Below are positions 1 to 64,000 of a stretch of DNA of 64,000 nt, piece after piece. The notes below the pieces were generated by a model, which was not told where the DNA came from, did no database searches, and saw only the letters and a list, made by a program, of their open reading frames with translations. The first letter of the stretch is position 1, and the number at the start of each line of letters is the position of its first letter. The stretch is taken from the NCBI GenBank assembly GCA_965220855.1, contig CBDCQY010000001.1, positions 1,384,592 to 1,448,591 of the forward strand, given 5' to 3'. The stretch comes from Alphaproteobacteria bacterium (GTDB lineage Bacteria; Pseudomonadota; Alphaproteobacteria; Bin95). The translations under genes were made by a program, and so were the position numbers.

Positions 1-614
1 ATCAGATAGGCGGTGTGGCCGGGCGTGTGGCCGTGCGCCGGCACGGCCGTCACGCCGGGAAACACCTCGCCGGAGCGGAACAGGCGCGTGGCGTCTTTCC
101 AGGGCGCGACCTGGTCCCGGCCGGCCTGGAAATAGAGCAGCTTCTCGCGTTCCGTCGCGCGGCTCATGGCGGCGTCGTCATGCCAGTGGCCCGGCTCGTT
201 CTCATGCATGGCGAGTTCGGCGTTGGGGAAGAGGCGCGCCCCGGTCTCGCGGTCGGAGAGGCCGGCGGAATGGTCGGGATGCATGTGGGTCAGCAGCACC
301 GTGTCGATATCGCCCGCCGCGACGCCGGCGGCCGCCAGATTGCGGCCGAGCCAGCCCGCCGTCGGGCCGAGATAGTCGCCGGAGCCGGTGTCGATCAGCG
401 CCGTCCGCCCGGCGGAGTGGACGACGAAGGTGTTGATGGCGATGCGCGGAGCCTGCCGGAACGCCGCCGCCATGACCGCCTCGCCGTCCGCCCGCTCGAT
501 GCCCTGCAGGATGGCGAGATCGCCGTTGAGATAGCCGTCGCTCAGCGCCGTGACCGTGATGTCGCCGATGCGCCGGTGATAGACGCCCGGAATCTGGCTT
601 GCCGGTATCGTCAT
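1..614 (-). CDS. MBL-fold metallo-hydrolase (metallo-beta-lactamase superfamily); 3' end lies beyond the window start
   Basis: I translated the reverse strand by hand from the ATG at 614..612: MTIPASQIPGVYHRR...LLTHMHPDHSAGL... This contains the HxHxDH zinc-binding motif. The ORF track misses it because it runs off the window edge. High GC3. Confidence 0.75.
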   Translation of the reverse strand, partial: MTIPASQIPGVYHRRIGDITVTALSDGYLNGDLAILQGIERADGEAVMAAAFRQAPRIAINTFVVHSAGRTALIDTGSGDYLGPTAGWLGRNLAAAGVAAGDIDTVLLTHMHPDHSAGLSDRETGARLFPNAELAMHENEPGHWHDDAAMSRATEREKLLYFQAGRDQVAPWKDATRLFRSGEVFPGVTAVPAHGHTPGHTAYL

Positions 615-689
615 GGAATCGCCGCCCTTCCGCATTGTCGAAGCCCGGATACAATCACGACCCGGTTCGCGCTTGCAAAGGAAAACCCG

Positions 690-1019
690 ATGGCCGCTCC
701 CAAACCCGCCGACCGCGAGGCCGTGCGCGGCTTCGCCCCGAAGCTGATCGAGATGACCGAGCGGGTCGTCTATGGCGATGTCTGGGAGCGGGATGCGCTC
801 TCAAAGCGCGACCGCAGCCTGATCACCGTGGCCACGCTGGTGGCGCTCGGGCGCGAGCGGCAGCTGAAAGGCCATGTCGGGCGGGCGCTCGACAATGGCG
901 TGACGGCGGAGGAACTCTCCGAGCTCATCACCCATCTGGCGCTCTACGCCGGCTGGCCGGCGGCGATGACCGCCGCTTTGGTCGCCAAGGACGCGCTCGC
1001 CGAGCGCGAGGCCGGCTGA
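690..1019 (+). CDS. carboxymuconolactone decarboxylase (CMD/AhpD-like) family protein
   Basis: C-terminal part of ORF 15..1019. ATG at 690 is preceded by AAGGAAAA. The 109-aa product MAAPKPADREAVRGFAPKLIEMTERVVYGDVWERDALSKRDRSLITVATLVALGR... is typical of the CMD family. The upstream part of the ORF is antisense to the MBL gene. Confidence 0.8.
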   Translation: MAAPKPADREAVRGFAPKLIEMTERVVYGDVWERDALSKRDRSLITVATLVALGRERQLKGHVGRALDNGVTAEELSELITHLALYAGWPAAMTAALVAKDALAEREAG

Positions 1020-1020
1020 C

Positions 1021-1037
1021 GGGGGAGGGGGGGGGCC
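1021..1037. repeat. G5-A-G9 homopolymeric G tract that forms the SD/RBS of the downstream gene
   Basis: The sequence gggggagggggggggcc lies directly between the TGA at 1017-1019 and the ATG at 1038. Confidence 0.9.
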
Positions 1038-2225
1038 ATGACCCGCATAACGCCGCTTGCGGTCGAGGAAGCCGTCGCGCGCGGCGCGGAGGTTCGCATC
1101 CATCCCGACCTCGCCCGGCTCGAAGTGATGCGCGCGCTGCTGCATCACCCGCCGCTCGCCAAGGCGATCCAGACGCTGCTGATCATGCTGCTCTACAAGG
1201 GCCGGGTGCTGGACGAGCGGCTGCGCGAATTGGTCATCATGCGCATCGCCTGGCGCATGGCGGCGCTCTATGAGTGGGTGCAGCACTGGCGCGTCGCCCG
1301 CGAGCTCGGCATGGCGGAGGGGGACATTCTGGGCGTGCGCGACTGGCGGGCCCACGCCGGCTACGGCGAGCCGGAGCGCGCCGTGCTCGCCGCCGTGGAC
1401 GAGACGCTCGACACCGGCGCGGTCTCGCCGGAGGCGATGGCGCGCTGCCTGGCGGTCCTGGGCGGTCCGGCCGAGGCGCTGGAGCTTCTGGCGGCGATCG
1501 GCAACTGGCGCATGTTCTCGGAATTGCTGCGCAGCCTGCATATTCCGCTGGAGGCGGGCGTCGCGCCCTGGCCGCCGGACGGCGCGGAGCCGCCCGCGCC
1601 CGCCATCGGCGTCGCCGGCGGCCGGGCGGGACGCGAAGGCGTGGAGGGCGCGCCAACGCTGCCCTTGCTCTCGCCGGAGGAGGCCGTCGCCCGCGCCCGC
1701 GAGGCCGGCATCGACGAGGGGCAGGCGCAGCGCGCGCCCTACCGGCTGCTGCTGCTGCATCCGCCGCTGGCGCGGGCGCTGAACGGGCTGTTGCGCCGCC
1801 TGCTCTATGAGGGCGTGCTGGACGGGCGGGTGCGCGAGCTGGTCATCATGCGCATCGCCTGGCGCACCGGCTCGGCGGTGGAGTGGGCGCGCCATGCGCC
1901 CTTCTGCCGCCGGGTCGGCGTCGGCGAGGCGGACCTGCTGGCGCTGCGCGGTCCGCTGGCGGAGACCGGCTTCGGCCCGGCCGAACTGGCGGCGCTCCGG
2001 GCCGCCGACGACACGCTGGAGACCGGCGCCATCGGCGACGCCGCCTGGGCGGCCTGCGAGGCGGCGTTCCCCGATCTGCCCGAGCGGCTGGAGCTGGTGG
2101 CGGCGATCTCGCACTGGCGCATCTATTCGCAGCTGCTGCGCAGCAGCGGCGCGCCGCTGGAGCCGGGCGACAAGGTGTGGACCCCGGACGGGCGCTTTCC
2201 GGAGGCTGAAAGGAACATGCCGTGA
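1038..2225 (+). CDS. tandem-domain carboxymuconolactone decarboxylase family protein (two CMD repeats)
   Basis: The 395-aa ORF has an internal duplication: ELVIMRIAWR occurs twice and each half has a CMD-like LLHHPPLA motif. Typical high GC3. Confidence 0.75.
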   Translation: MTRITPLAVEEAVARGAEVRIHPDLARLEVMRALLHHPPLAKAIQTLLIMLLYKGRVLDERLRELVIMRIAWRMAALYEWVQHWRVARELGMAEGDILGVRDWRAHAGYGEPERAVLAAVDETLDTGAVSPEAMARCLAVLGGPAEALELLAAIGNWRMFSELLRSLHIPLEAGVAPWPPDGAEPPAPAIGVAGGRAGREGVEGAPTLPLLSPEEAVARAREAGIDEGQAQRAPYRLLLLHPPLARALNGLLRRLLYEGVLDGRVRELVIMRIAWRTGSAVEWARHAPFCRRVGVGEADLLALRGPLAETGFGPAELAALRAADDTLETGAIGDAAWAACEAAFPDLPERLELVAAISHWRIYSQLLRSSGAPLEPGDKVWTPDGRFPEAERNMP

Positions 2226-2434
2226 CGCTTGAGCTGATTGCCGTCTTCGCCGTTGACGGCGCCATCGTCGCCGTCAATATTGCGCTCTTTGGCTGGCTGA
2301 GGGCGGACCTCGGCCAGATTCGCCGGGGCGTTGCCGGCCTCCGAGAGGGTCTCGCCGCGCTTGAAGCCCGGGTCGATCTGGCGCTCGCCCGGAGGCCATC
2401 GGCGGTTATCCCCGCGCCCCGACGCACGGGTTGA
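2222..2434 (+). CDS. small hypothetical protein (hydrophobic N-terminus, 70 aa), translationally coupled
   Basis: The GTG start overlaps the upstream stop (GTGA). Its own stop lies 4 nt before the SDR start. GC3 is ~75%. There is no recognisable family. Confidence 0.35.
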   Translation: MTLELIAVFAVDGAIVAVNIALFGWLRADLGQIRRGVAGLREGLAALEARVDLALARRPSAVIPAPRRTG

Positions 2435-2438
2435 AGGG

Positions 2439-3161
2439 ATGCTGCGCTTCGACGGCTATCGGGTGCTGGTGACGGGCGGGTCGAGCGGCATCGGCAATGC
2501 CATCGCGACCGCCTTTCGCGACGCCGGGGCCGAGGTGGTCGCCACCGGCACGAAGCCTCGCGACGCCTATACCAGCGACCTGGAGGGCATCGACTTCCGC
2601 ACGGTCGATCTGGGCGAGGCCGGTCAGCGCGAGGCGCTGGCGGCCGGCCTCGACCGGCTGGACGTGCTGGTCAACAATGCCGGCATGGTGGCCTGGCGGC
2701 GCGCGGAATATGCGCCCGAGACCTTCCGCCGCGTGGTCGAGGTCAATCTCGACGCCGGCTTCCATCTGGCGGTGCTGCTGCGCGACCGGCTGGCGGCGCG
2801 GCCGGGCTCGGTCGTCAATCTCTCGTCCATGACCGCCTTCGCCGGCAGCCAGGGCAATCCCGCCTATGGCGCCAGCAAGGCGGCGATCGTGCAGTTGACC
2901 AAGACGCTGGCGGTCGCCTGGGGCGGCGAGGGCGTGCGCGTCAACGCCATCGCGCCCGGCTATGTGCACACGCAGATGACCGACCGCTTCAAGCGGAACG
3001 CCGAGGCAGACCGCGCCATCGCCGCCGGCACGCCGCTCGGCCGCTGGGGCCGGCCGGAAGACATGGCCCGCGTGGCGCTCTTCCTCGCCTCAGACCTCGC
3101 CGGCTTCGTCACCGGCCAGACCATCGCCGTCGATGGCGGCTACGGCGCCGCCCTCGGCTGA
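2439..3161 (+). CDS. SDR family NAD(P)-dependent oxidoreductase
   Basis: MLRFDGYRVLVTGGSSGIGNAIA...NNAG...YGASKAA contains the TGxxxGIG and YxxxK motifs. ATG at 2439 is preceded by GAAGGG. The longer ORF starting at 2331 is an upstream extension. Confidence 0.85.
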   Translation: MLRFDGYRVLVTGGSSGIGNAIATAFRDAGAEVVATGTKPRDAYTSDLEGIDFRTVDLGEAGQREALAAGLDRLDVLVNNAGMVAWRRAEYAPETFRRVVEVNLDAGFHLAVLLRDRLAARPGSVVNLSSMTAFAGSQGNPAYGASKAAIVQLTKTLAVAWGGEGVRVNAIAPGYVHTQMTDRFKRNAEADRAIAAGTPLGRWGRPEDMARVALFLASDLAGFVTGQTIAVDGGYGAALG

Positions 3162-3207
3162 CGGCGCGGATCTGCGGCTTGCTGGCGCGGTCACAAATGC
3201 TTTTCGT

Positions 3208-3236
3208 TTGCTTGATATTCCAGCGCCTGCTAGTAT
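3208..3236 (+). promoter_or_regulatory. putative sigma70-like promoter (TTGCTT-17 bp-TAGTAT) for autotransporter copy 1
   Basis: The -35/-10 hexamers have 17-bp spacing, and their positions and sequences are conserved upstream of copy 2 (6732-6760) despite divergence in the surrounding sequence. Confidence 0.35.
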
Positions 3237-3285
3237 TGTGAGCATATTCGACGTGACGCCGGTAGGGCTGCTTCTGGGGCAGAAA

Positions 3286-6200
3286 ATGACAACTTTACTT
3301 CACAGAGCGCCTGTGCTGCGGGGCCTGCTTTGGTCCGCGCTTCTGGCCTGCGCGCTGATCGCCAGTCCGGCCTGGTCTCAATCTACCGGGGAGTGCAATG
3401 CCGGCGGTGGCGAAGGTGGAGATGGTCACCCTAAAGCAGATCCGCAGGGGACGGTCACGAAGCTGGCGGCATCGAATAAATACCGGATTGACGTGACCTG
3501 GCCGCGAGCCGACTTTACAGAAACCAAAAGATGTGACGAGACGAACTGGCATTCTTCGGAACTGGCGGTCGGAGATGGACAGACTTGCTATGTACAGCCC
3601 GAGGAGACCCAAGAACCGATTCGAGGAACCAATGCGGGCGGAAGCCTGCGAATTGACGTTACGCGAATCAGTTCGGCTGCCGAGCGCGATTGCAGTTATT
3701 CATCCGCTGGACGATATGAGGCTAAACTGCTTGCGGAAGATGATCTTCAAATCAGAGTATATACCATTTGCGGCTTCGCCGCTGACTTCAGCAACCCCGG
3801 CGACGCTTGCGCGTCCGATGTCCGAACCTTGAGCATCGACTCCGCGCCGCGCTTCGTAGAGTCGATTCCGGACCGGACGTGGAAGCAGCAGGAGGCGATT
3901 GCGACGGTTACGCTGCCTGTGGCCAGCGGCGGCGACGCGCCGTTCACCTATGCGTTGACACCGACGCCGCCGGCGGGGCTTGTATTCGACGCCGCCGCCC
4001 GGACGATCGCCGGCGCGCCGACCGACGCGCAGGCGTCCACGACCTACACCTACAAGGCGACCGACAACGACGGCGACGCCGTGGAACTGGTCTTCCAATT
4101 GGAGGTGCTTGCGCCGCCGACCTTCGGCGCCGAGAGCGTCGGCGATCAAAGTTGGGCAAGCAACAGCGCCATCCAGCCGCTCACCCTGCCCGCAGCAACG
4201 GGCGGCCTCCTTCCGTTGACCTACACGCTGAGGCCGGCGCTGCCGGACGGCGTTTCGTTCGACCCTACGACCCGGCGGATTTCCGGCGCGCCCACGGTCG
4301 CGCAGACTACGACGACCTACACCTATACCGCCACCGACAGCGATACGCCCGCCGATATGGCGACGCTTACCTTCACCATCGCGGTGTCCGGGGAGTTGAC
4401 CTTCGGTGGCGGCAATATCGAGGATCGGACCTACAGCACGGGGCTGGAAATTGCGCCGCTGCAGCTGCCCGCAGCGGCGGGCGGCGATCCTCCGCTGGTC
4501 TATACGCTCACGCCGCCGCCGCCGGCGGGGCTTGTATTCGACGCCGCCACCCGGCGACTGTCCGGCGCGCCGTCCACGCCGCAGGTCGCGACCGCCTACA
4601 CCTACACGGTGACGGACGGCCATGGCGCCACGGCGACGCTCGGCTTCGCCATTGCCGTTGACGAGAACAGCCGCCCGAGCTTCGGCGGCGCCGTCATCGA
4701 CGACCGGACCTACAGCCAGGGGCTGGCTATTGCGACCGTGCAACTGCCCGCGGCAACAGGCGGCAACGGTCTGCTGACCTACACGCTGACAGGCGCTCTG
4801 CCGATCGGGCTGTCGTTCGACGCCGCCAGCCGGCAGATCGCTGGCGCGCCGTCGAGTCTCCAGGCGGCGACGGGCTACACCTACATGGCGACCGACCGCG
4901 ACGGCGAGAGCGTGGCGCTGAACTTCACCATTGCGGTGGAGACCGACAGCAGCCCGAGCTTCGGCGGCGTCGGCGTCCCCGACCAGAACTATGCTCGCGG
5001 CGAAGAGATCGAGCCATTACAACTGCCCGCCGCGACCGGCGGCAATGGCGTGCTTACCTATGCGCTGACGCCGGCGCCGCCGGCGGGCCTCGCCCTCGCC
5101 AGCCGGCGGCTCAGCGGCGCGCCGACCGGCGCGCAGGCCGCCGCGACTTATACTTGGCGGGCGACCGACCGCGACGGCGACACGGCCATGCTGACCTTCG
5201 CCATCGCCGTGGAGGAAACCACGGAGGAGATGCGCCGGCTGGCGTGGGACGTGCTGGCGGATATAGGTCGGGCGTCGCTGGCGAGCGCGGCGGATACGAT
5301 CCACCAGCGCCTCGACACGCCGCCGGACGCGACCATGAAGCTGGCCGGCCAAAGAGTCGAGCTGATGTCTCTTGCATCGGGAAGTTTCCAGTGGCCGAAC
5401 CGCAGGGCTGTAAGCCAGTGGCTGAACGCTGACACCCTGCTCGCCCGGAGCGCTTTCCTTTTGCCGCTTGCGAAGGGCGACGGCGCGCGGTCGGACTGGA
5501 CCTTCTGGGGCCGTGGCGATCTACGCCGCTTCGAGGGCGGGCGCCAGCGGGCGAGCCATGAAAGCTCGCTCGCCTCCGGCTGGCTCGGCCTTGACGCGCA
5601 GCTGGGCGACGGCCTGCTGGCGGGCGCGGCCCTTTCGCGCAGCCGGAGCGAGACCGACTGGCGTCTGGCGGAGGACAAGGGCGAAATCGAGACCTCTCTC
5701 AACAGCGTCTATGGCTATATGCAGAAGAAGCTGGCTGCGGGCGGGGCGCTGCACGCTGCGGTCGGCGTCGGTTACGGCGATATGGAGCATGCGCCCGCCG
5801 GCGAGGATCGGACGAGGGCGGATCTGGACATGCTGCTGGCCTTGGCGGGAGGCCGCTGGCCGGCGGCGCGGAGCGGCGGTCTGGCGCTGTCGGTCACCGG
5901 CGATGCGGGTCTGGCGCGCATGGAGACCGATGGCGACGGCGACGACAGCCCGATCGCGGGTCTCAAGGCGGAGGTTTGGCGGCTGCGCGCCGGTCTGGAG
6001 GCGGCGCATGACGGTTTGATGCTGGCGGACACCGGTTCTGGCCTCCGGCTGACGCCGCTTCTGTCGCTCGCGCTCCGGCAGGATGGCGGCGACGGACAGA
6101 CCGGAACCGGCCTGGAGGCCGGGGCGCGCTTTGCCTTCGCCGGTCCGGGATCGCGCCTCGGCTTGGACGTGCATGGCCATTGGCTGGCGCTGCATTCCGA

Positions 6201-6606
6201 AAGCAGCCGCCGTGAGTGGGGCGCTGGTCTGCAAGCGACCTTGAGGCCGGATGTTGGCGGCCGGGGCCTCTCGCTCTCGCTCGGCCCGCGCTGGGGCGCG
6301 CCGGGTGGAAGCATGGACGCGTTGCGGAGCGACGACGCCTTCTCCGGGAGCGCTGCGCCGACGGACCGGGCTTCTCTGGCCGCCGGCGTCGCCTGGGGCA
6401 TGGGCGTGGCCGATGGCGGACTGCTGTCGCCCTTCATGGAACTGGACCTGGCCGGGGGCGAGGACGGCCGTCGGCGCTACAGCGCCGGAGCGGAACTGGG
6501 CCTGGCCGAGCAGCGGGTCCGGGCCCGACTGGCGGCCGAATGGATCGACGACAGCGCGGAAGGCAACGAAACCGGCATCGGCGTTCGCTTGCGTCTGCGC
6601 TTCTGA
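3286..6606 (+). CDS. type Va autotransporter adhesin, copy 1: Sec signal, Cys-rich tip domain, ~8 putative-Ig (He_PIG/cadherin-like) repeats, C-terminal beta-barrel translocator
   Basis: ATG at 3286 gives MTTLLHRAPVLRGLLWSALLACALIASPAWSQ as signal peptide. Repeats have the pattern LPxAxGGxxPLTYTL...GLxFDxxTRxxSGAPT...TYTYTATD. The C-terminus shows WTFWGRGDLRRFEG and alternating beta-strand patterning and ends ...GVRLRLRF, the aromatic terminus of an autotransporter barrel. Confidence 0.85.
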   Translation: MTTLLHRAPVLRGLLWSALLACALIASPAWSQSTGECNAGGGEGGDGHPKADPQGTVTKLAASNKYRIDVTWPRADFTETKRCDETNWHSSELAVGDGQTCYVQPEETQEPIRGTNAGGSLRIDVTRISSAAERDCSYSSAGRYEAKLLAEDDLQIRVYTICGFAADFSNPGDACASDVRTLSIDSAPRFVESIPDRTWKQQEAIATVTLPVASGGDAPFTYALTPTPPAGLVFDAAARTIAGAPTDAQASTTYTYKATDNDGDAVELVFQLEVLAPPTFGAESVGDQSWASNSAIQPLTLPAATGGLLPLTYTLRPALPDGVSFDPTTRRISGAPTVAQTTTTYTYTATDSDTPADMATLTFTIAVSGELTFGGGNIEDRTYSTGLEIAPLQLPAAAGGDPPLVYTLTPPPPAGLVFDAATRRLSGAPSTPQVATAYTYTVTDGHGATATLGFAIAVDENSRPSFGGAVIDDRTYSQGLAIATVQLPAATGGNGLLTYTLTGALPIGLSFDAASRQIAGAPSSLQAATGYTYMATDRDGESVALNFTIAVETDSSPSFGGVGVPDQNYARGEEIEPLQLPAATGGNGVLTYALTPAPPAGLALASRRLSGAPTGAQAAATYTWRATDRDGDTAMLTFAIAVEETTEEMRRLAWDVLADIGRASLASAADTIHQRLDTPPDATMKLAGQRVELMSLASGSFQWPNRRAVSQWLNADTLLARSAFLLPLAKGDGARSDWTFWGRGDLRRFEGGRQRASHESSLASGWLGLDAQLGDGLLAGAALSRSRSETDWRLAEDKGEIETSLNSVYGYMQKKLAAGGALHAAVGVGYGDMEHAPAGEDRTRADLDMLLALAGGRWPAARSGGLALSVTGDAGLARMETDGDGDDSPIAGLKAEVWRLRAGLEAAHDGLMLADTGSGLRLTPLLSLALRQDGGDGQTGTGLEAGARFAFAGPGSRLGLDVHGHWLALHSESSRREWGAGLQATLRPDVGGRGLSLSLGPRWGAPGGSMDALRSDDAFSGSAAPTDRASLAAGVAWGMGVADGGLLSPFMELDLAGGEDGRRRYSAGAELGLAEQRVRARLAAEWIDDSAEGNETGIGVRLRLRF

Positions 6607-6708
6607 GCTACGCCTCCCGGATTGCGCGCTGAATGGGGACGGCCGCCGGAACGGTCGATGAGGTCGCCAACGCCCTTCAGAGGCCCGTGCAGCGCCTCGG
6701 GCGAGCTG
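6607..6708 (-). pseudogene. remnant of the 3' region of the coxL-like gene, a duplication scar (last 23 bp plus an internal ~60-bp block)
   Basis: Positions 6607-6629 match 10687-10709 (the coxL stop region). Positions 6642-6701 match coxL 11141-11200, which encodes LPEALRGPLEGVGDITDRSGG. About 420 bp between the two blocks is deleted. Antisense ORF 6477..6740 translates to ...SPEALHGPLKGVGDLIDRSGG. Confidence 0.7.
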
Positions 6709-6731
6709 ACGCGGTCACAAATACTTGCCAT

Positions 6732-6760
6732 TTGCTTCACATTCTGACGCCTTCTAGTAA
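6732..6760 (+). promoter_or_regulatory. putative sigma70-like promoter (TTGCTT-17 bp-TAGTAA) for autotransporter copy 2
   Basis: Same architecture as upstream of copy 1. Confidence 0.35.
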
Positions 6761-6810
6761 GATAAATGCCTTCGACTTGACGTCGGCGGCGATGCTTCCG
6801 GGAGCATAGA

Positions 6811-9800
6811 ATGACAACTTTGCTTGACAGAGCGCCTGTGCTGTGGGGCCTGCTTTGGCCAGCGCTGGTGGCCTGCGCGCTGATCGCCAGCCCGGCCTGG
6901 TCGCAGTCCCAGCAGTGCGAGTCTGGCGGTGAAGGTTCATCTCATCACCCTAAAGCAGAACCGAAGGGGACGATCACGAAGCTGGCGGCGGCTAACGAAT
7001 ACCGGATTGAGGTGGCTTGGCCGCTCGCCAGATTTACGGAAGACGGCAGCGTCTGCTCCAGCACGACCTGGCATTATCCGTTTCTGTCAGACGCGGGCTC
7101 ACGAAGTTGCCAAATCGACCCCGTTAGCGACCACGCCATTGATGGAGACAATTCAGGCGGGAGTCTGCAAGTCGATGTCACACGGATCGACTCGGGTAAC
7201 CCGAGTTGCGACTATATAAGCACAGGGCGATACAGGGCCAGCCTGCGCGAGGAAGATAGTCTAGGTATCAACATATATACCATATGCAGCCTTAGCGCAA
7301 ATACCTTTAGAAACAGATTCGATGCTTGCGAGTCCGATTTTGTGACCCTTAGTCTTGCTTCCGCGCCGCGCTTCGAAGAGACGATCTCCGACCGGACCTG
7401 GGAGCAGTATGCGGCGATTGAGACGGTGACGCTGCCTGTGGCCAGCGGCGGCGAAGCGGCGCTCGTCTATACGCTGACCCCGGCGCTGCCGGCAGGACTT
7501 TCGTTCGACGCCGACGCCCGGACGATCGCCGGCGCGCCGACCGACGCGCAGGCGTCCACGACCTACACCTACAAGGCGACCGACAATGACGGCAATGCCG
7601 CATTGCTTACCTTCCAGCTGGAGGTGGTGACGCCGCCGCTGACCTTCGGCGGCGAGAGCATCGACGATCAGACCTGGCCCATCGGCCGCGCCATCCAGCC
7701 GCTCACCCTGCCCGCAGCGGCGGGTGGCCTCCTGCCGTTGACCTACACGCTGAGGCCGGCGCTGCCGGACGGCGTTTCGTTCGACCCTTCGACCCGGCGG
7801 ATCTCCGGCGCGCCCACGGTCGCGCAGACTGCGACGACCTACACCTATACCGCCACCGACAGCGATACGCCCGCCGATATGGCGACGCTTACCTTCACCA
7901 TCGCGGTGTCCGGGGAGCTGACCTTCGGTGGCGGCAATATCGAGGATCGGACCTACAGCACGGGGCTGGAAATTGCGCCGCTGCAGCTGCCCGCAGCGGC
8001 GGGTGGCGATCCTCCGCTGGTCTATACGCTCACGCCGCCGCCGCCGGCGGGGCTTGTATTCGACGCCGCCACCCGGCGACTGTCCGGCGCGCCGTCCACG
8101 CCGCAGGTCGCGACCGCCTACACCTACACGGTGACGGACGGCCATGGCGACACGGCGACGCTTGGCTTCGCCATTGCCGTTGACGCGAACAGCCGCCCGA
8201 GCTTCGGCGGCGCCGTCATCGACGACCGGACCTACAACCAGGGGCTGACTATTGCGACCGTGCAACTGCCCGTTGCAACAGGCGGCAACGGTCCGTTGAC
8301 CTACACGCTGAGGCCGGCGCTGCCGGACGGCGTTTCGTTCGACCCTTTGACCCGGCGGATTTCCGGCGCGCCCACAGTCGCGCAGACTACGACGACCTAC
8401 ACCTATACCGCCACCGACAGCGATACGCCCGCCGCTGTGGCGACGCTTACCTTCACCATCTTGGTGTCCGGGGAGCTGACCTTCGATGGCGGCAATATCG
8501 AGGATCGGACCTACAGCACGGGGCTGGAAATTGCGCCGCTGCAGCTGCCCGCAGCGGCGGGTGGCGATCCTCCGCTGGTCTATACGCTCACGCCGCCGCC
8601 GCCGGCGGGGCTTGTATTCGACGCCGCCACCCGGCGACTGTCCGGCGCGCCGTCCACGCCGCAGGTCGCGACCGCCTACACCTACACGGTGACGGACGGC
8701 CATGGCGCCACGGCGACGCTCGGCTTCGCCATTGCCGTTGACGCGAACAGCCGCCCGAGCTTCGGCGGCGCCGTCATCGACGACCGGACCTACAGCCAGG
8801 GGCTGGCTATTGCGACCGTGCAACTGCCCGCGGCAACAGGCGGCAACGGTCCGCTGACCTACACGCTGACAGGCGCTCTGCCGACCGGGCTGTCGTTCGA
8901 CGCCGCCAGCCGGCAGATCGCTGGCGCGCCGTCGAGTCTCCAGGCGGCGACGGGCTACACCTACATGGCGACCGACCGCGACGGCGAGAGCGTGGCGCTG
9001 AACTTCACCATTGCGGTGGAGACCGACAGCAGCCCGAGCTTCGGCGGCGTCGGCGTCCCCGACCAGAACTATGCTCGCGGCGAAGAGATCGAGCCATTAC
9101 AACTGCCCGCCGCGACCGGCGGCAATGGCGCGCTTACCTATGCGCTGACGCCGGCGCCGCCGGCGGGCCTCGCCCTCTCCAGCCGATGGCTCAGCGGCGC
9201 GCCGACCGGCGCGCAGGCCGCCGCGACTTATACTTGGCGGGCGACCGACCGCGACGGCGACACGGCCATGCTGACCTTCGCCATCGCCGTGGAGGAAACC
9301 ACGGAGGAGATGCGCCGGCTGGCGTGGGACGTGCTGGCGGATATAGGTCGGGCGTCGCTGGCGAGCGCGGCGGATACGATCCACCAGCGCCTCGACACGC
9401 CGCCGGACGCGACCATGAAGCTGGCCGGCCAAAAAGTCGAGCTGATGTCTTTTGCATCGGGAAGTTTCCAGTGGCCGAACCGCAGGGCTGTAAGCCAGTG
9501 GCTGAACGCTGACACCCTGCTCGCCCGGAGCGCTTTCCTTTTGCCGCTTGCGAAGGGCGGCGGCTCGCGGTCGGACTGGACCTTCTGGGGCCGTGGCGAT
9601 CTACGCCGCTTCGAGGGCGGGCGCCAGCGGGCGAGCCATGAAAGCTCGCTCGCCTCCGGCTGGCTCGGCCTTGACGCGCAGCTGGGCGACGGCCTGCTGG
9701 CGGGCGCGGCCCTTTCGCGCAGTTGGAGCGAGACCGACTGGCGTCTGGCGGAGGACAAGGGCGAAATCGAGACCTCTCTCAACAGCGTCTATGGCTATAT

Positions 9801-10686
9801 GCAGAAGAAGCTGGCTGCGGGCGGGGCGCTGCACGCTGCGGTCGGCGTCGGTTACGGCGATATGGAGCATGCGCCCGCCGGCGAGGATCGGACGAGGGCG
9901 GATCTGGACATGCTGCTGGCCTTGGCGGGAGGCCGCTGGCCGGCGGCGCGGAGCGGCGGTCTGGCGCTGTCGGTCACCGGCGATGCGGGTCTGGCGCGCA
10001 TGGAGACCGATGGCGACGGCGACGACAGCCCGATCGCGGGTCTCAAGGCGGAGGTTTGGCGGCTGCGCGCCGGTCTGGAGGCGGCGCATGACGGTCTGAT
10101 GCTGGCGGACACCGGTTCTGGCCTCCGGCTGACGCCGCTTCTTTCGCTCGCGCTCCGGCAGGATGGCGGCGACGGACAGACCGGAACCGGCCTGGAGGCC
10201 GGGGCGCGCTTTGCCTTCGCCGGTCCGGGATCGCGCCTCGGCTTGGACGTGCATGGCCATTGGCTGGCGCTGCATTCCGAAAGCAGCCGCCGTGAGTGGG
10301 GCGCTGGTCTGCAAGCGACCTTGAGGCCGGATGTTGGCGGCCGGGGCCTCTCGCTCTCGCTCGGCCCGCGCTGGGGCGCGCCGGGCGGAAGCATGGGCGC
10401 GTTGCGGAGCGACGACGCCTTCTCCGGGAGCGCTGCGCCGACGGACCGGGCTTCTCTGGCCGCCGGCGTCGCCTGGGGCATGGGCGTGGCCGATGGCGGA
10501 CTGCTGTCGCCCTTCATGGAACTGGACCTGGCCGGGGGCGAGGACGGCCGTCGGCGCTACAGCGCCGGAGCGGAACTGGGCCTGGCCGAGCAGCGGGTCC
10601 GGGCCCGACTGGCGGCCGAATGGATCGACGACAGCGCGGAAGGCAACGAAACCGGCATCGGCGTTCGCTTGCGTCTGCGCTTCTGA
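6811..10686 (+). CDS. type Va autotransporter adhesin, copy 2 (paralog of 3286..6606 with ~10 putative-Ig repeats)
   Basis: Signal peptide MTTLLDRAPVLWGLLWPALVACALIASPAWSQ. The 3' ~1.4 kb is ~99% identical to copy 1. The N-terminal ~170 aa are divergent but have 6 positionally conserved Cys. Ends ...GVRLRLRF. Confidence 0.85.
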   Translation: MTTLLDRAPVLWGLLWPALVACALIASPAWSQSQQCESGGEGSSHHPKAEPKGTITKLAAANEYRIEVAWPLARFTEDGSVCSSTTWHYPFLSDAGSRSCQIDPVSDHAIDGDNSGGSLQVDVTRIDSGNPSCDYISTGRYRASLREEDSLGINIYTICSLSANTFRNRFDACESDFVTLSLASAPRFEETISDRTWEQYAAIETVTLPVASGGEAALVYTLTPALPAGLSFDADARTIAGAPTDAQASTTYTYKATDNDGNAALLTFQLEVVTPPLTFGGESIDDQTWPIGRAIQPLTLPAAAGGLLPLTYTLRPALPDGVSFDPSTRRISGAPTVAQTATTYTYTATDSDTPADMATLTFTIAVSGELTFGGGNIEDRTYSTGLEIAPLQLPAAAGGDPPLVYTLTPPPPAGLVFDAATRRLSGAPSTPQVATAYTYTVTDGHGDTATLGFAIAVDANSRPSFGGAVIDDRTYNQGLTIATVQLPVATGGNGPLTYTLRPALPDGVSFDPLTRRISGAPTVAQTTTTYTYTATDSDTPAAVATLTFTILVSGELTFDGGNIEDRTYSTGLEIAPLQLPAAAGGDPPLVYTLTPPPPAGLVFDAATRRLSGAPSTPQVATAYTYTVTDGHGATATLGFAIAVDANSRPSFGGAVIDDRTYSQGLAIATVQLPAATGGNGPLTYTLTGALPTGLSFDAASRQIAGAPSSLQAATGYTYMATDRDGESVALNFTIAVETDSSPSFGGVGVPDQNYARGEEIEPLQLPAATGGNGALTYALTPAPPAGLALSSRWLSGAPTGAQAAATYTWRATDRDGDTAMLTFAIAVEETTEEMRRLAWDVLADIGRASLASAADTIHQRLDTPPDATMKLAGQKVELMSFASGSFQWPNRRAVSQWLNADTLLARSAFLLPLAKGGGSRSDWTFWGRGDLRRFEGGRQRASHESSLASGWLGLDAQLGDGLLAGAALSRSWSETDWRLAEDKGEIETSLNSVYGYMQKKLAAGGALHAAVGVGYGDMEHAPAGEDRTRADLDMLLALAGGRWPAARSGGLALSVTGDAGLARMETDGDGDDSPIAGLKAEVWRLRAGLEAAHDGLMLADTGSGLRLTPLLSLALRQDGGDGQTGTGLEAGARFAFAGPGSRLGLDVHGHWLALHSESSRREWGAGLQATLRPDVGGRGLSLSLGPRWGAPGGSMGALRSDDAFSGSAAPTDRASLAAGVAWGMGVADGGLLSPFMELDLAGGEDGRRRYSAGAELGLAEQRVRARLAAEWIDDSAEGNETGIGVRLRLRF
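7921..9036 (+). repeat. internal 558-bp tandem duplication (two He_PIG repeat pairs) inside autotransporter copy 2
   Basis: The string accttcgg/atggcggcaatatcgaggatcggacctacagcacggggctggaaattgcgccg recurs at 7921 and 8479. Identical antisense ORFs at 7928..8134 and 8486..8692 are 558 bp apart. This accounts for copy 2 being 555 bp longer than copy 1. Confidence 0.8.
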
Positions 10687-10687
10687 G

Positions 10688-13036
10688 CTACGCCTCCCGG
10701 ATTGCGCGCCAGATGCGTTCGGGGGTGGCGGGCATTTCGATGTGGCGGACGCCGAGGTCGGCCAGGGCGTGGCATAGGGCGTTCACGACCAGGCCGAGGG
10801 CGGGGGTCGTGCCGCCCTCGCCGCCGGGGCGGACGCCGTGCGGGTGCGAGCTTGCCGGCGTTTCTCCGAGCAGCGTCCTGAGCGGCGGCAGGTCGTCGGC
10901 GCGCGGCATGGCGTAGTCCATGAAGGAGCCGGTCAGCAGCTGGCCGTCCTCTGGCCGGTAGCAGACCGCCTCCAGCAGCGCCTGGCCCGCCCCCTGCGCG
11001 ATGGCGCCCTGCGCCTGGCCGTGCAGGATGAGCGGGTTGACCGCGAGGCCCACATCGTCGATCCCGGTCCAGGCGACGATGCGCGCCCGCCCGGTCTCGG
11101 GATCGACTTCCACCTCGCAGACATGCGCGCCATAAGGATAGCCGCCGGAACGGTCGGTGATGTCGCCGACGCCCTCCAGCGGCCCGCGCAGCGCCTCGGG
11201 CAGGCTCGCGCCCTCCGCCGCCCCGGCCAGCTGCTCCAGGCGGATGCTGGCCCCGCCGCCGGCGTGGAAGGCGCCCTCGCGCCAGCGAAGCTCCTCCGGC
11301 CGGGCCTGCAGCAGATGCGCCGCCATGGCCCGGCCGCGCGCGAGCAGCGCCGCCACCGCCTGTTCGATGGCGATGCTGGCGAGGCGCATCGATCGCCCGG
11401 AATGCGAGCCGCCGCCGACGGTTATCCGATCGGTGTCGTTGGCGACATAACGGATGCGCTCGAAGGCGACGCCCAGCCAGTCGCCCGCCAGCTGCGGAAA
11501 GCTGGTCTCATGGCCCTGGCCGCTGCTCATCGTGCCGACCGCAAGCTCGATCTCGCCCGAGGCGAGCGCCCGGAGTTCGGCCCGCTCGCGGGGGATGCCG
11601 CTGGTCACCTCGATATAGTTGGCGACCGCGATGCCCCGCCGGAGCCCGCGCCGGGCCGCCTCCGCCCGGCGCGCCTCGAAGCCGGTCCAGTCGGCCGCCG
11701 CGAGCGCCCGGTCCATGGCGGCGGGATAGTCGCCGCTGTCATAGGTGACGCCGACGGCGTTGGTAAACGGCATGGCGTCCGGGCGGATCAGGTTGCGCCG
11801 GCGCAGCTCCGCCCGGTCGCAGCCGAGCCGCCCGGCGGCGAGTTCGATCAGCCGCTCGATCGTGTAGATCGCTTCCGGGCGCCCGGCGCTGCGATAGACG
11901 GCCGTCGGCGCGGTGTTGGTCAGCACCGCATGGCCGCGAAAGTGGACGGCGGGGATGCGGTAGCTGCCCTGCATCATCGAAAGGCCCTTGCGCAGCGGCC
12001 AGAAATAGACCGCATAGGCGCCGAGATTGAGCGTGTTGACGCCCCGGAGCGCGAGGAAGTTGCCGTCTGCGTCCAGCGCCAGTTCCGCTTGCGAGAACAG
12101 GTCGCGGGCCTGATAGTCGGAGAGGAAGCATTCGCGCCGGTCGGCGACCCACTTCACCGGGCGCCCCGTGCGCCGGGCCGCCCAGGGCATGAGCGCGAAT
12201 TCCGGCGAGAAGGCGTTGCGCGTGCCGAAATTGCCGCCCATGTCGCCGAAGACCGCGCGGCACGTCTCCAGAGGCGCGCCGAGCACGGCCGCAAGCCGCT
12301 CGCGCGTCTGCACCGCGCCGCGCCCGGAGGCCGCCCGCAGCGTGTAGCGCTCCGTCGCCGAGTCATACTCGCCGATGACGGCGCGCGGCTCCATCGGCGC
12401 GCCGTTGACGCGCTGGACATGGCTCTCGAACGAGACGGTGTGCGCGGCGCGCGCAAAGGCCGCCGCCACCGCCTGCGCATCGCCGACCTCGGCGGTGAGC
12501 GCCAGATTGTCGGCGCGGTCCGGCCAGAGGCGGGGCGCGTCGGCCGCCAGCGCCGCCCGCGCCTCCGTCACCGCCGGCAGCGGCTCATACTCGACCGCGA
12601 CCAGCTCCGCCGCTTCGGCGGCCAGTGCGGCGGTCTCCGCGACGACCAGCGCCACCGCCTCGCCGCAATAGCGCGCCCGGTCCGCCGGCAGCGGCAGGTT
12701 GGGCGTGTCGGCGACCTCGAAGCCGGGCGGCAGGCGAAGCTCCGCGTCCGGCGGGCCGGTCCAGTCCGGCTTGTGCGGGATCGGCTGCAAGCCGTCCGCT
12801 GCGGCGTCGGCCCCGGTCAGCACCGCCAGCACGCCCGGCAGGGCGGCCGCGCGGGCGCCGTCGATGGCGCGGATGCGGGCATGGGCGTGGGGCGAGCGCA
12901 CCATGGCGGCGTGGGCCAGGCGCTTGGGCGCGACGTCATCGACATAGCGCCCGCGCCCGGTCAGCAGCCGCCGGTCCTCCGTCCTTCGGCGCGGCTTGCC
13001 GATCTCGCCGCCGCCGGCTCCGCTTGCCCCCGTCAT
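10688..13036 (-). CDS. xanthine dehydrogenase / aldehyde oxidase / CO-dehydrogenase family molybdopterin-binding large subunit (CoxL-like)
   Basis: 782 aa with IGKPRRRTEDRRLLTGRGRYVDDV at the N-terminus and typical MoCo-binding domains. I prefer the ATG at 13036 because GGGGAGAAG lies 7 nt upstream. The stop is 1 nt from the stop of autotransporter copy 2 (convergent). Confidence 0.85.
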   Translation of the reverse strand: MTGASGAGGGEIGKPRRRTEDRRLLTGRGRYVDDVAPKRLAHAAMVRSPHAHARIRAIDGARAAALPGVLAVLTGADAAADGLQPIPHKPDWTGPPDAELRLPPGFEVADTPNLPLPADRARYCGEAVALVVAETAALAAEAAELVAVEYEPLPAVTEARAALAADAPRLWPDRADNLALTAEVGDAQAVAAAFARAAHTVSFESHVQRVNGAPMEPRAVIGEYDSATERYTLRAASGRGAVQTRERLAAVLGAPLETCRAVFGDMGGNFGTRNAFSPEFALMPWAARRTGRPVKWVADRRECFLSDYQARDLFSQAELALDADGNFLALRGVNTLNLGAYAVYFWPLRKGLSMMQGSYRIPAVHFRGHAVLTNTAPTAVYRSAGRPEAIYTIERLIELAAGRLGCDRAELRRRNLIRPDAMPFTNAVGVTYDSGDYPAAMDRALAAADWTGFEARRAEAARRGLRRGIAVANYIEVTSGIPRERAELRALASGEIELAVGTMSSGQGHETSFPQLAGDWLGVAFERIRYVANDTDRITVGGGSHSGRSMRLASIAIEQAVAALLARGRAMAAHLLQARPEELRWREGAFHAGGGASIRLEQLAGAAEGASLPEALRGPLEGVGDITDRSGGYPYGAHVCEVEVDPETGRARIVAWTGIDDVGLAVNPLILHGQAQGAIAQGAGQALLEAVCYRPEDGQLLTGSFMDYAMPRADDLPPLRTLLGETPASSHPHGVRPGGEGGTTPALGLVVNALCHALADLGVRHIEMPATPERIWRAIREA

Positions 13037-13082
13037 CGCTTCTCCCCGCATCCCGACGCCCGGCGGCGACCTTGCCCGCGAT

Positions 13083-13107
13083 GCGGCCGCGGTTCAATCG
13101 CGGCCGC
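13083..13107. promoter_or_regulatory. perfect inverted repeat GCGGCCGCG-N7-CGCGGCCGC in the divergent coxL / amidohydrolase intergenic region
   Basis: Seen directly: gcggccgcggttcaatcgcggccgc. This is a 9-bp stem with no mismatches, between two divergently transcribed genes. Confidence 0.4.
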
Positions 13108-13132
13108 TTGAGCTTCCGGCGGCGAGGCGGCA

Positions 13133-14161
13133 ATGATGCGCGCGACAGGGACCCGAAGAGGGAGTGCGCCGGTGCAGGCGATCGATTCTCACGCCCATTT
13201 CGCTCCGCAGGCGATGTTCGACGCGCTGGCGGGGGGCCGGGCGCGTTTCGCGGGCGTCGAGTGCCTGCAGCAGGACGGCGCCTTCCGGCTCGCTTTCGCC
13301 GGGCGCGCGCCCACGCGGCCGGTGATGGCGAAGCTCCGCGAAAGCGACGAGCGGCTCGCCTGGATGGACGAGCAGGGCCTCGACCGCCAGGTGGTCGCGC
13401 CCTGGACCGACAGTTTCGGCTATGAGCTGGACGCGCGGGGCGGGGCGGACTGGAGCCGCTTTCTCAACGAGGCGCTCTGGCGGGCCTGCGAGCGCGAGGA
13501 CCGGCTGATTCCGCTCGCCAGCGTGCCGTTGCAGGACGGCGCGGCGGCGGCGGAAGCCTTGTGCGAGGCGCTCGATCACGGTTTCCGGGGCGCGATGATC
13601 GGCACGCAGCCGAGGGGCGATTCCGGCGTGCTCGACGATCCGGGCCTGGAGCCGTTCTGGGCGGCGGCGCATGAGCGCGGGGCGGCGCTCTACATCCACC
13701 CCATGTATGTCGTCGGCGACCCGCGCGTCGCCGACTATGACATGGTGAACGCCGTCGGCCGGCTGACCGACACCACCATCGCCGTGGCGCGGCTGCTGTT
13801 CTCCGGCCACGTGCTCGACTATCCGGGCGCGAAGCTGATCCTGAGCCATGGCGGCGCGGCGCTGCCGTTCGCGCTCGGCCGGCTGGCGCGCAATGTCGAG
13901 GCGCATCCGGGCCGCTACGCCGATCCGGCGGCGGGGCTGGCGCGGCTCTATGTCGATAGCTGCGTCTTCCGTGCGGACGCGCTGCGCTTCCTGGTCGATC
14001 TGCTGGGCGCGGAGCGGGTGATGCTCGGCTCCGACTATCCCTTCCCGATCGGCGATCCGGCCCCGCGCAAGGTGGTGGAGGAGGCCCGGCTCAGCAGCGC
14101 GGAGCGCGCCGAAATCCTCTCGCATTCGACCGCACGCGTGCTGGGACTCCAAATCTCCTAA
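13133..14161 (+). CDS. amidohydrolase family protein (amidohydrolase-2 / ACMSD-like metal-dependent hydrolase)
   Basis: IDSHAHF near the N-terminus plus conserved His/Asp motifs. An alternative GTG start at 13172 is preceded by AGAGGGAG. Confidence 0.75.
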   Translation: MMRATGTRRGSAPVQAIDSHAHFAPQAMFDALAGGRARFAGVECLQQDGAFRLAFAGRAPTRPVMAKLRESDERLAWMDEQGLDRQVVAPWTDSFGYELDARGGADWSRFLNEALWRACEREDRLIPLASVPLQDGAAAAEALCEALDHGFRGAMIGTQPRGDSGVLDDPGLEPFWAAAHERGAALYIHPMYVVGDPRVADYDMVNAVGRLTDTTIAVARLLFSGHVLDYPGAKLILSHGGAALPFALGRLARNVEAHPGRYADPAAGLARLYVDSCVFRADALRFLVDLLGAERVMLGSDYPFPIGDPAPRKVVEEARLSSAERAEILSHSTARVLGLQIS

Positions 14162-14265
14162 ATGTCCGCCTTGCATTCCGGCGCGCCATGGGGTCTTGTC
14201 GCGTCTTCCGGTCGGAGACCGGACCCGGACATGCAGAGGCTATCCGCTGACAGGGGAGAGATGCG

Positions 14266-15813
14266 ATGCGACGATTGGCGAAGGCTTGCGCGGCGCTGGC
14301 CGCGGTCGCCTGCCTGGCGGGCGGCGGCGCCCATGCCGGCAAGGACAACGACACGCTGGTCTGGGCGACGGACCGGGAGGCCGATGTCGCCCTGCCGTAT
14401 TACAACAACATCCGCGAGCTGGTCATCATCTCGGAGCTGGTGTGGGACACGCTGATCTTCCGCGACCCCCACAGCTTCGAATACAAGCCGCTGCTGGCGA
14501 CCGGCTGGGAGTGGATCGACGACAAGACCATCGACCTCGACCTGCGCCAGGGCGTGCGCTTCCATGACGGTTCGGACTTCGGCTCCGAAGACGTCGTCGC
14601 CACCTTCAACCATGTCGTGGCCGACGAGAGCGGCGTGCTGACCCGGCGCAATGTCGATTGGATCAAGACGGTCGAGGCGCTCGGCCCCTACAAGGTGCGC
14701 ATCCATCTCGCCAAGACCTTCCCGGCGGCGCTGGAGTTCCTGGCCATGGCGCTGCCGGTGTTCCCGAGCGAGATCTGGCAGACGGCCCGCAACGACGCCA
14801 CCGGCAAGCCCGACTGGGCGACCATCGACGAGATCGGCGCCGGTCCCTACAAGATCGCCGAGGTCGTGCCCGGCGAGTCGATCACCATGGTCCGCAACGA
14901 GGACTATTGGGCGGACAGCCCGAAAGGCCGGCCCGAGATCGGCACGGTGATCTTCAAGACGGTGCCCGACGCCGAAGCGCAGGTGGCCCAGCTGCTGACC
15001 GGCGAGATCGACTGGATCTGGGACGTCTCGAAGGACAAGGCCGCCGATCTCGCCGCGAGCGGCCAGGTGCAGGTGGTCAACGCCAAGACCTTCCGGGTCA
15101 GCTATCTGACCATGGACCGGGCCGGACGGTCGGGGACCGACATGGCGGCCAATCCCCTCTACGACAAGCGCGTCCGCCAGGCCATCGCCCATGCGATCGA
15201 CCGCAACGCCATCGCCAAGCAGCTGGTGGGCGAGGCCTCGGAGATGATCCACTCGGCCTGCCATCCGGCGCAGTTCGGCTGCACCCAGGAGGTGCCGCAA
15301 TATGAATACGATCCCGAGAAGGCCAAGGCGCTGCTCGCCGAGGCGGGCTTCCCCGACGGCTTCGAGATCGACCTCTACGCCTATCGCCAGCGGGAATACA
15401 CCGAGGCGGCGATGGGCTTCCTCGCCAAGGTCGGCATCCGCGCCAACCTCAAATACATGCAATACAAGACGTTGCGCGGCCTGGTGTGGGACGGCACGGC
15501 GGCCTTCCACCACATGACCTGGGGCTCCTACTCCATGGCGGACTCCTCCGCCATCACGAGCCACTTCTTCAAGCACGGCAAGGACGACTACTGCCTGGAC
15601 GACCAAATCCGGGACTGGCTGGACACCGCCGACACCAGCGTCGATCCGAAAGTGCGCGCCGAGCATTACAAGCTCGCGCTGGCCCGCATCCAGGAGGAGT
15701 TGTGCTGGCTGCCGATGTTCACCTACGCGAAATATTACGCCTTCGGCAACGAGGTGGACTTCACGCCGACCGACGACGAGATCCCGCGCTTCTATCTCGC
15801 GCGCTGGAAATAG
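14266..15813 (+). CDS. ABC transporter substrate-binding protein, family 5 (DppA/OppA/NikA-like)
   Basis: Signal peptide MRRLAKACAALAAVACLAGGGAHA. It is the first gene of a five-gene ABC operon. Confidence 0.85.
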   Translation: MRRLAKACAALAAVACLAGGGAHAGKDNDTLVWATDREADVALPYYNNIRELVIISELVWDTLIFRDPHSFEYKPLLATGWEWIDDKTIDLDLRQGVRFHDGSDFGSEDVVATFNHVVADESGVLTRRNVDWIKTVEALGPYKVRIHLAKTFPAALEFLAMALPVFPSEIWQTARNDATGKPDWATIDEIGAGPYKIAEVVPGESITMVRNEDYWADSPKGRPEIGTVIFKTVPDAEAQVAQLLTGEIDWIWDVSKDKAADLAASGQVQVVNAKTFRVSYLTMDRAGRSGTDMAANPLYDKRVRQAIAHAIDRNAIAKQLVGEASEMIHSACHPAQFGCTQEVPQYEYDPEKAKALLAEAGFPDGFEIDLYAYRQREYTEAAMGFLAKVGIRANLKYMQYKTLRGLVWDGTAAFHHMTWGSYSMADSSAITSHFFKHGKDDYCLDDQIRDWLDTADTSVDPKVRAEHYKLALARIQEELCWLPMFTYAKYYAFGNEVDFTPTDDEIPRFYLARWK

Positions 15814-15867
15814 CCGGATGAGGCGGGGCGCGGCCGGCCGCGCCCCGTCCGCCGGGCGGACGCGCCC

Positions 15868-16788
15868 ATGCTGATCTTCACCCTGCGCCGCCTCGGCTAC
15901 GCGATTCTGGTGGCGGTCACCGTGTCGATCGTCACCTTCTCGCTGCTGCGGCTTTCGGGCGACCCCGCCGCCGCCATGGCCGGCGAGGGGGCCACCGAAG
16001 TCGATATCGAATATGTCCGCAAGGCCTACGGTTTCGACCGGCCGCTGCCGGAGCAATATTGGGACTGGGCCACGCGCGCCCTCGGCGGCGATTTCGGCGT
16101 CTCCGTCTATCTCAAGGAAAAGCCGGTGGCGGAGATCATCGCCGAGCGCGCGCCGGTCACCATGCAGCTCGGCTTCTTCGCGCTCGCCTTCGCGCTCGCG
16201 CTCTCCATACCGCTCGGCGTGCTGGCGGCGATGCGCCCCAACACGCTGATCGACCGCATCGCGCTCACCGTCGCGGTCTTCGGCCAGGCCATGCCGAGCT
16301 TCTTCTTCGGCCTGAGCCTGATCTTCATCTTCTCCGTCACCTGGCGCATCCTGCCGAGTTCCGGCAACGCCACGCTCGCGCACTACATCCTGCCCTCGAT
16401 CGCGCTCGGCTATTACGCCACGCCGCAGATCATGCGGCTGACGCGCGCCGGCATGATCGAGGTGCTGGGCTCCGACTATATCCGCACGGCGCGCGCCAAG
16501 GGGTTGCGCACGCCGATCGTGCTGTTCAAGCACGGGCTGCGCAACGCCATCATTCCGGTGGTGTCGCTCTCGGCGGCGCAGCTCGGCTTCATGCTGGGCG
16601 GGTCGGTGGTGATCGAGTCTATCTTCACCCTGAACGGCCTCGGGCGGCTGGCCTGGCAGTCCATCCAGCGCTCGGACTTCGAGGTGATGCAGGCCATCGT
16701 GCTCACCATTGCGAGCTTCTACATCCTCTTCAACCTGCTGGCGGACCTGCTGAACGCATTTCTCGATCCGCGCATCCGGGTCCACTAG
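15868..16788 (+). CDS. ABC transporter permease (DppB/OppB-like)
   Basis: Multi-TM protein with a C-terminus typical of BPD-transport permeases (...LNAFLDPRIRVH). Confidence 0.85.
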   Translation: MLIFTLRRLGYAILVAVTVSIVTFSLLRLSGDPAAAMAGEGATEVDIEYVRKAYGFDRPLPEQYWDWATRALGGDFGVSVYLKEKPVAEIIAERAPVTMQLGFFALAFALALSIPLGVLAAMRPNTLIDRIALTVAVFGQAMPSFFFGLSLIFIFSVTWRILPSSGNATLAHYILPSIALGYYATPQIMRLTRAGMIEVLGSDYIRTARAKGLRTPIVLFKHGLRNAIIPVVSLSAAQLGFMLGGSVVIESIFTLNGLGRLAWQSIQRSDFEVMQAIVLTIASFYILFNLLADLLNAFLDPRIRVH

Positions 16789-16790
16789 CC

Positions 16791-17702
16791 ATGGCCGAGA
16801 AACCGAGACCGCAGGAAGGCGCGGAGGGTCCGGCGATCCTGGAGCCCAGCCCCGGAGCCATTATGTTCCGGCGCGCGCGCCGCGACTGGGGCGTCATGCT
16901 GGGCGGCGGCATCATGCTGGCGCTGCTGATCGTCGCGCTCGCCGCCCCGCTGCTCACCTGGCACGACCCGCTGGAGCAGGACCTGCTGAACCGCTACGCG
17001 CCGCCGGTCTGGCATGAGGAGGGCAGCTGGAACCACCCCTTCGGCACCGACAAGTTCGGACGCGACTATTACGCCCGCATCGTCTATGGGGCGCGCGTCT
17101 CGCTCATGATCGGCTTCGCCGTCATGCTGATCTCGGGCGTGATCGGCACGGTGATGGGCGTCGCGGCGGGCTATTTCGGCGGCCGGCTGGACATGATCGT
17201 CACCTTCATGATCAACACGCGCCTCGCCATGCCGGTGGTGCTGATCGCGCTTGCGGTGATCGCGCTCACCGGCAGTTCGCTGGAAATCGTGATCGCGGTG
17301 CTCGGCTTCCTGCTCTGGGAGCGGTTCGCGCTGGTGATGCGCAGCTCGACGCAACAGGTGCGCAATCTCGACTATGTGGCGGCGGCGGAGGCGGCCGGCT
17401 GCTCGGCGCTGCGCATCCTCGCCACCGAGATCATGCCGAACGTGATGAACAATCTGATCGTGGTGGCGACGCTGGAGGTCGCGCACGCCATCCTGCTGGA
17501 GGCCGCGCTGTCCTTCCTCGGCCTCGGCGTGCAGCCGCCGGAGCCGTCCTGGGGGCTGATGATCGCCGAGGGCAAGGGCGACATGTATTTCAAGCCCTGG
17601 GTGATCGGCATTCCGGGCGTCGCGCTGTTCATGCTGCTGCTGGCGATCAACCTTCTGGGCGATGGCATTCGCGACGTGACGGCGCCGGAGAGCCGCAATT
17701 GA
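16791..17702 (+). CDS. ABC transporter permease (DppC/OppC-like)
   Basis: ATG at 16791 lies 2 nt after the upstream stop. The longer in-frame ORF starting at 16059 is an artefactual extension through dppB. Confidence 0.85.
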   Translation: MAEKPRPQEGAEGPAILEPSPGAIMFRRARRDWGVMLGGGIMLALLIVALAAPLLTWHDPLEQDLLNRYAPPVWHEEGSWNHPFGTDKFGRDYYARIVYGARVSLMIGFAVMLISGVIGTVMGVAAGYFGGRLDMIVTFMINTRLAMPVVLIALAVIALTGSSLEIVIAVLGFLLWERFALVMRSSTQQVRNLDYVAAAEAAGCSALRILATEIMPNVMNNLIVVATLEVAHAILLEAALSFLGLGVQPPEPSWGLMIAEGKGDMYFKPWVIGIPGVALFMLLLAINLLGDGIRDVTAPESRN

Positions 17703-18709
17703 GCCCGGTTCTCGAAGTCGCCAACCTGTCGGTCGATATCCCCATCGCGGCCGGGCTGCTGCATCCGGTGCGCGGCGTGAGCTTCCGCCTCAACCGGGGC
17801 GAGACGCTGGCCATCGTCGGCGAGTCGGGCTGCGGCAAGTCGCTGACCTCGCTCGCCGTGATGGGCCTCCTGCCCCAGGCCGCCCGGCGGCGCGCCGACC
17901 GGCTGCTGTTTCGGGGCGACGACATGCGCGCCTTCTCCGAGGCCCGGATGGCGGACATTCGCGGCAACCGCATGTCGATGATCTTCCAGGACCCGATGAC
18001 CTCGCTGAACCCGACCTACACCATCGGCAACCAGCTGGTGGAGGTGATGCTGCGGCATCGCAAGGTCGGCCGGCGCGCGGCCCTGGACCGCGCCGTACAC
18101 CTGCTGGAGCGGGTCGGCATCACGGCGGCCTCCAGCCGGCTCAAGCAATATCCGCATCAGCTTTCCGGCGGGCTGCGCCAGCGGGTGATGATCGCCATGG
18201 CGCTGATGTGCGATCCGGAAGTGCTGATCGCCGACGAGCCGACCACGGCCCTCGACGTGACCATCCAGGCGCAGATCCTGCTGCTGATCGCGCAACTCCA
18301 GAAGGAGTTCGACATCGGGGTGATCCTGATCACGCACGATCTGGGCGTGGTGGCGCGCGTCGCGGACCGGGTGGCGGTCATGTATGCCGGGCGCATCGTG
18401 GAGTCGGGCGCCGGGCGCGAGGTGTTCGGCAATCCGCGCCACCCCTACACGCAGGGCCTGATGGCCTGCATCCCGATACCCGGCCGCACCCGGCCGGGCG
18501 AGCATCTGGGCTCGATTCCGGGCATCGTGCCGACGCTGGTGGGCGGGCTGGAGGGCTGCATGTTCCGGGACCGCTGCCCGGCGGCCGACGCCGGCTGCCG
18601 CTCCTCCCCGCCGGAGCGCGCGCTCGGCCCCGGCCATCGCTATGAATGCCACCTCGCGCCCGAAGCGGCGGCCCGCGCCTGGCCCGCCGGCGGGGAGCGG
18701 CCGGCGTGA
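17699..18709 (+). CDS. ABC transporter ATP-binding protein (DppD/OppD-like)
   Basis: Walker A GESGCGKS and signature LSGGLRQR. The TTG start overlaps the upstream stop (TTGA). Confidence 0.85.
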
Positions 18710-19695
18710 GCGCGCCGCTGATCGAGGCGCGCGAGGTCGCCAAGACCTTCACCGTCAGCCAGGGGCTGTTCCGCGCCCGGCGTCCGCTCCACGCCGTCAA
18801 CGGCGTCTCGCTGGAAATCCGCAAGGGCGAGGTGCTGGCGCTGGTCGGGGAGTCGGGCTGCGGCAAGACCACCATGGCGCGGCTGATCCTCGGCCTCGAA
18901 CGCCCCAGCAGCGGCGAGATTCTGCTGGACTCGACCCCGCTCTCCAGCCTGAACCGCATCGCGGTCGCGCGGCGGGTGCAGCCGGTGTTTCAGGACCCCT
19001 ATTCATCGCTGAACCCGCGCAAGTCGGTCGGCTCGATCATCTCGCTGCCGCTGCGCGTCCACCGGGTCGGCGACCCGTCCGGCTGGCGGCGGCGGGTCGA
19101 GGAGATGATGGAGATCGTCGGGCTGCCCCGGCGGCTCTACCGCAACTATCCGAGCCAGCTTTCCGGCGGCCAGCGCCAGCGCGTCGCGATCGCGCGCGCG
19201 CTCATCATGCGCCCCGATATCGTCATCTGCGACGAGCCGACCTCGGCCCTCGACGTCTCGGTGCAGGCCCAGATCCTCAACCAGCTGCTGGACCTGCGGC
19301 GCGACCTGGAGCTGACCTATCTGCTGATCACGCACGATCTGGCGGTGGTCGAGCATATGGCGACGCGCGTGGCGGTGATGTATCTCGGGCGCATCGTCGA
19401 GCTTGCCGACGCGGCGGCGATCTTCCGCGCGCCGCAGCATCCCTACACGAAGGCGCTGCTCGGCTCGATCCTGACGCCGGACCCGACGCTCGACCTGCCG
19501 GACATGCAGCTGGGCGCGGGCTTTCCCAATCCCGTCGATCCGCCTTCGGGCTGCAGCTTCCACCCGCGCTGCCCGTTCGTCATGCCCCATTGCCGGGAGC
19601 GCGCGCCCGCCAGCCACGACACCGGGCAGGCGACGGTCGCCTGCCATCTGTTCGCGCCGGAGGCCGCCGGCGGCGGGGCAGGCCCGTCCGGGTGA
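18706..19695 (+). CDS. ABC transporter ATP-binding protein (DppF/OppF-like)
   Basis: Walker A GESGCGKT and signature LSGGQRQR. The GTG start is coupled to the upstream stop by a GTGA overlap. The longer ORF from 18646 is an upstream extension. Confidence 0.85.
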   Translation: MSAPLIEAREVAKTFTVSQGLFRARRPLHAVNGVSLEIRKGEVLALVGESGCGKTTMARLILGLERPSSGEILLDSTPLSSLNRIAVARRVQPVFQDPYSSLNPRKSVGSIISLPLRVHRVGDPSGWRRRVEEMMEIVGLPRRLYRNYPSQLSGGQRQRVAIARALIMRPDIVICDEPTSALDVSVQAQILNQLLDLRRDLELTYLLITHDLAVVEHMATRVAVMYLGRIVELADAAAIFRAPQHPYTKALLGSILTPDPTLDLPDMQLGAGFPNPVDPPSGCSFHPRCPFVMPHCRERAPASHDTGQATVACHLFAPEAAGGGAGPSG

Positions 19696-19701
19696 CGCCT
19701 C

Positions 19702-20904
19702 TCAGTCGGCGGCGTCCTCGTCGGGGGGCAGGTCGCCGGCGCCCAGCGTGCGGTCCTCGAAGCCGGCCGGAACCTCGCGCCCGCTGTCGGTGAAGGCGCG
19801 GCGCACGGCCTCCACATTGCCTTCCAGCACGCGCAGGCGATTGTCGCGCACGAAGGCGTTGGACGCGTGGAGCATGTCGGTCGAGCCCTGGAAGCGGGGC
19901 GCCACATGGCGGGCGAACAGCTCGTAGCTCTTCATGGTCTGCTCGCGATTGGCCCATTCGTTCGCGCGGAAGAGGATGCCGCCGAAGCCGCCCTGGGAGA
20001 GCTCCAGCAGATATTCGATGCCGCGAATGGCGGTCTCGGGCGAGCCGATCAGCGTGGTGCCCATCTTCACGCCCTCGCGCACCGGGTCGTCGGCCCGGCC
20101 CGGCGGGCGGCCGAGCGTCTGCTCGAAATAGGTCACGGTCTCCAGCCGCTCGCCGGCCTTCACCTGCCGCAGCGCCTCCTCGTCGTCCTCCGCGAGATGC
20201 ATGTTGACCACCACGCGCCAGTCTTGGCGGTCCATGGTCTTGCCATGCTTCGCGGCCTCGTCTTCGGCGATCCGCCATTGCTTCGCCAGCATTTCCGGTC
20301 CGCCCGGAATGCCCGCGCCAATGGACAGCACGCCGAGCCCGTGCCGGCCCGCCGCCATCATGCCGAAGGGGGTGATGGTGGAGGCGACCGCGATCGGGAA
20401 GCGCCCCTCGGTCCAGGGCGCCAGATGCAGCCGCGCCTCGCGCAGCGTGAACCAGTCGGTCTCCATCGTCACCGGCTCGCCGCAGTCCAGCAGCGCGACG
20501 ATGGCGTCCAGCGCCTCGATCATGCGCCGGCGCTGGTCGGTCGGCTTGATGCCCATCATGTAGGCGTCGGTGATCAGCGCGCCCGGCCCGCAGCCCAGCA
20601 TGGTGCGTCCCCGGCTCATATGGTCCAGCTGCACGAAGCGCTGCGCCACCAGCAGCGGGTGGTGATAGGGCAGGGAGGTGACGCCGGAGCCGAGCCGGAT
20701 ATGGCGGGTGCGCTGCAGGGCCGCGCCGATGAAGATCTCGGGCGCGGCGATGATCTCCCAGCCGGCGGAGTGATGCTCGCCGATCCAGGCCTCGTCATAG
20801 CCCAGATGGTCGAGCCACTCGATCAGCTCCAGGTCCCGGTCCATGGCCAGCGTCGGGTTCTCGCCGAGCGCATGGAAGGGGGCGAGGAAGACGCCGAAAC
20901 TCAT
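19702..20904 (-). CDS. LLM-class flavin-dependent (luciferase-like) monooxygenase
   Basis: A ~400-aa luciferase-like TIM-barrel family pattern (MSFGVFLAPFH...). Convergent with dppF with a 6-bp gap. Confidence 0.8.
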   Translation of the reverse strand: MSFGVFLAPFHALGENPTLAMDRDLELIEWLDHLGYDEAWIGEHHSAGWEIIAAPEIFIGAALQRTRHIRLGSGVTSLPYHHPLLVAQRFVQLDHMSRGRTMLGCGPGALITDAYMMGIKPTDQRRRMIEALDAIVALLDCGEPVTMETDWFTLREARLHLAPWTEGRFPIAVASTITPFGMMAAGRHGLGVLSIGAGIPGGPEMLAKQWRIAEDEAAKHGKTMDRQDWRVVVNMHLAEDDEEALRQVKAGERLETVTYFEQTLGRPPGRADDPVREGVKMGTTLIGSPETAIRGIEYLLELSQGGFGGILFRANEWANREQTMKSYELFARHVAPRFQGSTDMLHASNAFVRDNRLRVLEGNVEAVRRAFTDSGREVPAGFEDRTLGAGDLPPDEDAAD

Positions 20905-21039
20905 GCCGCGCCGCGCCATGACGATCTCCCGATATGGCAGGAAAGGGCGTCATCATGCCGCAAACCCACCCCCGACGCCAGCGACGGGAGCGGGGCGCGC
21001 GCGCCGGAGGGTAGCCGCCTCCGAGCGGACACGCCCCGG

Positions 21040-21288
21040 CTATCTGTGGCGTGCGGCGCGCGCAAGCAACAAGCGCAGGTCCTCTCTTGGCGGCCCGGAT
21101 TTTGCCAGGGCCATTGCTCTGGATCGCTCCACGTCGTCCAGCACTTCCGCGATCAATCCGGAATCCCCATCCTCAAGCGCCGCTTCGAGAAAAGCCACGA
21201 CGTCGTCCGGGTCTTCGAGATAGTCCGCAGGGTCCCACGGACGCGACATCTCCCTTACTGCAGCCGCCAACTCTTTATCTTCATTCAT
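21040..21288 (-). CDS. orphan, C-terminally truncated addiction-module antidote (HigA-like HTH antitoxin remnant)
   Basis: WDPADYLEDPDDVVAFLEAALEDGDSGLIAEVLDDVERSRAMALAKSGPPREDL matches the conserved antidote-family pattern (DYL...AYLEAALEDGD...ARGM..A...G..RE.LY.AL). Similarity ends inside the HTH recognition helix. The C-terminal half is missing and no toxin gene is adjacent. The start is at MNEDKE, with GGAGA 7 nt upstream. Confidence 0.4.
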   Translation of the reverse strand: MNEDKELAAAVREMSRPWDPADYLEDPDDVVAFLEAALEDGDSGLIAEVLDDVERSRAMALAKSGPPREDLRLLLARAARHR

Positions 21289-21315
21289 AGCCGTCTCCAT
21301 ATAGACCCGCCCAGC

Positions 21316-22152
21316 CTAGCGGACCAGGGTGCGGTGCATGATGCGCTCCTGGGTGCGATCATAGTCGTGGCGGACCATGTGGAGGGCTTGGGCGTTGTCC
21401 CAGAGCAGCACGTCGCCCGGCCGCCAGCGGTGGCGATAGACGAAGCGCTCCTGCTCGCAATGCGCCGTCAGGCGGGCCATGAGCGCCTGCGAGGCCTCCA
21501 CGTCCAGGCCGTCGAAGCGCTCGATGCGGATCGGGTTGAAATAGAGCGCCTTTTGCCCGCTCACCGGATGCGGGCGCACCAGCGGGTGGCGGGCGCTCGG
21601 CGCCTCGCGCGCCTCCTCGGCGGTCATCTTCGCCATACGGCGCGGCGCGAAGCGGCTGTTGTAGATGTGGTGGCCGACCAGCGGCTCCACCTCCCGGCGG
21701 GTCGCCTCGTCGAGCGCCTCATAGGCCGCGCGCTGATTGGTGAAGCTGGTGTCGCCGCCCCGGTCGGGCAGCCGGATGGCGCGCAGCATGGTGCCGCGCG
21801 GCGGCTCCGGCAGGTGGGAGTGGTCGGTGTGCCAGGTGCCGCCCGTATCCAGCGGCTTGCCGTCGCCGAGCGTGTCGCGATGCCGGCTGGAGAGCAGGCG
21901 GATCTGCGGGAAGCCCTCCACCCGATATTCCGGGCGCTGCACCGGCTGCGCCACATTGTCGCCGAAGAGGCCGGCCAGCGCCACGAAGCCCGCCGGGTCG
22001 AGCGCCATGTCGCGGAACACCAGCACCACCCGGTCGGTCCAGGCCTCCTGCAAGCGCCGGCGCGCCGCCGCGTCGCCGCTATGGCGGGCGATGTCCAGCC
22101 CCGACACTTCCGCGCCGATGACGCCCGGCAGGGCGCGAATCTCGAAATCCAT
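21316..22152 (-). CDS. TauD/TfdA-family Fe(II)/2-oxoglutarate-dependent dioxygenase
   Basis: WHTDHSH places His and Asp in the facial triad, with typical length and order. Confidence 0.85.
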   Translation of the reverse strand: MDFEIRALPGVIGAEVSGLDIARHSGDAAARRRLQEAWTDRVVLVFRDMALDPAGFVALAGLFGDNVAQPVQRPEYRVEGFPQIRLLSSRHRDTLGDGKPLDTGGTWHTDHSHLPEPPRGTMLRAIRLPDRGGDTSFTNQRAAYEALDEATRREVEPLVGHHIYNSRFAPRRMAKMTAEEAREAPSARHPLVRPHPVSGQKALYFNPIRIERFDGLDVEASQALMARLTAHCEQERFVYRHRWRPGDVLLWDNAQALHMVRHDYDRTQERIMHRTLVR

Positions 22153-22157
22153 CGCCG

Positions 22158-22976
22158 TCAGCCTCCCCTTGCCTCCGCGCCGTCCTGCAGCAGCAGCATG
22201 ACGGCGCCGTTATTGTCGTCTCCGCCGACGAAGGGCCGGCCGTCTGCGGTCTGCCGCACCCGCACGCCGTTTCGCTCCATCAGCCCAACGGCCCGCCCGA
22301 GATCGGCGAAGGCGACCGCATGGCCGGCCATGCAGGACAGGCCGGGCGGCCGCTCGCCCGGAAAGAGCGTCCCGAACGCCTCGGGGGCGAGCGCGCGCCA
22401 ACCCTCCGCGTCTGCGCCCAGCGCCCGCAGCCGGTCGGCGAGCGCCTCCGCCCGGTCGGAGACGAAGAAGCAGTGCGAGAGCGCCGCCGCGCCGTTCGGG
22501 TGGTCCAGCAGTTCCGGCAGCCAGAGCAGCTCCGGCGTCTCGTGCTCGATGACGATGATGCGGCCCTCGGGCCAGGCGGCGTCCTTCGAGAAGATGTTGC
22601 GAAAGCGCATCTCCCCGGCGGGCGTCAGGCGCGCGCGCTGCGCCGGCGGCGCGAAGCCGAGCGCGGCCAGTCCGGGCCAGGCGCCGTCCGCCGAAGCGCA
22701 GCGAAAGGCCGCGATATGCATGCCCTCATGCCGGGCCATATAGCCCGCCCAGGGGTTGAAGCGCTCCGGCGCGCGGAGGCCGATCAGCTCCAGATAGCCC
22801 CGCCGGAAGAGCGCGCAGCGATTGGCGGTGGCCCAGGGCCGCATTCCGCTTTCTCCCGGAACCGCGCCCTGCTGCGGCGTTTCCGGCGAGAGGCGGAAGC
22901 CGAGCCGCGCCCAGGTCTCCGCGCCCGCGTCGAGATCGGCGCGCATCTGCCCGGTATGATCGAGCGGGAAGCTCAC
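22158..22976 (-). CDS. VOC (glyoxalase/bleomycin-resistance/dioxygenase) family protein, two-domain
   Basis: 272 aa in a two-module layout typical of VOC proteins. Compact spacing with neighbouring genes. Confidence 0.6.
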   Translation of the reverse strand: MSFPLDHTGQMRADLDAGAETWARLGFRLSPETPQQGAVPGESGMRPWATANRCALFRRGYLELIGLRAPERFNPWAGYMARHEGMHIAAFRCASADGAWPGLAALGFAPPAQRARLTPAGEMRFRNIFSKDAAWPEGRIIVIEHETPELLWLPELLDHPNGAAALSHCFFVSDRAEALADRLRALGADAEGWRALAPEAFGTLFPGERPPGLSCMAGHAVAFADLGRAVGLMERNGVRVRQTADGRPFVGGDDNNGAVMLLLQDGAEARGG

Positions 22977-24979
22977 GGCAGCCGCACATCGGTGAGCGGC
23001 CGGCCCCAGTCCTCCGCCCGCGCCAGCACGCGCGGCAGATCCTCCTCCAGCATGAAGCCCGCGGCGATGAGCTTGCGGGCCGCCGCCTCGACGGCGCGGA
23101 GATAGCCCGCCGCATCGCCGTAGCGCTCCAGCAGCGAAGCGCGCGGATCGCCCGTGGCGGCGCGCTCCTCGGGCGTGTCGGGGAAGGGGATGTAGCCGCC
23201 GGAGAACTCATGCATGGCGCCGCCGGCAAACTCGCGCCGGCGCAGGTTCCAGCCGGTGAAGCTGCCGACCGGGGCCGCCACCATCGGGGCCAGCACGCCC
23301 GAGGTCTCGTTGCCGTCGGCATCGACGGCCGGCACCAGCACCGGATAGCCCGCCTCCGCCAGCACGTCCGGCGGCTCCTTGTCGAGAATGCCCTCGTCTT
23401 CGCGCGGGCCGAAATCGAGCGCCGGCATGAGGTTGGGCGATTGCGGAACCGCGACGCCGGGGATCGCGGGAAACTGCCGCCGCCACGCCTCGTACTCCAC
23501 CAGCGTGCCGTCGTCCGCGCGCGGATGGCGGCTCGCCGGCGGCGGCGCGCCCTCGCTGGCCCAGCGGTCGAGCGCGTCCAGCAGGGCGCGGAACAGCATC
23601 GAGGTCTGGGCGACATTCAGCCATTGCTGGCAGACGGCGCGGCGCGGGAGCTTCTGATTCGGGTCGGAGCCGTGCTGCGCGCCGGCCCAGTGATAGATGC
23701 GCACGCCTTCCGGCTCCGGCAGGTCGCGGCCTTCGCAATCGGTGTGCACGAGCGAGCCGCGCCGCTGCCAATATTCGGTCGCGGTCTGGGTGTGCAGGAT
23801 GAGCGGGTCGGTCTCCGGGCGCTTCAGGATGGCGTCGCTCCGCCCGCTCCAGGGGTCCCGGCACGGCGCGTAGGCGAAGGGGAAGCGGTCGGCGGGCGCG
23901 TAATGGTCCTCATGTTGCTGGCCGCCGGAGACCACGGCGTTGGCGAAGCGCTGGTTGAGCCACTTGCCGCCGGCCCCGGAGACATGCGGCATCAGCCCGT
24001 CGAACACGCGCCGCCCGGCGGCGTCGGCGTTGAAGCCCCGCCAGACGAAATCCCGGATCGCGCGCCCGGTCTGCGAGCGCCCGTAGCCATAGGCGCGGTC
24101 GATGCCGCCGAGCGGATTGCCAACCCCTTCCTCATAGCGCAGGAAGCTCACCAGATCGCGCACCGCGACATGTCCGAGGCCCATCACCAGCGGGTCGCGG
24201 CCCTCATAGACCAGCTCGTAGATCCAGCCGGGGCGGAAGCCCTCGGGCAGGTGGATGTGGCTGTCCGAGGGCACGATCGCCCGGTTGGGCCCGAGACCGT
24301 CCAGGCCGCCGCCGGACTCGATGCGCGCGAAGGACCAGGCCTCCGGCGCGACCGGCTGGCGTTCGGCGTCGGCATAGGCGCGCACGGTCAGCCGGGCCTT
24401 GCTCGTGTCGAGCGACACGGTCGGGTGCGAGCGCGTCGAGCCGCGTCCGCTGAGCGGCAGGCAGGTTACGCCCGGCTCGTCGGCGATGAACTCGGTGCGC
24501 ACCGGGCCGGTCACCGGCGCCTCGCCATGGCGCGCGACCGGCAGGTCGAGCAGCAGCCGCCCGTCGCCCGGCAGCAGGTCGCCCTGCCAGGCGCCGAATA
24601 CCATCGTATAGCCGCGCCGGAAGAGGAAGCCGTTGCCGGCATGGGCGCCGGAGGCGGGGTCGTTGCTGTGCTCCGCGTCGCAGAAATATTGCAGCGCGCG
24701 CATATTGCCGCGATTGCCCCAGTCGAACAGCAGGCGGCGATTGCCGAGCGCGGGGTCAGCCGGCTGGAGGATGAAGACATCGGCGCCGAACGCGATCCGG
24801 CCCTCGCCGTCGCGCGGCGCAAGCGCGATGTCGGTGACGCCCGCCTGGGCCGTGGCCAGCGGATCGACCCGGTAATGCGCCCGCGCCCGGAGGCGCTCAT
24901 AAGCGCCGGTGGCGCCGAAAGGCTCGCCGTCGGCGAACGGCCGGCGGTCGAGGATTTCCAGTCGAACGGCGTTGCTCAT
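22973..24979 (-). CDS. conserved hypothetical protein (668 aa), possible hydrolase fold
   Basis: Long ORF with host-like codon usage. I recognise no diagnostic motif. It overlaps the VOC start by 4 bp. Confidence 0.55.
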   Translation of the reverse strand: MSNAVRLEILDRRPFADGEPFGATGAYERLRARAHYRVDPLATAQAGVTDIALAPRDGEGRIAFGADVFILQPADPALGNRRLLFDWGNRGNMRALQYFCDAEHSNDPASGAHAGNGFLFRRGYTMVFGAWQGDLLPGDGRLLLDLPVARHGEAPVTGPVRTEFIADEPGVTCLPLSGRGSTRSHPTVSLDTSKARLTVRAYADAERQPVAPEAWSFARIESGGGLDGLGPNRAIVPSDSHIHLPEGFRPGWIYELVYEGRDPLVMGLGHVAVRDLVSFLRYEEGVGNPLGGIDRAYGYGRSQTGRAIRDFVWRGFNADAAGRRVFDGLMPHVSGAGGKWLNQRFANAVVSGGQQHEDHYAPADRFPFAYAPCRDPWSGRSDAILKRPETDPLILHTQTATEYWQRRGSLVHTDCEGRDLPEPEGVRIYHWAGAQHGSDPNQKLPRRAVCQQWLNVAQTSMLFRALLDALDRWASEGAPPPASRHPRADDGTLVEYEAWRRQFPAIPGVAVPQSPNLMPALDFGPREDEGILDKEPPDVLAEAGYPVLVPAVDADGNETSGVLAPMVAAPVGSFTGWNLRRREFAGGAMHEFSGGYIPFPDTPEERAATGDPRASLLERYGDAAGYLRAVEAAARKLIAAGFMLEEDLPRVLARAEDWGRPLTDVRLP

Positions 24980-25047
24980 CGCCAGCAGGCCCCAACTCCA
25001 TAAGCGAAGGGGCTAGAATAGTCGCTCTCTCCGGGAGGTCGAAAGCC

Positions 25048-25806
25048 ATGACCGAATCCGTCGTGCTGACCGAGCAGCAGGGCCCTGTGCGCCATATCGT
25101 GCTGAACCGTCCCGAGGCGCTGAACGCGATCAGCGACGCCATGGTGGCCGAGCTCGGCGCGGCCTTCCGCGCCGCCAACGCCGACGGCGCAACGCGCGCC
25201 ATCGTCTTTCGCGGCGCCGGGCGGGCGTTTTGCGCCGGGGCCGACCTCAAGGCGCGCCGGCTGGCGGCGAGCGAGGCCGAGGCGCGCTCGCGCGCGCAGG
25301 CGATCCAGGATGTCACGCGCGCCATCGTCTTCGGCGATGCGCCGGTGGTCGGCGCGATCCATGGCTGGGCGGTCGGCGGCGGCTTCGAATGGGCGCTCAA
25401 TTGCGACTTTCCGATCTGGGCCGAGAGCGCGCGCGGCTTCTTCCCGGAAGTCTCCTGGGGGCTGTTCGTCACCGGCGGCGTCTCGGCCATCCTGCCGGGC
25501 CTGATCGGGCTGCAGAAAACGAAGGAGATGCTGCTGCTGGGCGAGCGCTATAGCGCGGGCGACCTGCGCGAACTGGGCGTCGCCTGGCGGGTGGCGGCGG
25601 ACGAGGCGCTGCTGGAGGAGGCAGAGGCGCTGGCCGAGAAGCTGGCGGACCTGCCGGCGCGCGCCGTGCGCGACATGAAGCGCACGCTCAACCGCGCCGC
25701 CTATGGCGACATCGCGGACGCGCTGGAGCGCGAGGTGGAGGCGGTAGTGCGCTCCTACAACGATCCCGAGACCTTCGAGCGCACGGCCGCCTTCAGCGAC
25801 CGCTGA
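25048..25806 (+). CDS. enoyl-CoA hydratase/isomerase (crotonase) family protein
   Basis: RAFCAGADLK and the oxyanion-hole region GAIHGWAVGGGFEWAL. Confidence 0.85.
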   Translation: MTESVVLTEQQGPVRHIVLNRPEALNAISDAMVAELGAAFRAANADGATRAIVFRGAGRAFCAGADLKARRLAASEAEARSRAQAIQDVTRAIVFGDAPVVGAIHGWAVGGGFEWALNCDFPIWAESARGFFPEVSWGLFVTGGVSAILPGLIGLQKTKEMLLLGERYSAGDLRELGVAWRVAADEALLEEAEALAEKLADLPARAVRDMKRTLNRAAYGDIADALEREVEAVVRSYNDPETFERTAAFSDR

Positions 25807-26230
25807 ACGCGCTGTCGGGATCGGTCAGCGCCTGCAGGCGCAGGCTGGCCACGCGTCCGAAGCGGGTGATGAGCGACTTGCGCCGGGCCGGGTCGAGCCG
25901 CCCGCCCGCCGGCTCGCGCAATAGCGCCGCGCCGAAGCCGTCGGCCACCATCAGGCCGCAGCTTGCCGGAATCAGATGCCTCGGAAAGCCGTCCGGGACG
26001 GCGAAATAGAACGCGTCGCAATAGTCCAGATATTCGGTCCACTTGGCGTCGGCGCGGTAGTCGGCCTCGGAGGACTTCACCTCCACCACGGCGATCCGCC
26101 CGTTCTCGCCGAGCGCGATCACATCCACCCGGCGGCGGTTGCGCAAGGTGAACTCGGTCAGCACGCCATAGCCGCCGCTGCGCAGGAAGCGGCAGACGCC
26201 GCGCGCCAGGATTGCGCCATTGTTCGTCAT
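25793..26230 (-). CDS. mmcB: MmcB-family DNA repair protein (PD-(D/E)XK nuclease-like)
   Basis: RRVDVIALGENGRIAVVEVKSSEADYRADAKW...FYFAV. It sits immediately downstream of mutY, the conserved alphaproteobacterial arrangement. Confidence 0.7.
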   Translation of the reverse strand: MTNNGAILARGVCRFLRSGGYGVLTEFTLRNRRRVDVIALGENGRIAVVEVKSSEADYRADAKWTEYLDYCDAFYFAVPDGFPRHLIPASCGLMVADGFGAALLREPAGGRLDPARRKSLITRFGRVASLRLQALTDPDSAFSGR

Positions 26231-26234
26231 TTGT

Positions 26235-27305
26235 TCAGATTAGCCGCTCCCGGGCGGCGAGCGCAAGCCGCACGACCTTCTTCATCGCCGTCGGCAGCGC
26301 ATAGCGGTCCAGCCGGTCGATCGGCGCCCAGAGGCAATGCTCGGGCGGCGGCCCGGCGGCCGCGCCGGCGCGCAGCTCCAACTCCAGGATGAAATGGGTG
26401 AAGCCGTGGCGCATCACGGCGTCGAGCGGCCGCCAGGCCCCGGCCATGGGCGGCTCTTCGGGCGGCGCGCCGGTCTCGACCCAGGGGCCGGAGGGCACCT
26501 CCATCATGCCGCCGAGCAGGCCCCGCTCCGGCCGGCGGCGCAGCAGCACGCGGCCGGCGCCGTCCTCCGTCCACCAGGCGATGCCGCGCCGCACCGGGCG
26601 GGGCGGCTTGGCCGCCTTCGCCGGCAGGCGTTCGGCGATTCCGGCCGCCCGGCCGCGGCAGGCGTCCGTCCAGGGGCAGGCGTCGCAGCGGGGCGCGCGC
26701 GGCAGGCAGACGGTCGCGCCCAGGTCCATGACCGCCTGGGCGTAGTCGCCGGGCCGGCGGTCGGGCGTCAGGCCGGCGGCGGCGCGGCGAATCTCCGCCT
26801 TCGCGGCCGGCAGCGGCGTTTCGATGGCGAACAGGCGCGCCATCACCCGCTCGACATTGCCGTCCACCGCGACGGCCTTGCGGTCATGGGCGATGGCGGC
26901 GATCGCGGCAGCCGAATAGGCCCCGATGCCCGGCAGCGCCCGCAGGCCGGCCTCGTCCTCGGGCAGCCGCCCGCCATGGCGCTCCGCGATCTGCCGCGCG
27001 GCGGCGTGCAGATTGCGCGCGCGGGCGTAGTAGCCGAGCCCCTGCCACTCGCCCAGCACCTCGTCCAGCGAGGCCGCCGCCAGCGCTTCGACCGTCGGCC
27101 AGCGCGCGACGAAGCGCTCGAAATAGGGGCCGACGACCGCCGCGCCGGTCTGTTGCAGCATGATCTCGCTGAGCCAGACCCGATAGGGCGGGGCGCGCTC
27201 CCCCGGCGGCGCGCGCCAGGGCAGCGTGCGGCGATGGACGTCGTACCAGGCCAGCAATGCCTCCGCTTTCGGCTCCAGGGCAGGCTCCTTTCCGGCGCGC
27301 CGCAA
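26235..27305 (-). CDS. mutY: A/G-specific adenine DNA glycosylase
   Basis: HhH-GPD region LPGIGAYSAAAI, Fe-S cluster cysteines CLPRAPRCDACPWTDAC, and a C-terminal NUDIX-like domain. Confidence 0.9.
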   Translation of the reverse strand: MRRAGKEPALEPKAEALLAWYDVHRRTLPWRAPPGERAPPYRVWLSEIMLQQTGAAVVGPYFERFVARWPTVEALAAASLDEVLGEWQGLGYYARARNLHAAARQIAERHGGRLPEDEAGLRALPGIGAYSAAAIAAIAHDRKAVAVDGNVERVMARLFAIETPLPAAKAEIRRAAAGLTPDRRPGDYAQAVMDLGATVCLPRAPRCDACPWTDACRGRAAGIAERLPAKAAKPPRPVRRGIAWWTEDGAGRVLLRRRPERGLLGGMMEVPSGPWVETGAPPEEPPMAGAWRPLDAVMRHGFTHFILELELRAGAAAGPPPEHCLWAPIDRLDRYALPTAMKKVVRLALAARERLI

Positions 27306-27415
27306 CGGGTCCGGGCCAGTATGTCAGAAAGCGCCCGGACGAGGCGGCATTCCGTCGTCGCCCCGGCGGGGCGCGCGCCCTATGCTCGGCTGTGAGGGGC
27401 GGGCGAGCGAGGACC

Positions 27416-27859
27416 ATGGCGAGACGGGCGAGGAAGCGCGGCGGCGGGCTGCGGGCCGTGGGCGCGGCGATCGAGAGCGGGCTCGGCGGGCGCGGCTTTC
27501 CCGCGCCGCGCCTGCTGATGCGCTGGGAGGGCGTGGTCGGCGGCGAGATCGCGGCCTGGACGCAGCCCGAGCGACTCGTCCGTGGCACGCTGCATCTGCG
27601 CGTCGCCTCCGGCTGGGCGCCCTATATCCAGCATCAGGCGCCGCAGATCTGCGAGCGCGTCAACGCCTTTCTCGGCCGCCGGGCGGTGGCGCGTCTGGCG
27701 CTCCGGCAGGGCCGTCTGGCGGCGCCGCCGACCCGGCCGCGGCTCGCGGCTCCGGGCGAACCGGTCGCGGTCTCCGGCGTCGGCGATCCGCAACTGCGCG
27801 CCGCGCTGGCCCGGCTCGGCGGCGCCGTCCGGGCGGCGGAGCGGCCGGGCGTCTGTTGA
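27416..27859 (+). CDS. DUF721 (DciA-like) domain protein
   Basis: WEGVVGGEIAAWTQPERLVRGTLHLRVASGWAPYIQHQAPQICERVNAFLG fits the DUF721 pattern. ATG at 27416 is preceded by GAGGA. It lies between mutY and dsbA, as is typical. Confidence 0.6.
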   Translation: MARRARKRGGGLRAVGAAIESGLGGRGFPAPRLLMRWEGVVGGEIAAWTQPERLVRGTLHLRVASGWAPYIQHQAPQICERVNAFLGRRAVARLALRQGRLAAPPTRPRLAAPGEPVAVSGVGDPQLRAALARLGGAVRAAERPGVC

Positions 27860-27965
27860 AAACACCGGCATGACGCAGAAAATAAAGCGACCTGAGAGGC
27901 CGATGGCCTTGTTCACGCCTTACTTTCGCGGCTAGATTACAACATGTTGCGTTGAGGGCGGGCCG

Positions 27966-28634
27966 ATGCGGAAGGTGTGGATTTTCGTCACGGTCGCGGC
28001 GGTCGCCGTCGCGGCCATTTTCGCCTATGACCGGTTCTTCGGCGAAACCGGGGAGGCGGGACTGGAGGCGGCTTCCGGCGCGCCCACCGCCGCCGTCGCG
28101 GTCGCCAATCCGGAGATCAAGCCGGGCGACCATGTGCTGGGCGACCCCGACGCGCCGGTTGCGATCGTCGAATATTCGTCCATGACCTGCCCGCATTGCG
28201 CGCATTTCCACGCCGAGGGCTACAAGCATCTGAAGGCGACCTATATCGACGCCGGCAAGGTCAAGCTGGTCTTCCGCGACTTCCCGCTCGACCAGCTGGC
28301 GCTGCGCGCGGCCGCGCTCGCGGAATGCATGCCGCCGGAGCGCTATTTCGGCTTCATCGAAATGCTGTTCCAGGGCCAGTCCGACTGGGCGGGCGCGGAG
28401 GATCCGATGGGGGAGCTGGTCCGCCTCGGCAAGCTGGCCGGGCTGGACGAGGCGCGCGCCCAGGCCTGTCTCAGCGACGAGGCCAGGCTGGAGGAGGTCA
28501 TCCAGGAGCGGCTGGAGGGCGACCGGCAATATCAGATCGCCTCCACGCCGAGCTTCATCATCAACGCGCAGCGCCATCCGGGCGCGCTGACGGCGGAGGA
28601 GCTCGACGCCGTGCTGCAACCGCTGTTGAACTGA
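27966..28634 (+). CDS. DsbA-family thiol:disulfide interchange protein
   Basis: TM/signal anchor MRKVWIFVTVAAVAVAAIFA and active site CPHC. Confidence 0.85.
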   Translation: MRKVWIFVTVAAVAVAAIFAYDRFFGETGEAGLEAASGAPTAAVAVANPEIKPGDHVLGDPDAPVAIVEYSSMTCPHCAHFHAEGYKHLKATYIDAGKVKLVFRDFPLDQLALRAAALAECMPPERYFGFIEMLFQGQSDWAGAEDPMGELVRLGKLAGLDEARAQACLSDEARLEEVIQERLEGDRQYQIASTPSFIINAQRHPGALTAEELDAVLQPLLN

Positions 28635-28643
28635 GCCGGCCTC

Positions 28644-29597
28644 TCACCCGAACGCCCAGAGCGCGGCGAGCAGGAGGGCGTGCAGGGCGGCCGCGGCGAT
28701 GAACAGGCGGAGCGCGCGGCGGATGTCCTCCGGCCTCGCCCGGCTGCGGCCGCGGCCCATCCAGGCGTCCGGCGCCGTTCTGCCTGCGTAGCGGCGCGGT
28801 CCCGCCAGCGCGAGGCCGAGCGCGCCCGCCATGGCGGCCTCCGGCCAGCCGGCATTGGGCGAGCGATGGCGGTGGGCGTCCTCCATGACCGCGCGCCAGG
28901 CGCCGTGCGGGCTGGCGCGGCGAAAGCAGAAGGCCGCCGCCATCACCAGCAGCGCCGCCAGCCGGGCCGGCAGGAAACAGGCCACATCGTCGGCGCGGGC
29001 CGACCAGGCCCCGAAAGCCTCATGGCGCGGCGTGCGATGGCCGATCATGCTGTCCAGCGTGTTGATCGCCTTGAACATGCACAGCCCCGGCAGGCCGAGC
29101 AGCAGGAACCAGAAGACCGGCGCGACCACGCTGTCGGAGAAGTTCTCCGCCAGCGACTCGATGCCGGCGCGCGCCACGCCATGCGCGTCGAGCGACTCCG
29201 GATCGCGCCCGACGACATGCGAGACCGCCTCGCGCCCTTCCTCGAGCCCGCGCTCCAGCCCCGAGGCGACGGCCGCCACATGGTCGTGAAGGCCGCGCTG
29301 GGAGACCAGCAGAAAGACCAGCAGCAGCGCCGCCGGCCAGCCGAACAGCTCCAGCAGCCAGCCGAGCAGGGCCGCGCCCGCCACTACCAGGGCGAGCGCG
29401 AAGGCGCCCCGCATCCGGCGCTCGCCGGCGTCGAGTTCCGGGCGGTTCAGCCGGCCGTCCAGCCGGTCGATGGCGCGGCCGAGCAGCGCCACCGGATGCG
29501 GGATGCGGCGGAACAGGCGCGGCAGGTCGCCCAGCAGCGCGTCCAGCAGCAGTGCGGCGAGCAGGATCGGGACGGCGCTTGCGGTTCCGTCTATCAT
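28644..29597 (-). CDS. cobD: adenosylcobinamide-phosphate synthase CobD/CbiB
   Basis: LLAALLLDALLGDLP...PHPVALLGR is the typical CobD N-terminus. Membrane protein. The start at MIDGTAS is preferred. Confidence 0.85.
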   Translation of the reverse strand: MIDGTASAVPILLAALLLDALLGDLPRLFRRIPHPVALLGRAIDRLDGRLNRPELDAGERRMRGAFALALVVAGAALLGWLLELFGWPAALLLVFLLVSQRGLHDHVAAVASGLERGLEEGREAVSHVVGRDPESLDAHGVARAGIESLAENFSDSVVAPVFWFLLLGLPGLCMFKAINTLDSMIGHRTPRHEAFGAWSARADDVACFLPARLAALLVMAAAFCFRRASPHGAWRAVMEDAHRHRSPNAGWPEAAMAGALGLALAGPRRYAGRTAPDAWMGRGRSRARPEDIRRALRLFIAAAALHALLLAALWAFG

Positions 29598-29629
29598 GGG
29601 CGGCGATCCTAGCCGAATTGAGAGACGCA

Positions 29630-30589
29630 ATGCCCAAAACCGGAGTCATGGTGTGCGGCCATGGCAGCCGCGACGCCGGCGCGGTTCGCGAGTTCCTGGC
29701 CCTTGCCGACGGGCTGCGGCCCCGGCTGCCGCAGGAATACGACCTGGAAATCGGCTTCCTGGAATTCGCCCGCCCGGTGATCCGCGACGGGCTGGAGGCG
29801 CTGGTCCGGCGCGGCAACCGGCGCATTCTCGCCGTGCCGGGGATGCTGTTCGCGGCCGGCCATGTGAAGAACGACGTGCCCTCCGAGATCCAGGAATTCG
29901 CCCGTGACCATCCCGGGATCGACATCCAGCTCGGCCGCGACCTCGCCATCGACGCCAAGCTGCTGCGCGCGGCCGAGGCGCGCATCGCGAGCGTGCTGGA
30001 GCCGGGCCGGGACCTCTCCGACACGCTGCTGACGGTCGTCGGCCGCGGCACCAACGATCCCGACGCCAACTCGAATGTGAGCAAGGTGGCGCGGATGCTC
30101 TGGGAGGGGATGGGCTTCGGCTGGGCCGAGACCTGCTATTCCGGCGTCGCCCACCCGCGCGTCGATGCGGGGCTGGAGCGCGCCGTCCGGCTCGGCTTCC
30201 GGCGGATCGTGGTCTTCCCCTATTTCCTGTTCACCGGCGTGCTGGTGCGGCGCATTTACGATCAGGCCGACGAGGTGGCCCGGGCGCACCCGGAGGTCGC
30301 CTTCCTCAAGGCGCCCTATCTCAACGACCATCCGCTGGTGCTCGACAGCTTCGCCGAGCGGGTCGGGGAAATCCTGACCGGCGACAACCGGATGAATTGC
30401 GGGCTGTGCAAATATCGCGAACGCATCGTCGGGCGCGAGGAGGAGCAGGGAGCGCCGCAGGTCGGCCACCACCACCATGTGCGCGGCGGCGGACACGGGC
30501 ACTCCCACGACCACGATCATCATCATCACCACCACCATCACGACCACGATCATCATCGCGGGCATGGCCACGAACAGGAGCGGGGCTGA
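29630..30589 (+). CDS. cbiX: sirohydrochlorin cobaltochelatase CbiX (long form with His-rich C-terminal tail)
   Basis: MPKTGVMVCGHGSRD and a second HGS-like half. The tail reads HHHHVRGGGHGHSHDHDHHHHHHHHDHDHHRGHGHE. Confidence 0.85.
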   Translation: MPKTGVMVCGHGSRDAGAVREFLALADGLRPRLPQEYDLEIGFLEFARPVIRDGLEALVRRGNRRILAVPGMLFAAGHVKNDVPSEIQEFARDHPGIDIQLGRDLAIDAKLLRAAEARIASVLEPGRDLSDTLLTVVGRGTNDPDANSNVSKVARMLWEGMGFGWAETCYSGVAHPRVDAGLERAVRLGFRRIVVFPYFLFTGVLVRRIYDQADEVARAHPEVAFLKAPYLNDHPLVLDSFAERVGEILTGDNRMNCGLCKYRERIVGREEEQGAPQVGHHHHVRGGGHGHSHDHDHHHHHHHHDHDHHRGHGHEQERG

Positions 30590-30597
30590 GAGCGCCG

Positions 30598-31209
30598 ATG
30601 CCGGCCTATCTCCGCGATCCGGCGGCGATCTATCGCCTCTCCTTCCAGATCGCGCGCCGGGAAACCGACCTCTCGCGCCTGCCACCCTGCGCGCACGACC
30701 TCGCGCTGCGGCTGGTCCACGCCTGCGGCCGGCCGGAGGTCGCGCAGGAGCTGATGCTCAGCCCCGGCGTCGTCGAGCGGCTGCAGGCGGCGCTCGCCGC
30801 CGGCGCGCCGCTTATCGCCGACAGCCGCATGACGGCGGAAGGCATTACCGGGCGCCGGGCGCTCTGCCTGATCGCCGACCCGGAGGTCGCGGCCGCCGCC
30901 TCCGCCGGCGGGCGCACCCGCGCGATGGCGGCCATGGACGCGCTGGCGGACCGCTTCCAGGGTGCGGTCGTGGTCATCGGCAATGCGCCGACGGCGCTCT
31001 TCCGGCTGCTGGAACTGGTGGCCGGCGGCGCGCCGGCTCCGCTCGCCGTGCTGGGCTTTCCGGTCGGCTTCGTGGGCGCGGCCGAGTCCAAGGCGGCGCT
31101 CGCGGAGAGCGGCCTGCCGCATATCGCGCTGCGCGGCCGCGCGGGCGGCAGCGCGCTGGCGGCCGCCGCGGTCAACGCCCTCTTGCATCCGGGCGAGTGG
31201 GGCGCATGA
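30598..31209 (+). CDS. cobH: precorrin-8X methylmutase CobH/CbiC
   Basis: Length (204 aa) and conserved blocks typical of CbiC. Confidence 0.85.
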   Translation: MPAYLRDPAAIYRLSFQIARRETDLSRLPPCAHDLALRLVHACGRPEVAQELMLSPGVVERLQAALAAGAPLIADSRMTAEGITGRRALCLIADPEVAAAASAGGRTRAMAAMDALADRFQGAVVVIGNAPTALFRLLELVAGGAPAPLAVLGFPVGFVGAAESKAALAESGLPHIALRGRAGGSALAAAAVNALLHPGEWGA

Positions 31210-32396
31210 CCGCCTGGCTGACCGTGCTCGGCGTCGGCGAGGACGGGCTGGACGCGGCCGGCCGGGCGGCGGTCGAGAGCGCCGCCCTGCTGGTCGGCGG
31301 CGAGCGTCACCTGGCGCTCGCCGGCCCGGCGTCGGCGGCCGAGCGCCTGGTCTGGCAGCGCCCGCTCTCGCGCACCATCGACGCCATTCTCGCCCGCCGG
31401 CCGGCGCCGGTCGCGGTGCTGGCGACCGGCGACCCGATGTGGTTCGGCATCGGCGCGGCGCTCGCCCGGCGGGTTCCGGCGGATGAGATGCGCATCCTGC
31501 CGGTCGCCGGCGCCTTCTCGCTGGCGGCCGCGCGCCTGGCCTGGCCGCTGGAGGGCGTGGCGGCCTTCTCGCTGCACGGTCGGCCGCTGGGCCTGCTGGC
31601 GCTGCATGTCGCGCCCGGCGCGCGCCTGCTGGCGCTCTCGCACGACGGCGGCACGCCGGCGGGCGTGGCCGACTGGCTCACGCGCCACGGTTACGGGGCG
31701 AGCCGCATGACCGCGCTCTCCCATATGGGCGGCCCGCTGGAGGCGCGACGCGACGGACGCGCCGACGAGTGGTCGGGCGAGACGCCCGACCTCAACACGC
31801 TGGCGATCGAATGCGTGGCCGGCCCCGAGGCCCGCATCCTGTCGCGCGCGCCGGGCCTGCCGGACGAGCTGTTCGAGCATGACGGGATGCTGACGCGCGC
31901 GCATGTCCGCGCGGCGACGCTCTCGCTGCTGGCGCCGACGCCGGGCGCGCGCCTCTGGGACATCGGCGCGGGCTCGGGCGCGATCGCCATCGAGTGGATG
32001 CGCGCCGGCGGCCGGGCCAGCGCCGTCGAACCGGTGGCGGAGCGCCGGGCCGTCATCGCGCGCAACGCCGAGGCGCTGGGCGCACCGTGGCTGGAGTTGC
32101 ATGACGGCCGCGCGCCGGAGGCGCTGGAGGGCCTGCCGGCCCCGGATGCGGTGTTCGTCGGCGGGGGCCTCTCCGCCGAGGGCGTGCTGGAGGCGGCCTG
32201 GGCGGCGCTCGGGCCGTCGGGGCGGCTGGTCGCCAACGCGGTCACGCTGGAAGGCGAGGCGCGGCTGCTGCGCGCGCGCGCCGAACTGGGCGGCGAGCTC
32301 TGGCGCATCGCGACCGCCGCGGCCGGTCCGGTCGGGCGCTTCCAGGCCTTCCGCCCCGCCATGACCGTCACGCAATGGGCGGTGCGGAAGCCGTGA
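31206..32396 (+). CDS. cobL: precorrin-6Y C5,15-methyltransferase (decarboxylating) CobL (CbiE/CbiT fusion)
   Basis: ATGA overlap with the cobH stop. Two methyltransferase halves; ATGDPMWFGIG is the tetrapyrrole-MT motif. Confidence 0.9.
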   Translation: MTAWLTVLGVGEDGLDAAGRAAVESAALLVGGERHLALAGPASAAERLVWQRPLSRTIDAILARRPAPVAVLATGDPMWFGIGAALARRVPADEMRILPVAGAFSLAAARLAWPLEGVAAFSLHGRPLGLLALHVAPGARLLALSHDGGTPAGVADWLTRHGYGASRMTALSHMGGPLEARRDGRADEWSGETPDLNTLAIECVAGPEARILSRAPGLPDELFEHDGMLTRAHVRAATLSLLAPTPGARLWDIGAGSGAIAIEWMRAGGRASAVEPVAERRAVIARNAEALGAPWLELHDGRAPEALEGLPAPDAVFVGGGLSAEGVLEAAWAALGPSGRLVANAVTLEGEARLLRARAELGGELWRIATAAAGPVGRFQAFRPAMTVTQWAVRKP

Positions 32397-33112
32397 CCGG
32401 CCGGTCGCCGCGCGCCTGGGTGGCGGGCGTCGGGGTCGGTCCGGGCGACCCGGAACTGCTGACGCTCAAGGCGCTGCGCATCGTGCGCAAGGCGGATGTG
32501 CTGGCCTATCCGGCCCCGCTCGAAGGCGAGAGCTTCGCGCGCCGGGTGGTCGCGCCGCATCTCGACGGCCCCGCCATCGAACTGCCGATCCGCATGCCGA
32601 TGTCTCCGTCGCGCTTCCCGGCCCAGCCGGTCTATGACCGGGCGGCGGACGCTATCGGGGCGCATCTCGAAGCCGGCCGGGGCGTGGCGGTGCTCTGCCA
32701 GGGCGATCCGTTCTTCTACGGCTCCTTCCTCTATCTGTTCGCGCGGCTCGCGGAAGACTGGCCGGTCGAGGTGGTGCCCGGCGTCTCGGCGCTGACCGCC
32801 TGCGCGGCCGTCGCCGGCCGACCGCTCGCCACGCGCAACGATGCGCTCGCGGTGCTGCCCGCGCCGCTCGACGATGCGGCGCTGGAGGCCAGGCTCGCCG
32901 CCTGCGACGCGGCCGCGCTGGTCAAGGTCGGGCGGCATTTCGGGCGCATCCGCGCCCTGCTCGCCCGGCTGCAACTCGCGGACCGCGCCTGCCTGGTCGT
33001 CCATGCCGGGCTGCCGGACGAGCGCGTGCTCGCCCTCGACGCCGTGGGCCCCGAGGATGCGCCCTATTTCTCCACCATCCTGCTGCACAAGCGGGGCAGG
33101 GCGTGGCGATGA
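32393..33112 (+). CDS. cobI: precorrin-2 C20-methyltransferase CobI/CbiL
   Basis: GTGA start/stop overlap. VGVGPGDPELLTLKA is the tetrapyrrole-MT motif. Confidence 0.85.
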   Translation: MTGRSPRAWVAGVGVGPGDPELLTLKALRIVRKADVLAYPAPLEGESFARRVVAPHLDGPAIELPIRMPMSPSRFPAQPVYDRAADAIGAHLEAGRGVAVLCQGDPFFYGSFLYLFARLAEDWPVEVVPGVSALTACAAVAGRPLATRNDALAVLPAPLDDAALEARLAACDAAALVKVGRHFGRIRALLARLQLADRACLVVHAGLPDERVLALDAVGPEDAPYFSTILLHKRGRAWR

Positions 33113-34749
33113 CGGTCGCGGTGGTGCTGAACGCGCGCGGCGCGGCGCTGGCCCGGCGGCTGGAGCTGGAGAGCGTCGGGCTGGAGGCGCTGGAGGAGCG
33201 CTTCGCCGCCGGAGAGCCGATCGTCGCCATCATGGCCGCCGGCATCGTCATCCGCCGCCTGGCCCCGCTGCTGGCGGGAAAGCGGACCGACGCGCCGGTC
33301 GTCGCCCTGGCGGAGGACGGCAGCGCGGTCGCGCCCCTGCTCGGCGGGCATCGGGGCGCGAACCGGCTGGCGCGCGAACTCGCCCGGCGGCTCGGCGTGG
33401 CGGCGGCGGTGACCACGGCGAGCGACGCGCTGTTCGGCGTGGCGCTGGACGACCCGCCGCCCGGCTGGACGCTCGCCAATCCCGAGATGGCGAAGCCGGT
33501 CATGGCGGCGCTGATCCGTGGGGAGCCGGTGCGGCTCCGGGTCGAGGCCGGCGACGCGCGCTGGCTCGCCCGGCTGCCCTGGTCGGAGGAGGGGCGCCGG
33601 TCGGTCCGCGTCTCGGACCGCTCCGCGCCGCCGGGCGAGGACGAACTGCTGCTGCATCCGCCGAGCCTCGCGCTGGGCGTCGGGCTGGAGCGGGACGCGC
33701 CTGCGCCCTCGCTGCTGGATCATGTGGCAAGGACGCTGGCCGCGGCCGGGCTGGCGCGGGCCTCGGTCGCGCTCGCTGCGACGCTCGACCTGAAGGCCGA
33801 CGAGCCGGCCGTCGCGGCGCTCGACCTGCCGCTTCGCACCTTCGACGCCGCCACGCTCCGGCGCGTGCCCGCGCCCAATCCCTCGCAGATCGTGGCGGCG
33901 GCGGTCGGCACGCCGAGCGTGGCCGAGGCGGCCGCCCTTGCGGCGGCGGGCGACGGGGCGGAACTGGTCGCGCCCAAGCGTATCGGCCGGCGCGTCACCG
34001 CTGCCGTCGCCCGCATCGCGCCGCCGCCCGGCCGGCTGACCGTGGCCGGAATAGGCCCCGGCGACCCGGCCATGCGCACGGCGGAGGTCGAGGCCGCGAT
34101 CTCGGCCGCGAGCGATGTCGTCGGCTATGCGCCCTATCTCGACCTGGTGGCGGACCTCACCGGAACCGCGCGCCGCCACCCGATGCCGATCGGCAGCGAG
34201 GCGGCGCGCGTCGATCTGGCGCTCAGGCTCGCGGGAGAAGGCCGCGAGGTCGCGCTGCTGGCCTCGGGCGACGCCGGCGTCTATGCGCTGGCGGGGCTGG
34301 CGCTGGAGCGCGGCCCGGCGGCGCTGCCCATCGCCGTGCTGCCCGGCGTCTCGGCCATGCAGGCGGCGGCGGCGCGGGCCGGCGCGCCGCTCGGCCACGA
34401 TTTCGCGGCGATCTCGCTCTCCGACCTGCTGACGCCGCCGGAGACCATTCGCGCGCGCGTCGAGGCGGCGGCGGCGGCGGACTTCGTCATCGCCTTCTAC
34501 AATCCGGCCTCGAAGACGCGGCGCCGGCCGCTGGCCGAGGCGCTGGAGACGCTCGCCCGCCACCGCGCGCCGACGACGCCCGTGGTCCGGGCGCGCAATC
34601 TCGGCCGGCCGGGAGAGGAGGTCGCGATCGGGACGCTGGCGGAACTCGACCCGGAGCGCGTCGATATGAACACCGTGCTGATCGTCGGCAACAGCCGCAG
34701 TTTCCTGCGCCACGGCCGCGTGGTCACGCCGCGCGGCTATCCGGCATGA
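33109..34749 (+). CDS. cobJ: bifunctional CbiG-like / precorrin-3B C17-methyltransferase (CbiG::CobJ/CbiH fusion)
   Basis: The N-terminal ~300 aa are CbiG-like. The C-terminal methyltransferase carries AGIGPGDPAMRT. ATGA overlap with the cobI stop. Confidence 0.8.
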   Translation: MTVAVVLNARGAALARRLELESVGLEALEERFAAGEPIVAIMAAGIVIRRLAPLLAGKRTDAPVVALAEDGSAVAPLLGGHRGANRLARELARRLGVAAAVTTASDALFGVALDDPPPGWTLANPEMAKPVMAALIRGEPVRLRVEAGDARWLARLPWSEEGRRSVRVSDRSAPPGEDELLLHPPSLALGVGLERDAPAPSLLDHVARTLAAAGLARASVALAATLDLKADEPAVAALDLPLRTFDAATLRRVPAPNPSQIVAAAVGTPSVAEAAALAAAGDGAELVAPKRIGRRVTAAVARIAPPPGRLTVAGIGPGDPAMRTAEVEAAISAASDVVGYAPYLDLVADLTGTARRHPMPIGSEAARVDLALRLAGEGREVALLASGDAGVYALAGLALERGPAALPIAVLPGVSAMQAAAARAGAPLGHDFAAISLSDLLTPPETIRARVEAAAAADFVIAFYNPASKTRRRPLAEALETLARHRAPTTPVVRARNLGRPGEEVAIGTLAELDPERVDMNTVLIVGNSRSFLRHGRVVTPRGYPA

Positions 34750-35507
34750 CGGTGCATTTCATCGGCGCGGGGCCGGGCGCGCCGGACCTCATCACGCTGC
34801 GCGGGCTGCGCCTGATCCGCCGCTCGCCGGTGGTGCTCTACGCCGGCTCGCTGGTGCCGGCGGAGGTCGTGGCCGAGGCGCCGGCGGGCGCGCTGGTCCG
34901 CGACAGCGCCGCCATGACGCTCGACGAGATCGAGGCGCTGTTCGTCGAGGCCGAGGCGGCCGGGCGGGATGTCGCGCGGGTGCATTCCGGCGACCCCTCT
35001 CTCTACGGGGCCATCGCCGAGCAGATCGCGCGGCTGGAGCGGCTCGGCATCGCCTATACGATCACGCCGGGCGTGCCGGCCTTCGCCGCCGCCGCCGCCG
35101 CGCTCGGCCTGGAACTGACGCTGCCCGGCGTCGCCCAGACCGTGACGCTGACCCGCACGGCCGTGCGCGCCACGCCCATGCCCGAAGGCGAACACCTGGC
35201 CGCCCAGGCGGAGAGCGGCGGCACGCTCGCCATCCACCTCTCGACCGCCAATCTCGCCCGCGTGGTGCGCGACCTGCTGCCGGCGCTCGGGCCGGACTGT
35301 CCGGCGGCGGTGGTCTGGCGCGCCAGCCAGCCGGAGCAGCGCATCGTGACCGGCACGCTCGCCACCATCCGCGAGCGGGTGAAGGCGGCGGGCTTCACTC
35401 GGACGGCGCTGATCCTGGTCGGTCGGGCGCTGGGCGCGCGCGAATTTCAGGAGAGCCGGCTTTACGATCCGGCGCACCATCACGCATCGCGACCGCGGCG
35501 GCGATGA
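34746..35507 (+). CDS. cobM: precorrin-4 C11-methyltransferase CobM/CbiF
   Basis: VHFIGAGPGAPDLITLRG. ATGA overlap with the upstream stop. The long ORF starting at 32841 is an artefactual in-frame run. Confidence 0.9.
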   Translation: MTVHFIGAGPGAPDLITLRGLRLIRRSPVVLYAGSLVPAEVVAEAPAGALVRDSAAMTLDEIEALFVEAEAAGRDVARVHSGDPSLYGAIAEQIARLERLGIAYTITPGVPAFAAAAAALGLELTLPGVAQTVTLTRTAVRATPMPEGEHLAAQAESGGTLAIHLSTANLARVVRDLLPALGPDCPAAVVWRASQPEQRIVTGTLATIRERVKAAGFTRTALILVGRALGAREFQESRLYDPAHHHASRPRRR

Positions 35508-35899
35508 TGCGCCGCGTCTCCGACCAGAGCCGGTAGCCGTCGAGGCCGGCGAGCGGCGTCCAGCGCGCTTCGGCCGCGTCGTCGCCCGCCACGGCCTCGC
35601 CCGAGAGCCATTCGGCGGCGAAATCGACCAGCGTGTAGTGGCTGACGACGGCCCCGGCCGCATCGCGGCGGACGCCATCGACCACATCGACCAGGCCGAG
35701 CAGGGCGATCTCGACGCCGGTCTCTTCCCGGACCTCGCGGCGCGCGGCCTCGCGGACCGTCTCGCCCAGCTCCTGCTTGCCGCCCGGAATGCTCCACTCG
35801 CCCTGTCTCGGCGGCCTGCCGCGCCGGACCAGCAGCACCTCGGCCCCGCGCAGCACGACGACGCCGACCCCGACCACGGGCCGCCCGGAGCCGGCCATC
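35395..35899 (-). CDS. NUDIX hydrolase
   Basis: Nudix box GGKQELGETVREAARREVREETGV. Its 3' end overlaps the cobM 3' end convergently by ~110 bp. Confidence 0.7.
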
Positions 35900-35917
35900 G
35901 AACCCTCCCCTCGCGGA

Positions 35918-36640
35918 TCAGGCCATATACTGGCCGCCATTGACCGAGACTGTCGAGCCGGTCACGAAGCAGGCGTCGTCCGCCACCAGGAAGCGCACCA
36001 CATGGCAGATCTCCCTCGGGTCGCCGAAGCGCCCGACGGGAATCTTGCTCTTGATCGCGTCCTGCACGCGCTCCGGCACCGCGCGCACCATGTCGGTATC
36101 GACATAGCCGGGGCAGATCGCGTTGACGGTGACGCCCTTGGGCGCGCTCTCCAGCGCCAGCGCCTTGGTGAAGCCCAGAATGCCGGCCTTGGCGGCGGCG
36201 TAGTTGGTCTGCCCGATCTGGCCCGCCTGGCCGTTGACCGAGGAGATGTTGACGATGCGCCCGAAGCCCCGGTCGCGCATCTTGCCGATCACCACCCGGC
36301 ACATGTTGAAGCAGGAGGTGAGATTGGTCTCGATCACCTCATGCCAGGCGTCCTCCGGCATCCGGTGCAGGAAGACATCGTGCGTGATGCCGGCATTGTT
36401 GACCAGGATATCGACCGGGCCGTAGCTCTCCTCGATCTCGTGCACCGCCCGGTCGCAGGCGGCGTAGTCGGCGACGTCGAAGGACTGGATGTCGATGCCG
36501 GTCTCCTCGTGGAAGCGCTGGGCGCGCTCGAAATTGCGGTGGAAGCTGGCGATCACGGTGTAGCCGTCGGCCTGCATCCCGCGCGAGATTTCGGCGCCGA
36601 TGCCCCGCGTGCCTCCGGTGATAAGTGCGACTCTCGGCAT
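35918..36640 (-). CDS. phaB: acetoacetyl-CoA reductase (PHB pathway SDR)
   Basis: ITGGTRGIG...NNAG...NYAAAKAG. AAGGAGGG lies 8 nt upstream of the ATG. Confidence 0.85.
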   Translation of the reverse strand: MPRVALITGGTRGIGAEISRGMQADGYTVIASFHRNFERAQRFHEETGIDIQSFDVADYAACDRAVHEIEESYGPVDILVNNAGITHDVFLHRMPEDAWHEVIETNLTSCFNMCRVVIGKMRDRGFGRIVNISSVNGQAGQIGQTNYAAAKAGILGFTKALALESAPKGVTVNAICPGYVDTDMVRAVPERVQDAIKSKIPVGRFGDPREICHVVRFLVADDACFVTGSTVSVNGGQYMA

Positions 36641-36728
36641 GGCGCCGACCCTCCTTCATGTTGCAACGCACAACAGATAGCGATTGAATGCTGCATCGCA
36701 ATATATTTCCGGGCGAGGCGGCATCGTG

Positions 36729-37826
36729 TCACGCCAGACCGTCCATCCAGTCGAGCAGCGGCCGCCAGACGCGCCGGGGCGCGCTTTCGGAGGCCATCAG
36801 GCCGATATGCCCGAGGCGCGGGCGCTTCACGCTCGCATCCGGCAGGGCGCGGGCGAGGGCCAGCGCCGAGGCGGGCGGCACGATCCGGTCGCCGGAAGGC
36901 GCGACCACCCGGGCGGGCAGCCGCACCGCCTCCGGGCGGACCGGCTCGCCCGCGACCCGCCAGCATCCGCGCGCCGGCTGGTTGCGGCCGTACCAGCCGG
37001 CGAAGCATTCCCGCGCGACCGGGGCGGCGAGCGGCGCGCCGTCATTCACCCAATCTTCGAGCTCGACGAAGGCGCGCTCGGCCTCCGAGCCTGCCTCGAT
37101 GCGGTCGAAAGCCAGGAACTTGCGCAGCGTCAGCATCGGGTCGAGCGCATAGAAGCAGGTTTGCAGCGCATCGACCGGCAGCTCCCCGCCCGCGCCCGCC
37201 AGCCGCGCCAGCGCCTCGCCGGCAAAGGCGAGCCGCCGCGCTTCCGGGCCGCCGCCGGCGTGGAAGTCCCAGGGCGTGGCGAGCAGCGCCAGGCCGGAAA
37301 GCGCCACCCGCCCGCGCGCCGCCAGCGCCAGCGCCAGCAGCCCGCCCATGCAATAGCCGACGACGATCGGCGGGCGCGCCGCCAGCCGGGCCGCCTCGCG
37401 GGCCAGCGGCTCCAGGGTGGCGCATACATAGCCGCCGCAGTCGAATGCGCGCTCGCGCTCGCCGGGCGCGCCCCAATCGACCAGCAGCACGCGCCAGCCG
37501 CGACCGGCGAGCCAGCCGGCGAAACTCCGCCGCCCGGCCAGGTCGCAGACATGGTAGCGGTTCACCAGCGAAGGCACGATCAGCGCCACGCGACCGCCCT
37601 CGCCCCAGGAAAGCAGCCGCGCGGCGCCCGCGCGCGCCACCGTGCGCTCGCCGTCGGCGGGGCGCCGGAAGGGGTGGGCGCGATAGCGGGCGACGGCGGC
37701 CTCGAAGCGTTGCAGACGGCGGATGGCGGCCGCGCCGACGGCCGCCGGGTCGGGCTCCAGGCCTTCCAGTTCGCCCCTGAGGTCGGGATGCCAGGCCGGC
37801 GCGCTAGCCGGGCCCGCCATCGCCAT
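36729..37826 (-). CDS. phaC: PHA synthase-like alpha/beta hydrolase (class III/IV PhaC-like, Cys lipase box)
   Basis: LIVPSLVNRYHVCDLAGRRSFAGWLAGRGWRVLLVDWGAPG...VVGYCMGG parallels class III PhaC, with the lipase box G-Y-C-M-G-G and downstream D.IVP and GHIG. The exact start is uncertain (M at 37826 or 37820). Confidence 0.5.
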   Translation of the reverse strand: MAMAGPASAPAWHPDLRGELEGLEPDPAAVGAAAIRRLQRFEAAVARYRAHPFRRPADGERTVARAGAARLLSWGEGGRVALIVPSLVNRYHVCDLAGRRSFAGWLAGRGWRVLLVDWGAPGERERAFDCGGYVCATLEPLAREAARLAARPPIVVGYCMGGLLALALAARGRVALSGLALLATPWDFHAGGGPEARRLAFAGEALARLAGAGGELPVDALQTCFYALDPMLTLRKFLAFDRIEAGSEAERAFVELEDWVNDGAPLAAPVARECFAGWYGRNQPARGCWRVAGEPVRPEAVRLPARVVAPSGDRIVPPASALALARALPDASVKRPRLGHIGLMASESAPRRVWRPLLDWMDGLA

Positions 37827-38104
37827 CGCCGCCCCGCCGCCCCACACCGCGGCTGCGGTCGCCAGGTGGAGCGCGAGCGGCCTCGGGCCGGTTCTCGGAG
37901 CCGTTGCGGTCATCGGGGTCGGCCTCGAACAGCAGGCGGGCGCTGTCGCGCCACCATGACAGCACATTCCGTTCCCACAGGTCGAGGAATCGGTCCGCCG
38001 GGTCTTGACTCATTGCAGAATCATTATACTCTGGTTGCACAAACACCCGCGCCCTAAAATCGCGTCCCGATAGAGCAGCACATACTGACAGGATCCACTC
38101 GATC

Positions 38105-39427
38105 ATGATGCCTTCCCGTCCCGGCCGCGTTCGGGCGGCCCTGTTCGTCGATTTCGACAATCTGTATCTCGGCCTCGAGGCCGCCGATGCGCGCGCCGCG
38201 AAATATTTCGCGGAGCAGCCGATGCGATGGATGAACTGGCTCGAACGCGGCTGCCACACCAACGCCGCCGGCAAGGATGGCCGCACGCGCCGCTCCGTGC
38301 TGCTGCGCAATTGCTATCTCGGTCCGGGCTCCGCCTCGCGCTTCCGCAACTTCCTCGCGCGCGGCGCCTTCTCGCTGGTCGATTGCCCGCCGCAGGAGGG
38401 CGCCGACAAGACCAACGTCCAGGTCCGGATGGCCATGGACATCATGGATGCGCTCGCCCATCCGACGCCCTTCGACGAATTCATCGTCCTGGCCCCGGAT
38501 GTCGATCTGCTGCCGCTGCTGCAGCGCCTGCGCGCCCACGACCGGCGCACGGCGGTGCTCGCCGGCGCGGCCGCCGCCCCGGCGCTCGCCGCCGCCTGCA
38601 CCTTCCTCGTCGATCAGGCGGTCTTCATCGAGACCGCGCTCGGCGACACGCCGCCCGCCCCGCCGCCGCCGCTCCACGCGGTGTCCGATGCGACGGCGAG
38701 GGCCTATGCGCCGCGGCCGTTCGCGCCGCGCCCCTTCATGCCGAGGCCGTCGCCGACCGGCGACTATGCGGTGCTGCCCGAGGTGGCGGCGGTGCTGCAT
38801 GAGTCGATCGAGCAGGACGGCCCGATACCTGCCGCCGAACTGCCGCATTTCTTCTTCCGGTTCGCGAACTTCCGCAACAGCGACTGGTTCGGATTCCGCT
38901 CGCTCCGTCGCCTCGCCGAGGCGCTGACGACCGTCGATCCGATGCTGGAATGCGGCGAGCCGGGCGAGGAGTGGCAGATGGCGCTCCGGGAAGAGCCGCT
39001 GGAGTCGGCGGCGGACGCGCCGTTGGACCCCGGGCGCGCAGGGGCCGGCGGCAGCGACGGCCTCGCGGCCCTGATCGCGACCATCCATCAGCTGCTGGGC
39101 GTGCCGGCGCTCGGCCCGGACGGCTTCGACCTGCTGTTCGAGCATATGGCGAAGCTCTTCGACGAAGGCGTCACCGACCGGGTCGTCATGTCGAGGATGC
39201 TGCGCGAGCGCGTCGGCGAGGAGGGCGTGTCGCTGGCGCTCGAGGCGGCGGAATTCGTCACCGCCGGCCTCTGGCAGTCGGGCTTCGACGCCGGTTCGGA
39301 CGCCTCCGACCCCGATGTCGTCGCCAAGGCCTTCCGCGACTATGTGGTGGTGCGCTGCGAGCAGGCGCGCCATCCGCTGAACGAGGAGGAGCTGGCGCTG
39401 GTGGACGAGTGGCTGGTCGGAGCCTGA
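38105..39427 (+). CDS. NYN (PIN-like nuclease) domain protein with C-terminal OST-HTH/LOTUS-like region (LabA-like)
   Basis: The N-terminus ALFVDFDNLYLG...LVDCPP...KTNVQVRMAMDIMDAL...FIVLAPDVDLLPLLQRLR fits NYN. Later FFFRFANFRNSDWFGFRSLRRLAEAL resembles OST-HTH. High GC3. Confidence 0.7.
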   Translation: MMPSRPGRVRAALFVDFDNLYLGLEAADARAAKYFAEQPMRWMNWLERGCHTNAAGKDGRTRRSVLLRNCYLGPGSASRFRNFLARGAFSLVDCPPQEGADKTNVQVRMAMDIMDALAHPTPFDEFIVLAPDVDLLPLLQRLRAHDRRTAVLAGAAAAPALAAACTFLVDQAVFIETALGDTPPAPPPPLHAVSDATARAYAPRPFAPRPFMPRPSPTGDYAVLPEVAAVLHESIEQDGPIPAAELPHFFFRFANFRNSDWFGFRSLRRLAEALTTVDPMLECGEPGEEWQMALREEPLESAADAPLDPGRAGAGGSDGLAALIATIHQLLGVPALGPDGFDLLFEHMAKLFDEGVTDRVVMSRMLRERVGEEGVSLALEAAEFVTAGLWQSGFDAGSDASDPDVVAKAFRDYVVVRCEQARHPLNEEELALVDEWLVGA

Positions 39428-39491
39428 CGGAACCCGACGCCCGCCCGTGCTATGCTGCGGCCCAACCGAGCCCCGATGAGGCGCCACCGTC

Positions 39492-40067
39492 ATGGCCGCA
39501 CAGAAGCAGGAAGGACCGGTTCGCATCCGCAAATATGCGAACCGGCGCCTCTATAACACCGGGACCAGCAGCTATGTCACGCTGGCGGACCTCGCCCAGC
39601 TGGTCCGCGACGGGGTGGAGTTCAGCGTCGAGGACGCCAAGACCGGCGAGGACCTGACGCGGGCGATCCTGACGCAGATCATCGTCGAGGAAGAACAGAA
39701 CGGCGCCAATCTGCTGCCCGTGTCGCTGCTGCGCAGCATCATCGCCATGTATCGCGACAACAATATGGGCTGGATGCTGCCGGCCTATCTCGAACAGTCG
39801 ATGGAGTGGTTCACGGCCAACCGGGACGCCATGCGCCGGGAGGCCGAGCGCGCCTACGGCTCCGGCCTGGCGTTCGACTCGCTGGACGAGATCGGCCGGC
39901 GCAACATGGCGGTCTTCCAGCAGGCCATGCAGATGTGGAACCCGTTCGGCGCCGCAAAGCCCGACTCCGCCGCAGAAGCCGAGGACGGCGAGCTGCAGGC
40001 GATGCGCGGCGAGATCGCGAAAATGCAGGAGCGGCTCGACGAACTGGCGCGCAAGCAGGGCGAATAG
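39492..40067 (+). CDS. phaR: polyhydroxyalkanoate synthesis repressor PhaR
   Basis: IRKYANRRLYNTGTSSYVTLADLAQLVRDGVEFSVEDAKTGEDLTRAILTQIIVEEE is a near-canonical PhaR N-terminus. Confidence 0.9.
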   Translation: MAAQKQEGPVRIRKYANRRLYNTGTSSYVTLADLAQLVRDGVEFSVEDAKTGEDLTRAILTQIIVEEEQNGANLLPVSLLRSIIAMYRDNNMGWMLPAYLEQSMEWFTANRDAMRREAERAYGSGLAFDSLDEIGRRNMAVFQQAMQMWNPFGAAKPDSAAEAEDGELQAMRGEIAKMQERLDELARKQGE

Positions 40068-40073
40068 GCCGCC

Positions 40074-41225
40074 TCAGGGGCCGCTATAGAGCCAGGCGAG
40101 CCCCTCGCGGATTTCCGTGCCGCCGGCCAGCAGTTCGTTGCGCAGCTCCCGGCGCACGCCTTCGGCATGGTAGAGCTCGCCCATCATCCGGGCCGTCAGC
40201 TGCACGCGCGCCGTGCGCAGATAGCGCGCCCTGGCGTAGCTCTCGAAGGCGCGTTCGACATCGCTGTCGGCGGCGAGCGCGTCGGCCAGCGTCACTGCGT
40301 CCTCCAGCGCCATGCAGGCGCCCTGGGCCAGATATTGCAGCATCGGATGCGCGGCGTCGCCCAAGAGGCAGAGCCGCCCGCGCGACCAGCGGGCAACCGG
40401 CTCGCGGTCGCAGAGCACCCACATGCGCCAGGTCTCGATCTTCTCCAGAAGCCCCATCTGCCGGTCCGAGACGCCGGCGAAGCGCGCCATCAGCTCCTCC
40501 GGGTCGCCCTCGCTGTCCCAGCCTTCCACATAGCGGTCGGAATGGAACACGGCGACGAGGTTGAACAGGGTTCCGCGCCGCAGCGGATAATGCACCAAAT
40601 GGTTGCGCGGGCCGGCCCAGAGCGCGGCGGCGTTCCAGCGCATCTCCTCCGGCGCCTCCGCCATCGGCAGCACGGCCCGGTAGGCGATATGGCCGGAGAC
40701 GATGGGCGGCCCGTCGCCGACCACCTCGGCGCGGACCCGCGACCAGAGGCCGTCCGCGCCGATCAGGAAGGCGCCCTCGCGCCGGCCGCCATCGCCGAGC
40801 GCCGCGCGCACCCGCCCGCCAAGGTCTTCCAGGCCGACGACCTGCGCATCGGTCTCCAGCGTCACCTGCTCCGAGGCCTGGCACGCCTCCAGCAGCGCGC
40901 GATGCAGGTCGGCCCGGTGCGTCACCGCATAGGGGGCGCGGAAGCGGGCGCGGAACGCCTCGCCCAGATCGGCGGTGACGACGGTCTCGCCCGAGAGCGC
41001 GTCCATCATCACCAGCCGCTCGACGAACACGGCCTCGCGCGCCACCGCCTCGCGCACGCCCAGCCGGTCGAACATGCGGAACGCATTGGGGCCGAGCTGG
41101 ATGCCGGCGCCGATCTCGCCGAAGGCCGGCGCCTGCTCCAGCACATGCGACGCCATGCCCCGGCGCGCCAGCGCCAGCGCCGCCGCCAGGCCGCCGAGGC
41201 CGCCGCCGACGATCAGCGCCGTCAC
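40074..41225 (-). CDS. FAD-dependent monooxygenase (salicylate / 3-hydroxybenzoate hydroxylase-like)
   Basis: IVGGGLGGLAAALALARRG (GxGxxG), GADGLWSRVR and GDAAHPMLQYLAQGACMALED. Confidence 0.85.
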   Translation of the reverse strand: MTALIVGGGLGGLAAALALARRGMASHVLEQAPAFGEIGAGIQLGPNAFRMFDRLGVREAVAREAVFVERLVMMDALSGETVVTADLGEAFRARFRAPYAVTHRADLHRALLEACQASEQVTLETDAQVVGLEDLGGRVRAALGDGGRREGAFLIGADGLWSRVRAEVVGDGPPIVSGHIAYRAVLPMAEAPEEMRWNAAALWAGPRNHLVHYPLRRGTLFNLVAVFHSDRYVEGWDSEGDPEELMARFAGVSDRQMGLLEKIETWRMWVLCDREPVARWSRGRLCLLGDAAHPMLQYLAQGACMALEDAVTLADALAADSDVERAFESYARARYLRTARVQLTARMMGELYHAEGVRRELRNELLAGGTEIREGLAWLYSGP

Positions 41226-41283
41226 GGCCGCGCCGCCCGGCGCATGGAACGGTCGGTGACGAACATGGCGGCGCCGACACGCG

Positions 41284-42222
41284 TCACGGGATGAGCCGCT
41301 TCTCGAGCATGGCGTGCACGCCCTGCTGCTGGTTGACGATCTGGGTGATCCGGAGGTCGCAGGCGAGGCTGCACAGCATATAGGCGTCCTCGCGCGAGAG
41401 GTTGGAGCGCTGGCGGATGAAATCGATCGTCCGCCGCAGCGCGATGCGCGCCGCCCGGTCGAGCGAGGCGTCGAAGGCGAATTGCAGCCAATGGTCGGCG
41501 GTCTCGGCCATCGGCGCCTCCAGGGGCGGCAGGTCGCGGCGCAGCGTCAGCCGGAAGCGGCCGGTGAGCGCGGTCTCGATGGCGGTCAGGCAGACCTCGC
41601 CGTCGCCTTGCGCGGCATGGCCGTCGCCGCAGGAAAACAGCGCGCCGGGCGCGAACACCGGCAGATAGAGGGTGCTGCCGGCGGTCAGCTCCTTGCAGTC
41701 GATATTGCCGCCGAAGGCGCGCGGCTGGATGCTGCTGAGCACGCCCCAGGCCGCCGGCGGCGCGGTGCCCATGACGCCGAAGAACGGCCGGCAGGCGAGC
41801 CGCTCGCCCCAGGGCAGCAGGGCCTCGCCGGCCTCGCGGTCGAGCGGGATCGCGGTCATGCGCCCCTCGGGGAAGTCGTCCGGCAGCGCCCCGCCCAGCG
41901 GCCGGATCGCGTTCCAGCCCCAGTCGGTGCCGAGCCGCACATCCAGGATCTCGATCTGGAGCGCATCGCCGGGGGCCGCGCCCGCCACCGCCACCGGCCC
42001 GGTCAGGATATGCCCGGAGCCGAGCGGGCGGGGCGTTTCGGCATGGATGCGGCGGAGCGCCTCGGGAATCTCGAAACCGGGACCGGGCAGGGCGTCGGGC
42101 CCGCCGGAGACGGTCTCGACCTCGACCACAGCCCCGCTCTCCACGGTCAGCGCCGGCGTCAGCCCGGCGTCGAAAAAGCCCCAATGCGCGCTCTCGGGGC
42201 CGGCGGCGAGCTTGTGCGTCAC
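41284..42222 (-). CDS. acetamidase/formamidase (FmdA/AmdA) family protein
   Basis: Family-typical length and the GGNIDCKELTAGSTLYLPV block. Confidence 0.8.
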   Translation of the reverse strand: MTHKLAAGPESAHWGFFDAGLTPALTVESGAVVEVETVSGGPDALPGPGFEIPEALRRIHAETPRPLGSGHILTGPVAVAGAAPGDALQIEILDVRLGTDWGWNAIRPLGGALPDDFPEGRMTAIPLDREAGEALLPWGERLACRPFFGVMGTAPPAAWGVLSSIQPRAFGGNIDCKELTAGSTLYLPVFAPGALFSCGDGHAAQGDGEVCLTAIETALTGRFRLTLRRDLPPLEAPMAETADHWLQFAFDASLDRAARIALRRTIDFIRQRSNLSREDAYMLCSLACDLRITQIVNQQQGVHAMLEKRLIP

Positions 42223-43391
42223 GGGCGGGCCGCTCCCATGGCGGCGCGCAAGGGGCGCGCGAAGGCGCGAATGTCGCGGATCAGCAGTTCGGGTTCCTCC
42301 AGGGCGGCGAAATGGCCGCCGCGCGGCATCTCGGTCCAGTGCGTGACATTATAGACGCGCTCGACATAGCTGCGGGGCGGCCAGGCCAGCAGCTCCCTCG
42401 GGAACAGCGCGCAGCCCGTGGGCGTCTCCACCCGGCCGCCCTCGGGCGAGAGCACGCGCCCGCCTTCCTCGCGCCTGCCGTAATAGATCCAGCTGGCGGT
42501 GTTGAAGGTGCGCGTCACCAGATAGACCATAATGTTGGTCAACAAGAGATCCTTGCTGTAGGCGCTTTCCACATCGTCGCCCGCAATATCGGACCACTGC
42601 TTGAACTTCTCCACGATCCAGGCGGCCGCGCCGACGGGGCTGTCCATCATGGCGTAGCTCAGCGTCTGCGGTCGGGTCGCCTGCTGGATGCGATAGCCTT
42701 CCTCCAGCGCCTGCTCCTCGGCGAAGCGCCGGGCCCAGGCCTCCTCCTCCGGCCCCTTCGGGCCGTCCGGGGCGCGCATGGTCATGATGTTGAGGTGAAT
42801 GCCGGCGCAGGCGGGCCCGTGCTCATAGCCGAGCCAGGAGGAGATCGCCCCGCCCCAGTCGCCGCCCTGGGCGATGTAGCGCTCATAGCCGAGCGCCTCG
42901 GTCATCAGCCGGGCGAACATGGCCGCCATGCGGCGCGGACCGATGGGCCGGCCGGGCTTGCCGGAGAAGCCGAAGCCGGGCAGCGAAGGCGCCACGATAT
43001 CGAAGGCGTCCCCGGCGTCGCCGCCGAAGCGTTCGGGGTGCGCCAGCGGCTCGATAATGTCGAGAAACTCCACCACCGATCCGGGCCAGCCGTGAGAGAT
43101 AATGAGCGGCAGCGGCGCCGGACCGCTGCCCTTCTCGTGGATGAAGTGGATATCGACGCCGTCCACCGGCGCCGTGAACTGGTCGAAGCGGTTGATCGCC
43201 GCTTCCTGCCGGCGCCAGTCGAATCCCTCCAGCCAGTAGGCGCACAGCTCCTTCATATAGTCGAGATTGGCGCCGTAGGCCCAGCCGCCATCCTCCGGCA
43301 TCTCATGCCAGTCATACCCGGCCACCCGCCGGGCGATCGCGGCGAGGGTCCGCTCGGGAATGTCGATGCGAAACGGGCGGATCGGGATCAT
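42219..43391 (-). CDS. epoxide hydrolase (microsomal-type, N-terminal EHN domain + alpha/beta hydrolase)
   Basis: RPFRIDIPERTLAAIARRV is EHN. HGWPGS is the HGXP oxyanion motif. Core GGDWG. Confidence 0.85.
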   Translation of the reverse strand: MIPIRPFRIDIPERTLAAIARRVAGYDWHEMPEDGGWAYGANLDYMKELCAYWLEGFDWRRQEAAINRFDQFTAPVDGVDIHFIHEKGSGPAPLPLIISHGWPGSVVEFLDIIEPLAHPERFGGDAGDAFDIVAPSLPGFGFSGKPGRPIGPRRMAAMFARLMTEALGYERYIAQGGDWGGAISSWLGYEHGPACAGIHLNIMTMRAPDGPKGPEEEAWARRFAEEQALEEGYRIQQATRPQTLSYAMMDSPVGAAAWIVEKFKQWSDIAGDDVESAYSKDLLLTNIMVYLVTRTFNTASWIYYGRREEGGRVLSPEGGRVETPTGCALFPRELLAWPPRSYVERVYNVTHWTEMPRGGHFAALEEPELLIRDIRAFARPLRAAMGAARP

Positions 43392-43444
43392 GGGGCGACC
43401 TTAGCACGGCCGCTTGCCGGTAGCGGCCGGCCGGACCATGCGGT

Positions 43445-45571
43445 ATGACTGGCGGCATGAATGCAGACGAAGAGCAGTCGGGGGCCAGCCGGGCCCGCTG
43501 GCGCATCGGTGTGGATATTGGCGGCACCTTTACCGATATCGTCTGCCTTCGCGACGACGGGGCGCTGTTGACGCGCAAGGTGTCGTCCTCGACCGACGAT
43601 TACGCCCGCGCGATCACGCGCGCGCTCGCGGCGATGATCGCGGAGACGGCGCTCGAGGCCGCGCGCGTCGGCGAGCTGCGCCACGGCACCACCATCGCCT
43701 CCAACGCCATCCTCGAAGGCAAGGGCGCGCGCACCGGGCTGATCGCGACCGAAGGCTTCCGCGACATCCTGGAAATCCGCAATCTGCGCATGCCGCGCCT
43801 TTACGACATGGCCTGGCGGAAGCCGCCGCCGCTGGTCCCGCGCTATCTGCGCCGCACCGTCGCCGAGCGCATGACGCATGAGGGGCGCGTCCAGACGCCG
43901 CTCGACCCGCAGGAGGCGGAGGCGGCAATCCGCTTCCTGCTGGCCGAGGGCGTCGAGGCGATCGCCGTCGCGCTGCTGCACAGCTACGCCAATCCCGAGC
44001 ATGAGGCGCGCATCGCCGAGACGGTCGAACGCCTCGCCCCCGGCGTCGAGACCAGCATCAGCCACCGCGTGCTGCCCGAGGCGAAGGAATATGAGCGCAC
44101 CTCCACCACGGTGGTGAACGCCTATCTGAAGCCGGTGGTCTCGCGCTATCTGGGCGCGCTGGAGCGGGGGCTCGAGGAGACCGGACTCTCCGCGCCGCTG
44201 CTGCTGATGCAGTCCAGCGGCGGGCTGATGCCGGCGGCGGCGGCGCGGCGGCTGCCGATGCATATCGTCGAGTCCGGCCCCGCCGGCGGGGTGATCGGCG
44301 CGCAGGCGCTCGCGCGCCTGGCCGGCCTCGACAATATCCTGACCTTCGACATGGGCGGCACCACCGCCAAGGCCTCCATCGTCGAGCGCGGCGCGGTCAC
44401 GCGCGCGCTGGAGTTCAGCGTCGGCGGCGGCGTGATCGCCGGCTCGCGGCTGATGACCGGTGCCGGCTACATCGTCAAGACGCCGGCCATCGACCTCGCC
44501 GAGGTGGGCGCCGGCGGCGGCTCGCTCCTGCGCCTCGATCCGGCCGGCGCGCTGCAGGTCGGGCCGGAAAGCGCCGGGGCCGATCCGGGCCCGATCTGCT
44601 ACGGGGCGGGCGGCGTCGAGCCGACGCTCACCGACGCCAATCTGCTGCTGGGCTATCTCAACCCCGACCATCTGGTCGGCGGCGCGCTCAGGCTCGACTA
44701 CGCCGCCGCCGAAGCGGCCTTCGCGGAGAAGATCGCCCGGCCCATGGGCCTCTCGGTCGAGGAGGCGGCGCTCGGCGCGCACCGCATCGCCGCCTCCAAC
44801 ATGATCCGCGCCATCCGCGCCGTCTCCTCCGAGCGCGGGCGCGACCCGCGCGACTATGCGCTGTTCGCCTTCGGCGGCAACGGGCCGCTGTTCGCCGCCG
44901 GCATGGCGAAGGCGCTGGGCGTCGCCCGCGTGCTGGCGCCGCCCTCGCCGGGGCTGTTCTCCTCCTTCGGCCTGCTCTACGCCGAGGTCGAGCATCATTA
45001 TTCGCGCGCCTGCCGCTGCATCCTGCGCGATGCGGACCCGGCGGAGCTGGAGGCCGTCTGGGCCGGGCTCGAGGCGGAGGCCGAGGCGCAGCTCGCGGCC
45101 GGCGGCGTGCCGGCGGAGAGCCGCGCGCTCTCCCGCAGCGCGCTGCTGCACTATCACGGCCAGATCTTCGAGCTCCAGGTCGATGCGCCGCCGGGGCCGA
45201 TCGACGCCGCCTGGATCCGGGCGCTGGAAGAGGCCTTCGGCGTCGAGCATGAGCTGAGCTACGGCCACCGCGCGGGGCCGGAGGAGCCGGTGGAGCTGAT
45301 GACCGCGCAGCTGGTGGGGCGCGGCCTGGCGCCGCGCCGCCCGGAGCCGCAGCGCCCGCCGCCGCCCGCCGCAGCGCCCCGCACCCGGCGCGCCTGGTTC
45401 GGGCGCGAGGAGGGCTGGCGCGAGGCGGCCGTGCTGGAGCGCGGCCATCTCGGACCGCAGCCCGTCCCCGGCCCCGTCATCGTCGAGGAATATGACGCGA
45501 CCTGCCTGGCCCCGCCCGGCGCCGCGATGCGGCTCGACGATTATGGCAATATCGTCATCGAGATCGCCTGA
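43445..45571 (+). CDS. hydantoinase/oxoprolinase family protein, A subunit (HyuA-like)
   Basis: IGVDIGGTFTD N-terminus, 708 aa. No HyuB partner is adjacent. Confidence 0.85.
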   Translation: MTGGMNADEEQSGASRARWRIGVDIGGTFTDIVCLRDDGALLTRKVSSSTDDYARAITRALAAMIAETALEAARVGELRHGTTIASNAILEGKGARTGLIATEGFRDILEIRNLRMPRLYDMAWRKPPPLVPRYLRRTVAERMTHEGRVQTPLDPQEAEAAIRFLLAEGVEAIAVALLHSYANPEHEARIAETVERLAPGVETSISHRVLPEAKEYERTSTTVVNAYLKPVVSRYLGALERGLEETGLSAPLLLMQSSGGLMPAAAARRLPMHIVESGPAGGVIGAQALARLAGLDNILTFDMGGTTAKASIVERGAVTRALEFSVGGGVIAGSRLMTGAGYIVKTPAIDLAEVGAGGGSLLRLDPAGALQVGPESAGADPGPICYGAGGVEPTLTDANLLLGYLNPDHLVGGALRLDYAAAEAAFAEKIARPMGLSVEEAALGAHRIAASNMIRAIRAVSSERGRDPRDYALFAFGGNGPLFAAGMAKALGVARVLAPPSPGLFSSFGLLYAEVEHHYSRACRCILRDADPAELEAVWAGLEAEAEAQLAAGGVPAESRALSRSALLHYHGQIFELQVDAPPGPIDAAWIRALEEAFGVEHELSYGHRAGPEEPVELMTAQLVGRGLAPRRPEPQRPPPPAAAPRTRRAWFGREEGWREAAVLERGHLGPQPVPGPVIVEEYDATCLAPPGAAMRLDDYGNIVIEIA

Positions 45572-45606
45572 TCCGAGAAACCCCAGGGACAGGAGCACGC
45601 TTCCCC

Positions 45607-46161
45607 ATGGCCCGCATCGATTACGCCGGCAAGGCGGACCTGCCGCCCCGCCTCCACGAGCTGTTCGACGACGCCGCGGCCTATGGGCCGTTCGGCAGCC
45701 TGGTCGGCGCGCTCGGCCGCCGCCCGGTCATCCTGGAGCATATGTTCGGACTGCTGACGGCGCTGCGGCGCGAGGCGGTGGTGCCGCGCCGGGCGCTCGA
45801 ACTGGCCCTGGTCGCCGTCTCGCAGAAGAACGCCTGCGACTATTGCGTGGCGCATCACGGACCGATGCTGACCGTCGAGGGCGTGAGCCCGGCCGGCGTC
45901 GCCACCCTGCTCGACGACCCGGAGAACCATCCCGAGCTCGACGAGGCGGATCGCCTGGTGATCGACTACGCTTTGCAGGTCACCGAGCGCGCCGGGCGGA
46001 TTCGCGACGGCGTCTTCGAGCGCCTGAAGGCGCATTTCAGCGAGGAGCAGATCGTGGAGCTGACCTGGCGGATCGCGCTTTGCGGGGCCTTCAACCGCTT
46101 CAACGACGCGCTGCAGCTCGATCTCGAGGACGACGCGAAGGCGCTGCTCGACGCCGCCTGA
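45607..46161 (+). CDS. carboxymuconolactone decarboxylase / AhpD-like family protein
   Basis: CDYCVAHH CxxH motif, 184 aa. Confidence 0.8.
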   Translation: MARIDYAGKADLPPRLHELFDDAAAYGPFGSLVGALGRRPVILEHMFGLLTALRREAVVPRRALELALVAVSQKNACDYCVAHHGPMLTVEGVSPAGVATLLDDPENHPELDEADRLVIDYALQVTERAGRIRDGVFERLKAHFSEEQIVELTWRIALCGAFNRFNDALQLDLEDDAKALLDAA

Positions 46162-46221
46162 CGCCGCGCCCGGTTCTTCGCGGGCGGCGACCCGCCGGAC
46201 TCCGTCCGCGGACCGACCGGG

Positions 46222-47628
46222 TCAGCGCTGCGAGGGCTCGACCAGGCCCAGCATCAGCGCCTTGCCGGTCAGGCGTTCGATGTCCAGCAGATGGGCCGCG
46301 AGCGAGCGGGCGGCGGCCGCGCCCAGCACCGGGCCGGCATTGTCGTCGAATTTGGCGGCGATCTCGGCGTTGGAGAGCGCGCGCTCGCCGGCGCCGCGAT
46401 TGACCGGCTCGTGCGCGCAGACCCTTCGCCCGTCCAGGGTCTCGACCTCGACGCCGGCGGAGAAATAGCGCGGGAAGAGCGAGTCGGGGTCCGGGCGGCA
46501 ATGCGTGCGGGCGGCGAGCGCCAGCACGGCCGGGTCGCGGAGCGCTTCCGGCTCCAGCTCCGCCAGGCCGAGCCGCCCGAGCGCCAGCCCGCAGGCCGCC
46601 GCCCAGGGGGCGCTGAAGCGCGCGGCGTAGCCGTCCGGCGGCCGGCGCTTCAGCGCCTCCGGCTCCATCAGCGGCGGAATCAGATCCTCATGCACCCGCA
46701 CGGTGACGGATGCGATTTGCTCCGGGCGGAGTTCGTGCTCGTCGCGCAGCCGGATGGCGCTGTCGATGATGGCGTGGGTGTAGTGGCAGGTCGGGAAGGG
46801 CTTGACCGCGCTTTCCAGCAGCTCCCAGCGTTCGCCCAGCCCATCCGCGAGGCGGGTGAAGTCCACCGCCTCGGCGTCGGCCCCCAGATGCATGCGGAAG
46901 AGGCCGTAGCGCCCGTCATAGGGACGCTCGCAGCCCTTGAAGCCCGCGCCCGCGAGGCCGGCGGCGGTGATGCCGGCCGCCGCCGCCCAGCCCGGATGGA
47001 AGCGCTTGTTCCAGGCGCCGTCGGACCAGAACTCGCGGCTCGCCGTGGCGGTGGAGACGCACACGCCCTGCGCGGCGTGGAGGCCCTCCGCATCCAGCCC
47101 CATCAGCCGCCCGGCGGCGAGCGCGGAGGAGAAATGGCCCGCAACGCCGGTGGCGTGATAGCCATGGCGGTGAAAGCCGTAGTCCGCAGCCAGCCCGATG
47201 CGCGCGGCGGCCTCCATGGCGGCGATATAGGCGGTCAGGATCTCATGGCCCGGCAGGTCGCGCGCCTCGCCGATCGCCAGCGCCGCCGGCAGCGACACCG
47301 CCGTGCCGTGCACCACCGCGCCCGGATGGGTGTCGTCGAAGTCGAGACCGTGGACGAGCGCGGCGTTGAGCGCCGCCGCATCGCGGAGCGCCAGGCGCGC
47401 GCCCATGGCGATGACGCCCGCCTCGCCCGTCTCGCCGACCGCCCGGAAGCCGGCCAGCATGACCTCGGCGAAGTCCTGCCGGCTGGAGGCGACCGCGACG
47501 CCGATGGCGTCGAGCAGCAGGTAGCGGGCGCGCTCGCGCACAGGCCCCGGCGCATCCCCGGCGCCGAGGCCGGCCGCGAAGGCCGCGAGCCGCGCCGCCG
47601 GATTGTCGGTCTCGCACTCAGTCGCCAT
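46222..47628 (-). CDS. MmgE/PrpD (2-methylcitrate dehydratase-like) family protein
   Basis: 468 aa with family-typical blocks (HGLDFDDTHPGAVVHGTA). Confidence 0.85.
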   Translation of the reverse strand: MATECETDNPAARLAAFAAGLGAGDAPGPVRERARYLLLDAIGVAVASSRQDFAEVMLAGFRAVGETGEAGVIAMGARLALRDAAALNAALVHGLDFDDTHPGAVVHGTAVSLPAALAIGEARDLPGHEILTAYIAAMEAAARIGLAADYGFHRHGYHATGVAGHFSSALAAGRLMGLDAEGLHAAQGVCVSTATASREFWSDGAWNKRFHPGWAAAAGITAAGLAGAGFKGCERPYDGRYGLFRMHLGADAEAVDFTRLADGLGERWELLESAVKPFPTCHYTHAIIDSAIRLRDEHELRPEQIASVTVRVHEDLIPPLMEPEALKRRPPDGYAARFSAPWAAACGLALGRLGLAELEPEALRDPAVLALAARTHCRPDPDSLFPRYFSAGVEVETLDGRRVCAHEPVNRGAGERALSNAEIAAKFDDNAGPVLGAAAARSLAAHLLDIERLTGKALMLGLVEPSQR

Positions 47629-48559
47629 AGCCGGGCATGACCTCCGTCGCGAAGCGCTCCAGGGTCGCGAGCGCCCGATCGACGCCCGGCTCGTGGATCA
47701 GTCCCGGAATCGTGTACCAGGGATTGAGCACGATATGGCCGAGGCCGATGGCGCGCGCCGCATCGAGATTGCGGCGGATTCGGTCGCGGGAGCCGATCAG
47801 GGAGAAGGCGTCGCCGAGGAAGGGCGTCGGGTCGAGGTCGAAGGCGAGCGGCGTGTGCAGCGAGCGCGCGATGCCGGCCGGGTCGCGCCCGGCGTCGGCC
47901 GCCATGGCGTCGAGCGTCTTCTGCCGGCGGGCCAGATCGTCAAGCGTCCATTGCACCGAGCCCGGCCGGCGCGCCGAGGTGATCGGATGCCAGCCGTCGC
48001 CGTAGCGCACGACGCGTTCGAGCGCGCGCTCATTGTTGCCGCCGATCCAGATGGGCGGCTTGCGGGCCGGGCGCGGCTCGAAGGCGAAATCCTCGAAGCG
48101 GTAGAACTCGCCCTCGAAGTCGTTGGGGCCGGGGGACCAGAGCCGGTCGAGAATGCGCAGCATCTCGTCGGCGCGCGCGCCGCGCCGGGCGAAGGGAATG
48201 TCGAGGATGTCGTATTCCTCGCGGATCCAGCCGAAGGCGACGCCGAAAATGGCGCGCCCGCCGGAGAGGTCGTCGATGCTGGCCATCTCCTTGGCGAGCG
48301 TGACCGGGTGGCGATAGGGCAGCACGATCACCGTGGTGCCGAGCCGCACCCGGCGGGTGAGGCCGGCGAGCAGGCCGAGCGTGCTGAACAGGCCATAGAC
48401 GCGCTCCGAGAAGCGCTCGACGAAGGGGCGCGGGACGATCACATGGTCGATCGCCCAGATGGAGTCGAAACCCGCCTCCTCCGCCATCCGCGCCATCCGC
48501 TCCAGGCTCTCCCGCGAGGCGAAAGCGCCATGCTGCGGCATCACCACTCCGAACTTCAT
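47618..48559 (-). CDS. LLM-class (luciferase-like) flavin/F420-dependent oxidoreductase
   Basis: MKFGVVMPQH...IWAIDHV... TIM-barrel LLM pattern. Overlaps the prpD-like start by 11 bp. Confidence 0.8.
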   Translation of the reverse strand: MKFGVVMPQHGAFASRESLERMARMAEEAGFDSIWAIDHVIVPRPFVERFSERVYGLFSTLGLLAGLTRRVRLGTTVIVLPYRHPVTLAKEMASIDDLSGGRAIFGVAFGWIREEYDILDIPFARRGARADEMLRILDRLWSPGPNDFEGEFYRFEDFAFEPRPARKPPIWIGGNNERALERVVRYGDGWHPITSARRPGSVQWTLDDLARRQKTLDAMAADAGRDPAGIARSLHTPLAFDLDPTPFLGDAFSLIGSRDRIRRNLDAARAIGLGHIVLNPWYTIPGLIHEPGVDRALATLERFATEVMPGYGD

Positions 48560-48650
48560 GTCGCTTCCTCCCTCCGATTCGGACCCGCCGCGCCGATAGT
48601 GCGCCCGGTTGCCTGTCCCGCGCGATCACGGCGCCAGACGGCTCGCCAGC

Positions 48651-49220
48651 CTAGACCAAATGCAACTCTTCCCGCTCCAGCCTCAACATAACCCTCTCGT
48701 CCGGAGTAACCCGTCGCTCCATGTCTCGAAGCAACTTCGACAGGCAACGGGTAAGAAATGTCTCCCAATCTCCCCTGTTCCTGAACTCAATTCCCGATTT
48801 TTCTGCAACACTGACCAGAACCGCTTTCTTCGATTCTTGGACCAGCCGCAGAATATTCAGCACCGTTCCCGGACTCCTGCCGTCCCAGATCATCAGCCCG
48901 AAATCAGCCTGCCGCGCCATTTCACGGTCCTTGGCGGCGTAAAACTGAAAATTTCTTTCACGCTCCTCTGTATCGACGCTGTGAGTTGGCCATTGACCGA
49001 TATTATTGCGGCTTGCACCACCCGAGCAGTAAACGATCACCTTGTCGTAATTTGCTTTGGCCAGGTGTTGTTGCGCCGCCTTATCTGCTCCGTTCGCATC
49101 CCCGACGAGGATTACGAATCCCCGATTCACGACATTGTCGATCCGCGCCTTCGCCTCCATCGGCAGACATGCGATCCGCCGGGAACCCCCGACAAATATC
49201 GCGCTCACCATCTGCTCCAT
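48651..49220 (-). CDS. standalone SLOG-superfamily (DprA/Smf-like Rossmann) domain protein in a low-GC islet
   Basis: IFVGGSRRI...VILVGDANGADKAAQQHLAKANYDKVIVYCSGG matches the DprA/SLOG pattern (VGSRx...SGxAxGxDxxAHxxAL...TIaV). The gene is ~52-55% GC against ~70% in its flanks, and its GC3 is far below host genes. Confidence 0.5.
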   Translation of the reverse strand: MEQMVSAIFVGGSRRIACLPMEAKARIDNVVNRGFVILVGDANGADKAAQQHLAKANYDKVIVYCSGGASRNNIGQWPTHSVDTEERERNFQFYAAKDREMARQADFGLMIWDGRSPGTVLNILRLVQESKKAVLVSVAEKSGIEFRNRGDWETFLTRCLSKLLRDMERRVTPDERVMLRLEREELHLV

Positions 49221-49375
49221 ATTCTCGCTATCGCCAACACGCGGACACCTTCAGCTTATCCTTTCGTCATAAGCGAACTCGCAACGGTGCGCATCGTCTT
49301 GTCCTCCCCCTTGTCGATCCGTCGCTGTCTGCGACAAGAGGAAGCAGACGGCCGGCGGGGCGGGGGAGTCAAGCG

Positions 49376-50047
49376 TCAGGGCTTGATGACGTGCTCCTTC
49401 GTCACCACGAAGGCGAGGCGGGGCTCGTCGATGAAGTTGGCTTCGTCGGCGCGGGTGCGGGCGTAGGCCTCGGAGGCGGCCGATGCGCGCATGGCGTCGG
49501 TGTCGTCGAACCAGGCGATCGCCAGGCCGTCGAGCGCCGGGGCCTTGCCGCCGCGATAGGCGCCGGGGCGCAGATGGTTCTGCTCATAGCGGCGGATCTG
49601 CCCGATGCGCGCGGCGAGCGGCCCGTGGGTCTCGCGCCAGTAGCGCTGGAAGTCGTCGACCGCCATGCCCGGCTTGCGCGCCACCAGCTCGATATTCTTC
49701 ACCCCGTCCGCCGGGCGGGGGCCGTCCACGATCACATGCTCCTCCACCAGCAGCGTCGTCATGGTGCTGCGGTCGATGAAGCGCGCCTCGTCCTCGCAGA
49801 GCGCGGCGAATTCCGGCAGCGCGGCGTTGCGGCGAAGCGTGTCCATATCCTCCCACCAGGTCTCCGCCACGCCGTCGCAGGCGAGCTCGCCCCGGGCGTA
49901 GCCGCCCATCAGCGGATGGTTCTGGCGGTAGCCGACCAGGCCCGGCATCCGCAGCACGGCCTTCGGGTGCTCCTCCAGCCAGTAGGACCGGAAGGCGTCG
50001 AGCGCCATGCCCGGCTTGCGCCGGAAGACGATGGCGGCCTTGATCAT
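49376..50047 (-). CDS. tandem EthD-domain protein
   Basis: Two ~100-aa EthD-like halves: MIKAAIVFRRKPGMALDAFRSYW... and ...NIELVARKPGMAVDDFQRYW... Confidence 0.7.
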   Translation of the reverse strand: MIKAAIVFRRKPGMALDAFRSYWLEEHPKAVLRMPGLVGYRQNHPLMGGYARGELACDGVAETWWEDMDTLRRNAALPEFAALCEDEARFIDRSTMTTLLVEEHVIVDGPRPADGVKNIELVARKPGMAVDDFQRYWRETHGPLAARIGQIRRYEQNHLRPGAYRGGKAPALDGLAIAWFDDTDAMRASAASEAYARTRADEANFIDEPRLAFVVTKEHVIKP

Positions 50048-50077
50048 CGCTTCCCTCCTCTTCCCTCCTCTTCCCGC

Positions 50078-50836
50078 CTAGACGGTCAGATAGCCGCCAT
50101 CGGCGGCGATCGTCACGCCGGTCACATATTGCGCCATGTCCGAGGCCAGGAAGAGCACCGGGCCGGCAATGTCTTCCGGCGCGCCGGGGCGGCCCATCGG
50201 GATATGGCGCATGAAGCGGGCCAGCATCTCCGGGTTCTTCTGGATGCCGTCCTCGTTGAGCGGCGTGAAGATCAGCCCCGGCGCCACGGCGTTCACCCGG
50301 ACGCCGAAGGGCGCGAGCTCGGCCGCAAGCGCCGTGGTGAAGTTCCTGACCGCGCCCTTCGAGGTCGTATAGGCCACCGAATTGGGCGTGTGCACGGTGG
50401 ACTGGATCGAGCCGGTATTCACGATCCGCCCCTTGGTCTGCTTCAGCTGGTCGAGAAAGGCGTGCGTCATGTAGAACAGGCTGTTGATATTGACGGCGAC
50501 CGTGTCTTCCCAGTCCTGCCGGGCGGTGTTGGAGGAAAGCGTCGCGCGGCGCACGATGCCGGCATTGTTGAACAGGATGGAGGCCGGCCCGAGCTCCAGA
50601 TGCACCCGCCCGGCGAGCGCCTGGCAGGCGTTGGCGTCGGTCACGTCCACTGCATAGGCCAGCGCCGCCGCCCCGATGCCGCTCGCCACGGCCTTGGCCT
50701 TGTCGCCCGCTATATCGACCACCGCCACCCTGGCGCCGGCCTCCGCCATGGCCTCGGCCGCGCCCCGCCCGATGCCGGAGCCGCCGCCGGTGACGACGGC
50801 GATATGGCCCGCCAGCAGTCCCTCAGGCACGATCAT
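50078..50836 (-). CDS. SDR family oxidoreductase
   Basis: VVTGGGSGIGRG, NNAG and YTTSKGA. Confidence 0.85.
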   Translation of the reverse strand: MIVPEGLLAGHIAVVTGGGSGIGRGAAEAMAEAGARVAVVDIAGDKAKAVASGIGAAALAYAVDVTDANACQALAGRVHLELGPASILFNNAGIVRRATLSSNTARQDWEDTVAVNINSLFYMTHAFLDQLKQTKGRIVNTGSIQSTVHTPNSVAYTTSKGAVRNFTTALAAELAPFGVRVNAVAPGLIFTPLNEDGIQKNPEMLARFMRHIPMGRPGAPEDIAGPVLFLASDMAQYVTGVTIAADGGYLTV

Positions 50837-51621
50837 CGCGAGGCCTCCTCCTTCACGGGCACGGTGTACATCAGCGGCAGCCGCCCGCCCTCGGCGAAGA
50901 TCGTCTGGCCGGTGACATAGGAGGAGTCGTCACTGGCGAGGAACACCGCCACCGAGGCGATCTCGTCCGGCTCCGCCGCGCGCCCCATCGGCGTGCGCGA
51001 CAGCACCATGCGGCGCGACTCCGGCGAGGCGAACACCATGTTGCGCATGAGTTCGGTGTTGGTGGAGCCCGGCCCGATGGCGTTCGCCCGGATGCCCCGG
51101 TCGGCCAGCGCCAGCGCCATGCCGGCGGTCATGTGGTTCACCGCCGCCTTGCTAGTGCAATAGGGCAGCTGCGTCGGGATGATCCGCTTGCCGGCGACCG
51201 AGCCGATGGTGATCAGCGCGCCGCCCTCGCCCTGGGCCGCCATCTGGCGGGCCGCCGCCTGGCAGGTCAGCATGACGCCGTTCACATTGACGCGCATCAC
51301 CCGGTCGAAATCGGCTTCCTCCAGCTCCAGGAAGTCCGAGCCGAAGCCGATGCCGGCATTGGCGACCGCGATGTCCAGCCGCCCGTAGCGCGCGACGGCG
51401 AGCGCCACCATGTCGCGCACCTCGCCCGCCTCGGTGACATCGGTAGCGGTGGCGGAGCAGGCGTCGTCATTGGCGATCGCGCGCGCGGCGGCTTCGGCCT
51501 TGTCGCCGTCGATGTCGGAAAGCAGCACCCTGGCTCCCTCGCGCACGAAGCGGGCGGCGATGGCGCTGCCGATCCCCTGTCCGGCTCCGGTGACGATGGC
51601 GACCTTGTTCTGCAGGCGCAT
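50833..51621 (-). CDS. SDR family oxidoreductase
   Basis: MRLQNKVAIVTGAGQGIGSA and YCTSKAA. GGAGAA lies upstream of the ATG at 51621. A 4-bp overlap with the downstream SDR suggests an operon. Confidence 0.85.
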   Translation of the reverse strand: MRLQNKVAIVTGAGQGIGSAIAARFVREGARVLLSDIDGDKAEAAARAIANDDACSATATDVTEAGEVRDMVALAVARYGRLDIAVANAGIGFGSDFLELEEADFDRVMRVNVNGVMLTCQAAARQMAAQGEGGALITIGSVAGKRIIPTQLPYCTSKAAVNHMTAGMALALADRGIRANAIGPGSTNTELMRNMVFASPESRRMVLSRTPMGRAAEPDEIASVAVFLASDDSSYVTGQTIFAEGGRLPLMYTVPVKEEASR

Positions 51622-51885
51622 GGCTGTTCTCCCCTGGGGCTTCCTTGCAAATCGTCCCTGTGCGCGATCCGGCGCCGCTCGGATAGTGCCACATTCTGCC
51701 GCTCTAATCGCGAACACGGATCGTGTCCTCGGATCGTGTCCCGAAGCGCTGACGCACCGTCGATGCGCCGCTTCTTCTGCAAGTGTCGTCCGGCCGGGAA
51801 AAAGCAGGTGTTCCTTCGGCTGCCTTCCGCTCGCCATTCTGGCGTTGCGTCAGGAATAAGCCTGTTTTGACTATTGGCGTTCGCA

Positions 51886-54800
51886 TCAGAAGTTGAAGCG
51901 AAAGTTGAAGTGGAGGCGGCGGTTGTCAGCGGAGCCGCCGCGGTTCTCATGGCCGGCGATCAGTTCCAGATCGATATGGCGGGCGGCGGCCTGGAAGGCG
52001 AGGCCGGCCTCCAGTTTGCTCCGGTCGCCCGTCTCCTCCGAGAGGCGCAGCAGGGGTGACAGCAGGCCGGATGAGGCCGGCAGCTGGAAGCCGTAGCGGG
52101 CCTCCAGTTCCAGCAGGGTTGCATCGTTGCTTCCGAAGCTGGCTTCGTCATAGTCGAGATCGTCCGCCAGCATCGCGGACCTGTCCGCGCGCGGACCGGT
52201 CGTCAGGCGCACCGACCAGGAGAGGCCGCGCCCGCGGGCGCCCGGCGCCAGCCGCGCCTCTAGGCTCGCGCCCCATTCGCGCACGCCACGCCCGGAATGC
52301 GCCGCCAGCCAGCGGCCGCTCGCATCCAGGCTGAAGCGCGAGCCGGGGTCCGTGAGGCGCCCGCCGACCGAAACCTCGACGCCGGAGCCCGTCACCCCGT
52401 CGCCGCCGTCCTGGCGCAGCGTCAGTGCGCCGTGCGGCGCCAGCGTCAGTTCGGAGCTGGAGAACACAAATCCGTCATGTTCGGCTTCCACGCCGACGCC
52501 GAGGCGCCAACTCGCCGCCTTCAGCCCGCCGATCGAGGTCGCTCGGGAGCCGTCGGTCTCGATTTGCGCCAGGCCCAACTCGCCGGTTGCAGAGAGAGCG
52601 AAGCGGTCGTGCTGCGCTACGGGCATGCGCCCGCCGGCCGACAAGGCTAGCAATTCGAGGTCGGCCCGCTCCACCGCTCCTTCTCTCGGGCGATGCTCCA
52701 TCTCGCCCTGCCCGGCTCCGAGCACCAGGCGCAACCGGCCGCCGCCTTCCGTCGTCATCTGCAGATAGGGCCAGACCGCGGTCACCGAGGTCTCGACGCT
52801 GCCGCTGTCCTCGTCGATGCGGTAGTCGGTCTCGCCGTCGCTCATCGAGAGTCCGAGGCCGGCCAGCAGCCGTTCGTCCAGCCGCGCGTCCAGCCCCAGC
52901 CAGCCGGCCCGCTGCTCCCCTTCATAGCGCCCCGTCTCCGCCGGGCCCTCGAACTGCCGCCAGTCGCCCCGGCCCCAGACCGTCCAGGCCGCGCCGCTGT
53001 CCGCAGTTTCGTCCGACGCAGCCAGCGGCAGCGTGAAGGCGCTGCCGCCCAACAGGGTCTCGGCGCTCACCGCGTCATGCCGCCCGGCCGCCCCGCCCGG
53101 GGTTCGCACGATCCGGTTGCCCGTTTCGGAAGCGGCGAGTTGGCGCGCGTCGCCTACCCGGCGCCCGGCAAGCGACAGCGCCGGCGCGCCCGGCGTCGCA
53201 TCGAACCGCAAGCGGATCGCATCCGTCGCGCTCGACAAGGCGGTCCGCGCGATCCTGGCGAGCATCGCCTTCAGCACTTGCCGCTCGACCTCCGGCGGGG
53301 CGTCCTCGATCTCGTTGGTCACCGTCACCGTCACCGACCGGTCCGCCATATTGCCGTCGGCGTCGGTCGCGGTCAGCGTGTAGGCGTAGCCATTGTCCGC
53401 GTCGCTGTCGTCCGGCTTCTCGAAGTCCCGCCCGGCCAGCGTCACCGTGACGCCGCTGTTGCTCGCGCCCGAGAGCGCGAACAGGTCCGCATCGGCGCCC
53501 GAGAGCGACCAGGCGACGGCGCCGATCGGCGCATCGCCCGTCAACACCGCCGCGCCGGCATAGTCGGCGTTCTCCGCCACGCTGGCGTTGGCCACGCCGC
53601 CGAGAGCCAGCGCCGCCGCCTCGATGACATCCGTCACCGTCACCGTCACCGCAAGGCTCGTGATGTTGTCGTCATCGTCGGTCGCGGTCAGCGTGTAGGC
53701 GTAGCCATTGTCCGCGTCGCTGTCGCCCGGGTTCTCATAGTTGCGCGCGGCCATCGACACCGTAACGCCGCTGTTGCTCCCGCCCGAAAGCGCGAACAGG
53801 CCGGCGTCCGCCCCCGAGAGCGACCAGGCGACGGCGCCGATCGGCGCATCGCCCGTGAGCGTCGCCATTCCGCTGTAGCCGGCGTTCTCCGCCACGCTGG
53901 CGTCGCCCACCCCCGCGATGGCCAGAGCCGCAGTCTCGTCCGCGTCCGTCACCGCGATCGTCACCGAGGCGTTCGTGGTGTTGCTGTCGTCGTCGGTCGC
54001 AGTCAGCGTGTAGGCGTAGCTGTTGCCGCCGTCGGCGTCGCTCGGGTTCTCGAAGTCCTTCGGGGTCATCGACACCGTGACGCCGCCATTGCTCGCGCCC
54101 GAGAGCGTGAACAGGTCCGCGTCGGCGCCCGAAAGCGACCAGGAGACCGCGCCGATCGGCCCGCCCGTGAGCGTCGCCGTTCGGCTATAGGCCGCGCCCT
54201 CCGCCACGCTGGCGTCAGCCACCCCCGCCAAGGTCAGCGTCGCGGTCTCGATCGCGTCCGTCACCGTGACGGTCACCGTCCGGCTCACCGTGTTTTCGTC
54301 ATCGTCGGTGGCGGTCAGCGTGTAGATATAGCTGTTGTCGGCGTCGGCGTCGGTCGGGTTTTCGAAGTCGCGCACCGTCAGCGTCACCGTGACCCCGCTG
54401 TTGCTCTCGTCCGAGAGTTCGAACAGCTCTCCGTCATCGCCGTCGAGCTTCCAGGCGACGGAGCCGATCGGCGCCTCGCCCGCCATCACCGCCGCGCCGC
54501 TATAGACGGCGTTCTCCGCCACACTGGCGTCGGCCACGCCCGCCACCGCGAGCGCAGCGACCTCTTTCGCGTCCGTGACCGTCACCGTGAAGACATCCGA
54601 GGTCACCGTGTCGCCGTCGCGATCCGTCGCCTTCAGCGTGTATTCGTAACGGTTGTCCCCGTCGCTGTCGGCGGGGTTCTCGAAGTCCTGCTCCGCCAGC
54701 GTCACGGTCGCCTCGGTGGCGCTCTCGCCCGACAGCGCGAACTTCCCGGCGTCGGCTCCGCCAAGCTCCCAGTTCACCGGCGCGTCGGCCCCGGCCAGCG

Positions 54801-57800
54801 TCGCCTTGTCGGTGAAGGTCCCGTTCTCCTCCACTTCGCCGCTGTCGAGCTCCGTCAGGACCAGTATCCGGTCATCGTCCGCGACCGTCACCGTCACGCT
54901 GCCCGCGACCTCGTCATATTCCACGCCCGACGCCGCCAGCGCCACCGTCACGGTCTCGTTCGCCGCATCGTCGCCATCGTCATCGACCGGCGAGACCGTC
55001 ACCGTCTGCGCCATCTCCCAGTCGTCGGCGGTGAAGGTCAGCTCCGCCGGCGAAACCGTCGCCGCGCCCGCGTCACCGCTCGACACCGCCACCGTCACCG
55101 CCGCCGTCGGCACATGCGAAAGCGCAACCGTGAATGTCCCGGCGCCCTGGCCTTCGCTCAGCGCCAGCGCGCCATTCGTCAGCCCCGCCAGACTCAAGGA
55201 CGCGATCTCGTCATCCGCAACCGTCACCGAAACGCTGCCGGCGGCCTCGTCATATTCCACGCCCGACGCCGCCAGAGACACCGACAGGGCCTCGTTCCCC
55301 GCATCCGCGTCATCGACCGGCGTCACCGTCACCGTCTGCGCCACATTCCAGTTCGTCGGCGTGAATGACAGGGTCGTCGGCGTCGCCGCCGCCGCGCCCG
55401 CGTCACCGCTGGCTACCGCCACCGTCACCGCCGCCGTCGGCACATGCGAAAGCGCAACCGTGAATGTCCCGGCAGAGCCGCCCTCCGTCAGCGACACCGG
55501 ACCCCCGGCAACCGCCAGCGACGCCGTCTCGTCATCCGCAACCGTCACCGAAACGCTGCCCGCGACCTCGTCATATTCCACGCCCGACGCCGCCAGAGAC
55601 ACCGACAGGGCCTCGTTCCCCGCATCCGCGTCATCGACCGGCGTCACCGTCACCGTCTGCGCCGTATTCCAGTTCGTCGGCGTGAATGACAGGGTCGCCG
55701 GCGCCGCCGCCGCCGCGCCCGCGTCACCGCTGGCTACCGCCACCGTCACCGCCGCCGTCGGCACATGCGAAAGCGCAACCGTGAATGTCCCGGCAGAGCC
55801 GCCCTCCGTCAGCGACACCGGACCCCCGGCAACCGCCAGAGACGCCGTCTCGTCATCCGCAACCGTCACCGAAACGCTGCCGGTAACCGATCCATACTCC
55901 GTCGCCCCGGACGCCGTGAGCGAGACCGACAGGGCCTCGTTCCCCGCATCCGCATCATCGACCGGCGTCACCGTCACCGTCTGCGCCGCATTCCAGTTCG
56001 TCGGTGTGAACGACAGGGTCGCCGGCGTCGCCGCCGCCGCGCCCGTATCACCGCTGGCTACCGCCACCGTCACCGCCGCCGTCGGCACATGCGAAAGCGC
56101 AACCGTGAATGTCCCGGCGGAGCCGCCCTCCGTCAGCGACACAGGACCCCCGGCAACCGCCAGAGACGCCGTCTCGTCATCCGCAACCGTCACCGAAACG
56201 CTGCCGGTAACCGATCCATACTCCGTCGCCCCGGACGCCGTGAGCGAGACCGACAGCGACTCGTTCCCCGCATCCGCATCATCGACCGGCGTCACCGTCA
56301 CCGTCTGCGCCGTATTCCAGTTCGTCGGCGTGAATGACAGGGTCGTCGGCGTCGCCGCCGCCGCGCCCGCGTCACCGCTGGCTACCGCCACCGTCACCGC
56401 CGCCGTCGGCGCATGCGAAAGCGCAACCGTGAATGTCCCGGCAGAGCCGCCCTCCGTCAGCGCCACCGGACCCCCGGCAACCGCCAGAGACGCCGTCTCG
56501 TCATCGTCAACCGTCACCGAAACGCTGCCCGCGACCTCGTCATATTCCACGCCCGACGCCGCCAGAGACACCGACAGGGCCTCGTTCCCCGCATCCGCGT
56601 CATCGACCGGCGTCACCGTCACCGTCTGTGCCGCATTCCAGTTCGTCGGCGTGAATGACAGGGTCGCCGGCGTCGCCGCCGCCGCGCCCGTATCACCGCT
56701 GGCTACCGCCACCGTCACCGCCGCCGTCGGCACATGCGAAAGCGCAACCGTGAATGTCCCGGCAGAGCCGCCCTCCGTCAGCGACACCGGACCCCCGGCA
56801 ACCGCCAGAGACGCCGTCTCGTCATCCGCAACCGTCACCGAAACGCTGCCCGCGACCTCGTCATATTCCACGCCCGACGCCGCCAGAGACACCGACAGGG
56901 CCTCGTTCCCCGCATCCGCGTCATCGACCGGCGTCACCGTCACCGTCTGCGCCGCATTCCAGTTCGTCGGCGTGAATGACAGGGTCGTCGGCGTCGCCGC
57001 CGCCGCGCCCGTATCACCGCTGGCTACCGCCACCGTCACCGCCGCCGTCGGCACATGCGAAAGCGCAACCGTGAATGTCCCGGCGGAGCCGCCCTCCGTC
57101 AGCGCCACCGGACCCCCGGCAACCGCCAGAGACGCCGTCTCGTCATCCGCAACCGTCACCGAAACGCTGCCCGCGACCTCGTCATATTCCACGCCCGACG
57201 CCGCCAGAGACACCGACAGCGACTCGTTCCCCGCATCCGCGTCATCGACCGGCGTCACCGTAACCGTCTGCGCCGCATTCCAGTTCGTCGGCGTGAATGA
57301 CAGGGTCGTCGGCGTCGCCGCCGCCGCGCCCGCGTCACCGCTGGCTACCGCCACCGTCACCGCCGCCGTCGGCACATGCGAAAGCGCAACCGTGAATGTC
57401 CCGGCAGAGCCGCCCTCCGTCAGCGCCACCGGACCCCCGGCAACCGCCAGAGACGCCGTCTCGTCATCGTCAACCGTCACCGAAACGCTGCCCGCGACCT
57501 CGTCATATTCCACGCCCGACGCCGCCAGAGACACCGACAGGGCCTCGTTCCCCGCATCCGCGTCATCGACCGGCGTCACCGTCACCGTCTGCGCCGCATT
57601 CCAGTTCGTCGGCGTGAATGACAGGGTCGTCGGCGTCGCCGCCGCCGCGCCCGCGTCACCGCTGGCTACCGCCACCGTCACCGCCGCCGTCGGCACATGC
57701 GAAAGCGCAACCGTGAATGTCCCGGCAGAGCCGCCCTCCGTCAGCGACACCGGACCCCCGGCAACCGCCAGAGACGCCGTCTCGTCATCCGCAACCGTCA

Positions 57801-60800
57801 CCGAAACGCTGCCCGCGACCTCGTCATATTCCACGCCCGACGCCGCCAGAGACACCGACAGGGCCTCGTTCCCCGCATCCGCGTCATCGACCGGCGTCAC
57901 CGTCACCGTCTGCGCCGCATTCCAGTTCGTCGGCGTGAACGACAGGGTCGTCGGCGTCGCCGCCGCCGCGCCCGTATCACCGCTGGCTACCGCCACCGTC
58001 ACCGCCGCCGTCGGCACATGCGAAAGCGCAACCGTGAATGTCCCGGCGGAGCCGCCCTCCGTCAGCGACACCGGACCCCCGGCAACCGCCAGAGACGCCG
58101 TCTCGTCATCCGCAACCGTCACCGAAACGCTGCCCGCGACCTCGTCATATTCCACGCCCGACGCCGCCAGAGACACCGACAGGGCCTCGTTCCCCGCATC
58201 CGCGTCATCGACCGGCGTCACCGTAACCGTCTGCGCCGCATTCCAGTTCGTCGGCGTGAATGACAGGGTCGTCGGCGTCGCCGCCGCCGCGCCCGCGTCA
58301 CCGCTGGCTACCGCCACCGTCACCGCCGCCGTCGGCACATGCGAAAGCGCAACCGTGAATGTCCCGGCGGAGCCGCCCTCCGTCAGCGACACCGGACCCC
58401 CGGCAACCGCCAGAGACGCCGTCTCGTCATCCGCAACCGTCACCGAAACGCTGCCCGCGACCTCGTCATATTCCACGCCCGACGCCGCCAGAGACACCGA
58501 CAGGGCCTCGTTCCCCGCATCCGCGTCATCGACCGGCGTCACCGTCACCGTCTGCGCCGCATTCCAGTTCGTCGGCGTGAATGACAGGGTCGCCGGCGTC
58601 GCCGCCGCCGCGCCCGTATCACCGCTGGCTACCGCCACCGTCACCGCCGCCGTCGGCACATGCGAAAGCGCAACCGTGAATGTCCCGGCGGAGCCGCCCT
58701 CCGTCAGCGCCACCGGACCCCCGGCAACCGCCAGAGACGCCGTCTCGTCATCCGCAACCGTCACCGAAACGCTGCCGGTAACCGATCCATACTCCGTCGC
58801 CCCGCTCGCCGTGAGCGAGACCGACAGGGCCTCATCCCCCGCATCCGCATCATCGACCGGCGTCACCGTCACCGTCTGCGCCGCATTCCAGTTCGTCGGC
58901 GTGAATGACAGGGTCGTCGGCGTCGCCGCCGCCGCGCCCGCGTCACCGCTGGCTACCGCCACCGTCACCGCCGCCGTCGGCACATGCGAAAGCGCAACCG
59001 TGAATGTCCCGGCAGAGCCGCCCTCCGTCAGCGACACCGGACCCCCGGCAACCGCCAGAGACGCCGTCTCGTCATCCGCAACCGTCACCGAAACGCTGCC
59101 CGCGACCTCGTCATATTCCACGCCCGACGCCGCCAGAGACACCGACAGGGCCTCGTTCCCCGCATCCGCATCATCGACCGGCGTCACCGTCACCGTCTGC
59201 GCCGTATTCCAGTTCGTCGGCGTGAATGACAGGGTCGTCGGCGTCGCCGCCGCCGCGCCCGTATCACCGCTGGCTACCGCCACCGTCACCGCCGCCGTCG
59301 GCACATGCGAAAGCGCAACCGTGAATGTCCCGGCAGAGCCGCCCTCCGTCAGCGCCACCGGACCCCCGGCAACCGCCAGCGACGCCGTCTCGTCATCCGC
59401 AACCGTCACCGAAACGCTGCCCGCGACCTCGTCATATTCCACGCCCGACGCCGCCAGAGACACCGACAGGGCCTCGTTCCCCGCATCCGCGTCATCGACC
59501 GGCGTCACCGTCACCGTCTGCGCCGTATTCCAGTTCGTCGGCGTGAACGACAGGGTCGTCGGCGTCGCCGTCGCCGCGCCCGCGTCACCGCTCGACACCG
59601 CCACCGTCACCGCCGCCGTCGGCACATGCGAAAGCGCAACCGTGAATGTCCCGGCGGAGCCGCCCTCCGTCAGCGCCACCGGACCCCCGGCAACCGCCAG
59701 AGACGCCGTCTCGTCATCGTCAACCGTCACCGAAACGCCGCCCGTGACCGATCCATATTCGGCCGCCCCGCTCGCCGTGAGCGAGACCGACAGGGCCTCG
59801 TTCCCCGCATCCGCGTCATCGACCGGCGTCACCGTCACCGTCTGCGCCGCATTCCAGTTCGTCGGCGTGAATGACAGGGTCGTCGGCGTCGCCGCCGCCG
59901 CGCCCGTATCACCGCTCGACACCGCCACCGTCACCGCCGCCGTCGGCACATGCGAAAGCGCAACCGTGAATGTCCCGGCAGAGCCGCCCTCCGTCAGCGA
60001 CACAGGACCCCCGGCAACCGCCAGCGACGCCGTCTCGTCATCCGCAACCGTCACCGAAACGCTGCCCGCGACCTCGTCATATTCCACGCCCGACGCCGCC
60101 AGAGACACCGACAGCGACTCGTTCCCCGCATCCGCATCATCGACCGGCGTCACCGTCACCGTCTGCGCCGTATTCCAGTTCGTCGGCGTGAACGACAGGG
60201 TCGTCGGCGTCGCCGCCGCCGCGCCCGCGTCACCGCTCGACACCGCCACCGTCACCGCCGCCGTCGGCACATGCGAAAGCGCAACCGTGAATGTCCCGGC
60301 GGAGCCGCCCTCCGTCAGCGACACCGGACCCCCGGCAACCGCCAGAGACGCCGTCTCGTCATCCGCAACCGTCACCGAAACGCTGCCGGCGGCCTCGTCA
60401 TATTCCACGCCCGACGCCGCCAGAGACACCGACAGCGACTCGTTCCCCGCATCCGCGTCATCGACCGGCGTCACCGTCACCGTTTGCGCCGTATTCCAGT
60501 TCGTCGGCGTGAACGACAGGGTCGTCGGCGTCGCCGCCGCCGCGCCCGTATCACCGCTGGCTACCGCCACCGTCACCGCCGCCGTCGGCACATGCGAAAG
60601 CGCAACCGTGAAGCTCCCGGCAGAGCCGCCCTCCGTCAGCGCCACAGGACCCCCGGCAACCGCCAGAGACGCCGTCTCGTCATCGTCAACCGTCACAGCC
60701 ACCCCGTCCGTGACCGATCCATATTCGGCAGCCCCGCTCGCCGTGAGCGAAACCGACAGGGCCTCATCTCCCGCATCCGCGTCATCGACCGGCGTCACCG

Positions 60801-63800
60801 TCACCGTCTGCGCCACATTCCAGTTCGTCGGCGTGAATGACAGGGTCGTCGGCGTCGCCGCCGCCGCGCCCGTATCACCGCTCGACACCGCCACCGTCAC
60901 CGCCGCCGTCGGCACATGCGAAAGCGCAACCGTGAAGCTCCCGGCAGAGCCGCCCTCCGTCAGCGACACCGGACCCCCGGCAACCGCCAGAGACGCCGTC
61001 TCGTCATCGTCAACCGTCACCGCCACCCCGTCCGTGACCGATCCATATTCGGCAGCCCCGCTCGCCGTGAGCGAGACCGACAGGGCCTCATCTCCCGCAT
61101 CCGCGTCATCGACCGGCGTCACCGTCACCGTCTGCGCCGCATTCCAGTTCGTCGGCGTGAACGACAGGGTCGTCGGCGTCGCCGCCGCCGCGCCCGTATC
61201 ACCGCTGGCTACCGCCACCGTCACCGCCGCCGTCGGCACATGCGAAAGCGCAACCGTGAATGTCCCGGCAGAACCGCCCTCCGTCAGCGACACCGGACCC
61301 CCGGCAACCGCCAGAGACGCCGTCTCGTCATCCGCAACCGTCACCGAAACGCTGCCGGCGACCTCGTCATATTCCACGCCCGACGCCGCCAGAGACACCG
61401 ACAGCGACTCGTTCCCCGCATCCGCGTCATTGACCGGCGTCACCGTCACCGTCTGCGCCACATTCCAGTTCGTCGGCGTGAACGACAGGGTCGTCGGCGT
61501 CGCCGCCGCCGCGCCCGTATCACCGCTCGACACCGCCACCGTCACCGCCGCCGTCGGCACATGCGAAAGCGCAACCGTGAATGTCCCGACAGAGCCGCCC
61601 TCCGTCAGCGCCACCGGACCCCCGGCAACCGCCAGAGACGCCGTCTCGTCATCCGCAACCGTCACCGCCACGCTGCCGGCGACCTCGTCATATTCCACGC
61701 CCGACGCCGCCAGAGACACCGACAGCGACTCGTTCCCCGCATCCGCGTCATCGACCGGCGTCACCGTCACCGTTTGCGCCACATTCCAGTTCGTCGGCGT
61801 GAACGACAGGGTCGCCGGCGTCGCCGCCGCCGCGCCCGTATCACCGCTCGACACCGCCACCGTCACCGCCGCCGTCGGCACATGCGAAAGCGCAACCGTG
61901 AAGCTCCCGGCAGAGCCGCCCTCCGTCAGCGCCACAGGACCCCCGGCAACCGCCAGAGACGCCGTCTCGTCATCCGCAACCGTCACCGAAACGCTGCCGG
62001 TAACCGATCCATACTCCGTCGCCCCGGACGCCGTGAGCGAGACCGACAGGGCCTCATCTCCCGCATCCGCGTCATCGACCGGCGTCACCGTCACCGTCTG
62101 CGCCGTATTCCAGTTCGTCGGCGTGAATGACAGGGTCGTCGGCGTCGCCGCCGCCGCGCCCGTATCACCGCTCGACACCGCCACCGTCACCGCCGCCGTC
62201 GGCACATGCGAAAGCGCAACCGTGAATGTCCCGACAGAGCCGCCCTCCGTCAGCGACACCGGACCCCCGGCAACCGCCAGAGACGCCGTCTCGTCATCGT
62301 CAACCGTCACCGCCACGCTGCCGGCGACCTCGTCATATTCCACGCCCGACGCCGCCAGAGACACCGACAGCGACTCGTTCCCCGCATCCGCGTCATCGAC
62401 CGGCGTCACCGTCACCGTCTGCGCCGCATTCCAGTTCGTCGGCGTGAATGACAGGGTCGTCGGCGTCGCCGCCGCCGCGCCCGTATCACCGCTCGACACC
62501 GCCACCGTCACCGCCGCCGTCGGCGCATGCGAAAGCGCAACCGTGAAGCTCCCGGCAGAGCCGCCCTCCGTCAGCGACACCGGACCCCCGGCAACCGCCA
62601 GAGACGCCGTCTCGTCATCCGCAACCGTCACCGAAACGCTGCCGGTAACCGATCCATACTCCGTCGCCCCGCTCGCCGTGAGCGAAACCGACAGGGCCTC
62701 ATCTCCCGCATCCGCGTCATCGACCGGCGTCACCGTCACCGTCTGCGCCGTATTCCAGTTCGTCGGCGTGAACGACAGGGTCGTCGGCGTCGCCGCCGCC
62801 GCGCCCGTATCACCGCTCGACACCGCCACCGTCACCGCCGCCGTCGGCACATGCGAAAGCGCAACCGTGAATGTCCCGGCAGAGCCGCCCTCCGTCAGCG
62901 ACACCGGACCCCCGGCAACCGCCAGAGACGCCGTCTCGTCATCCGCAACCGTCACCGAAACGCTGCCCGCGACCTCGTCATATTCCACGCCCGACGCCGC
63001 CAGAGACACCGACAGGGCCTCGTTCCCCGCATCCGCGTCATCGACCGGCGTCACCGTCACCGTCTGCGCCGCATTCCAGTTCGTCGGCGTGAATGACAGG
63101 GTCGTCGGCGTCGCCGCCGCCGCGCCCGCGTCACCGCTGGCTACCGCCACCGTCACCGCCGCCGTCGGCACATGCGAAAGCGCAACCGTGAATGTCCCGG
63201 CAGAGCCGCCCTCCGTCAGCGCCACCGGACCCCCGGCAACCGCCAGAGACGCCGTCTCGTCATCGTCAACCGTCACCGTCACTGACTCGTCCGCCACGTC
63301 GTCATAGCCGCCGCCCGAGGGGTCGAGGTCGAGCGTGGCGCTGTCGTTCGCTGCATCGTCGTCGTGGGCCGCATCGACCGTCACCGTTTGCGCGAGACTC
63401 CAGTCCGAGGTCGTGAAGGTCAAGCTGGCGGGGCTGGCCGCCACCTCGTCATTGTCCGACGACAGCGCCACCGTCACCGTTCCCGTCGGGGCGGCCGCCA
63501 GCGCCAGGGTGAAGTTCCCCGACGAACCCTCCGTGATCGTCAGACTCGCCGGCGTCGCTGTCAGCCCCGCGCCCGGCTGGGCAGGGGTGACAGTGACGGT
63601 GAAGGTCTCGCTGACCGCCTCTCCGACGCCATAGTTTTCGGTAGCGGTGACAGTAATTGTCGCGGACCCGGAAGAAACGCCTGTAATTTCCACATTAAAA
63701 GTCACTCTAACTTCAAGAAAGTCATCCAAGATCTTGTTCACAATTTCTGCAACAGCGACAGAAGTATCGCTGCTCAAAGCGGTCACCTCCACCTCATCGG

Positions 63801-64000
63801 CGCTTCCTCCGTGGTTCACAAGGCCTGTGACTGTGACCTGCGGTGTTTCCTCCGTCTCCCCGAGGGCTACCGTGAGATCGTCAATGGAGCTGATGGATCC
63901 GTGAGAGAAGGTTTCGGCCGACTGCGCTCCCGCCAGCAGGAATATCGCGCTGGACAACATCGCCAGGCCGCTTCCGGAAAATCGCTTCGGCCTTCTGCCC
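51886..64000 (-). CDS. giant type Va autotransporter (>4,000 aa): N-terminal low-GC tip region, ~26 Calx-beta-like repeats, 5 cadherin-like repeats, C-terminal beta-barrel translocator. The 5' end is probably beyond the window.
   Basis: One uninterrupted minus-strand ORF of 12 kb. The reading frame remains open upstream of the M at 63960 (GRRPKRFSGSGLAMLSSAIFLLAGAQSA looks like a signal peptide). The C-terminus WTVWGRGDWRQFEG...LTLRQDGGDG...NRRLHFNFRFNF is clearly homologous to the translocators of the two smaller autotransporters and ends in aromatic residues. Confidence 0.85.
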   Translation of the reverse strand, partial: GRRPKRFSGSGLAMLSSAIFLLAGAQSAETFSHGSISSIDDLTVALGETEETPQVTVTGLVNHGGSADEVEVTALSSDTSVAVAEIVNKILDDFLEVRVTFNVEITGVSSGSATITVTATENYGVGEAVSETFTVTVTPAQPGAGLTATPASLTITEGSSGNFTLALAAAPTGTVTVALSSDNDEVAASPASLTFTTSDWSLAQTVTVDAAHDDDAANDSATLDLDPSGGGYDDVADESVTVTVDDDETASLAVAGGPVALTEGGSAGTFTVALSHVPTAAVTVAVASGDAGAAAATPTTLSFTPTNWNAAQTVTVTPVDDADAGNEALSVSLAASGVEYDEVAGSVSVTVADDETASLAVAGGPVSLTEGGSAGTFTVALSHVPTAAVTVAVSSGDTGAAAATPTTLSFTPTNWNTAQTVTVTPVDDADAGDEALSVSLTASGATEYGSVTGSVSVTVADDETASLAVAGGPVSLTEGGSAGSFTVALSHAPTAAVTVAVSSGDTGAAAATPTTLSFTPTNWNAAQTVTVTPVDDADAGNESLSVSLAASGVEYDEVAGSVAVTVDDDETASLAVAGGPVSLTEGGSVGTFTVALSHVPTAAVTVAVSSGDTGAAAATPTTLSFTPTNWNTAQTVTVTPVDDADAGDEALSVSLTASGATEYGSVTGSVSVTVADDETASLAVAGGPVALTEGGSAGSFTVALSHVPTAAVTVAVSSGDTGAAAATPATLSFTPTNWNVAQTVTVTPVDDADAGNESLSVSLAASGVEYDEVAGSVAVTVADDETASLAVAGGPVALTEGGSVGTFTVALSHVPTAAVTVAVSSGDTGAAAATPTTLSFTPTNWNVAQTVTVTPVNDADAGNESLSVSLAASGVEYDEVAGSVSVTVADDETASLAVAGGPVSLTEGGSAGTFTVALSHVPTAAVTVAVASGDTGAAAATPTTLSFTPTNWNAAQTVTVTPVDDADAGDEALSVSLTASGAAEYGSVTDGVAVTVDDDETASLAVAGGPVSLTEGGSAGSFTVALSHVPTAAVTVAVSSGDTGAAAATPTTLSFTPTNWNVAQTVTVTPVDDADAGDEALSVSLTASGAAEYGSVTDGVAVTVDDDETASLAVAGGPVALTEGGSAGSFTVALSHVPTAAVTVAVASGDTGAAAATPTTLSFTPTNWNTAQTVTVTPVDDADAGNESLSVSLAASGVEYDEAAGSVSVTVADDETASLAVAGGPVSLTEGGSAGTFTVALSHVPTAAVTVAVSSGDAGAAAATPTTLSFTPTNWNTAQTVTVTPVDDADAGNESLSVSLAASGVEYDEVAGSVSVTVADDETASLAVAGGPVSLTEGGSAGTFTVALSHVPTAAVTVAVSSGDTGAAAATPTTLSFTPTNWNAAQTVTVTPVDDADAGNEALSVSLTASGAAEYGSVTGGVSVTVDDDETASLAVAGGPVALTEGGSAGTFTVALSHVPTAAVTVAVSSGDAGAATATPTTLSFTPTNWNTAQTVTVTPVDDADAGNEALSVSLAASGVEYDEVAGSVSVTVADDETASLAVAGGPVALTEGGSAGTFTVALSHVPTAAVTVAVASGDTGAAAATPTTLSFTPTNWNTAQTVTVTPVDDADAGNEALSVSLAASGVEYDEVAGSVSVTVADDETASLAVAGGPVSLTEGGSAGTFTVALSHVPTAAVTVAVASGDAGAAAATPTTLSFTPTNWNAAQTVTVTPVDDADAGDEALSVSLTASGATEYGSVTGSVSVTVADDETASLAVAGGPVALTEGGSAGTFTVALSHVPTAAVTVAVASGDTGAAAATPATLSFTPTNWNAAQTVTVTPVDDADAGNEALSVSLAASGVEYDEVAGSVSVTVADDETASLAVAGGPVSLTEGGSAGTFTVALSHVPTAAVTVAVASGDAGAAAATPTTLSFTPTNWNAAQTVTVTPVDDADAGNEALSVSLAASGVEYDEVAGSVSVTVADDETASLAVAGGPVSLTEGGSAGTFTVALSHVPTAAVTVAVASGDTGAAAATPTTLSFTPTNWNAAQTVTVTPVDDADAGNEALSVSLAASGVEYDEVAGSVSVTVADDETASLAVAGGPVSLTEGGSAGTFTVALSHVPTAAVTVAVASGDAGAAAATPTTLSFTPTNWNAAQTVTVTPVDDADAGNEALSVSLAASGVEYDEVAGSVSVTVDDDETASLAVAGGPVALTEGGSAGTFTVALSHVPTAAVTVAVASGDAGAAAATPTTLSFTPTNWNAAQTVTVTPVDDADAGNESLSVSLAASGVEYDEVAGSVSVTVADDETASLAVAGGPVALTEGGSAGTFTVALSHVPTAAVTVAVASGDTGAAAATPTTLSFTPTNWNAAQTVTVTPVDDADAGNEALSVSLAASGVEYDEVAGSVSVTVADDETASLAVAGGPVSLTEGGSAGTFTVALSHVPTAAVTVAVASGDTGAAAATPATLSFTPTNWNAAQTVTVTPVDDADAGNEALSVSLAASGVEYDEVAGSVSVTVDDDETASLAVAGGPVALTEGGSAGTFTVALSHAPTAAVTVAVASGDAGAAAATPTTLSFTPTNWNTAQTVTVTPVDDADAGNESLSVSLTASGATEYGSVTGSVSVTVADDETASLAVAGGPVSLTEGGSAGTFTVALSHVPTAAVTVAVASGDTGAAAATPATLSFTPTNWNAAQTVTVTPVDDADAGNEALSVSLTASGATEYGSVTGSVSVTVADDETASLAVAGGPVSLTEGGSAGTFTVALSHVPTAAVTVAVASGDAGAAAAAPATLSFTPTNWNTAQTVTVTPVDDADAGNEALSVSLAASGVEYDEVAGSVSVTVADDETASLAVAGGPVSLTEGGSAGTFTVALSHVPTAAVTVAVASGDAGAAAATPTTLSFTPTNWNVAQTVTVTPVDDADAGNEALSVSLAASGVEYDEAAGSVSVTVADDEIASLSLAGLTNGALALSEGQGAGTFTVALSHVPTAAVTVAVSSGDAGAATVSPAELTFTADDWEMAQTVTVSPVDDDGDDAANETVTVALAASGVEYDEVAGSVTVTVADDDRILVLTELDSGEVEENGTFTDKATLAGADAPVNWELGGADAGKFALSGESATEATVTLAEQDFENPADSDGDNRYEYTLKATDRDGDTVTSDVFTVTVTDAKEVAALAVAGVADASVAENAVYSGAAVMAGEAPIGSVAWKLDGDDGELFELSDESNSGVTVTLTVRDFENPTDADADNSYIYTLTATDDDENTVSRTVTVTVTDAIETATLTLAGVADASVAEGAAYSRTATLTGGPIGAVSWSLSGADADLFTLSGASNGGVTVSMTPKDFENPSDADGGNSYAYTLTATDDDSNTTNASVTIAVTDADETAALAIAGVGDASVAENAGYSGMATLTGDAPIGAVAWSLSGADAGLFALSGGSNSGVTVSMAARNYENPGDSDADNGYAYTLTATDDDDNITSLAVTVTVTDVIEAAALALGGVANASVAENADYAGAAVLTGDAPIGAVAWSLSGADADLFALSGASNSGVTVTLAGRDFEKPDDSDADNGYAYTLTATDADGNMADRSVTVTVTNEIEDAPPEVERQVLKAMLARIARTALSSATDAIRLRFDATPGAPALSLAGRRVGDARQLAASETGNRIVRTPGGAAGRHDAVSAETLLGGSAFTLPLAASDETADSGAAWTVWGRGDWRQFEGPAETGRYEGEQRAGWLGLDARLDERLLAGLGLSMSDGETDYRIDEDSGSVETSVTAVWPYLQMTTEGGGRLRLVLGAGQGEMEHRPREGAVERADLELLALSAGGRMPVAQHDRFALSATGELGLAQIETDGSRATSIGGLKAASWRLGVGVEAEHDGFVFSSSELTLAPHGALTLRQDGGDGVTGSGVEVSVGGRLTDPGSRFSLDASGRWLAAHSGRGVREWGASLEARLAPGARGRGLSWSVRLTTGPRADRSAMLADDLDYDEASFGSNDATLLELEARYGFQLPASSGLLSPLLRLSEETGDRSKLEAGLAFQAAARHIDLELIAGHENRGGSADNRRLHFNFRFNF
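53390..54890 (-). repeat. five tandem cadherin-like ~98-aa repeats (DFENPxDxDxDNxYxYTLTATDxDxN motif) between the Calx array and the translocator
   Basis: Five units of pattern ...AGVADASVAEN..YSG.A.LTGDAPIGAVAWSLSGADA.LFALSG.SNSGVTV....RDFENP.DSDADN.Y.YTLTATDDD.N... Confidence 0.6.
54900..63600 (-). repeat. tandem array of ~26 Calx-beta-like repeat units (321/324-bp period), ~25 near-identical at the DNA level, two alternating subtypes
   Basis: The protein unit DDETASLAVAGGPV(S/A)LTEGGSAGTFTVALSHVPTAAVTVAV(A/S)SGD(T/A)GAAAATPTTLSFTPTNWN(A/T)AQTVTVTPVDDADAGNEALSVSL(A/T)ASG(VEYDEVAG/ATEYGSVTG)SVSVTVA is repeated. Identical antisense mini-ORFs recur every 321 or 324 bp from 55444 to 62527. Confidence 0.9.

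Follow-up and report, generated by a model that had tools for sequence, protein, structure and literature searches.

Three genes in a 64,000-nucleotide stretch of alphaproteobacterial DNA (hereafter the window), here called A, B and G, most probably belong to a single large and uncharacterised subfamily of classical type Va autotransporter adhesins, for which we propose a mechanism of export and a modular mode of evolution. Their open reading frames run from 3133 or 3286 to 6606 (A, forward strand), 6811 to 10686 (B, forward) and 51886 to 63960 (G, reverse), and they carry the only three translocators of this type in the window. Their parts are as follows.

3286..3378, + strand: A, probable true start (M52 of the ORF that opens at 3133) and signal peptide; aligns with the start of B, MTTLL(H/D)RAPVL
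3379..3849, + strand: A, orphan cysteine-rich tip, low GC; 52% identical to the B tip, with 6 conserved Cys
3850..5232, + strand: A, five He_PIG repeats of ~93 aa each (Pfam He_PIG PF05345, 131.5 bits, 5 stretches)
5233..6606, + strand: A, linker helix and beta-barrel translocator, WTFWGRGD to RLRF, and stop codon
6811..7368, + strand: B, signal peptide and orphan cysteine-rich tip, low GC
7369..9312, + strand: B, seven He_PIG repeats (Pfam He_PIG, 186.4 bits, 7 stretches)
9313..10686, + strand: B, linker helix and beta-barrel translocator, and stop codon
63919..64000, - strand: G, 5' end and signal peptide; 63999-63901 translates as GRRPKRFSGSGLAMLSSAIFLLAGAQSA followed by ETF, with no upstream stop
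63580..63918, - strand: G, N-terminal tip, Ig-like, low GC (aa 15-127); weak match to Pfam fn3_6 (26.7 bits, cut-off 26.4)
54871..63579, - strand: G, 27 tandem repeats of 107-108 aa, Calx-beta/LapA-like beta-sandwich (aa 128-3030)
53311..54870, - strand: G, five 105-aa cadherin-like repeats, membrane-adjacent (aa 3031-3550); TRF period 315, 4.6 copies
52990..53310, - strand: G, linker with helix (aa 3557-3586) and conserved LLGGSAFTLPL (aa 3551-3657)
51886..52989, - strand: G, beta-barrel translocator, WTVWGRGD to RFNF, and stop codon (aa 3658-4024)

Three genes share one anchor

Over the C-terminal 504 aa of G and 501 aa of A, a stretch that takes in both translocator and linker, the alignment shows 41% identity (239 bits, E 2e-77). 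Compared as translocators, G and A are 40.5% identical, and A and B 98.7%. An earlier sequence-only reading of the window had claimed this homology between G and the two smaller genes, and the motifs it quoted are all present in the translations: WTFWGRGDLRRFEG against WTVWGRGDWRQFEG, LALRQDGGDG against LTLRQDGGDG, and the ends RLRF and RFNF, which are the C-termini of A and G.

The likeness goes beyond what any two autotransporter barrels would share. Pfam Autotransporter (PF03797) recognises G at 35.5 bits, A at 33.8 and B at 31.3, all above the gathering cut-off of 26, with the match covering only positions 1-214 of the 255 in the profile. A search of the PDB with the family profile found no solved autotransporter at E<=1, and an NCBIfam scan of translocators, repeats and tip gave no meaningful matches, its autotransporter models staying silent. 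The low generic scores and the missing match to solved autotransporters thus place the similarity among A, B and G above that to generic barrels, the point on which the sequence-only reading had staked its claim.

Each of the three polypeptides runs from signal peptide through passenger to translocator and ends in an aromatic C-terminal beta-signal, and no partner secretion genes lie among the neighbours of A, B or G. The C-terminal strand motif is similar in 74 of 77 relatives, and the last residue is almost always F, Y or W; the exceptions (L037, L042 and L068) have doubtful 3' ends. In nearly all family members with a located WGRGD motif, 357-376 aa separate it from the C-terminus, and the beta-domain carries conserved family motifs, HWLALHS..EWGASLEARL.PGA.GRGLSL. 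A linker helix is kept across the family alignment (A1), ~70 residues ahead of the first strand. In an AF2 model of the 504-aa translocator construct this helix spans 30 residues (37-66, pLDDT ~95). DSSP assigns 18 strands to the model, each showing hydrophobic residues in alternation, and pLDDT drops below 50 at residues 381-426. Foldseek aligns it with solved autotransporter beta-domains at TM(target) 0.6-0.75.

Several of these observations would also suit a larger barrel of 14-18 strands, which would make the family a separate type V subclass with partial autotransporter resemblance. The 18 predicted strands point that way, as do a beta-domain of ~360 aa from WGRGD to the end, ~100 aa longer than the solved beta-domains compared (245-303 residues), a Pfam match that stops at position 214 of 255, and TM scores of just 0.6-0.75. 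We consider a separate subclass unlikely, and prefer to place the three genes within classical type Va.

Beta-sandwich passengers

Pfam finds He_PIG in both smaller genes, as the sequence-only reading had said, far above the 24-bit cut-off (131 bits in 5 stretches of A, 186 bits in 7 of B). That reading counted three different passengers in the window. There are two: the B passenger is the A array with an internal duplication of repeats 2-3, and A and B are, judged from their sequences, tandem paralogues with a single passenger type and diverged tips. Promoter-like sites precede each gene, at 3212-3239 for A and 6736-6763 for B. The exact sequences of gene B and of the neighbouring SDR have no database record; an ABC permease of the window is present in two ENA assemblies (ERZ25067264 and ERZ25072670), which are uninformative on habitat.

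The ORF of G has not closed by the window edge, which puts its true start beyond 64000; by inspection, its signal peptide combines a basic n-region with a hydrophobic core and a cleavage-like site, AQSA. Most of G is the 107-aa array, in which 25 copies are near-identical and the two end copies degenerate (TRF period 321, 26 copies, 93% matches). The 25 core units are 88-99.7% identical in pairwise DNA comparison (mean 94%) and form two interspersed subtypes. An antisense ORF at 54653-63307 mirrors this array, and we rejected it as a gene.

Pfam confirms neither repeat assignment for G. Called Calx-beta in the sequence-only reading, the 107-aa repeat matches no Pfam family, and no Calx-beta (PF03160) hit appears even at E<=1; profile-profile comparison alone makes it Calx-beta-like, hhalign aligning it with bona fide Calx-beta repeats (themselves scoring 55 bits as Calx-beta) at a probability of 93% and E 2.8e-7. 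Pfam scores relatives of this repeat as LapA domains, and a PDB search with the repeat profile returned no relevant matches. The 105-aa repeats, delimited on the motif YxYTL[KT]ATD, are cadherin-like by motif only (YxYTLTATDxDxN, DxDxDN): Pfam Cadherin (PF00028) reaches 20.4 bits, under its cut-off of 28.8, and a K319L-like_PKD match of 51.9 bits is confined to the last 27 profile positions. One locus elsewhere, L001, holds a single G-type 105-aa repeat at the equivalent position.

The repeat types of the window are less foreign to one another than the sequence-only reading, which called them unrelated families, had it. Some individual proteins of the family, L046 and L063 among them, combine all three, and He_PIG and cadherin-like repeats have their C-terminal 29 columns in common (hhalign probability 82%). 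Calx-like and cadherin-like profiles give a weak full-length alignment (62%); Calx-like and He_PIG profiles show no similarity. The alignment of G with A starts within the last repeat (YTLTATDADG / YTWRATDRDG), so the membrane-proximal repeat types share a motif.

Tips and the divergence of A and B

All three N-terminal tips are low in GC, as had been noticed from the sequence. Overall GC is 0.576 in the A tip, 0.568 in the B tip and 0.549 in the G tip (~0.70 in G outside it), and GC3 is 0.57, 0.62 and 0.62 respectively, against 0.81-0.92 in the remainder of the same genes. A general 5'-end effect was rejected with 28 other genes of the window as controls, whose first 450 nt have a mean GC3 of 0.90 (range 0.74-0.96).

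The tips of A and B are orphans. That of A has no Pfam or NCBIfam match, a word-indexed search of 5.8 billion proteins returned no homologue of either at E<=1e-3, and AlphaFold, given the two-sequence alignment, produced no usable model (pLDDT 47). Synonymous divergence between the two genes falls steeply from tip to anchor: dS is 0.72 for the tip, drops to 0.28 and 0.11 in repeats 1 and 2 respectively, and is 0.01 across the final 734 codons. Positive selection alone does not account for the tip divergence, since dS too is up 70-fold and omega in the tip is 0.6. A recent duplication with later exchange of the 5' ends could produce this gradient too, in place of gene conversion.

Distribution of the family and pairing of its parts

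Many uncultured marine genomes carry members of the family. We found 46 database matches and, with a narrower alignment (A2), 97 genomic relatives in MAGs, spanning Alpha- and Gammaproteobacteria, Acidobacteriota, Nitrospirales, Thermodesulfobacteriota and Binatia. Metagenomes add up to 5,920 cluster representatives (E<=1e-30), a ceiling since passenger-proximal columns are part of the profile; the top 150 clusters mostly match the full translocator and range from 469 to 7,796 aa in length.

A Pfam census of the 560 aa upstream of the translocator in 77 loci, many with passengers left incomplete by the 6-kb flank, found fn3 in 36, He_PIG in 21, Big_9 in 11 and Big_2 in 7, and further PKD, LapA, Calx-beta and bacterial cadherin domains. 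Local HMMs built from the window's repeats found the G-type 107-aa repeat in 26 of the 77 and He_PIG in 19. These are beta-sandwich repeats only; the passenger scans with Pfam turned up neither pertactin nor AC nor any beta-helix family.

Similarity of repeats does not track similarity of translocators. The best matches of G's 107-aa repeat are in L053 (67%) and L040 (66%); in the translocator, these two loci show 34-40% identity to G. The translocators closest to G (L004-L008, 52-54%) come without the repeat. L010 and L014, in one genome, have translocators 81% identical and passengers of fn3 and LapA/Calx-like type respectively; L019 and L029, also together in one genome, have translocators at 100% identity and passengers of 977 and 476 aa. 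This discordance supports the view that translocators and passenger repeat arrays have exchanged partners across the family. The tree was built by neighbour joining and carries no support values. The modular shuffling proposed in the sequence-only reading gains from it, with two passenger types in the window in place of three.

It is improbable that no shuffling took place and that the passengers diverged where they stand from one ancestral cadherin-superfamily array, their differences measuring age. The YTxxATDxDG...V motif common to He_PIG and cadherin-like repeats would fit such descent, as would the weak Calx-like/cadherin-like alignment and the entry of the G-A alignment into the last repeat. 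Against it stand the strength of the discordance, the fn3, Big_2, PKD and LapA-type passengers borne by closely related translocators, and the dissimilarity of the Calx-like and He_PIG profiles.

We give still less weight to a lineage-specific family, in which duplication inside this genome was followed by independent recruitment of an unrelated beta-sandwich stalk by each copy. Three copies within 64 kb, 41% identical over translocator and linker, would fit this, and local tandem duplication clearly produced A and B. However, the closest foreign translocators are 52-54% identical to that of G (54% for the nearest) and 46% to that of A, exceeding the 40.5% between G and A, and the family occurs in several phyla and thousands of clusters; the label lineage-specific, used in the sequence-only reading, therefore has to be dropped. 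The recruitment half fares no better: with 26 of 77 loci holding Calx-like repeats and 19 holding He_PIG, the repeat types are modules of the family, and He_PIG, cadherin-like and Calx-like repeats are, on present comparisons, a shared toolkit and not independent recruitments. That the three genes share generic autotransporter similarity only, or that the G array is an assembly artefact, has the low Pfam scores as its sole point in favour and can be dismissed, given E 2e-77 over 500 aa, family motifs missing from solved autotransporters, an intact 12-kb ORF with coding-type GC3, and units that vary in two interspersed subtypes.

Relation to known systems

Classical type Va proteins such as AIDA-I, NalP, Hbp, EspP, BrkA and EstA carry a beta-helix or an enzyme where A, B and G have beta-sandwich repeats, and a 2022 review recognises just three structural types of passenger: beta-helix, enzyme on a helix, and enzyme alone (PMC9289746). 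Relative to these, no pertactin or autochaperone domain was found in the family of A, B and G, its beta-domain is ~100 aa longer with conserved motifs of its own, and it has no sequence-level match to any solved autotransporter. Type Ve proteins (intimin, invasin) likewise combine tandem Ig-like domains and a distinct tip with a small export barrel, but their barrel is N-terminal and their passenger C-terminal, the reverse of the order here. In type Ve, sequential folding of the domains is thought to power export. RTX adhesins of type I secretion (LapA, SiiE, MpIBP and BapA type) resemble G in their long, near-identical arrays of Ca2+-type beta-sandwich domains and a ligand-binding end; A, B and G differ in having a C-terminal autotransporter barrel, no RTX or type I signal and no N-terminal retention module, and no type I secretion genes lie near them.

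The passenger repertoire overlaps with that of the 'eukaryote-like' fn3/cadherin proteins of sponge microbiomes, with fn3 dominating in the present family. A possible sponge association of some family hosts comes from a few taxon names. One of them, Azotimanducaceae, reportedly appears in a study of Arctic sponge microbiomes. Two family hosts, AqS3 (bioRxiv 10.64898/2026.08.05.743132) and Porisulfidus (PMC12988363), are known from sponges. 'Eukaryote-like' fn3/cadherin proteins are reported to be enriched in sponge microbiomes and laterally transferred (PMC10947273); reports on them are domain counts, and our literature search found no paper tying them to a classical autotransporter translocator. 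The family could explain how uncultured marine, probably sponge-associated, symbionts place such adhesion domains on their surface.

A bolder version would make the family a distinct type V branch, with an enlarged ~360-aa translocator (possibly exceeding 12 strands or bearing an additional beta-domain) serving bead-on-string beta-sandwich passengers of up to ~7,800 aa. It would have spread laterally among unrelated marine sponge symbionts to display 'eukaryote-like' fn3/cadherin domains, with tips as exchangeable foreign cassettes of lower GC. We regard this fuller picture as possible rather than probable.

Proposed export and evolution

As type Va autotransporters, A, B and G would reach the periplasm by their Sec signal peptides, and BAM would insert the C-terminal domain into the outer membrane, a domain with an aromatic C-terminus, a presumed autotransporter-like 12-strand core, the linker helix and ~100 family-specific extra residues. 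The passenger would then leave C-terminus first, as a string of independently folding beta-sandwiches and not a beta-helix: He_PIG, cadherin-like and Calx-beta/LapA-like domains here, mostly fn3 domains in relatives. These domains probably fold serially outside the cell and so drive secretion, by analogy with intimin and invasin. Seawater calcium may stiffen the string into a stalk, ~25-35 nm long in A and B and ~150 nm in G if each domain adds ~4.5 nm, which would display a small and rapidly evolving tip.

The textbook account of autotransporter secretion derives from passengers that are beta-helices and are supposed to draw the chain outwards as they fold vectorially. A family with Ig-like, fn3, cadherin and Calx-like passengers, some of them thousands of residues long, would be a natural test of vectorial folding, and it would lend itself, as an existing scaffold, to displaying repeat proteins on cell surfaces.

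Evolution may act on three levels. Translocators and repeat arrays would be re-paired repeatedly across the family; unequal recombination would lengthen and shorten arrays, as the 25 units of G and the two additional repeats of B suggest; and recombination or gene conversion within the genome would homogenise translocator and proximal stalk, leaving the tip divergent and compositionally foreign. In A and B, a homogenised anchor and stalk beneath an old, compositionally foreign tip would allow binding specificity to vary while the export machinery is kept.

One translocator, a probably classical fold and an extra element

[quoted passage not shown]

3133-6606, + strand: gene A, ORF
6811-10686, + strand: gene B, ORF
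51886-63960, - strand: gene G (the giant gene), ORF of 4,024 codons

The start of A is most likely M52 (3286), since this aligns with the start of B and, as in B, a promoter-like site lies upstream. The frame of G has no stop up to base 64000 and an in-frame upstream peptide, GRRPKRFSGSGLA-MLSSAIFLLAGAQSA, resembles a signal peptide, which places the true start just beyond the window.

The translocators are homologous, as a sequence-only reading had proposed. The C-terminal 504 aa of G align end to end with 501 aa of A (41% identity, 239 bits, E 2e-77), every motif quoted in that reading is present, and tblastn finds exactly three copies of the G barrel in the window. All three C-termini pass the Pfam Autotransporter cut-off of 26 bits (35.5, 33.8 and 31.3 bits), with the match confined to profile positions 1-214 of 255. 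An NCBIfam scan of the C-termini gave no match, and at E<=1 a sequence search with the family profile found none of the solved autotransporters. With 41% identity set against this low, partial Pfam match and the absence of a solved autotransporter, mutual similarity lies far above that to generic AIDA-type barrels.

The translocator model has 18 DSSP strands, with residues 381-426 of low confidence and about 70 residues separating the linker helix from the first strand. Its near-complete superposition on the 12-strand units of NalP and AIDA-I argues for a 12-strand core with an extra, conserved element; EstA, AaaA, BrkA and EspP are the other structures named for this fold. From WGRGD to the C-terminus, nearly all family members in which the motif was located span 357-376 aa, ~100 aa above solved beta-domains (245-303 residues in the fold-search tables). 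An extra translocator segment, HWLALHS..EWGASLEARL.PGA.GRGLSL, is conserved family-wide (51886-52989 in G).

By topology and Pfam profile, and probably by fold, the family is one of classical type Va autotransporters. Two features set it apart: its passengers are all beta-sandwich repeats, and its beta-domain is longer. A 2022 review recognises beta-helix, enzyme-on-helix and enzyme-only passengers (PMC9289746), and two bioinformatic surveys do not mention Ig-like or cadherin passengers (PMC3419190, PMC5767081). Our literature search, in one library, found no work that connects such passengers, or the fn3 and cadherin proteins of sponge symbionts, with classical autotransporters. Inverse autotransporters and giant RTX adhesins are functionally similar, but the family belongs to neither. 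The A and B signal peptides (3286-3378 and 6811-6903) carry lipobox-like LVAC / LLAC motifs ahead of a cleavage-like site between AWS and QS, and the two proteins may be lipidated like NalP.

Passengers in the window

The tandem paralogues A and B share one passenger type, in which a cysteine-rich tip of ~155 aa precedes He_PIG repeats (5 in A, 7 in B); the B passenger is that of A with repeats 2-3 duplicated. The G passenger begins with a small Ig-like tip, continues with 27 repeats of 107-108 aa (Calx-like) and five cadherin-like repeats of 105 aa, and is followed by the linker and barrel. Near-identity extends over 25 of the 27 repeats (DNA identity 88-99.7%, mean 94%), and this core, within 54871-63579, intersperses two subtypes, of 107 aa with VEYDE and of 108 aa with A[TA]EYGS. 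Units 15-21, a block with 97-99% identity, indicate very recent local expansion. Repeat copy number likely differs between strains.

A Pfam scan of the 107-aa repeat gave no Calx-beta call, yet its profile aligns with bona fide Calx-beta repeats of family members (hhalign probability 93%, E 2.8e-7), and its relatives in two loci from other genomes, L022 and L044, score as Pfam LapA. The 105-aa repeats reach 20.4 bits against Pfam Cadherin, under the 28.8 threshold. Comparison of the Calx-like and He_PIG profiles showed no similarity. The last 29 columns, YTxxATDxDG...V, are common to He_PIG and cadherin-like repeats (probability 82%), which is why the G-A alignment begins within the last repeat.

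Passenger shuffling across a widespread family

The family is large and widespread. A word-indexed search returned 46 relatives at 28-56% identity, several paralogues per genome, and a scan covering a single genome for each species returned 97 (77 loci retained), all in MAGs. Hosts include Alphaproteobacteria (Rhodobacterales, Paracoccaceae, Rhodospirillales), Gammaproteobacteria (including AqS3, Ca. Porisulfidus and Azotimanducaceae), Acidobacteriota (Ca. Marinacidobacterium, Ca. Multivoraceae), Nitrospirales, Thermodesulfobacteriota and Ca. Binatia, with at least 13 copies in one genome. Protein length ranges from ~730 to >2,500 aa, and the last residue is almost always F, Y or W. When 1.84 billion cluster representatives were scanned in full with HMMER, 5,920 matched at E<=1e-30, an upper bound because ~140 columns of the profile are passenger-proximal; of the 150 best matches (469-7,796 aa), nearly all cover the whole translocator.

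Passengers are shuffled at the family level, a reading that the variety of upstream domains, repeat HMMs, discordant similarities and within-genome pairs support. Across the 77 loci, the 560 aa preceding the translocator contain fn3 (36/77), He_PIG (21), Big_9 (11) or Big_2 (7), besides PKD, LapA, HYR, Calx-beta and bacterial cadherin domains. An HMM of the G 107-aa repeat matches 26 loci, in arrays of 19 or more, and one of the window He_PIG repeat matches 19, often adjoining the linker; a cadherin-like repeat adjoins it in L001, the nearest neighbour of G in the tree. The best matches to the G repeat (L053, 67%; L040, 66%) sit on translocators only 34-40% identical to that of G, whereas the translocators most like G (L004-L008, 52-54%) lack the G-type 107-aa repeat. 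Within one genome, L019 and L029 have 100% identical translocators and passengers of 977 and 476 aa; likewise, L010 (fn3) and L014 (LapA/Calx-like) share 81% translocator identity.

Modular passengers were thus rightly read from the window, at the level of the family; three unrelated passengers and a lineage-specific family were not. A and B carry one type, He_PIG and cadherin-like repeats share columns, and mixed passengers occur, such as L046 (Calx-like x16, fn3 x2, He_PIG x1). Relatives span several phyla, and G and A are nearer to foreign translocators (54% and 46% identity) than to each other (40.5%). Since G and A/B also fall in separate clades of a neighbour-joining tree, they are old paralogues or separate acquisitions.

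Translocators of L043/L045 and L023/L032 are 83-90% identical across differently classified MAGs. With L064/L065 included, identity in such pairs is 83-97% and the MAG labels differ in class or order, as with Gammaproteobacteria OZ244895 and Alphaproteobacteria OZ244893 (83%). These shared sequences suggest recent lateral transfer, or else faults in binning or labelling.

Divergent tips on a probably homogenised pair

Along the A/B pair (3286-10686), synonymous divergence drops steeply from tip to translocator: dS is 0.72 in the tip (dN 0.43), 0.28 and 0.11 in repeats 1 and 2, and 0.01 over the last 734 codons (2.2 kb). This gradient fits homogenisation of stalk and anchor by gene conversion or recent recombination that spared the tip, with old divergent tips kept or swapped in. 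Positive selection alone does not fit it.

3379-3849: tip domain of A
6904-7368: tip domain of B
63580-63918: tip domain of G

All three tips are lower in GC, as first noticed from the sequence (A, B, G: GC 0.576, 0.568, 0.549; GC3 0.57, 0.62, 0.62), against GC3 0.81-0.92 in the remainder of the same genes. A general 5' GC effect is excluded by the first 450 nt of 28 other window genes (GC3 0.74-0.96, mean 0.90). The A and B tips share 52% protein identity and six conserved Cys; a search of 5.8 billion proteins found no homologues, and their AlphaFold model was unusable (pLDDT 47). These two tips are of foreign composition, a foreign cassette being one candidate origin.

In another alphaproteobacterial MAG, locus L078 (GCA_009839445.1, VXPT01000077.1, 1-4640) also holds a tandem pair of family genes, with a He_PIG/fn3 gene overlapping the P0026 start by 4 nt, an echo of the A/B arrangement.

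Source and surroundings

Among the hosts of the family, Azotimanducaceae is a name that reportedly appears in work on the microbiomes of Arctic sponges. AqS3 is a symbiont of Amphimedon (bioRxiv 10.64898/2026.08.05.743132), Porisulfidus has been called a "known sponge symbiont" (PMC12988363), and cadherin and fn3 proteins are reported as enriched in sponge microbiomes and laterally moving (PMC10947273). From these few host taxa we infer a sponge-associated source for the window.

Neighbouring genes are ordinary metabolic ones (SDRs, molybdopterin oxidoreductase, ABC peptide transporter, cobalamin synthesis, MutY, hydantoinase), with no secretion partners among those next to A, B and G. Opposite the G repeat array runs an antisense ORF (54653-63307, + strand, 2,884 codons), and 55-63 kb has a strongly negative GC skew (about -0.23); we rejected a second gene here, as both are by-products of repeat composition. 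Directly downstream of G, an SDR gene (50833-51837, - strand) encodes ~77 residues ahead of its Pfam domain and has low GC3 (0.74) in its first 450 nt; the start as listed probably lies too far upstream. The cobalamin-synthesis cluster at 31000-35000 is the window's GC maximum (0.76-0.78); several long ORFs that overlap there, on both strands, are probably spurious.

33103-34749: CbiG/precorrin methylase fusion, in the cobalamin-synthesis cluster

The window's MutY matches a 1.8 Mb ENA contig at 99%, and its nearest named relatives are Rhodospirillales-type Alphaproteobacteria (61-66% identity).
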